A stretch of 29,191 nt of DNA from a virus (IMGVR_UViG_3300016476_000967:1-29191), one strand, 5' to 3'; positions 1 through 29,191 are shown, numbered from the stretch's first letter. The notes: generated from the letters alone by a model not told the origin. Numbers and translations are program-made.

Positions 1-1061
1 TCGAAGTGTTTCAGCTTGCCAGGAACGAACGGCAGATTATAGGTAGTCAGTGCAACACGAGCACCCATAACAGTCAGTTCGGTAGTAAAGTTTTGCATCA
101 TGAATGCAAAGAAGTTATCTGCCATGTTATGCCAATCTTGGTTGGGCTTACCGCCAAGCTTTTCTGCTTGATCCTTAAGCTCATAGCAGAGGCTAATTAC
201 CATGCTGTACATAGCAGAGATTTCTTTGATCTTGAGCTCAGTGACCTTACCGCTCAGAACTTCTTCAGGACGGGGCAGCTGACCCGCAATCTTGCGGTGA
301 GCCATGAACTTAACTGCAACACCTTCACCAACAGCACCTGAGATCAGATCAGTCAGTTCGCTGTCAGAGCAGTCGTCATCTTCCAGCAACTCGGAAACGA
401 AAGTCCAAGAACGCGGAGTAGCAAACGAGCGCGAGCTAGAACGGGGATCAAAGTCGTAGAGGTCCTGCTTAGCAAAACCAATGTAACCAACCACATCCTT
501 GTGGATCTGATTAGTAACAGCCCAGTTCTCCCAGGCAGCATGATCCACACGCATCTCAAGGTGAACGAAACGGTTGGCCAGCGGAGCAGGCATGCGGAAA
601 GTAACACCCTTGTCGCTTTCACGGTTACCAGCAGCAATAACAACCACATTATCGGGAAGCTTATACTTACCGATACGACGGTTCAGAATCAGCTGATAGG
701 CAGCAGCCTGAATCGACGGAGCAGCGGAGTTCATTTCGTCAAGGAACAGAACTACAACGGGATACTGGCTAGCAGTTTCTTCGCTGGGCAGGTCGATAGG
801 AGCAGCCCAGTCCATTAGGCCGAGGTCCTTGTTAAAATAAGGAATACCGCGCAGGTCGGTAGGTTCCATCTGAGCAAGACGCAGGTCGATCATCAAACCG
901 CCCATGTCAGTTGCAATGCTATCTACCAGTTCGGATTTACCGATACCGGGAGGACCCCATAGGAACAGGGGACGCTTCTTTTTGAAGCATTTCATAATAC
1001 TGCGACGAGCAGTTTCTGCAGTTACGGTACGATGTTCAGACACAGTTTCACCTTTAGCCAT
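1..1061 (-). CDS. MoxR-like AAA+ ATPase (3' end runs off the window)
   Basis: Not in the ORF track; translated by hand: MAKGETVSEHRTVTAETARRSIMKCFKKKRPLFLWGPPGIGKS (Walker A)...VVLFLDEMNSA (Walker B)...AAGNRESD...PLANRFVH (Arg finger). SD AAAGGAG precedes the ATG at 1061; no stop before position 1. Confidence 0.9.
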   Translation of the reverse strand, partial: MAKGETVSEHRTVTAETARRSIMKCFKKKRPLFLWGPPGIGKSELVDSIATDMGGLMIDLRLAQMEPTDLRGIPYFNKDLGLMDWAAPIDLPSEETASQYPVVVLFLDEMNSAAPSIQAAAYQLILNRRIGKYKLPDNVVVIAAGNRESDKGVTFRMPAPLANRFVHLEMRVDHAAWENWAVTNQIHKDVVGYIGFAKQDLYDFDPRSSSRSFATPRSWTFVSELLEDDDCSDSELTDLISGAVGEGVAVKFMAHRKIAGQLPRPEEVLSGKVTELKIKEISAMYSMVISLCYELKDQAEKLGGKPNQDWHNMADNFFAFMMQNFTTELTVMGARVALTTYNLPFVPGKLKHF

Positions 1062-1087
1062 TTGGCACTCCTTTGTTACAAAACTAA

Positions 1088-1116
1088 ATTATATGAGAAT
1101 TGCGAATTATTGTCTG
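1088..1116 (-). promoter_or_regulatory. sigma70-type promoter for the AAA ATPase
   Basis: CAGACA-17 bp-TATAAT on the minus strand, followed by GTAACAAAGGAG leader and ATG. Confidence 0.6.
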
Positions 1117-1122
1117 TTGTTT

Positions 1123-1530
1123 TTAAACAACCTGATAGGACTTGTCCCAGCGACCGATGTTGACGTCGATATACCAGCCCACGTCAAAGTAGTCGGTCTG
1201 GATGTCGCTGCGGTCATAGTTGCCAGCATTCATGGCAGGGATCACTTCTTCAAGGAACTTAAGAGCCTTACCATCGAAATGGTTCTTGTAGTGATAAGGA
1301 TTCACGTCGATACTTTGGGTAGCAGGACGGAACTGATTATAACTAGGACGGGATTCTTGCGAGCCCAGGCGGTTAAAAGACTCGAAGAAATCGATGCTGC
1401 CTTCTTTAATGTTCAGCACTAGAGTGCTGTGGTTGCGAACAGCGAGGCTGGCTTTGACATTGTACTTTTTGCAAATAGCCTTGATCTTAGGGGCCAGCTT
1501 CTTTTTGAGTTCCTGGGAAACATACGCCAT
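1123..1530 (-). CDS. Hypothetical early phage protein (C-terminal NYDRSDIQTDYFDVGWY motif reminiscent of LPD29-like domains)
   Basis: 135 aa ORF with SD CAGGAG and its own promoter; domain resemblance is from memory only. Confidence 0.7.
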   Translation of the reverse strand: MAYVSQELKKKLAPKIKAICKKYNVKASLAVRNHSTLVLNIKEGSIDFFESFNRLGSQESRPSYNQFRPATQSIDVNPYHYKNHFDGKALKFLEEVIPAMNAGNYDRSDIQTDYFDVGWYIDVNIGRWDKSYQVV

Positions 1531-1535
1531 TTTGG

Positions 1536-1591
1536 ACTCCTGTTTTGTTACGCTATGAATATATTATACAACCAAACTGATTATTCGGCAA
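1536..1591 (-). promoter_or_regulatory. Early sigma70 promoter/leader cassette, copy 1
   Basis: TTGCCG(1591-1586)-17 bp-TATAAT(1568-1563), then ATATTCATAGCGTAACAAAACAGGAGT. Confidence 0.8.
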
Positions 1592-1811
1592 CTGTTTCTC
1601 GCTGTAGGACGGGTTTATCCACAACAAGAGAGGCTGCAATAGCCCTGGGAACCATCGCGTCGCTGACAGTATCCCACCGACGATCACAGGCAGTTTCACG
1701 CTGGATAACAAAACGAACCAGCTCGCCGCCAGTGTCCTCGACAGTAATCACACCGCTGTAGCGGTAGATTTGGGTAGCTGCCAGCTGGGCTTCGTATTCA
1801 GTGCGGATCAT
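1581..1811 (-). CDS. Hypothetical early protein, 76 aa
   Basis: ORF with SD CAGGAG directly downstream of promoter cassette copy 2. Confidence 0.7.
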   Translation of the reverse strand: MIRTEYEAQLAATQIYRYSGVITVEDTGGELVRFVIQRETACDRRWDTVSDAMVPRAIAASLVVDKPVLQRETVAE

Positions 1812-1815
1812 TTCA

Positions 1816-1871
1816 ACTCCTGTTTTGTTACGCTATGAGTATATTATAACAAATCGGCGAATTTCGAACAA
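1816..1871 (-). promoter_or_regulatory. Early sigma70 promoter/leader cassette, copy 2
   Basis: TTGTTC(1871-1866)-17 bp-TATAAT(1848-1843), then ATACTCATAGCGTAACAAAACAGGAGT. Confidence 0.75.
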
Positions 1872-1883
1872 CCAAAATTTTTG

Positions 1884-1899
1884 TAATACTTAGGTATTA
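1884..1899. promoter_or_regulatory. Near-palindromic putative operator TAATACTTAGGTATTA
   Basis: 16 bp imperfect palindrome just upstream of the -35 box; a second copy lies at 2403-2418. Confidence 0.45.
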
Positions 1900-2034
1900 A
1901 CTATTAATGGTCTCAAACGGGCTGTATTCTTCCCGTTGTTTTTTAGCCGCAGCTTCAGTTTTTCGGATGTCGTAGACAATGTAAACGGTGCCAACGATGG
2001 ACGCAATGATTACTAGAAAGCCAACAAAGTCCAT
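1897..2034 (-). CDS. Small single-pass membrane protein, 45 aa
   Basis: Below the ORF-track cutoff. MDFVGFLVIIASIVGTVYIVYDIRKTEAAAKKQREEYSPFETINS*; strong SD AAGGAG; N-terminal hydrophobic helix. Confidence 0.7.
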   Translation of the reverse strand: MDFVGFLVIIASIVGTVYIVYDIRKTEAAAKKQREEYSPFETINS

Positions 2035-2061
2035 GTTTTACTCCTTGGTACTAAAGTTTAA

Positions 2062-2343
2062 TTAAACAGCTTCGATCATGTTAGCAGGCACGCGCCACAG
2101 GCTACCCGCGGTCTTAACAGTGATATATTTGATAGCCACTTTGGTCACCGTGCCTTGCTGCGGACCATTTTTGCTGCTAAGGAATCTGACTTGGGAGCCC
2201 ACAGTGACTGAACGCTTAGCCTGCTTGGCCAAGTTAGCGCGGGCAAACTTAATCGCGCCGATGACGGAGTCTAGTTCGGTGTTGGTAAGGTTACCGAACA
2301 TGATTGCGGAATTGATTTGCTGAACGGTACTGAGCTGTTCCAT
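2062..2343 (-). CDS. Hypothetical early protein (C-terminal SH3-like beta segment)
   Basis: 93 aa ORF, SD GAGG, own promoter; VGSQVRF..GTVTKVAIKYITVKT..WRVPANMI pattern. Confidence 0.75.
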   Translation of the reverse strand: MEQLSTVQQINSAIMFGNLTNTELDSVIGAIKFARANLAKQAKRSVTVGSQVRFLSSKNGPQQGTVTKVAIKYITVKTAGSLWRVPANMIEAV

Positions 2344-2372
2344 TTCTGCCTCGCTTTGTTTACGATTTTGTA

Positions 2373-2401
2373 ATTGTAGCGAAAACGTGAATTTCGAACA
2401 A
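2373..2401 (-). promoter_or_regulatory. Early sigma70 promoter, copy 3
   Basis: TTGTTC-17 bp-TACAAT; shares TTGTTCGAAATTC with the promoter at 1859-1871. Confidence 0.7.
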
Positions 2402-2402
2402 G

Positions 2403-2418
2403 TACTACCTAAGTATTA
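2403..2418. promoter_or_regulatory. Second copy of the putative operator (TACTACCTAAGTATTA)
   Basis: 15/16 match to the reverse complement of 1884-1899; abuts the -35 box. Confidence 0.45.
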
Positions 2419-2783
2419 GTTTCTAAGTTATCCAAATAGCCAGCTAAATCGTTTGCCTGCAGCTCAAGCCAAACGGCATCCTGTTCGTCAAACACAATAA
2501 ATTTATTAGTGCGACTCCAGTAGTAGTAGGGCCCGGGAAAAAGACGCTCGAGCTGTATAAGGTTCTTATTGGTCAACGGCTTATCGAGCTCGAAATAATA
2601 AGCTTTGAGTTTGAGTTCCTTAATTAAGAATTGGAACCCGGTCATGCTTAATCTGAGACTGGTATCGTTAGTGAAGTTATGCCAAATGAATTTTAAATCA
2701 GCAATGGCCCGCTTAGACTGCTCACTAAAGATTTTTGTGAGTTGTAATTGTGTGTACCGCTTAGGGGTAGACTTTATCACCAC
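2409..2783 (-). CDS. Hypothetical protein, 124 aa
   Basis: Co-oriented ORF overlapping the upstream gene by 23 bp. Confidence 0.7.
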   Translation of the reverse strand: MVIKSTPKRYTQLQLTKIFSEQSKRAIADLKFIWHNFTNDTSLRLSMTGFQFLIKELKLKAYYFELDKPLTNKNLIQLERLFPGPYYYWSRTNKFIVFDEQDAVWLELQANDLAGYLDNLETNT

Positions 2784-3048
2784 TTTTTAGTAATACAACA
2801 GTGAACTTATCAGTCTTGAACAAACTGTTAAGCTTCTTTGCTAAGTTAATAGCATGACCAGGATTTGAAAAACTAGTCTTCTTATATTTGGGTCCTGGAT
2901 AACTTACTAGCATATTGCTAGACTTTAAGTTGATGGGTTGACCATCGTAGTGAACAGCCCAAATACCCTCACTACTTAAAACTTGCTCGCTTTTGTAGTT
3001 TGTTTTGTTGATGTGTTCAATCAGAACTGTTGGTTTAGGTCTGCTCAT
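2761..3048 (-). CDS. Hypothetical basic protein, 95 aa
   Basis: ORF in operon-like packing, downstream of an ATAAATA motif. Confidence 0.75.
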   Translation of the reverse strand: MSRPKPTVLIEHINKTNYKSEQVLSSEGIWAVHYDGQPINLKSSNMLVSYPGPKYKKTSFSNPGHAINLAKKLNSLFKTDKFTVVLLKSGDKVYP

Positions 3049-3068
3049 AGTATTTTACCAGCTGCAAT

Positions 3069-3075
3069 TATTTAT
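3069..3075 (-). promoter_or_regulatory. Possible T4-like late promoter (ATAAATA)
   Basis: GATAAATAAT on the minus strand in an intergenic gap 21 bp before an ATG; resembles the T4 TATAAATA consensus. Confidence 0.4.
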
Positions 3076-3096
3076 CTTCTTTATATGCGTAGATAA

Positions 3097-3321
3097 TTAA
3101 AAATTCCCGCCGTCCATGCCAACAGTAATTACTTCAACTTCTTGTCGATTTTCGTGAACTTTTTTGCTTAAAGTGTAGCAATGATTAAGCAAATCAAACA
3201 AATCTGCATGGATATTGCGGGCTTCTTGTGCAGTAAGGGTAAGTTGCTTGCCCTGTGACTGATTTAGCAGTTTAACCTTATCGTTAAACATTTTTAAGTG
3301 AAGTGTTAGATTGCTTTCCAT
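3097..3321 (-). CDS. Hypothetical protein, 74 aa
   Basis: ORF with SD AAGG, tight packing. Confidence 0.7.
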   Translation of the reverse strand: MESNLTLHLKMFNDKVKLLNQSQGKQLTLTAQEARNIHADLFDLLNHCYTLSKKVHENRQEVEVITVGMDGGNF

Positions 3322-3331
3322 GATTGACCTT

Positions 3332-3805
3332 TCATTTTGCCAATTTAAGTTGTTCTTGCATTTCTGCTTTTGTTTTAAAAGGGCCTTTAAATTCGTATCT
3401 GTTTAGCGTAATAAATTTCGGGCAGTAGCTTTTTACCCAGCCATTATTAAATTTAATAATATAGTAGCCAGCACAGTAATAGCTTTTGCTTTTACTTGTT
3501 TTAGTATAGATAGGAAAATGATGCTTTACATCGTATAGTACATTCCACGGCTTAGTGCCGACAGGATATCCGTGAATTTCGTGCCCTTGTTGAGCCGATT
3601 TTTCTTTTTCTTGTACGCTGCTGTCAAACTTAATATTATGTTCTTTACTAAGAACCTTAATTGAAGCATAGCGTTGTCTTGCTTGATCTTGCACATACAC
3701 AAAACCACCATCTTCCACAGCTTGTATAGTTGCAATCTTGTTGCCTTCTGCTTCTACAATCCAAAACTTATTTTTAATTATAGGTTTCGCAATTAGTTCT
3801 GTCAT
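3332..3805 (-). CDS. Hypothetical protein (start probably MTELIAK at 3805)
   Basis: ATGA overlap with the upstream stop at 3802-3805 favours this start over 3877. Confidence 0.75.
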   Translation of the reverse strand: MTELIAKPIIKNKFWIVEAEGNKIATIQAVEDGGFVYVQDQARQRYASIKVLSKEHNIKFDSSVQEKEKSAQQGHEIHGYPVGTKPWNVLYDVKHHFPIYTKTSKSKSYYCAGYYIIKFNNGWVKSYCPKFITLNRYEFKGPFKTKAEMQEQLKLAK

Positions 3806-4167
3806 AGTATCATAATCCCTGCATAAAAAATATAGCACAGTTGATGTGCCATTTGATCCAACCCTAAATGATTCCAAAATTTAGGATTGTTAATATCTCT
3901 ATTGCCCCAATTCATTTTTGCCCAATCGATATGATAATGCAAAAATATATCTGCGATTGCTACAGTGAGTAAGTATACAAAATACTCTCCGCCTGTAACA
4001 ATCCATAGTGCCACCAAAGTTCCGAGGCCGTGCTTAATGCTATGTTTGGCACCCAGCCAGTTGCCGTAGATTCCTTTATGCGCTACTTCAACATTATTTT
4101 GATTTACAAAATCAATATACCAGTGTTTTATTTGCAATAACACTAAAAGCACTAAGACTTCGATCAT
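3802..4167 (-). CDS. DUF3307-like membrane protein (putative metal-binding hydrolase)
   Basis: Hydrophobic helices with KHWYIDF, HSIKH, HYHIDWAK and DQMAHQ motifs typical of DUF3307. Confidence 0.7.
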   Translation of the reverse strand: MIEVLVLLVLLQIKHWYIDFVNQNNVEVAHKGIYGNWLGAKHSIKHGLGTLVALWIVTGGEYFVYLLTVAIADIFLHYHIDWAKMNWGNRDINNPKFWNHLGLDQMAHQLCYIFYAGIMIL

Positions 4168-4322
4168 TTTTCTTTACTCTTCTGAAATCTGTATTCTCGC
4201 CGAAGCCACCATTTGTACTGTGCGAAATATTCTTTAAGAGTATGCGGTTGCAGATGCCACTCTAAACGTTCTTCGTTGTTTTCAAACCAAAGTTCTTGCA
4301 GCCAATTACGAAATGGTTTCAT
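4164..4322 (-). CDS. Small Trp-rich hypothetical protein, 52 aa
   Basis: Below the ORF-track cutoff. MKPFRNWLQELWFENNEERLEWHLQPHTLKEYFAQYKWWLRREYRFQKSKEK*; fills the gap exactly, with an ATGA overlap to the next gene. Confidence 0.7.
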   Translation of the reverse strand: MKPFRNWLQELWFENNEERLEWHLQPHTLKEYFAQYKWWLRREYRFQKSKEK

Positions 4323-4545
4323 GATGTGTCTCCGATCCTTCTGACAGCTTGCCCCACATTAGTTCCGATTCCAACATATAAGCATCTACAGTGATCCAGC
4401 CCTTCATGAGCCACTGGTATACCATGTGTTGAAACTCCGATGGCATTTTGTCACTCAAAGATAAGCTGGCCCGGCGAGCAAGCATGATGCCGTCCATAAT
4501 CATAAAGTCTGGACTACCTGCAGGAATTTTAACAATTTTTGACAT
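4306..4545 (-). CDS. Hypothetical protein, 79 aa
   Basis: Co-oriented ORF with tight packing. Confidence 0.6.
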   Translation of the reverse strand: MSKIVKIPAGSPDFMIMDGIMLARRASLSLSDKMPSEFQHMVYQWLMKGWITVDAYMLESELMWGKLSEGSETHHETIS

Positions 4546-4549
4546 TTGA

Positions 4550-5371
4550 TTAACAGTTACTTTTTATAAAATCGTGAATTACTTTTGTTGACTTTGGGTA
4601 TACATCGTCGCTAAACATGGGGCCTTCGAACAAATTTAGTATTTCGGTTAACAAATAGTTAATGTATGATTCTATGTAAATGTTTTCTTCGATTTCAACG
4701 TCATTGCCTAGCAAAATATCGTTTAATAATTTTTGTCCTTGTTGATATATGCTCATGCCTTGATTTTTTGCAATAAAATCATGCCAATCGTTTATTAAGT
4801 TATTGTCTACAGTTAGCGATCCCATCCCTAGAAATTTTGCAATTTCTTTTAGTTCTTTTATAAAATCTAATAAGGAAAAAAAACTGTTGTAGCTAAAATG
4901 AAAATTTTTATAACCATCAAAATTTAGTTTTTCTTTTTGACCGTAATGCCCTTCAATAAGCTTAGTGTACAGGTCATTTCTTACCACATGCCTTGCATTG
5001 GAGTTATGATTTTTGTAAATTCTTTCCAGCTGAAACGCTTCAATGTCTTTGGCGCTAACACTTTTATTCACATTTTCCGGCATGCACCTGTGAAATATAT
5101 TTGTAAGTAAGACAATATTAAACTTATAGTCGCAGACTATATGAATAATATTTTTGGTTTCGGCAGGGATAGGGTCATTTAAATAGGAAACGTGCTTAAG
5201 AACTGCCGATCTGTTTTCTTTATATTCACTGTCATTATTTTTTGCATGAGCTGCACCGGACGAAAAAAACACAGGCCCGTTAAAAGAAACCTTAAAGATA
5301 TATCGATTAACAATATATTCTAAAAAGTTTCCATGAACTCCTGGGTCGCCGTTGATGACAGTAGTAATCAT
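4550..5371 (-). CDS. AT-rich hypothetical protein, possibly P-loop/sulfotransferase-like fold
   Basis: 273 aa; N-terminal beta strand followed by GDPGVHGNFL, loosely like a PAPS/P-loop start; ATGA overlap with the rnh stop. Confidence 0.6.
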   Translation of the reverse strand: MITTVINGDPGVHGNFLEYIVNRYIFKVSFNGPVFFSSGAAHAKNNDSEYKENRSAVLKHVSYLNDPIPAETKNIIHIVCDYKFNIVLLTNIFHRCMPENVNKSVSAKDIEAFQLERIYKNHNSNARHVVRNDLYTKLIEGHYGQKEKLNFDGYKNFHFSYNSFFSLLDFIKELKEIAKFLGMGSLTVDNNLINDWHDFIAKNQGMSIYQQGQKLLNDILLGNDVEIEENIYIESYINYLLTEILNLFEGPMFSDDVYPKSTKVIHDFIKSNC

Positions 5372-6357
5372 TCTGGATAGCTTGCTGATAGAAATTCGCT
5401 GTAGCTATTGGCATGCTCGCTAAGTTTAACCAGTTCATACTTGCCACAGAACTTAAGGAACTGTGCGCCAATCATTGGGCGGTCAAGCTTAACACTATTC
5501 TTGGCAATAGTTTCTGCAATAAGAACCTTAATGTTGTCTGGCTGTGCAGTTAGATCAATAAGAGTCTTGTTGCGGTTGTAATCATCTAGCACACGATGTT
5601 CTTCGCCGTTGTGATCGGTCCAGGTCTGTAGCATCATGTTATTCCAATTGAAACCCTTCTTGTCCATGTCAGCATAAGCTTCAATCAGACCAACTTTGTT
5701 CTTGCTGCCTTTAGTGCGAACACCAGGATATGCACTGAACACATTGTCGGTGGGGTCACCACGCATGCATTTTTCAAACAGAATAAACTTAGGATCTGGA
5801 ATCTTCTTGGGTTCCTTAGTCTTCTTATCAATGACAGGCTTGCCCTTTTTGTCAAAGATGCCTTCCAGTGTGTGCAACTCGTCTGCAACACCGTTGTATT
5901 GTTTGACATTGGTAGCTAGCAATTGATGAAAGTCGCTGTCACTACTAACAATGATATGCTCGTCATCCGGATGACTTTGAATCCAACCTGCAATAAGGTC
6001 GTCTGCTTCTAGTTCGGGATGCTGCAGAACTGTGCAGTTGGTCTTTTCACTAAGATAAGTCTTAATGTTGTCAAATGTTTCCCAGAATAGCTTGTCTTCT
6101 TCTGCTTCTGCTTCAGTAAGGGCAGCACGGGCTACAGCACGATTCTTTTTGTAAGGCTCGTAAAAGTCTTTGCGCCAGCTGCGACCTTCTAAACAGAAGA
6201 CCACGTGGTCAGCTTTTTGGTCGCGCCATGCTTTGTTCACACTACCTAGTGTAACGTGAATAGCGAAGCCAAGCCGGTCCCAAGTGTCGCTTTGACGATG
6301 TGCCGCATGCCTTGCGCGGAAAAATGTATTGGCAGTATCAACGATTAAGTAACGCAT
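5368..6357 (-). CDS. rnh: T4-type RNase H / 5'-3' flap exonuclease
   Basis: LIVDTAN, SWRKDFYEPYKKNR, LEADDLIA, IVSSDSDFHQL and GDPTDNV motifs of the FEN/5' nuclease family. Confidence 0.92.
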   Translation of the reverse strand: MRYLIVDTANTFFRARHAAHRQSDTWDRLGFAIHVTLGSVNKAWRDQKADHVVFCLEGRSWRKDFYEPYKKNRAVARAALTEAEAEEDKLFWETFDNIKTYLSEKTNCTVLQHPELEADDLIAGWIQSHPDDEHIIVSSDSDFHQLLATNVKQYNGVADELHTLEGIFDKKGKPVIDKKTKEPKKIPDPKFILFEKCMRGDPTDNVFSAYPGVRTKGSKNKVGLIEAYADMDKKGFNWNNMMLQTWTDHNGEEHRVLDDYNRNKTLIDLTAQPDNIKVLIAETIAKNSVKLDRPMIGAQFLKFCGKYELVKLSEHANSYSEFLSASYPE

Positions 6358-6363
6358 GCAATA

Positions 6364-6392
6364 ATAGTAGCATATTATAAAATACGTGTCAA
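6364..6392 (-). promoter_or_regulatory. sigma70 promoter, probably giving a leaderless rnh mRNA
   Basis: TTGACA-17 bp-TACTAT with extended TG; ATG 6 nt after the -10 box; no SD. Confidence 0.7.
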
Positions 6393-6857
6393 TGGCTTTA
6401 TCAAATTACCGGCCCATGCTCTATGTGCGTCCGGACCAAAATAACCAAATTCATCTGTATCAAAATTTCGATCCGTTAACCATTTAACATAGTCTTCGGA
6501 CGGATACAGTATATGTTTAATTCCTTGAGCTTTGAGTTGTTTACCAAATTCGCTCAGTTGTTCTGTATTGTTTTCTGGGAAACCTATTATAAGCACCAAG
6601 CTTTCATTTACAGGATTATTTTTAATAAAATTGTTTGCAGCATCGATGATGTCAGTATTTGTTTGGTTTGCTTTTGCTTCTACAACCAGTCTTGCTTTTA
6701 GTACTTTAGCAATATATGCGCCAAAACTTACATTTAAATTTTCTGGATGCGGCGCACCTCCCATCCACCATAGATCCATATCTTCTTCGGCACTAGTTAC
6801 ATTAACTACTGCATTTGCAGCCGCAGAGTGTGCGTCGCCATTAATGTACAATATCAT
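6375..6857 (-). CDS. SGNH-hydrolase-like paralog with degenerate active site
   Basis: ILYINGDAHS (Ser replaced by Ala) and GYFGPDAHRAWA align with the adjacent gene's VLYVNGDSHS and YHYGADAHKAWA. Confidence 0.7.
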   Translation of the reverse strand: MILYINGDAHSAAANAVVNVTSAEEDMDLWWMGGAPHPENLNVSFGAYIAKVLKARLVVEAKANQTNTDIIDAANNFIKNNPVNESLVLIIGFPENNTEQLSEFGKQLKAQGIKHILYPSEDYVKWLTDRNFDTDEFGYFGPDAHRAWAGNLIKPLTRIL

Positions 6858-7500
6858 TGTTTTTAATGTAATCGATTAAAAAATCTGCCCATGCTTTGTG
6901 TGCATCGGCGCCATAATGATAAAATTTAGGGACGGCGGGAACATATCCTTCTTTCTCTAGCCAAAAGTAATAGGTTCCGCATTTTTCATAAGGATTGATA
7001 TAATTTATTCCCCAGTCGGCCCTGGGTTTATTGAATGCAGTTGTATAGAAAAAATAAGAGTAGCAATTAAAAAAAACATGTTTGATATTTTTTTCTTTTA
7101 ACTGGGTATGCAAATCCCATATTTTTTTATAGTTTATTTCTTCTTTTTGTTGTTGAAATTTTGAATCGCAACTGTCAATAACCCATTGTTTATATCTGTC
7201 TACTAATGCGGGATGTACTGTATCGGTACCACTTGCAGTAACATTATAGGTATTGCCTTCGTATTCCCAAGTTTCTCTTTCCCATGTACTCCAACCTATA
7301 ATCATTAGATCTGGGGTGTGCTGCTCTAAATATTTGTTAGTTCTATCAATGATAGAATCGTTACTACAGCCAGCAACTGCATCGCAAACAAATTCCATGT
7401 TTAATGTTTTTGCAATGTGATTTCCGTAACTGTAATGTGGGCCGCCGGCAGCTAGGCCGGCACTATGACTATCTCCGTTTACATAAAGTACTTTTTTCAT
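6841..7500 (-). CDS. SGNH/GDSL hydrolase-like protein
   Basis: NGDSHS block I, AVAGCSN block II, IIGWS, C-terminal H-x4-AH..WA. Confidence 0.75.
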   Translation of the reverse strand: MKKVLYVNGDSHSAGLAAGGPHYSYGNHIAKTLNMEFVCDAVAGCSNDSIIDRTNKYLEQHTPDLMIIGWSTWERETWEYEGNTYNVTASGTDTVHPALVDRYKQWVIDSCDSKFQQQKEEINYKKIWDLHTQLKEKNIKHVFFNCYSYFFYTTAFNKPRADWGINYINPYEKCGTYYFWLEKEGYVPAVPKFYHYGADAHKAWADFLIDYIKNNDIVH

Positions 7501-7730
7501 TCTTTGTATGCAGGATTGGGAATAGTTAGTTCAAACACATGAAACACAGCAGTTGACCCTGCCGGTTCTTTAAGCACTTCCATAGTGCGATGATGTTCTG
7601 CTTCAGTCCTGGTTAAAAAGAAACCGGTTCCAATGGAAATGTTGTTATAACCAACAGGAGCAAAGCTTAGCCCAGATTGCTTGACCAATTGGTATATGTT
7701 TAGTGTCTTTGGGGTATCCAACGGCTCCAT
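7497..7730 (-). CDS. Hypothetical protein, 77 aa
   Basis: Tightly packed co-oriented ORF with an ATGA overlap. Confidence 0.65.
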   Translation of the reverse strand: MEPLDTPKTLNIYQLVKQSGLSFAPVGYNNISIGTGFFLTRTEAEHHRTMEVLKEPAGSTAVFHVFELTIPNPAYKE

Positions 7731-7732
7731 CT

Positions 7733-8119
7733 TTAACTCACTTCAGTGCGGCCGCCACCTACATCACGCTTTTGCACACCGCTTACTGGTCTTGGATTAT
7801 TTGCTTCGTACTGTTCAAATGTTTCAAGCACAACATTACGGCAAACATCTTGGAACCATTGGTCCACGATTTGTTGATCGTCTTTGCCTTTGTAACCTGC
7901 CCGAATTAGTTTTGCGATAAAGAATTCGTTCCAGTCTAATTCAAATGCACCATTACCGATGTTATCGGGATCTAGTTCCACACTCTCGATGTTGACCCAT
8001 GGCTCACCTTTTTCAGTAGCCAGTTCCTTTGGAGATTTTTTAATCGCCTTGGGCTTTTTCTCTTCTTTAGGCGGCCGCGGCTCTTCTGCTTTTTTAATAA
8101 ACTTGTCAAATATTCCCAT
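7733..8119 (-). CDS. Hypothetical protein, 128 aa
   Basis: SD GGAG; Lys-rich N-terminus followed by a globular domain (GAFELDWNEFF). Confidence 0.75.
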   Translation of the reverse strand: MGIFDKFIKKAEEPRPPKEEKKPKAIKKSPKELATEKGEPWVNIESVELDPDNIGNGAFELDWNEFFIAKLIRAGYKGKDDQQIVDQWFQDVCRNVVLETFEQYEANNPRPVSGVQKRDVGGGRTEVS

Positions 8120-8351
8120 GTGTTAATCTCCACAATATAAATTCTTCTTTGGTTAGCCAATGATATTCAATGACTGGCTCACCTGGTCCTGTTATGATAC
8201 GTGTGCCTTTGTATGCATGTGTAAGCCAGATTTTCTTTCGACTTCTTGTACATCTGCGAGGAAGTAAAGAGAATGCCAGTTTCCAATTGCAGCGTTCTAA
8301 ATAAGGCTCTATATAATCTTGCCAACTTAGTGTGTATCCAGAGCCCATCAT
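8106..8351 (-). CDS. Hypothetical protein (start probably at 8351)
   Basis: ATGA overlap with the queE stop; WKLAFSLLPRRC..KKIWL pattern. Confidence 0.6.
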   Translation of the reverse strand: MMGSGYTLSWQDYIEPYLERCNWKLAFSLLPRRCTRSRKKIWLTHAYKGTRIITGPGEPVIEYHWLTKEEFILWRLTHGNI

Positions 8352-9214
8352 TTGCCCCAGCCATTGCCCCATAGGTCAACGTGCAGGCGAGGACTGTAGT
8401 TGTAGCCTTTGCTCAGTGCCCAGTCTGCAACTCGAACGCGGTTGCGTTCATAGGGAGTCACAACGCCACCTTGCGGCATTACATAGACTACGCCCATAAA
8501 TCCGCCTGCTCTAAATTCTTTAACTGCACGTTCTACTTCTGCAAAGTGCTGCTCAGTTTCTACTACAAATTTAAGATATACTCTTCCAAATTCTTGATAG
8601 CTGGCTACAATGTCGGGACAAATAGCTTCCTCCCACTTTTCGCCGCTTGCACTGAGTTTGGCGCTTACACTAAATGTAATTTCTTTATCACCTTGCATGT
8701 CTGGCATTTGCCACTGTACCATGTAATCTGCAAATCTTGACTGTATCTTTTGTGTTCCGTTTGTTTCAAACGTAATGTTTCTTAGATCAGACATTGCGGA
8801 ATGGCTTAACAAATCCTCATAGGCTCGTTGCCATCCCAGTAACGGTTCTCCACCTGTAATAACAAGATGAACATCGTTTCCGTTGTCTTGTATCCATTTA
8901 CCATTAGGCGTTAAGGCTGCTAGTTTGCCCACAAGTTCGTCTGTGTCATAAGTCGGGCTCAGCTCTTTAAATGCAGGATGCCAACTGGCATAGCTGTCGC
9001 AGCCGGTATTAACTAGTGGCAGTTCTTCAAAAGTTTTATATAGATGGATATTCTTTGCTACTTCATCTGCTTCGGTACTTTTTACACCGGGCGCGCAACC
9101 AAAGCTGCTGCAAGTAAAGTTGCAGCCAAAGGTTCGAAGAAATACGCTAGGCACGCCAACAAAACGACCTTCGCCTTGCGCAGAATAAAACAGTTCACTT
9201 ACTTTGATTTTCAT
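8348..9214 (-). CDS. queE: 7-carboxy-7-deazaguanine synthase QueE (radical SAM)
   Basis: ELFYSAQGEG..G.PSVFLRTFGCN, CDS, LVITGGEPLL, ETNGT, SAKL and SPRLHVDLWG are QueE hallmarks; queD and folE are nearby. Confidence 0.92.
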   Translation of the reverse strand: MKIKVSELFYSAQGEGRFVGVPSVFLRTFGCNFTCSSFGCAPGVKSTEADEVAKNIHLYKTFEELPLVNTGCDSYASWHPAFKELSPTYDTDELVGKLAALTPNGKWIQDNGNDVHLVITGGEPLLGWQRAYEDLLSHSAMSDLRNITFETNGTQKIQSRFADYMVQWQMPDMQGDKEITFSVSAKLSASGEKWEEAICPDIVASYQEFGRVYLKFVVETEQHFAEVERAVKEFRAGGFMGVVYVMPQGGVVTPYERNRVRVADWALSKGYNYSPRLHVDLWGNGWGK

Positions 9215-9497
9215 ATATGCTTGACCACAGTTTAAGTTTTTCTTTTTTAGCTAGCTTTGCGGCTTCTAAACTATCTTTATTTAGAACGCCTTGCTCCACT
9301 AAAATATCTACTAATGCTAACACATCACCCACTTCAGTTTCAAGCATTTTGTTATGCTTTAATCCCGTTTTGTAGTGCTGGCTATCCAAACCGAAGCGAA
9401 AGCATTTGCTGACTTCCTGCACCACTTCGGCACATTCTTCTTGCAATATAACTAACGCTTCCTTGGTGTTATCTTTAATTTGATTTAAATTTTTCAT
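9195..9497 (-). CDS. MazG-like nucleotide pyrophosphohydrolase
   Basis: LQEECAEVVQEVSK..RFG...LETEVGDVL (ExxE...ExxD metal motif). Confidence 0.82.
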   Translation of the reverse strand: MKNLNQIKDNTKEALVILQEECAEVVQEVSKCFRFGLDSQHYKTGLKHNKMLETEVGDVLALVDILVEQGVLNKDSLEAAKLAKKEKLKLWSSIYENQSK

Positions 9498-10677
9498 TGA
9501 TTAAGTTGACTACTTGAACCGCAGTCGCTGGGCCCAGCGTCCAACCCAAATGACCATGCCCGGTATTATAGAAAACTTTTGAATTGGTTTTGCTTTGGCG
9601 AATAACGGGCATCATATTTGGTGTCATTGGACGCAAGCATGCCCACTGTGTGTAATCGTGCGTATTGATATTTGGGAAGTTTGTATGAACCCAATTAAGT
9701 AAAGGTTCAATCCTATCACGACGAATGTCATAGTTTTCGCCTGCAAGCTCTGCAGTACCAGCAACTCTGAGTTTATTGCCCAATGTCGAAGTTACAATTT
9801 TTGCTTCGTCGTCTAATAGACTAACCTTAGGTAAATGCTTCGGATCAACATTATTAATAGTAATACTATAACCCTTTACAGGATAAACGCCGATGTCTTC
9901 TCGCAACTGTTTGGCCAATTCAACACTACCGACACCGTTTGCAATGACTACCGCATCGTGACTTTCTGCCAAAGATGCAATGTCATTTACTTTCCAGTTA
10001 TAAAAAAATATAACATTGTGCTGATGTTTTAGAAAATCTGCTAGCACATAGCAAAACTTATGAATATCACCAGTCCAATCGCTTTTAGTATATGTTGCTC
10101 CTACGATACCTTTGATATCTTTAAGTGCAGGATCAACTACGGGTACATATGCTGGATTAACTTCTTCACGATCTAAACCATTTGCATTATACAAAAACAT
10201 AACGTCCTGAGCATTTTCCCAATATGATTCTTTTTTGTAAAAATGCAAAATACCGCAATCGCTGCGATCAAACATTGCGTGTTCTATGTTTTGATCTTGA
10301 CAAATTTCGTCGTATAGTTTTCTTGACTCGATGGCCATACGTACAGTATCTGCAGTATTTCTGTTTGCATCACCTTTTAGAGTATGCCATAAGAATCTCA
10401 ATGTCCATCGCCACATTGAATAATCTAATCGCCATGGCTTAAATCTCAGTGGAGCATCTTTTTTGAACATCCACTTGATGCCCTTTACAATATTGCTCCA
10501 GCTGGTCCAAACTTCGCTATTACTGGCAGAAATTTGTCCGCCGTTTGCAAAACTGGTACGCATAGCAGGATATCGTTCCTGCTCATATACAGTTACGGTA
10601 TATCCTGCCTTTGCTAGATAATAGGCTGTGGTGATGCCGCTAATACCAGCACCCACTACTGCTACTCGTTTGCTCAT
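9475..10677 (-). CDS. dadA: D-amino acid dehydrogenase (DadA-like FAD oxidoreductase)
   Basis: VAVVGAGISG FAD motif, TSFANGGQIS, YPVKGYSIT, RVAGTAE, WACLRPMTP and NTGHGHLGWT. Confidence 0.88.
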   Translation of the reverse strand: MSKRVAVVGAGISGITTAYYLAKAGYTVTVYEQERYPAMRTSFANGGQISASNSEVWTSWSNIVKGIKWMFKKDAPLRFKPWRLDYSMWRWTLRFLWHTLKGDANRNTADTVRMAIESRKLYDEICQDQNIEHAMFDRSDCGILHFYKKESYWENAQDVMFLYNANGLDREEVNPAYVPVVDPALKDIKGIVGATYTKSDWTGDIHKFCYVLADFLKHQHNVIFFYNWKVNDIASLAESHDAVVIANGVGSVELAKQLREDIGVYPVKGYSITINNVDPKHLPKVSLLDDEAKIVTSTLGNKLRVAGTAELAGENYDIRRDRIEPLLNWVHTNFPNINTHDYTQWACLRPMTPNMMPVIRQSKTNSKVFYNTGHGHLGWTLGPATAVQVVNLINEKFKSN

Positions 10678-11285
10678 TGGGTTTTAAGTTTCTTTTGTAG
10701 ATAATTCAACAGAACGCCGTAAGCCGGAAGAATGACCAATAGGCTTACAATAATTTTAGTAATGCTGTGTGCAGCCGCTGCACTTACCCAATTATGCTCG
10801 TAAGGGCTACCAGCAACATTGGCAAAGGCCACATAATAGAATGTGTAAGTATCGATAATCATAGTTACGATGCTGGATACCGTTGGGGCGATCCACCATT
10901 GCTGATACTTTTCGCGGAAGTAACTAAACACATAAACGTCTAGCATTGTACTGACAGCGTAAGCACAGCCCGAAGCTAGACCAATACTAACAGCAATGCT
11001 ACTAGGAGCACCGCTTAGTGCCACAATCGCCATGCTAATTAAAATGGCAGGAATAAAGGACAATGTAACAACTACACGACCCATTTCCTTGCCGATCATA
11101 CGAACAGTTAGGTCAGTGGCAACGACTACCAAGGGAAAAGTAAATGCTGCATAGCTAATTACAGTTCCAAAAATTGGAAAGTTGTGAGTTACAATCCAGT
11201 TGCTAACAGCAATAACAAAAATTTGTAGAGCAACTAGTTTTGCAACTAAAACCCTATCTAACGTTCCTAAGATTTTTTCTAACAT
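10674..11285 (-). CDS. yhhQ: Queuosine-precursor transporter, YhhQ/VUT family
   Basis: About 6 TM helices; IAVSN, FTFP..VVATDLTVR..G, LDVYVF..R, WWIAP..S..IDT motifs. Confidence 0.88.
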   Translation of the reverse strand: MLEKILGTLDRVLVAKLVALQIFVIAVSNWIVTHNFPIFGTVISYAAFTFPLVVVATDLTVRMIGKEMGRVVVTLSFIPAILISMAIVALSGAPSSIAVSIGLASGCAYAVSTMLDVYVFSYFREKYQQWWIAPTVSSIVTMIIDTYTFYYVAFANVAGSPYEHNWVSAAAAHSITKIIVSLLVILPAYGVLLNYLQKKLKTQ

Positions 11286-11294
11286 ATTTTTCCT

Positions 11295-11798
11295 TTAAGC
11301 AAATAAATCTTCATTCCATTCGCGATGACCTTCGCGGAAAGCCATGTTGGCTTGTGTTTCGCGAACTTCAACACGATAGCACCATAGACGCTCTGCTTCG
11401 CCCGGTCCCCAATAGTCGGGAATATAAACACCGTTGACGAATTTGTATAATTGATCAGCAAGTCCTTCGCAACCAATACGTGGAAGAACAACGATTTTGG
11501 CCATGTTCCGCTCTTGCAGCATCTTAAATGTTTCTAGCTCAGGATCGTCTGCTGCAACGATTAGCGTATGGTCAAACTGATCTTCTAAAATCTTCTTTAG
11601 TTCTTTAAGTCCACCATAGTCTGCTGCCCAGTTGCGAGCATCTAGGTCATTAGTGCCAAAGTAAAACTTCATTGAGAAGCTGTATCCGTGGATTAGATTG
11701 CAATGACTATCTGCTCGCCATTGCCGATATGCACATGGAAATGCGTCGTGATATTCTTTTGTGCTAGTATATTTGTAAGTTACAGGTTGATTTGCCAT
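11295..11798 (-). CDS. queD: 6-carboxytetrahydropterin synthase QueD
   Basis: CNLIHGYS, ADYGGLK, FDHTLIV, GCEGLA and VEVRET T-fold motifs; SD AAGGAG. Confidence 0.88.
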   Translation of the reverse strand: MANQPVTYKYTSTKEYHDAFPCAYRQWRADSHCNLIHGYSFSMKFYFGTNDLDARNWAADYGGLKELKKILEDQFDHTLIVAADDPELETFKMLQERNMAKIVVLPRIGCEGLADQLYKFVNGVYIPDYWGPGEAERLWCYRVEVRETQANMAFREGHREWNEDLFA

Positions 11799-11881
11799 CT
11801 CTAGTCTCCTTTTGTTAAAGTAGCAAGTTTGATGACATGCAGAATTTATAAAGCGGGGTGAATGTCTTAAGAGACCGCTGT
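11799..11881 (-). ncRNA. Candidate cis-regulatory RNA (preQ1-I-like riboswitch variant) upstream of queD
   Basis: AGCGG-UCUCUUAAGACAUUCACC-CCGCU-UUAUAAAUUCUGC-AUGUC: 5 bp P1, loop starting with U and ending ACC, A-rich tail, GACAU/AUGUC pseudoknot; located 5' of queD-yhhQ. Confidence 0.55.
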
Positions 11882-11892
11882 AGTGATAATAA

Positions 11893-11899
11893 TATTTAT
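11893..11899 (-). promoter_or_regulatory. Possible late-type promoter ATAAATA for the queD operon
   Basis: AATAAATATT lies about 13 nt before the candidate RNA element. Confidence 0.4.
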
Positions 11900-12402
11900 T
11901 CCCACCAATTTTCGTATGGAAATATTAGCTCGTCAGTTTCGTAGTGTGCAAGTTCGACTGCTGAGTAATCGATGTCTACGTCCATGTTGGCTGGCGCAAA
12001 ATCATATAGCACAGCAAATCTAGTAGATCCGTTCCATACTTCATTCCAACGAGTTCCGTTGGGGAAACTGCTAGTTTGCCAATCCTGTTTGATCCAGTTT
12101 AGTGTTTTCCCCGTTCTATTCACATCGTTGACGATTAGAATTTTTTTAGGTTCGCTGGTGCAGCCGAAGGCATCTTCTGACATCCACAGATTTGATTCGG
12201 GATCCTCTGCGGTGGCATTTAGTGTGTAAAGCGGAACTTCAAAGTATTTGCTGAGCATGGTAGCAGCAACCAGACCGCCAGGCACAATGCCCACAATGTA
12301 ATCGGGCAACCAGTTGCTTTTTGCAATTTGTCTGCAAAGATTATTAACTAGACCGTTAAATTGTTTTTGATCTACGATAAGTTTATTCACGAACTTCCTC
12401 AA
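11896..12402 (-). CDS. Type I purine phosphoribosyltransferase (Gpt/XGPRT-like), divergent PRPP motif
   Basis: PDYIVGIVPGGLVAA, KILIVNDVNRTGKTL (PRPP loop) and C-terminal LIFPYENW. Confidence 0.8.
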   Translation of the reverse strand: MRKFVNKLIVDQKQFNGLVNNLCRQIAKSNWLPDYIVGIVPGGLVAATMLSKYFEVPLYTLNATAEDPESNLWMSEDAFGCTSEPKKILIVNDVNRTGKTLNWIKQDWQTSSFPNGTRWNEVWNGSTRFAVLYDFAPANMDVDIDYSAVELAHYETDELIFPYENWWE

Positions 12403-12688
12403 TTAGTTGCTTAATTGGTTTAACATAACTGTCGGTAATTAAGTGACCGAATGCAAGGCTAAACAGTAGTGCAGCATCTTCGTCGGGAAAAAAGATCCTT
12501 GTAGTTCCGCCCGATCCAAAATGAATTGGCTTGCATCCTGGAAACATTAGCGCATCAAATGTCTGCATATTATGAGGCTTAAATGCGCTAGTCCAGAGTC
12601 CTGCATATCTAACTGCACCGCGATTTAGAAGATATGTTTCCACATCCTTGTTATAGCTAGAAACATCTACTGGATAACGACCGTTCAT
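12383..12688 (-). CDS. Hypothetical protein (start probably MNGRYP at 12688)
   Basis: ATGA overlap with the upstream stop; FPDEDAALLFSL motif. Confidence 0.6.
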   Translation of the reverse strand: MNGRYPVDVSSYNKDVETYLLNRGAVRYAGLWTSAFKPHNMQTFDALMFPGCKPIHFGSGGTTRIFFPDEDAALLFSLAFGHLITDSYVKPIKQLIEEVRE

Positions 12689-13146
12689 GAGTTTTTGGCA
12701 GCTACACGATCTGCGAGATATTGTTCGTGCTGTACCCACTTGCCTTTACGCATAAAGCCCCATTCACGTTGTTGGGGGCCTGGCATAAACAGAGTCCAGC
12801 ATGTAACATTAGGATCTAGTTCAATACGGTGAAAGCTTTTTGCGCTGCAAAAGCGAAAGTGCCCAGGCCCGCGCCATTTTGCAATTTCGCCGATCTTTTT
12901 GCCATTAGCATCGCATTGCGGAACCCACTCCCAATAACCACCTCTTAGGATAAGCGTAGCGTAAGGCCATGGATGGTCATGCAGATCATCGGGGTCTGAC
13001 TTAAGAAATTTATGAAGGAACACATTAAAGGGAAACCGCTTTCGGTCCTTAAGGAATAGATAATAGCGTTCGAGATATGGTTCATCGTTGATCCTGTCCA
13101 TTACAACTCGCTTGCGACCGAGTTTTTCTAGCAGCTTTAGAAACAT
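12685..13146 (-). CDS. Cupin-domain protein (cysteine dioxygenase-like fold)
   Basis: LHDHPW...LRGGYWE...FHRIEL...WTLFM two-motif cupin signature; SD AAAGGA. Confidence 0.8.
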   Translation of the reverse strand: MFLKLLEKLGRKRVVMDRINDEPYLERYYLFLKDRKRFPFNVFLHKFLKSDPDDLHDHPWPYATLILRGGYWEWVPQCDANGKKIGEIAKWRGPGHFRFCSAKSFHRIELDPNVTCWTLFMPGPQQREWGFMRKGKWVQHEQYLADRVAAKNS

Positions 13147-13177
13147 TTCTTAATCCTTTCGAAAATGTTACTCTATA

Positions 13178-13206
13178 ATTATAAAATGAAATCACTACCC
13201 AGTCAA
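13178..13206 (-). promoter_or_regulatory. sigma70 promoter for the cupin-PRTase genes
   Basis: TTGACT-17 bp-TATAAT. Confidence 0.75.
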
Positions 13207-14504
13207 GGTTTAATAATACCGATATTGAGTTTGTCTCTGCTGATATTGCTAGCAACAAACGCCCATTCGTTATTGATCTTTACGGGCAGTATAAAACCTT
13301 TGTTAACATAATTTTGTGCTAGGCTGTTAATTGAATTTCTAACAGTCATAACAGGGCTTTGGTATTCAGTAAAAGAACCTGTGCCATCATTTATCCACAA
13401 AATATTAGATTCGCTAGTCAAAGTGTCCCAGCTAGCTAACCATACGTCGAGCTTACCATCATTATTATAATCAATAACTTTGGGAATGTACGAGCTTAAA
13501 CTGGTTTTTCTATATACAAGATTAGTAGCATCCGAAAATACAAAGTTTCCTTGATTCAAGTAAACCTGCATAATGTGTTCGTGATCCGCTGTGCCTTGCC
13601 TCACGCTTGCGCTGTCCAACGCGCTAATAACTATGATATCTTTAAGACCATCGCCATTTAGGTCTGCAACCACACAACTAACGTCGTGGCTTTCTTCATT
13701 TACACTATTTGTATCGTAATAGGGTTTTGGTAAATTATGTCCTGCAACGGGTTTTAGCAAACTGTTAAGTTCAAAAATTGCATTGTCAATTACAGGACCT
13801 TTATTACCGTCCAGGTTTAAATCAGTAATTACGATTTGGGGCTTGCCAGAATTGTTAAAGTCTCCTACACAAACACCCGAACCATGCATCCAATATGGGG
13901 GACTGCTGTTATATGTATGGTCAACAAAAGAAAAATTGCCACTACCGTCATTGAGCCAAATTTGACCGTAGCTGTTAATTACATCGATATCGCCGTCACT
14001 ATCTAAGTCCGCAGTGGTCGCACCGTGACTCCATGTTAATCCTGGCACAGTAACTTGCGCATGGCTAAGTCCGCGTCTACTTAGAAACACATAATTTTTA
14101 TTAAAATCATATGCGGGAGCATCTGTGAAACCTGCAAAAAAGATATCGTCGATGCCGTCATTATTGAAATCTGCAACCAGCGGCATGTTTACAGATGCAT
14201 TAAACTCACTGCCCAAAATAGAAACTGTAACATCTGAAATGCGATCTGCTGCAATTCTAAAAATCTTTACACTGGGGTCGGGGTTTACATTCACAGTCTG
14301 ATTGCTTGCGTACCATCCGGCAACTACAGCATACTTTTCTCCCGTGCCTGTAAAATCACCTACAGCAACACTCGGTACAAAACTGTAGTTTGAATCAAAG
14401 CTTACACTTGCAAGTCGGAGTTCAGCTTTAGCTTTTGGCTCGCTGCTGCCGCCACCGCATGCAGCCAAAGTTAGTGCCAACAAAAAAGGAATGACTTTGA
14501 ACAT
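13203..14504 (-). CDS. Lipoprotein with FG-GAP/VCBS repeats (beta-propeller)
   Basis: Signal peptide MFKVIPFLLALTLAA-C (lipobox); six DxNxDGxxD-type repeats (e.g. ADFNNDGIDDI, ADLDSDGDIDV, ADLNGDGLKDI, IDYNNDGKLDV). Confidence 0.85.
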   Translation of the reverse strand: MFKVIPFLLALTLAACGGGSSEPKAKAELRLASVSFDSNYSFVPSVAVGDFTGTGEKYAVVAGWYASNQTVNVNPDPSVKIFRIAADRISDVTVSILGSEFNASVNMPLVADFNNDGIDDIFFAGFTDAPAYDFNKNYVFLSRRGLSHAQVTVPGLTWSHGATTADLDSDGDIDVINSYGQIWLNDGSGNFSFVDHTYNSSPPYWMHGSGVCVGDFNNSGKPQIVITDLNLDGNKGPVIDNAIFELNSLLKPVAGHNLPKPYYDTNSVNEESHDVSCVVADLNGDGLKDIIVISALDSASVRQGTADHEHIMQVYLNQGNFVFSDATNLVYRKTSLSSYIPKVIDYNNDGKLDVWLASWDTLTSESNILWINDGTGSFTEYQSPVMTVRNSINSLAQNYVNKGFILPVKINNEWAFVASNISRDKLNIGIIKP

Positions 14505-14510
14505 TCCTTT

Positions 14511-14539
14511 ATTATACATATCACGTTATTTTAAGTCAT
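14511..14539 (-). promoter_or_regulatory. sigma70 promoter for the lipoprotein gene
   Basis: ATGACT-17 bp-TATAAT; ATG 6 nt after the -10 box. Confidence 0.6.
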
Positions 14540-14937
14540 TAATGTTTGAGCATTTCCATGCTAACAATTTGGGCAATATTTTCTGCCACATTTTGATCAT
14601 CGTGAATAACATGTACAGTATAAGTGTTTCTGTCTGTTTTTGGATCGTAATGTCTTATATTAACAATGATACCGCCTCTTGCTGGCGTAATATCAAATCT
14701 AATAGAATCGTCGCTAGAATATCCGGGATCAGATGAGGAAGCGAGCACCATATCCTGACTCGTATCCTCGTCATTATTAAGCCAATCCCTAATCCATTGC
14801 TTAAAAGTTCTTCGTTTCTGTTTCATAATCTTTTTAACTTTTTTAACTGATCCTATCTTGTTCGCATAAAGCCCTGACGATGCTAAGGCGCTCTTCTGCG
14901 TCGCGTAAACTGTTGAGCGCATCTTGTATTGTGACAT
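14539..14937 (-). CDS. Hypothetical protein (alternative start at 14826)
   Basis: The C-terminal domain (IRFDITPARGGIIV) fills the gap; the 5' part overlaps the upstream gene by 95 bp. Confidence 0.65.
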   Translation of the reverse strand: MSQYKMRSTVYATQKSALASSGLYANKIGSVKKVKKIMKQKRRTFKQWIRDWLNNDEDTSQDMVLASSSDPGYSSDDSIRFDITPARGGIIVNIRHYDPKTDRNTYTVHVIHDDQNVAENIAQIVSMEMLKH

Positions 14938-15208
14938 TTTCTTTTGCCAATCTTTCTAAACTTTCTTGTCGCTGTTTTTGTTCTCTTGCCCAGCGCAGCA
15001 ACTCGATCGCCTCGTCATCTAATGAAACATCAACAGTTTGAGAAACGCTAACCCAAGCAGAGCCGTCGTAAACTTCAATATTCTGACTTTGCTGATTATA
15101 TCTTAGCATTCCGAACCCCGAAGCCATTGAAGGATTTGGAGCACCTAAATAATTTCCGCCATAGTGGCCGACTTTTAAAAACGGACCTTGACTAAGATTT
15201 TTAATCAT
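14843..15208 (-). CDS. Hypothetical protein, 121 aa (GMLRYN..IEVYDG..W motif plus coiled coil)
   Basis: Tightly packed ORF. Confidence 0.7.
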   Translation of the reverse strand: MIKNLSQGPFLKVGHYGGNYLGAPNPSMASGFGMLRYNQQSQNIEVYDGSAWVSVSQTVDVSLDDEAIELLRWAREQKQRQESLERLAKENVTIQDALNSLRDAEERLSIVRALCEQDRIS

Positions 15209-15209
15209 G

Positions 15210-15401
15210 TTATTCAGCGACGTCCATTGCGTTCCATTCTCTAACCACTTCGATCATTTCTTCTTCAGTGTTGCAGAGAATTTTAGCAGTCTTCCAATCG
15301 TTTTCTTCATCGCGGCCGCCCACTTCTACCATGAAGCCGTTGTCATAACGATTGATAGTGATAGATTCATTTACTTTGTTTAGTTTTGTTAGTTTTGACA
15401 T
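15210..15401 (-). CDS. Hypothetical acidic protein, 63 aa
   Basis: Tightly packed ORF. Confidence 0.7.
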   Translation of the reverse strand: MSKLTKLNKVNESITINRYDNGFMVEVGGRDEENDWKTAKILCNTEEEMIEVVREWNAMDVAE

Positions 15402-15606
15402 TTTGTTTTTTCGCTTTCTTTGGTTGTTCTGTTGCCACGGGCATTGTGGATTCGAATTTTAGAATTGCAGCACGAACATCGCGCAGCAATGCTTCGTCAT
15501 CCCATTTAAGTTCAGTTTCGCCATTTTCATAAGTGAAAACAGTTAAGTGTGAGCCTGTAGTTACTTTGGGCCAAATTATATCAGTTTGCTTTTTCTTCGT
15601 TGCCAT
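15367..15606 (-). CDS. Hypothetical protein, 79 aa
   Basis: SD GAGG, 2 bp after the folE stop. Confidence 0.65.
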   Translation of the reverse strand: MATKKKQTDIIWPKVTTGSHLTVFTYENGETELKWDDEALLRDVRAAILKFESTMPVATEQPKKAKKQNVKTNKTKQSK

Positions 15607-15608
15607 AA

Positions 15609-16328
15609 TTACCTCGGAGCGAATTCCTGTTGCAATTTAATATTATCAAAGAATTCCTTCTTTGTGCCAGCATCGTCTTTAAATGCACCTTTTAGTACAG
15701 TAGTTTGTGTTAGCGAACTGTGCGCCATAATACCACGATTTTCGCAGCATCCGTGTACAGCTTGAATATATACACCCAAGTCTTGCGCGCCAGTTGCCTT
15801 TTCAATTTCTCGAGCAATATCATTAGCAAGTTCCTCCTGGAGAGTGCCGCGTCTTGCACACCATTGAGCGATGCGTGTATATTTTGAGAGGCCAATTAGT
15901 TTGCTAGCAGCAATGATGCCGATATAAGCAACACCAGATACAGGCTGATGATGATGGCTACACATGCTTCGTAACTCACTACGGACAACCAACATGCCTT
16001 CATATCGGTCTTGGCTGTCGTTTGGAAATGCGGTTGCGTCTGGTCTTGGGTCATAGCGTCCACTCATAATTTCATTGAAATACATTTTAGCTAATCGCTT
16101 GGCTGTACCTTTGCTGTTAGGATCTGTTTCTCTATCAATCAGCAGGGTATCTAGCACTTGCTCAAATGCCGCAGTTGCTTCTTTGATTAGTTCATCTTTT
16201 TCAACATCGCTAATGTATTCGCTGATGTTATCGCCTGCCCAAAAGCGTTTGTTATCTTGCTTAAGTCTATCACGGATAACTTGACTCAGGGGCTTTCCGT
16301 CTTCTTCTTTGTAATTTAGTTCTGCCAT
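15609..16328 (-). CDS. folE: GTP cyclohydrolase I FolE
   Basis: TAKRLAKMY, SMCSHHHQP, IGLSKYTR, LQEEL, HGCCENRG and KKEFF motifs. Confidence 0.95.
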   Translation of the reverse strand: MAELNYKEEDGKPLSQVIRDRLKQDNKRFWAGDNISEYISDVEKDELIKEATAAFEQVLDTLLIDRETDPNSKGTAKRLAKMYFNEIMSGRYDPRPDATAFPNDSQDRYEGMLVVRSELRSMCSHHHQPVSGVAYIGIIAASKLIGLSKYTRIAQWCARRGTLQEELANDIAREIEKATGAQDLGVYIQAVHGCCENRGIMAHSSLTQTTVLKGAFKDDAGTKKEFFDNIKLQQEFAPR

Positions 16329-16329
16329 A

Positions 16330-16917
16330 TTAATCTGTAATGGTTATTTGTCTAAGATCAGCATAGTTTACATGCTTGGGCGTAGGTCTGTCAAACTTTA
16401 CACCTTCCAATAATGCCAAACCTAACTCAGCTTCTTCGGGCGTTGGTTTATAGTGGTAACCAACTCGGAACTGCTTTTGTTCGATCCACGGCTTAATATT
16501 TAGGTTTCTGCCATCGTAGCGCATTAAAATTAATTTGTCATATGCAGCTCGATCATCTAATAGAATGGCACCGCCCCTGCCGATATGCAAGGGCTTATCG
16601 TGACCAAAGCTTAAGCATTGCATCATTCCAGGCCTATACATACCTTCTTCAAGTCTGCGAGCACTGTCCCAGATTCTAGTATCGTGAAACTGATACTCAC
16701 CAGTCCAGTGTTCGCCTTCTAAGCTATATCTTACGCCCAGTTTATGCATGAGCATTGGAATGCTTAGATATGTAAATGCCGTAAAACTGCAACTGCGAAT
16801 TCGATCGTGTCTAAAGCACAATTCAATAGCGTGAGTGCAGCAATCAGTCATAATTGCGTAAGGCGCGCCTGTGAATGCTGCCAGCTCACGCTCGAATTCG
16901 AAAATTTTATCGAACAT
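16330..16917 (-). CDS. Short DegT/DnrJ/EryC1/StrS-family PLP-dependent aminotransferase
   Basis: FERELAAFTGAPYAIMTDCCTHAIEL, FTYLS, WDSA, SFGHDKPL.IGRGGAIL (PLP lysine), YDGR and VGYHY; only 195 aa. Confidence 0.8.
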   Translation of the reverse strand: MFDKIFEFERELAAFTGAPYAIMTDCCTHAIELCFRHDRIRSCSFTAFTYLSIPMLMHKLGVRYSLEGEHWTGEYQFHDTRIWDSARRLEEGMYRPGMMQCLSFGHDKPLHIGRGGAILLDDRAAYDKLILMRYDGRNLNIKPWIEQKQFRVGYHYKPTPEEAELGLALLEGVKFDRPTPKHVNYADLRQITITD

Positions 16918-17980
16918 TGTTTAATAGATCAGTTGCACTAAAAAACTTTTCTGTTAGCGTCCTTGCTTGTCTGCGAATTAAGAATTTAACCATATCGTAA
17001 TTCTTCATGTGCTGAACAATTAAATTGCAAACAGACTCGCGATGCTGATTGTAGCTTCTCCAGCTTTCGGTCCATTCGCTGGGATACAGGAAAATGTTTT
17101 CATACATTTCGCTATAGCTCAAGCGATCTGGTACCATGGGAATAGCATCTACAATTGCACCTTCGTAGCAGCCAATGCCCAGTGTTTCCTGCAAGCTTGC
17201 ACTAAACACAACCTTAGCTTGACCTAGCAACTTGTGGTATTCGTCCTTGGACAACTGTTGATCCTGGCAAACCACAAACTCATATTGCGGCAATTGGCGC
17301 TGCAGATCTCTAAAGATTTCCACTTGCTTTTCTGGAGCAATACGATGCGGGAATAGCACAAGATCACGCTTTTCCATATTTTTGTATGGAGCAAGAGTAT
17401 CCTGCATATAGTCCATGGGCCAGCCTGTCCTAACAATTTTGTTAGGTGCAAACTGTTTGATAACTTTCGCATCTTCATAACCCAACAAGTTCTTAGCAAA
17501 CAAGTCGATATGGAATTCCGTTGCAAAATAGTTATAATCGATTGCGTGGTAGAAACTTTTCTCTGCGTGACGAACCCATGGAGTATCTCCGATAAGTCTG
17601 CCTAAAAAGTCGTGCGGATCATAACTACCGGCATGCCATAGTGCATGAATCTTGACAGGAATGCCAAGTAGCTCGCTCATGTATTTTAGATTTATGATAC
17701 CAGGATGCCACGCATCAGTAAACAGGAAATGATCGCCAGGGCTAACTGATCCGGAGCAAAATAAGCGGCCCATGCCCTCAACTTGTAAAGACTTATAGAT
17801 ATTAGTCCCACCAAAGTTAAGGAAAGCACCAGGAGTGGTTGCACTAGGAATATCCTTAGGCCCAGCCAAAATTTGAACATTGTGTCCTGCCTTTCTTAGT
17901 AGTTCGGGTACATGCTCTTTCCATTGAGCCGTGTACCTTGTTTCTACTGGCTCTAAATCGACTAAAAATACGTTAGCCAT
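16907..17980 (-). CDS. GT-B fold glycosyltransferase (family 4-like)
   Basis: FPHRIAPEKQ (R..K donor-binding motif), SLQETLGIGCYEG (E-x7-E motif) and PDRLSYSEM. Confidence 0.82.
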   Translation of the reverse strand: MANVFLVDLEPVETRYTAQWKEHVPELLRKAGHNVQILAGPKDIPSATTPGAFLNFGGTNIYKSLQVEGMGRLFCSGSVSPGDHFLFTDAWHPGIINLKYMSELLGIPVKIHALWHAGSYDPHDFLGRLIGDTPWVRHAEKSFYHAIDYNYFATEFHIDLFAKNLLGYEDAKVIKQFAPNKIVRTGWPMDYMQDTLAPYKNMEKRDLVLFPHRIAPEKQVEIFRDLQRQLPQYEFVVCQDQQLSKDEYHKLLGQAKVVFSASLQETLGIGCYEGAIVDAIPMVPDRLSYSEMYENIFLYPSEWTESWRSYNQHRESVCNLIVQHMKNYDMVKFLIRRQARTLTEKFFSATDLLNNVR

Positions 17981-17982
17981 TA

Positions 17983-18186
17983 TTACTGTTGTTCTGCGTT
18001 ATGTTTGTTCTGCCAGTGCTTGAATTTTTCAAACTTACGATATTGCTCACTGCGATACAGATCACGCTCGTCGAACTTGAGCATATTGTAACGGCAGTAG
18101 TCCTTATACTGCTCGAGATCTTCGAAGATTTTATTAACTTCTGGTTTCATTTTAAGATACTTCTCGATGTATTTAGGTTGAGACAT
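17983..18186 (-). CDS. Hypothetical protein, 67 aa
   Basis: SD AAAGGA; tight packing. Confidence 0.7.
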   Translation of the reverse strand: MSQPKYIEKYLKMKPEVNKIFEDLEQYKDYCRYNMLKFDERDLYRSEQYRKFEKFKHWQNKHNAEQQ

Positions 18187-18216
18187 TTTATTTTCCTTTT
18201 TCTTAGGGTTAATTTA

Positions 18217-18597
18217 TTAAGGTTTGTTGATATAAAGGTTGGCCGCCTGCGGCATAGCTTTTGCTAAATCTTGTTTAAGATGGTCTAACTCAGCCCACTG
18301 ATATCTTTCGCCGTGGTACGTTGAATTAATGCGTTTAATCTCGGACTGCATATCGCGCATATCCTCACTCATTTTGCCCATACGCCAATTAAGATTTTTC
18401 ATATCTTCATGCATTTGACGTAAAGGGCCGTATCTTGTGATAGGTTCGTTAGATTCCGGCTTTGTTAAAATAACCATCATCATTAATTGACGCAATGCAT
18501 TTATTACACGTTCATCTTTACTAGTCATCGCTTCATCGAACATATCGATAAATCGTTCTAGATCAAAGTCTGCTTGAATTTTTTCTCTAGATGCCAT
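18217..18597 (-). CDS. Hypothetical helical/coiled-coil protein, 126 aa
   Basis: Co-oriented ORF 2 bp after the upstream stop. Confidence 0.7.
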   Translation of the reverse strand: MASREKIQADFDLERFIDMFDEAMTSKDERVINALRQLMMMVILTKPESNEPITRYGPLRQMHEDMKNLNWRMGKMSEDMRDMQSEIKRINSTYHGERYQWAELDHLKQDLAKAMPQAANLYINKP

Positions 18598-18599
18598 GA

Positions 18600-19052
18600 T
18601 TAGATAGCGATTGTTTGATAGGGTTGTTTAATTTCGTACTTGATAATAGCACCATTTTCGCCATCTTCTGCTACTTCGATCCAAACAGCACGATTGGGAT
18701 AACGCTCGGCAATCTTATCATACAGATCATCTGCAATCATCTCACAGCTCTTAAAGTTTAACTCCAGTGTGCCTTGTTTGTAAAGATTTTCGAGCCAGCG
18801 TTTGAATTGAATAAACTCAATGTCTCGGTCATTGTGAAACACATCAATCCATACACGGAAATGAAAGATATGACGATGCGGAACGCCAAGGAAACTGACA
18901 TCGTATTCGTCGCCAGTTGCTAGCGCAGGATCAGTTGCTGCTGCTGGATACTTGTGAATTCCTTCTTTCTGGAAAGTAACCCAGATTTTACGATCTGCGC
19001 TATGTTTAATTCGTTCACGCTTTTCTGCCAATACTTGATCTCGTTGATCCAT
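18600..19052 (-). CDS. dpdL: DpdL-like QueD paralog (T-fold; putative CDG decarboxylase)
   Basis: EGIHKYP, LGVPHRHIF (the LxxxHRHxF signature I recall for DpdL), RDIEFI, SCEMIA and VAEDGENG; SD AAAGGAG and a TAATG overlap support the 19052 start. Confidence 0.72.
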   Translation of the reverse strand: MDQRDQVLAEKRERIKHSADRKIWVTFQKEGIHKYPAAATDPALATGDEYDVSFLGVPHRHIFHFRVWIDVFHNDRDIEFIQFKRWLENLYKQGTLELNFKSCEMIADDLYDKIAERYPNRAVWIEVAEDGENGAIIKYEIKQPYQTIAI

Positions 19053-19579
19053 TATGCTTCTCCTTTGGGGAACACTGGTGTATCGCCCACATAATCTTTC
19101 CAGTCGGTGTAGACATTGCGAGTTTGTAGTTCGTTTAGAGGATGACACCATACACCGGGGTTAGTATCACCCCAAGTGTTGTCATCAATCTTTAGTGTAG
19201 CATTGTAGTTGTACAAACGAATGTTTGGTAGCTTAACGCTAATCATTGGAATGAAAGTGTTATACTCGCACCAGCTTTGTTCGTGTAGATCCCGCGCATA
19301 CTCAACACCAAAGTCCAGTGTTACCCAATAGTCTTTAACCAGCAAGGGCTTAATCATATCATCCCATGCAGCCCAGTCGTATGGGTTTTGCGGATGGAAA
19401 CTTTGACTAGTTCCAAAATAAACATGACGAACATTGTGTTCTGTTAGTAGACCTACGATTTCGTCTACGGGTTTAATGCCCACAACAAAAAGAGTTTTTT
19501 CGCCCTTCATTGCAGTATTTTCAATTTCGGTGCCAACAAAGTAATCTACTTGTTGACGACCATCAGTATCAATTGCCAT
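19052..19579 (-). CDS. Hypothetical protein of the deazaguanine cluster
   Basis: Start MAIDTDGRQQ at 19579; YFVGTEIE..KTLFVVG, HVYFG..QSF, KIDD..NPGVW motifs; translationally coupled to dpdL. Confidence 0.7.
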   Translation of the reverse strand: MAIDTDGRQQVDYFVGTEIENTAMKGEKTLFVVGIKPVDEIVGLLTEHNVRHVYFGTSQSFHPQNPYDWAAWDDMIKPLLVKDYWVTLDFGVEYARDLHEQSWCEYNTFIPMISVKLPNIRLYNYNATLKIDDNTWGDTNPGVWCHPLNELQTRNVYTDWKDYVGDTPVFPKGEA

Positions 19580-20474
19580 TGTTATCCCAATAAATGTAAC
19601 CCCGGCTGTATCCTTGGGGTCTGTTAACGCCATCGGCAAACGCTTGTTGCCATTCTGTATCCCTATTGTAACCTTTAGTCCAGAAACTGTCAACAGTGAT
19701 GCTGCCGTTTTCGATCCAATATGCGGCATCTTGCATACACTTATAAAACTTGTCTGTTCTGGGGCTTGGAAAAACCATTGTGCAAGCTTTCCAGAGTAAA
19801 GTGGCAAAGTTAGTATCCACCTGCTTTTCAACTCCCATAACAACCAGTGCTTCGTTATTGAGCATATCTTTAATAAAGACATCGTTATAAGGACTTAGGT
19901 CAATAATAACATCGAACTTACCTTCATATTCACTGGTTAGAATATCGCCCCAGAGTTCTTTGTTACTGCGCCCAAACACAGTAATATCAAATTCTAAATG
20001 ATTTAATAAAATAGTATTATATGCAATCCAAGCAAGGAATCCGCTGCCCAGAATTAATAGTCGTTTACCGGGACCACTACGTTCAGCAATTTCGCGTATT
20101 GGCTGGTGTACAACGTTGATGCCGCAAGCAACTGGCTCAAGTATATATCTTGGATGACACTCTGGAACGGGAACATACTCCTTAGAGCGAACATTGTATC
20201 GGTCAGCGTAAGCTGGCTCTCCTCTTGTTGCAACATAGTCTCCTACTTTCACATCGTTAATTTTATTACCGACAGCAATAACTTTACCTAATCCTTCGTG
20301 ACCCTGCATATGCAAAGGTAAAGGGCCAAAGTTGCCTTGCATCATATCAATATCGCTGCGACAAACTCCTGTCATAGCTGCTTGGACACAGATTTCATCT
20401 TGTGCTAAAGGTGGCAATTCGTATGCAGTTTCGACAAAGTTACCTTTGCCAACTGTTGCTAAAACTCTATTCAT
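19569..20474 (-). CDS. MDR / Zn-dependent alcohol (sugar) dehydrogenase-like protein
   Basis: GVCRSDI and GHEGLG catalytic-Zn motifs, VKVGDYV, LEPVAC and ILGSGFLA Rossmann motif; lacks the structural-Zn Cys lobe. Confidence 0.85.
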   Translation of the reverse strand: MNRVLATVGKGNFVETAYELPPLAQDEICVQAAMTGVCRSDIDMMQGNFGPLPLHMQGHEGLGKVIAVGNKINDVKVGDYVATRGEPAYADRYNVRSKEYVPVPECHPRYILEPVACGINVVHQPIREIAERSGPGKRLLILGSGFLAWIAYNTILLNHLEFDITVFGRSNKELWGDILTSEYEGKFDVIIDLSPYNDVFIKDMLNNEALVVMGVEKQVDTNFATLLWKACTMVFPSPRTDKFYKCMQDAAYWIENGSITVDSFWTKGYNRDTEWQQAFADGVNRPQGYSRGYIYWDNNGN

Positions 20475-21358
20475 AGTTTTTCTATTTGCTTATGAATCCA
20501 GATATCTTGAGCTTGTTGCTCTTTCCAGTACTCAATGTTATTTAGGTTTAGCACAGCTTCTTGAATCATTTTCTTATAAGCTGATTCGGGGCATAGTCCT
20601 AGTTCATGTCTTACAGTGCCAGCAGGAGTATCGAAGCTAATAGAAATGTCAGTCTCGCCCAGTGAACGCCAATTGGCAGATAGAATATATTTGGTACTGC
20701 CGTATTGAAACTCCATCTCGCAAAAGTCATCTACATCGTAGACGCCATTCGGGTTGACTACGCCATAGTCTGTGCTGTCAATCTCATTCAGTTGCCAGCG
20801 TTGCAACGCTGTGGCGTAAAGCTTATTGCCTTTTGTGTAATCAACAAGAGCGCAATAATAGCTCAACATATGTGGAATAAGATCTCTACTTACGCCACCG
20901 AATGCAAGTTGTTTATTGGTAAACCAACTACCCGGGCTGGGAATACGATTATGATTATTCCAACGAATGTAAACAGTGTCTGATTCAGATGCCAAGCCTT
21001 TAAACTCGGCAATTTCATTCCTAAACTGATTATTCTTGACCATCATAAATTTAGTATTAGGATAGTCGCGAATTAGAGAAACCCAGTCGTAATGTGTTTG
21101 TACGCCTGGCTTTTCTACAAACACTAATTTTGCACCGTGATTACCAGCATGTCTTGCCAAATTAACGTGCGTGTAATTTGGAGTACAGATATGTACAGTA
21201 TCGAAATGACTGTGATCCGTGAATGCCGCTACGTAATCGCTGTAGTCTGCGCTTTTTACAGGATCCATGTCCACCGTAACGACTTCATGGCCGAGTTCTG
21301 TAAGCACAGTCTTGTAAAGCTGACCGATGCCCATTCCAATTACTAAACTTTTCATCAA
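20471..21358 (-). CDS. Gfo/Idh/MocA-family NAD(P) oxidoreductase
   Basis: VIGMGIG, ICTPNYTH, VFVEKP and GGVSRDLIPH motifs. Confidence 0.88.
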   Translation of the reverse strand: MMKSLVIGMGIGQLYKTVLTELGHEVVTVDMDPVKSADYSDYVAAFTDHSHFDTVHICTPNYTHVNLARHAGNHGAKLVFVEKPGVQTHYDWVSLIRDYPNTKFMMVKNNQFRNEIAEFKGLASESDTVYIRWNNHNRIPSPGSWFTNKQLAFGGVSRDLIPHMLSYYCALVDYTKGNKLYATALQRWQLNEIDSTDYGVVNPNGVYDVDDFCEMEFQYGSTKYILSANWRSLGETDISISFDTPAGTVRHELGLCPESAYKKMIQEAVLNLNNIEYWKEQQAQDIWIHKQIEKL

Positions 21359-21765
21359 TTTACTCGTTCAATATCCAGCGGCCCAGATAGCCAACATTCA
21401 GTTTCATCGTTGTACCAGCCTTCACCTTCTAAGAAGTCGTAGCTGTCTTCGTCGAACCCGTCAATAATACGTTGGCGTTCTTCTGCATCCATGTCTTCGG
21501 GAAACTCCCAATCGGCGTACCATCCATCATCCAACATATCCAATTCTGCACCGTCTTCAGCGTTATCACCGAAGTAGCTGTACATTTCGATACTGTCTTC
21601 GTTGTCTTCTCTGATGCCTTCGGGAGGGTTGTCGTCCGAAGTTTCTACAGTAAATGTACCCCACCTAAAACCGGTAATGCGTACAATGGTTTTACTATCT
21701 TTGACCCAGTATTCTTGTTCTACACAAGATTTCTTTTCTCTAGTAGAGATTTTCCAAGTAGCCAT
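21355..21765 (-). CDS. Very acidic hypothetical protein, 136 aa
   Basis: Asp/Glu- and Trp-rich ORF; ATGA overlap with the next gene; own promoter. Confidence 0.72.
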   Translation of the reverse strand: MATWKISTREKKSCVEQEYWVKDSKTIVRITGFRWGTFTVETSDDNPPEGIREDNEDSIEMYSYFGDNAEDGAELDMLDDGWYADWEFPEDMDAEERQRIIDGFDEDSYDFLEGEGWYNDETECWLSGPLDIERVN

Positions 21766-21771
21766 GATTGT

Positions 21772-21800
21772 ATTATATATTAATTAACGATCGTCGTCAA
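21772..21800 (-). promoter_or_regulatory. sigma70 promoter, probably giving a leaderless mRNA
   Basis: TTGACG-17 bp-TATAAT-6 nt-ATG; no SD. Confidence 0.7.
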
Positions 21801-21996
21801 AGTCTACACGCTCGTGGTCGTGTTCCCACTGTAGGCGCTCCAAACGCTTGATCTCGTCTTTGAGTGCCAAACGCTGCTTTTTCCATTCTGTAACCAAATT
21901 GGTTTCGCTATGGGGATGTTCACGTTCGTGAGCTGTGATCTTTTGATCCAATACTCTGTGGCTTTCTTTCAAATGTGCAATGCGACCTTCATACAT
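21784..21996 (-). CDS. DUF465/YdcH-like helical hairpin protein
   Basis: MYEGRIAHLKESHRVLDQKI...KKQRLALKDEI pattern; SD GGAGG supports the 21996 start. Confidence 0.75.
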   Translation of the reverse strand: MYEGRIAHLKESHRVLDQKITAHEREHPHSETNLVTEWKKQRLALKDEIKRLERLQWEHDHERVDFDDDR

Positions 21997-23563
21997 CTTG
22001 AGCCTCCAAATTGTTAAGTGCTGATTCATCCAAACCGCTATCATCAATATGATGATTGTCGGCTTCATCTCCGCCTTCTACTTCGAATAGTGTATTGAAC
22101 ATGGTTCCTGCGTTAACAGTCTTTTTACCAACTGCGCCCCGTGTCCCCACAATACTCATCCAATACTTGTTGTAATGTTCGACAAGTTCTTCTGCTTTGC
22201 CTCTATCGCTAGTTGCAAAGATATCGTTAACAATATCACGGAAGAATGTCCTATCATACATACGCATGACTTTTTTATCTGCGCTGGTTGCTACCAACAT
22301 TCCAGGAACAATGCCCGCATCATATTGTCTATTAGCTTCTTGTACAGCATGGATGTGAGTCCATACATTGTGTCCCATTTGTAGTGTATAGCTAAAACTA
22401 TCCCAGCTGGTTCTGCCTTCTTTACCGATTTTATTCAGGTCACCGGGCTTATAGATACAGACATCTTTAATAGCAAGTCTTTCGCTAATGGGACTAGAAA
22501 GGAACGTATCAAAAATTTTATCCTGTAGTACAGCATCTTCGAAAGAACGTGTGTCAGTGGCATATTTTTTATCGTCGACACTGGCCATCATTTGATAGCT
22601 CCACTTGCCGCGATCGGGTGTTACTACATCATAGTAAATTTGACCGTTAGCAGTTGCAAGGAACGGACTAGCGCAGTCGAAACTAATGGTAAATTGTTCA
22701 TTATGATATTTGCGAACTGCCCGCTGCACATCGGTTAGTAGGGTGGCCCACTCCAGTTTACTTGTGCCCAGAAAGTGCATCCAGTCATGTTTGCCTGGCT
22801 CAAGTAATCCGTCAAAGCGTAGTGCAACAAGTCTGCGTAGCAGCAGGTGTACATCGCACATGTTCTGACCGCCCATAGCCCAACCCTCAAAAGGCTGTGC
22901 GTATTGTTTTGGATCACAATACTTTTTCATGCGCTCATACCAGTCATCTGCTTCAGTATGATTCTCGCCTTGCAGCACATTTAAAAACTTGCAGCTACCA
23001 CTACGATTAGCCATGAAGTAATCGTTGTTGATGTAAGTACCTTGTACAGCTTCTGCGTATGTGCTAATACCTGTTGCCTTTTGACCTGCAGGACTACGTG
23101 CAACCCAGGCAGGAATATCTAGAATCATACCGCGATCCATGTAAGCATCTAGCCATTCCAAAACCTGCTTGCGCTTTTTGGATGCTTTGGGACAATTAGG
23201 ATCTTTCCAATTACCTTCCCATACACCTTTACCAATCTGGAAACCGCCAGAGTCGCCTAAGATAAAAGTGTTTGGATCGCGATTACGAACCATGTCGTCG
23301 CGCCCGTTGGTTTTGGCTAGATCTAAGTCTGCGTGACCCGCACTATAAAGACTCCATTTGTACTTGAAATAGCCTTCCTGATCATTCAACCAGTTCATGC
23401 CTTCGATGCCGTTTTCAAAGCCTGTAGGCACTCTTGCAGGGTCTATATAGTTAGGATCAATTCGCTGCTTACTAACATCACGTGAATAGAAGCTACTCAA
23501 TGCCGGCAAGAACACAGCATAATCACTCTGTTTACTTGTCAGATCGTCTATTCTTTTTGTCAT
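21989..23563 (-). CDS. dpdA: DpdA-family (DpdA2-like) DNA 7-deazaguanine transglycosylase, TGT fold
   Basis: GDSGGFQI, MILDIP, LNVLQG, GWAMGG, MHFLG and SFDCASP TGT motifs; no CxCxxC Zn site of tRNA TGT; phage context with folE/queD/queE. Confidence 0.85.
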   Translation of the reverse strand: MTKRIDDLTSKQSDYAVFLPALSSFYSRDVSKQRIDPNYIDPARVPTGFENGIEGMNWLNDQEGYFKYKWSLYSAGHADLDLAKTNGRDDMVRNRDPNTFILGDSGGFQIGKGVWEGNWKDPNCPKASKKRKQVLEWLDAYMDRGMILDIPAWVARSPAGQKATGISTYAEAVQGTYINNDYFMANRSGSCKFLNVLQGENHTEADDWYERMKKYCDPKQYAQPFEGWAMGGQNMCDVHLLLRRLVALRFDGLLEPGKHDWMHFLGTSKLEWATLLTDVQRAVRKYHNEQFTISFDCASPFLATANGQIYYDVVTPDRGKWSYQMMASVDDKKYATDTRSFEDAVLQDKIFDTFLSSPISERLAIKDVCIYKPGDLNKIGKEGRTSWDSFSYTLQMGHNVWTHIHAVQEANRQYDAGIVPGMLVATSADKKVMRMYDRTFFRDIVNDIFATSDRGKAEELVEHYNKYWMSIVGTRGAVGKKTVNAGTMFNTLFEVEGGDEADNHHIDDSGLDESALNNLEAQDV

Positions 23564-24294
23564 TTAGTTTGTGCAGGTAGAAGATAGTTGTATTGGGCAA
23601 TGCCGCTGTCCACAGTGATTTGGGCAACACCTTCATTGCTGATTTTAAATGTCTTGTCGCCGGGCAAGCTTAGGATGCTAATAACTACAGCAACTGGCCA
23701 AGCCCATGCTTTATTTAGGTTGCCGCTAACGCCTGCTTGGAACACAAAGTTGCCTGCATGGCTACTGTGATCGCCGAAGTAAAACTTAAGATCGCCATTT
23801 TCAGTCTTGGCAATAAAGTTGTTTTCTTCGCTGTTAGCACTGGCTTGGAAACGCAGACGCTGGATACTAGCGTTGGTAGGCACAATATCAACGTCCCAGT
23901 TAACAGACTTCATTCGAACTGTTTTAAGCTTGTCGTTAACAATTTCAGAGCTCATAAAACGATAATCGTTTTTAAAGTCGCCTGCTTTGTTTTCAAAGTG
24001 AACACCTACTGGCACAGATTCTCCTGCAGGATTATTCTGGCGACTAACCGTAATGTTGGCGTTTTCTTTATATTCTGGAATATTTAGGATAGTGTTTAGC
24101 TTGCCCAAATTTGGCATTCCAAATGTTCCAACAAAATCTCCCACAACGCCTTTGAATTTGGCTTGCAGAATAACGCTGCGATCTTCTGCGATTGCTTCTA
24201 GAATGGTATCGTTTTCTGTACCAGTAATTTTAACTAGGTCGATTACACCGAGTCCGTGCGTATGTTGCACAATATCTAATAGATGGTCTTTCAT
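23560..24294 (-). CDS. DNA polymerase sliding clamp (gp45/PCNA-like)
   Basis: 244 aa alpha/beta protein close to polB; ends in QYNYLLPA, like the PCNA/gp45 terminal strand. Fold is inferred. Confidence 0.65.
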   Translation of the reverse strand: MKDHLLDIVQHTHGLGVIDLVKITGTENDTILEAIAEDRSVILQAKFKGVVGDFVGTFGMPNLGKLNTILNIPEYKENANITVSRQNNPAGESVPVGVHFENKAGDFKNDYRFMSSEIVNDKLKTVRMKSVNWDVDIVPTNASIQRLRFQASANSEENNFIAKTENGDLKFYFGDHSSHAGNFVFQAGVSGNLNKAWAWPVAVVISILSLPGDKTFKISNEGVAQITVDSGIAQYNYLLPAQTK

Positions 24295-24315
24295 AAGTTC
24301 TCCAAGTGTCTGTTA

Positions 24316-24344
24316 AGTTTATATGATTTATTTAGAAAAATCAA
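24316..24344 (-). promoter_or_regulatory. sigma70 promoter for clamp-dpdA, with an embedded CTAAATA late-like motif
   Basis: TTGATT-17 bp-TAAACT, followed by SD GGAG. Confidence 0.6.
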
Positions 24345-25300
24345 GTGTTTGCGTTTAAAATTTTGCCCATGGTCTGATGAGCTTTGATAGTGTGAAGTGC
24401 ACCGGGTTTTTTAATTTCGATCCAGTGCACTGTTAGTTCGGTACTAGTGGTAGTGATAATCTCGAACCCCAATTCAATGCAAGTATCAATAAGCAATTTG
24501 CTGGGCATCCAACTTCTGTAACCTTGCTCCACATATTCTACCATTTGTGGAACGTCACAATTATTATAACTAAACATTGCTACACCGCCTGGCCGTAGTA
24601 CATTATAGATGCTAGTCAAATATGCGCGAGTTTCTGCTAGCGGCAAATAGTTGAATACGTTCCAAGCAAAAACAAAACCAAATTGATTTTGTGGTAGCGT
24701 ACTTAAATCGAAGCTTTCCGGGCCAGTGTGACTTTTGAGTAAGTAGGGTCTTACTCTATTTCTATAAAATGGATTAAATTTATTAAGAGTATTATCTAAG
24801 AACTCTCGGTGTACGTCCACAATGTATAAGGGATCGCTTGCTACCATATGTTCAGTCCATGTGCCGTCACCTGGTCCGATTTCTAATCCAGGGTAGTGCC
24901 AGTCTGTATAGCTCCGTAATCTTACAATTACTTGACTTCTTGTCTCATCATTAATGTTTAGTAATCTATCGTTTCGCTCTGTTGGTACATCACTGCTGTT
25001 GGATCCATAGTAACCATTAATCATATAGCCGCGGGCAAGATATTCTTGTGTGCGCTCTGTGATTTCTTGATCAATTTCTCGAATTTGTTTATTAATATTA
25101 TCTTCAATTGAACACAATTTTTGTTCAATCAAATCTAAACTTGCTATGTTTTCTCCAATGCTATCTTTATAATTGGGATGCATCGGTATGTTTAGAGTTT
25201 GAGTCAAGTGGCCGTCAAGGATTTCTAATCCATCCCGAGCTGCTCTAGGATTAAATTCCAGCAAGCTATTTTTTAGTTTGACCAAGTCACTTAATTTCAT
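24341..25300 (-). CDS. Class I SAM-dependent methyltransferase with N-terminal coiled coil
   Basis: GLEIGPGDG motif I, IVD, FGFVFAWNVFNYL and VLRPGG. Confidence 0.82.
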   Translation of the reverse strand: MKLSDLVKLKNSLLEFNPRAARDGLEILDGHLTQTLNIPMHPNYKDSIGENIASLDLIEQKLCSIEDNINKQIREIDQEITERTQEYLARGYMINGYYGSNSSDVPTERNDRLLNINDETRSQVIVRLRSYTDWHYPGLEIGPGDGTWTEHMVASDPLYIVDVHREFLDNTLNKFNPFYRNRVRPYLLKSHTGPESFDLSTLPQNQFGFVFAWNVFNYLPLAETRAYLTSIYNVLRPGGVAMFSYNNCDVPQMVEYVEQGYRSWMPSKLLIDTCIELGFEIITTTSTELTVHWIEIKKPGALHTIKAHQTMGKILNANT

Positions 25301-26423
25301 TTTTAATGGATGTTAAATTAGTAAAGTTTATCTTTTTATTATTTAGACTTGGGTGCTGTAGTTGTTGCAAAAAATATGTGTATTCTGGATGCTCGCTGTG
25401 CCAGACTGCATGATCTTTAAAATTATCAAAAGTTCCCCAGTCTGTTATTTTTTGAAAATTAATTTCATCGAAACCTAACTTATCGCAAATTTCCACATAT
25501 GCCGCCATATCTTTATAATTGGCTGTTTGGACAACAAAGTTGGCAGTTGTGACCATATCACTGTATGTTTTCTGTTTCCATTTATTGATATAATCTGCGC
25601 TGTCTAATAACTTATTCCAGTCTCCTCCGCGCCTTGTGATATTATATACTGATTCAGATCCTGCGTCAAAACTTATTTTGAATCTCACAATATTATTGTG
25701 AACGCCTTTCATTTTATGCCAATGTGCCTTAGCCAAAATGCCATTAGTCACAATTTCAATTTCCACATTTTTATTGCCTGCCAAATTTAATTTGGACAGT
25801 AGATGACGATATATTAAACTAGCAAACGGATCGCCGTCTCCGCTCAAAGTAAATTTAAGCCAGTGGCTGTGGTTTTCAATTAACTTTGCCATGTGGTCGA
25901 CGATTTTCATTCTTCTTTCAAATTCTGGACCTTCATTAATAAATGTAAAACCGGTTCTACAACTAGGGCAAGTCAGATTGCAACTGGAATCAATTGCAAA
26001 GTTAATCCAGTTAACTGTATCGGGTCGGTGAGCTATTTCGCCTTTTAACTCGCCTTCTTGAATAATACTACAAGTATTATGATCGCAATACCTGTAGCTG
26101 CCGTCGATGATACTGGATTGTATTTCTCTTGCGCGTTCACTGCGAACTATATCATCTAAGCTTTCGAAGTCCCAAATTTTACCTACGCTAATTGGCAGCC
26201 AAGCCTGACAAATACAAACATAGACGTCGCCGAATCCATCGACGGTTATAGTATTAAATGGATGGTAACAATATTTTCCTTTGAGGCCCAAATCTTTATT
26301 AAAATTCATGTTCCTTGCTTTATATGTATAGACATGGTCTCTTGGAACATCCGAAGCAAGAAACCGCTTACCATTAAGATAAGCGGCATTGGAAATATCA
26401 ACTAATGGGATAATTTTATTCAA
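25287..26423 (-). CDS. Radical SAM protein with N-terminal SPASM/twitch-like domain
   Basis: CNLTCPSC, SGDGDPF, TNG and ISFD motifs; N-terminal CYHPF..VDGFGDVYVCIC..VGKI..CDHNTC. Confidence 0.85.
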   Translation of the reverse strand: MNKIIPLVDISNAAYLNGKRFLASDVPRDHVYTYKARNMNFNKDLGLKGKYCYHPFNTITVDGFGDVYVCICQAWLPISVGKIWDFESLDDIVRSERAREIQSSIIDGSYRYCDHNTCSIIQEGELKGEIAHRPDTVNWINFAIDSSCNLTCPSCRTGFTFINEGPEFERRMKIVDHMAKLIENHSHWLKFTLSGDGDPFASLIYRHLLSKLNLAGNKNVEIEIVTNGILAKAHWHKMKGVHNNIVRFKISFDAGSESVYNITRRGGDWNKLLDSADYINKWKQKTYSDMVTTANFVVQTANYKDMAAYVEICDKLGFDEINFQKITDWGTFDNFKDHAVWHSEHPEYTYFLQQLQHPSLNNKKINFTNLTSIKNEIK

Positions 26424-29079
26424 AGCTAAACAAACTATTAAATGTAGAATTAATGTTAGTACTATCTGCTAGACCCCAATCCAGTACACCTAATAGGTTT
26501 TCTACCTTCTGATCCACAATTGTGTCTTCCATTGTGCTATCATCAAATGGCAAATCTTTAAACCATGCTGGGATATGTGCTTCGTCTGTGGGGTAAGCCA
26601 CACTGATATAGCCTAGTGGATTATCCTTTAACTTGCAGACAATAACTTTCATACCGTCAACGATTTGCATACTGTAGTTGTCACTATGCATACGACGCAG
26701 ATTATTCCAGTTCATTGCTGCACGGACGTGCCCGGGCATGTTTGCCTTGCCCAGTCTGCGTTCTTCTTCTGTGTATTTGGTCAAGTTGTTTACACGCTTG
26801 GGCGTACCTTTTTCCCAGGCCGGCCGTTCTTGGAACTTATATTTAAATTCCTTGATCTTTTCGACCACTTCATCTTTTTGTGCACCAGTTAGCACATCTT
26901 GCAAGATTTCGCTTAAGAAGTCTTGAACAACTTTGGGCGTGTCGCTGCGCTTAAGGTCCAAACCCATGGCTTTTACTTTGCCTGGCTTGCCATTTACGTC
27001 GAGTCGCTTGCCTTCTTTGTCATAGATAAGAACAGCATAACGTTTTTTCTTAATAAACAAGCCCTTAACTGCAACTAGTTCTCGGCCACCTTTAATGATC
27101 GCGCCGTTTTGTCTTGGGCAGTGGAATGCCTTTTCCATAAATGCAGGAAAGCTGTCATTAACTTGATCTGCGATGCTGTCGTACAGTTGAACAGCAATGT
27201 CTCGATTCCATTCCATTCGACCTGCCTTAACTTCGTCCTTTACGGCGGGCCATGCACTAAAGTAAACAGAGTCAGTATCGCCGTAGATAACAGCATCCCC
27301 CACGTGGTCGTATGTACCAAAGATACATTCGTTGACAAAGCTATCCATGTGCTTGGCAATGCTGCGACCAGTTAGTGTAGTTGACTGACCAATCCTATGA
27401 TCGAAGAACCTACAACCTGGGTTTAGAATAGCGCCGTACAGACTGTTAAGATTAATTTTCTTAACCAGCTGTCGCTTATCCCAATACTCCTGGTCTTCTT
27501 TAGTTGTGGATTCCTTAAGCTTCTTCTGCATCTCTTTACGCTCGGCATACCATCGTTCCAGCAACCCTGGAATAATACCTTTACGATCATACGTAAAAAT
27601 TGTGCCATTTGCGCTTAAGATCCAGGGCTTGTTACTGTCAAAAATAATACGCCAAACATCTGCTGCACTAACCACATCGCTTGTACCATCAGCTTCCCAG
27701 TCAATGGTAATTTCTACTGTAGGGTCGCCTTTCATTACAGCTTCGTATTCCAAGCTGCTGAACAATCCTTCCCATGCTGCTGCAAAGCTATCGCCTGACT
27801 TCATCTTGTCGGCGATATATCGCTCAGTCATGACTGGTCGGAGTTGTCCGATGATGGTTTCTGGTCCCATGTTGAGGGCACGAATAGCCGAGGGATAGAG
27901 CGAGTTGATGTCAATGGCTCCAACGTAGTCGTGCATGCCTTTTTTGGGATAAGCAACATAGGCACCTGCTGCTTGCGTTTCTCCTTGATCATCTCGTCCT
28001 TTCCGATTTGGAACAATCATACCACGTTGGTGCGCCTCATTGATGATGGCTTGCTCTGTTACTGCTACCGCACCCATTGTGGTAGCCAACAGCACCGTAT
28101 TATCGTGAGCAAGTTCATTGGCTAGATCCAAGAATCGCAACTTCTTGTCTAACTTAGCCAACAGCATGGTATCTTGTCTGTTATAGTCGATGAACTTAGG
28201 AAAGTCCTTGTTATACAATTGGTCCAGTGTGCCTTCGTAAGCAATCTTACGTTCGTCTAGCTCGTATTCGCCAATTGCATCTAGACTATAACTGTGTCGT
28301 TCTTCATATGTGTACTTGCGGTACAATTGCATATAGTCCATATGAACACGACCGATTAAATCGAATGTTAGGTTCTCTGCGCCAAAGCGTTCGAATGTTC
28401 TTTGCTTAGGAAATTGATTCCATAAACACATGCGGCGAGTATCGTCCTTACTAAGGACTTTGTTAATACGCATGGTGATGTAGGGAATATCGAAACCTTC
28501 AGAGTTCCAACCGCTTAGGATATCTGCATCATCGATTAAGTCAAGGAATGTGTTTAGCATGTCCTCTTCTCGTTCAAAAAGATAGCAGTTATCAAATTGG
28601 TTGCAGATTTCTTCAGCAGTTTCCCAACTATAGCTCTTAGGTGGTACCACAAGAGTGATCATCTTGTCGAGCCAGTCTAAGTAGACAGAAATAGCAGTAA
28701 TGGGATTAAAAGGATCTTCAGGTCGACTGTAACCCTTAACCGGATCAAAGTCGACCTCAATGTCGAAAAACGCTGCTTGTAGTTTGGGGGAATTTGCACC
28801 TAAATAGTGCTGTTCAAGACAACGGAAAATGGGATTAATGTCACTCTCCCAAAGACGTTTACCTGAATTAATTTTTAGTTCTTTGTGGTACTCTTTGCTG
28901 TTACGGGTGCTAAATCGACTTACAGGATTTCCGTAAATAGTACGGAACTTTCCTTTTGGGTCGTCGTAATAAAAGATGTACTCTGCTGGGTATTCGCGAT
29001 ATACCCTTTGTCCATTTACACGTTCAACAACGTGAATTCTATCTTTCTCTCTGTCATAGAGAGCGTCAACGTAACTCAT
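26416..29079 (-). CDS. polB: Family B DNA polymerase (T4 gp43-like)
   Basis: FDIEV, GWNSEGFDIPY and YNRQD exonuclease motifs; DINSLYPS, KINLNSLYG, YGDTDS and KKRYA polymerase motifs. Confidence 0.97.
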   Translation of the reverse strand: MSYVDALYDREKDRIHVVERVNGQRVYREYPAEYIFYYDDPKGKFRTIYGNPVSRFSTRNSKEYHKELKINSGKRLWESDINPIFRCLEQHYLGANSPKLQAAFFDIEVDFDPVKGYSRPEDPFNPITAISVYLDWLDKMITLVVPPKSYSWETAEEICNQFDNCYLFEREEDMLNTFLDLIDDADILSGWNSEGFDIPYITMRINKVLSKDDTRRMCLWNQFPKQRTFERFGAENLTFDLIGRVHMDYMQLYRKYTYEERHSYSLDAIGEYELDERKIAYEGTLDQLYNKDFPKFIDYNRQDTMLLAKLDKKLRFLDLANELAHDNTVLLATTMGAVAVTEQAIINEAHQRGMIVPNRKGRDDQGETQAAGAYVAYPKKGMHDYVGAIDINSLYPSAIRALNMGPETIIGQLRPVMTERYIADKMKSGDSFAAAWEGLFSSLEYEAVMKGDPTVEITIDWEADGTSDVVSAADVWRIIFDSNKPWILSANGTIFTYDRKGIIPGLLERWYAERKEMQKKLKESTTKEDQEYWDKRQLVKKINLNSLYGAILNPGCRFFDHRIGQSTTLTGRSIAKHMDSFVNECIFGTYDHVGDAVIYGDTDSVYFSAWPAVKDEVKAGRMEWNRDIAVQLYDSIADQVNDSFPAFMEKAFHCPRQNGAIIKGGRELVAVKGLFIKKKRYAVLIYDKEGKRLDVNGKPGKVKAMGLDLKRSDTPKVVQDFLSEILQDVLTGAQKDEVVEKIKEFKYKFQERPAWEKGTPKRVNNLTKYTEEERRLGKANMPGHVRAAMNWNNLRRMHSDNYSMQIVDGMKVIVCKLKDNPLGYISVAYPTDEAHIPAWFKDLPFDDSTMEDTIVDQKVENLLGVLDWGLADSTNINSTFNSLFSFE

Positions 29080-29089
29080 AAAACTCCTT

Positions 29090-29143
29090 GTGTAATTTCG
29101 AGCTTACACTCACTCTACATGCCGCTTAAAGTCCGGCGAGACT
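29090..29143 (-). promoter_or_regulatory. Structured polB 5' leader (two candidate H-type pseudoknots before the SD)
   Basis: AGUC-UC-GCCG-GACU-UUAAG-CGGC and GAGU-GA-GUGUAA-GCUC-GAAA-UUACAC, then AAGGAG. Confidence 0.5.
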
Positions 29144-29155
29144 GTTGCTAACAAT

Positions 29156-29184
29156 ATTATATATGACTGTGTTGCCTTTGTCAC
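29156..29184 (-). promoter_or_regulatory. sigma70 promoter of polB
   Basis: GTGACA-17 bp-TATAAT. Confidence 0.7.
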
Positions 29185-29191
29185 TATAATG

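Follow-up and report, generated by a model that had tools for sequence, protein, structure and literature searches.

The window analysed here is a 29-kb stretch (29,191 nucleotides) of DNA from an uncultured jumbo phage. Positions 15609-23563 of its minus strand hold a run of genes in the order dpdA3, DUF465, an acidic ORF, a Gfo/Idh/MocA oxidoreductase (Gfo), a zinc dehydrogenase (MDR), a 175-aa ORF, dpdL, two small ORFs, a glycosyltransferase (GT), a truncated DegT aminotransferase and folE. The genes queD, yhhQ and queE lie downstream (Table 1). All genes listed for this run by an earlier, sequence-only reading are present and correctly named, and the order and strand are confirmed within the 29-kb window. 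The run is a core module combined with optional genes and mobile small ORFs, not a single pathway.

The intergenic gaps along the run range from -11 to +30 nt. Such tight coupling is not peculiar to it: upstream, a clamp-like gene shares 4 nt with dpdA, and at the other end only 2 nt separate folE and the adjoining ORF. A mechanical ORF list contains longer versions of the 175-aa gene and dpdL, which are upstream read-throughs; the true limits of the former are 19052-19579, and dpdL starts at 19052. In relatives, many unrelated genes have been taken up between dpdA and folE.

Table 1. Genes of the run and of the downstream precursor pathway, with positions in the window.
Gene or product	Position	Strand	Evidence and status
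dpdA, DpdA3-type guanine transglycosylase, 524 aa	21989..23563	-	Likeness to PA5oct DpdA3; core
DUF465 small protein	21784..21996	-	Pfam E 2e-10; optional passenger
Acidic 136-aa ORF	21355..21765	-	No family; passenger, position variable
Gfo/Idh/MocA oxidoreductase, glycoside 3-dehydrogenase-like	20471..21358	-	E 3e-6; optional, paired with MDR
Zinc MDR dehydrogenase, polyol/threonine-dehydrogenase type	19569..20474	-	ADH_N E 1e-11; optional, paired with Gfo
175-aa ORF, partial alpha/beta barrel, weakly QueE-like	19052..19579	-	Near-core in this phage group
dpdL, T-fold QueD paralog, proposed CDG decarboxylase, 150 aa	18600..19052	-	LxxxHRHxF; core
126-aa ORF	18217..18597	-	No family; passenger
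67-aa ORF directly before GT	17983..18186	-	Kept in uncultured relatives
GT-B glycosyltransferase, retaining GT4-type, clade A, 357 aa	16907..17980	-	Model and fold searches; core
Virus-type truncated DegT aminotransferase, 195 aa, without C-terminal part	16330..16917	-	DegT E 2e-12; optional, independent of Gfo
folE, GTP cyclohydrolase I	15609..16328	-	Pfam E 2e-38
queD, CPH4 synthase	11295..11798	-	PTPS E 3e-14; phrog_2389 E 3e-36
yhhQ-type deazaguanine precursor transporter	10674..11285	-	TIGR00697, 83.8 bits (cut-off 50.95)
queE, CDG synthase, QueE-type radical SAM	8348..9214	-	phrog_2076 E 4e-50; QueE models E 1e-11 to 5e-9

The smaller genes differ in how widely they are kept. DUF465 occurs in 20 of 80 GT loci. 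The acidic ORF, which has no family match in profile searches, follows the GT in 14 representative loci and lies between dpdA and the GT in 3. The 126-aa ORF, also without a family match, is found in none of the 80 clade-A GT loci and in some other loci, while the 67-aa ORF is present in 73/80 clade-A loci. The 175-aa ORF is retained in 37/38 (clade A) and 31/34 (clade B) GT loci. In a fold search with its model (pLDDT 92), three of the ten highest-ranking matches are QueE chains; the best of these has a Z of 6.3, which STAS and phosphoesterase folds equal. A profile search gave no match to QueE, the CxxxCxxC motif is absent from all 72 members of the family, and the ORF has no match in phage phiST.

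Deazaguanine genes

The 524-, 150- and 357-aa proteins of the window have no matches in Pfam or NCBIfam and were therefore identified by other tests. The first contains D104, D149, H263 and D296, which we take to be TGT motifs and which are invariant among 40 relatives; the Pfam TGT model alone matches one of 40 members, with an E of 0.2. It is 35% identical over 78% of its length to PA5oct QCG76197.1, a DpdA3 according to Cui 2023 (DS1 listing; PMC10516641). Profile comparison with the phiST-group DpdA3 gives a probability of 79 (E 1.6e-5). The 150-aa protein carries LGVPHRHIF, corresponding to the DpdL motif LxxxHRHxF, and is 59-62% identical to the DpdL of PA5oct and ACP17 and 35% to that of phiST.

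FolE, QueD and QueE are all encoded in the window, along with YhhQ, which is rare in relatives (3/80 GT loci). The window, a 29-kb fragment of the phage genome, shows no queC. No true QueC was found in five related genomes (four near-complete relatives and Paride) either, where the sole match is NAD-synthetase-like by its motifs.

This gene set resembles that of phiST, whose virion DNA contains plain dDG (PMC10516641). FolE, QueD, QueE, DpdL with LxxxHRHxF and DpdA3 are common to both, and phiST has no QueC. The phiST DpdA3 is shorter, with 259 aa compared to 524 aa in the window, and our GT was not found in phiST, although positive controls were detected. The decarboxylase role of DpdL has the status of a proposal (PMC10516641). 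Expression of ACP17 dpdA and dpdL alone in E. coli yielded no dDG, for which the authors allow for missing enzymes (PMC10516641); the ACP17 GT sits between these two genes. The failure may be trivial, since the phiST genes failed likewise (PMC10516641).

The glycosyltransferase and its neighbours

The model of the 357-aa protein (pLDDT 92) has a GT-B fold. Its best match is sucrose-phosphate synthase of family GT4 (Z 26.1, rmsd 3.2, 318 residues aligned), and MshA and BshA score Z 24.6. The T4 alpha- and beta-glucosyltransferases are not among the best 50 fold matches. R213, K218 and E273 are invariant in 66 relatives from both GT clades, and E265 is invariant in clade A. Presumably, E265 and E273 form the E-x7-E loop, with R213 and K218 as the Arg/Lys pair for the nucleotide diphosphate. 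The enzyme is thus modelled as a retaining GT-B glycosyltransferase of the GT4 type, with a putative role on a DNA base. The two clades are 22% identical. They share the acceptor-domain invariants E10, R15, Y16, D121, P122, D124, W135 and E140 and are split by the donor loop, QETLG versus QDWVS. Within clade A, no difference in this loop sets members with Gfo apart from those without it.

We scanned for loci centred on the GT, dereplicated at 90%, and counted those with 6 kb upstream in view. All 38 clade-A loci contain dpdA and dpdL; in the 34 clade-B loci the counts are 34 and 33. Six cultured records were examined, covering jumbo and T4-like lineages, and in all of them dpdL is at most two genes away from the GT. 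The GT is present in 23 GenBank records; 18 of these also match DpdL, and in the remaining five the GT matches are partial. The co-location is partly inherited, because a single syntenic phage group supplies most of the loci.

In PA5oct and Paride (Wroclawvirus), dpdA3, a clade-A GT and dpdL are adjacent, and the Gfo-MDR-175-aa block is present, as in the window. They also share with the window the order polB-clamp-dpdA-queE-exonuclease but lack its truncated DegT. The block is placed ~28 kb from dpdA in all 11 Wroclawvirus records. In PA5oct, folE and queD have moved away from dpdA and dpdL, while the GT has stayed with them. In Phosso, dpdA is ~170 kb from the GT. PA5oct DNA is reportedly resistant to G-site restriction enzymes (PMC12191111).

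Because the GT and the two dehydrogenases stay with the dpd genes in many related phages, the DNA likely bears a sugar-bearing purine. We give a little less than an even chance to the proposal that the window cluster makes a glycosylated 7-deazaguanine in phage DNA, with the sugar set by a cassette. The main alternative, which we consider unlikely though worth weighing, is that the DNA contains plain dDG (or dCDG), while the GT and sugar enzymes act on a virion or host-surface glycan, or on a protein, and merely share an early replication operon. It would agree with phiST, where DpdA3, DpdL, FolE, QueD and QueE without QueC give dDG (PMC10516641), and with the 10/28 DpdL records that lack this GT. 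Jumbo phages carry glycan gene clusters (PMC7824862). The dpdA-folE locus accepts unrelated insertions, and DG has no hydroxyl to glycosylate. Against it stand the closeness of GT and dpdL in cultured records of very different genome types, the persistence of this link in PA5oct, and the exchange of two such divergent GT clades in the same slot with the same acceptor-side residues.

Optional sugar enzymes

The GT is core, while Gfo, MDR, GalE and DegT are optional. Gfo and MDR form a pair that travels only with GT clade A, and GalE is found almost only with clade B. The pair is missing from 25/38 clade-A and 34/34 clade-B GT loci. By DpdA cluster, in a sampling enriched for Gfo and DegT, GalE accompanies clade B in 52/53 and clade A in 1/55 cases, and Gfo with MDR accompanies clade A in 41/62 and clade B in 0/54. 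The GT clade switches six times on the DpdA tree. GalE tracks it in about 5/6 independent pairs, never in the opposite direction, but such pair tests attain no more than p 0.06 for GalE and p 0.125 for Gfo.

The best solved relative of Gfo is DgpA (E 5e-12). Gfo is downstream of dpdA in 80/80 loci and before MDR in 78, the remaining two loci ending there. Apart from Paride, K83, D159 and H163 of Gfo are retained in 78/78 relatives, and C38, H59, E60 and E113 of MDR in 76/76. Paride Gfo has lost the NAD loop and the lysine, and its MDR two zinc ligands.

The DegT protein has 195 aa compared to about 370 aa for two-domain DegT/DnrJ/EryC1/StrS enzymes, and matches stop near position 250 of 375-390-aa enzymes. 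Clusters of this truncated form are virus-only (192-199 aa). The Schiff-base Lys108 aligns with solved DegT enzymes, and D84, S103 and K108 are retained in 83/83 members.

WlbA/WlbC and GnnA/GnnB combine a Gfo-family dehydrogenase and a DegT-family enzyme in one operon. The sequence-only reading had invoked such a pair, and also a remodelling of the C7 substituent by the redox enzymes and aminotransferase. Its expectation that GT, Gfo and MDR co-occur with dpdA and dpdL is borne out far beyond the window; the amino-sugar pair is not supported, and the C7 remodelling is not supported as a general mechanism. In the window Gfo and DegT are not adjacent, DegT is half length, and the fixed partner of Gfo is MDR. 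DegT is found mostly with GalE and GT clade B (64/80 loci). As Gfo and DegT change in the same direction in none of nine independent pairs on the DpdA tree, a fixed amino-sugar pair is unsupported.

For the window lineage only, Gfo could still produce a 3-keto NDP-sugar that the truncated DegT aminates and the GT attaches to the deazaguanine, which we regard as rather improbable. All three genes are intact in the window, Gfo and DegT with their catalytic residues, and they occur together in 11 DpdA clusters, the window's included. One variant of a GT loop is over-represented alongside DegT (10/14 vs 6/32). The DegT family can serve NDP-sugar pathways, because in a relative a paralog adjoins GDP-mannose dehydratase-like and acetyltransferase-like genes. 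Beside the missing co-variation, however, 22/33 Gfo clusters with folE in view lack DegT and 29/40 DegT clusters lack Gfo, S-SCSM2R encodes a close relative of DegT within an unrelated glycan island, and this route leaves MDR without a role.

It is very unlikely that Gfo, MDR and DegT rework the C7 carbon (to formyl, hydroxymethyl or aminomethyl) and so supply a handle for the GT. This would resolve the missing-acceptor problem, and base rather than sugar chemistry is hinted at because Gfo-MDR always precede the weakly QueE-like 175-aa gene and, in Paride, have relocated together with it. Gfo and MDR cannot generally make the GT acceptor, though, because most GT loci lack them and the Paride copies have lost catalytic residues. 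Gfo is most closely related to glycoside dehydrogenases, and no recurrent carboxylate-activating enzyme was found among the dpdA-folE intervening genes, as judged from clustering.

A possible glycosylated 7-deazaguanine

For the proposed glycosylated base, FolE, QueD and QueE are predicted to provide CDG. Beyond CDG we infer every chemical step. In place of QueC, DpdL would process the C7 carboxyl, the GT4-type enzyme would use a nucleotide sugar to attach one hexose, and DpdA3 would put the modified base in place of guanine in DNA. Addition to the free base rather than to DNA is slightly favoured, because the solved folds closest to the GT belong to GT4 enzymes acting on small molecules and dpdL is the gene most tightly linked to it. 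Candidate acceptors are N2 and, on the major-groove side, C7 or a substituent there. Since 7-deazaguanine has no hydroxyl, either a step as yet unexplained or C- or N-glycosylation of an unusual kind is needed.

The swappable cassette likely determines the sugar. A clade-B GT with GalE would use a galactose-type donor, and clade-A GTs, such as that of the window, a default donor that is probably of the glucose type. Gfo and MDR, present in about a third of clade-A lineages, would oxidize one sugar hydroxyl to a ketone and reduce it with the other stereochemistry, likely as a two-enzyme epimerase; the resemblance to DgpA makes C3 the best guess for the position. The truncated DegT would be an additional enzyme tied to certain lineages, which may act separately by aminating a keto sugar and is not an obligate partner of Gfo. 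YcjS belongs to the Gfo family and YcjQ is a zinc MDR. E. coli YcjS/YcjQ/YcjR employ two sugar dehydrogenases via a 3-keto glycoside (PMC11543891). The window pair is alike in combining Gfo and MDR, whereas the Ycj system and DgpA are catabolic, with a separate isomerase and no link to DNA modification.

Could the product be a small-molecule pterin or deazapurine glycoside made from FolE/QueD products, or a glycosylated tRNA base, instead of DNA? Bacterial deazapurine glycosides such as huimycin are known, and tetrahydrobiopterin glucosyltransferases are GT4 enzymes among our fold matches (Z 21.3, ranks 30-31), but these lie below the top Z of 26.1, tied with many GT4s, and the PA5oct GT goes with dpdL/dpdA and not folE/queD, so that we give this little credence.

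Glycosylated modified bases have precedents. In T4, a GT-B enzyme produces glucosyl-5-hydroxymethylcytosine as anti-restriction cover, and other glycosylated pyrimidines exist. There the acceptor is a pyrimidine hydroxyl, whereas the window base would be a purine analogue without a known hydroxyl. Galactosyl- and mannosyl-queuosine of animal tRNA carry a sugar, varying by enzyme, on a 7-deazaguanine derivative; this is RNA, glycosylated at the cyclopentenediol by enzymes unrelated to the window GT.

If the proposal is true, the cassettes would comprise clade B with GalE, clade A alone, and clade A with a Gfo/MDR epimerase leading to a rare hexose, with DegT adding an amine. Should DG itself receive the sugar, the GT would act as a retaining C- or N-glycosyltransferase on a nucleobase. 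It is possible, though short of probable, that the DNA of a large phage group, with jumbo and T4-like members, contains a glycosylated purine, a 7-deazaguanine bearing a sugar, and that the phages vary this sugar by cassette swaps to keep ahead of host glycosylases and nucleases that target plain 7-deazaguanine.

Gene run and 7-deazaguanine backbone

The window, one virus record of 29,191 bases, has a gene order in common with the Pseudomonas jumbo phages Paride and PA5oct: polB, a clamp-like gene, dpdA through to queE, and an exonuclease. All genes of the run lie on the minus strand, with spacings of -11 to +30 nt. Pfam, NCBIfam or PHROGs assign families to FolE, QueD, QueE, the Gfo/Idh/MocA enzyme (Gfo), the MDR dehydrogenase (MDR), DUF465 and the DegT fragment. 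The tightly coupled, one-strand run described in the sequence-only reading stands. The same databases give no family name for dpdA, the glycosyltransferase gene (GT) or a 175-aa gene.

The 524-aa product of dpdA matches PA5oct QCG76197.1 (35% identity, E 8e-75), which is listed as DpdA3 in supplement DS1 of Cui 2023 (PMC10516641). Its profile aligns with the phiST-group DpdA3 at E 1.6e-5, and a PDB sequence search with DpdA gave no match. The 150-aa protein carries the DpdL signature of Cui 2023 and also matches the DpdL proteins of that study. QueC was not found in four near-complete relatives or in Paride, apart from one match resembling an NAD synthetase. Going by its motifs, we take this match to be an NAD synthetase. 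Together with FolE, QueD and QueE, these identities point to a QueC-less DpdA3/DpdL backbone, predicted to be of the type that gives 7-deazaguanine nucleoside (dDG) in Cellulophaga phage phiST. Further genes of the window and of related loci are listed below.

Coordinates of features in the window and in related loci (L-numbers are handles of retrieved loci, with local coordinates)
Feature	Location	Context	Occurrence or remark
D-amino acid dehydrogenase (DadA-like)	window 9475-10677	between queD and queE	E 4e-132; 1/80 relative loci
YhhQ-type preQ0/preQ1 transporter	window 10674-11285	between queD and queE	3/80 relative loci
Cupin (cysteine-dioxygenase-like) gene	window 12685-13146	often directly after GT	63/80 clade-A loci
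FG-GAP repeat lipoprotein-like gene	window 13203-14519		
SAM methyltransferase and SPASM/twitch radical SAM gene	window 24341-26423	between polB and clamp-like gene	methyltransferase also in 10/80 clade-A loci
Paride_0119, short NAD-dependent epimerase-like gene, 172 aa	L001:13803-14321	between dpdL and queE	gene of its length at the equivalent place in PA5oct
Paride_0167-0169, homologs of Gfo, MDR and 175-aa gene	OR805295.1 122139-124416; L422:6140-8417		annotated hypothetical
Short UDP-glucose-dehydrogenase-like gene, about 265 aa	L026:11073-11888	before folE or clamp gene	many loci
PAPS-reductase-family gene and two unknown genes	Xanthomonas phage X1, L004:8335-11104	between folE and GT	
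Two different GT-B genes	Synechococcus phage BUCT-ZZ01, L005:7010-11167	flanking dpdA-dpdL	
Weak GT1-domain gene	Vibrio phage D479, L342:7071-9392	two genes from radical SAM gene, far from dpdL	
Second truncated DegT	L340:504-2687 (G001)	between acetyltransferase-like and GDP-mannose 4,6-dehydratase-like genes	perosamine-type set, far from deazaguanine genes

The glycosyltransferase beside dpdA and dpdL

The 357-aa GT, modelled from a 66-row alignment (pLDDT 92), adopts a GT-B fold most like that of retaining GT4 enzymes. The closest viral structure is the protein of phage ACP17 (TM 0.88). Residues R213, K218 and E273 are invariant in 66/66 rows, and E265 in 46/46 rows of the clade to which the window GT belongs (clade A). 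The sole match in PDB sequence searches was WlaC, at E 0.12. The T4 glucosyltransferases are missing from the fold-match lists, which is not evidence of difference. Clustering of the family at 90% identity gives at least 8000 clusters, and Pfam has no name for it.

IMG/VR was scanned with the window GT (best 80 of 331) and with the BUCT-ZZ01 GT, which is 25% identical to it (best 80 of 597); a single-sequence locus scan with the ACP17 GT returned 1 locus. Both larger scans reach the same slot in the same jumbo-phage group. After dereplication at 90%, and with clusters having less than 6 kb upstream in view dropped (12/50 and 2/36), dpdA lies beside the GT in 38/38 and 34/34 clusters, respectively, and dpdL in 38/38 and 33/34. 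The GT is part of a core module with dpdA and dpdL, and passes the co-occurrence check set out in the sequence-only reading. In all six cultured records examined, dpdL is at most two genes from the GT. The order is dpdA-GT-dpdL in Paride, PA5oct and ACP17, GT-dpdA-dpdL in X1, dpdA-dpdL-GT in BUCT-ZZ01 and dpdL-GT in Phosso, the dpdA of X1 and BUCT-ZZ01 being recognised through clustering with the ACP17 protein. The two GT-B genes of BUCT-ZZ01 could mean a disaccharide.

The 175-aa gene is found near the GT in 37/38 and 31/34 dereplicated clusters of the window-GT and BUCT-ZZ01-GT scans. Searches for it in Phosso, X1 and BUCT-ZZ01, all of which carry the GT, gave no match, so it is not universal among GT phages. 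Its model is a partial barrel, weakly QueE-like (Z 6.3) and devoid of the cysteine motif. We rejected a QueE copy on the weak structure match, a negative profile test and Atlas matches below the lead threshold.

A probable exchangeable sugar cassette

Two GT clades, A and B (the latter including BUCT-ZZ01), replace each other across loci. They have N-domain residues in common and differ in the donor loop. Loci ending inside dpdA or with no GT in view were dropped and 246 were kept; the cassette was counted in 116 DpdA clusters from all scans, a set hence enriched for Gfo and DegT. In this enriched set the nucleotide-sugar epimerase gene GalE, assigned by TIGR01179 just above the cut-off, accompanies clade B in 52/53 clusters and clade A in 1/55, and Gfo with MDR accompanies clade A in 41/62 and clade B in 0/54. 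The unenriched GT scans gave Gfo with MDR in 13/38 clade-A and 0/34 clade-B clusters, and Gfo is absent genome-wide from five large clade-B genomes, a separate positive control having matched. A FastTree phylogeny of DpdA implies 6 state changes for GT clade, 6 for GalE, 11 for Gfo and 7 for DegT. Across independent pairs, GalE goes with clade B in about 5/6 and never the reverse (p 0.06, above 0.05), and Gfo with clade A in about 4/6, again never the reverse (p 0.125, above 0.05). The strongest indication that the GT actively transfers a sugar, and that this sugar varies, is that a nucleotide-sugar epimerase moves along with it.

GalE was not found in the 21 kb viewed of BUCT-ZZ01, which carries a clade-B GT. 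Genes resembling UDP-glucose dehydrogenase flank the module on one side or the other in loci of both GT clades; the short ones are rarely seen with DegT (3/40 DegT clusters). The version of the cassette differs among cultured PA5oct, Paride, ACP17, Phosso and BUCT-ZZ01: the GT is of clade A in PA5oct and Paride (Paride_0116), clade-A-like in Phosso and ACP17, and of clade B in BUCT-ZZ01.

A single-sequence scan with the window Gfo gave 2 loci, so an alignment was needed. In the resulting Gfo-centred scan (best 80 of 477), dpdA lies upstream in 80/80 loci and MDR is next in 78/80, which upholds the proposed link of both genes to dpdA; DegT occurs in 10/80 and GalE in 1/80. Among bacterial genome loci, 2/79 Gfo genes have an MDR partner; one lies on a phage-like contig that contains the complete module, the other on a short contig that includes part of the 175-aa gene. 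PAOW01000007.1 (locus L343), a contig of an archaeal MAG, contains polB, dpdA, Gfo, MDR, an unknown gene, dpdL and GT, and is probably a mis-binned phage.

Gfo retains the EKP lysine, D-x3-H and, following its second strand, an acidic residue that we take to be NAD-type. MDR retains C38, H59, E60 and E113, the pattern of polyol dehydrogenases; its second Rossmann strand is not followed by an acidic residue, and this may point to NADPH. The best solved relative of Gfo is DgpA (E 5e-12), reported to be a glycoside 3-oxidase (PMC11239390). Because the oxidase and the reductase are never separated, the pair may act in epimerisation through a ketone; two sugar dehydrogenases of the E. coli Ycj system act via 3-keto glucosides (PMC11543891). 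Against epimerisation, the clade-A donor loop is identical with and without Gfo/MDR; the clade-A GT alignment contains no clean Gfo- or DegT-specific residue.

Also against it, the Gfo-MDR-175-aa block lies about 28 kb from dpdA in Wroclawvirus (11/11 records), where both enzymes are full length in all 11. Paride has lost cofactor residues in both (Gfo G8K, G10K, G12D and K83I; MDR C38S and H59C), while other relatives keep Gfo G8, G12 and K83 in 78/78 and MDR C38 and H59 in 76/76. This joint decay supports a putative two-step unit, and the substitutions show that its predicted catalysis would be dispensable in Paride, which retains dpdA3-GT-dpdL.

Candidate products of the module

We favour, tentatively and at somewhat less than even confidence, a 7-deazaguanine glycosylated with a sugar that varies. 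The acceptor is its weakest step, because the 7-deazaguanine base has no hydroxyl. A search for TET/JBP enzymes as the source of a hydroxymethyl acceptor gave no match in 5 relatives, but no positive control matched either, so the result carries no information.

A real rival, rather unlikely in our estimate, is that the DNA carries plain dDG and the GT serves something else.

The GT profile has no match in phiST, where plain dDG was measured, nor in RHph_I1_18, Bakedbeans, Ahp1_CNU-2021, D479 and MA9V-3, and does match X1, BUCT-ZZ01 and Phosso; RHph_I1_18 and D479 contain other GT1-domain genes distant from dpdL. Thus there is a plain-dDG system without the GT and a separate branch with it. 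GenBank phages yield 23 records with the GT, 18 of which also give a DpdL match; of 28 DpdL records, 10 are without the GT. A section of PMC12191111 reports that PA5oct DNA withstands five enzymes, with a pattern attributed to a modified G within GA or GG; base identification is given there for phages other than PA5oct only. Expression of dpdA and dpdL from ACP17 or phiST in E. coli yielded no dDG, as reported in Cui 2023.

An amino-sugar route is doubtful and conceivable only as a lineage-specific extra. The 195-aa DegT is a member of a short, virus-only family in which 83/83 members retain the PLP aspartate and lysine; its most likely role is that of a sugar aminotransferase. In the DegT-centred scan (best 80 of 136), folE is downstream in 79/80 loci, GalE is present in 64/80, MDR in 14/80 and Gfo in 11/80. 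DegT is tied less strongly to the DNA module than Gfo/MDR are. A WlbA/WlbC-type pairing of Gfo with DegT, proposed in the sequence-only reading, is rejected on the low overlap of the two sets of loci and on independent pairs, 0/9 of which change in the same direction. In a relative, a more distant DegT member adjoins a gene resembling GDP-mannose dehydratase, and another lies within a glycan island of S-SCSM2R; island-type genes are nearby in 14/39 DegT clusters vs 7/51 without DegT. Remodelling of the C7 substituent, also proposed earlier, and a small-molecule or tRNA product are each very unlikely.

The phage derivatives in the table of Cui 2023 have small C7 groups only, and the parts covered do not discuss a GT. 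Passages of Iyer 2021 and of a 2026 jumbo-phage review describe deazaguanine genes in such phages and draw no link to a GT. No glycosylated deazaguanine in DNA was found in a literature search that mostly lacked subscription journals, the 2024 deazaguanine review and supplements. Vibrio defence glycosylases against plain 7-deazaguanine DNA are common and mostly spare preQ0 DNA, according to a preprint (bioRxiv 2025.10.29.685425). Such enzymes are a plausible selective reason for an added sugar. The glycosylated DNA bases known to us are all pyrimidines. If the favoured reading, a glycosylated 7-deazaguanine, is true, a purine analogue bearing a sugar would be a DNA base of a new class, and the glycosyltransferase chemistry behind it would likewise be new.
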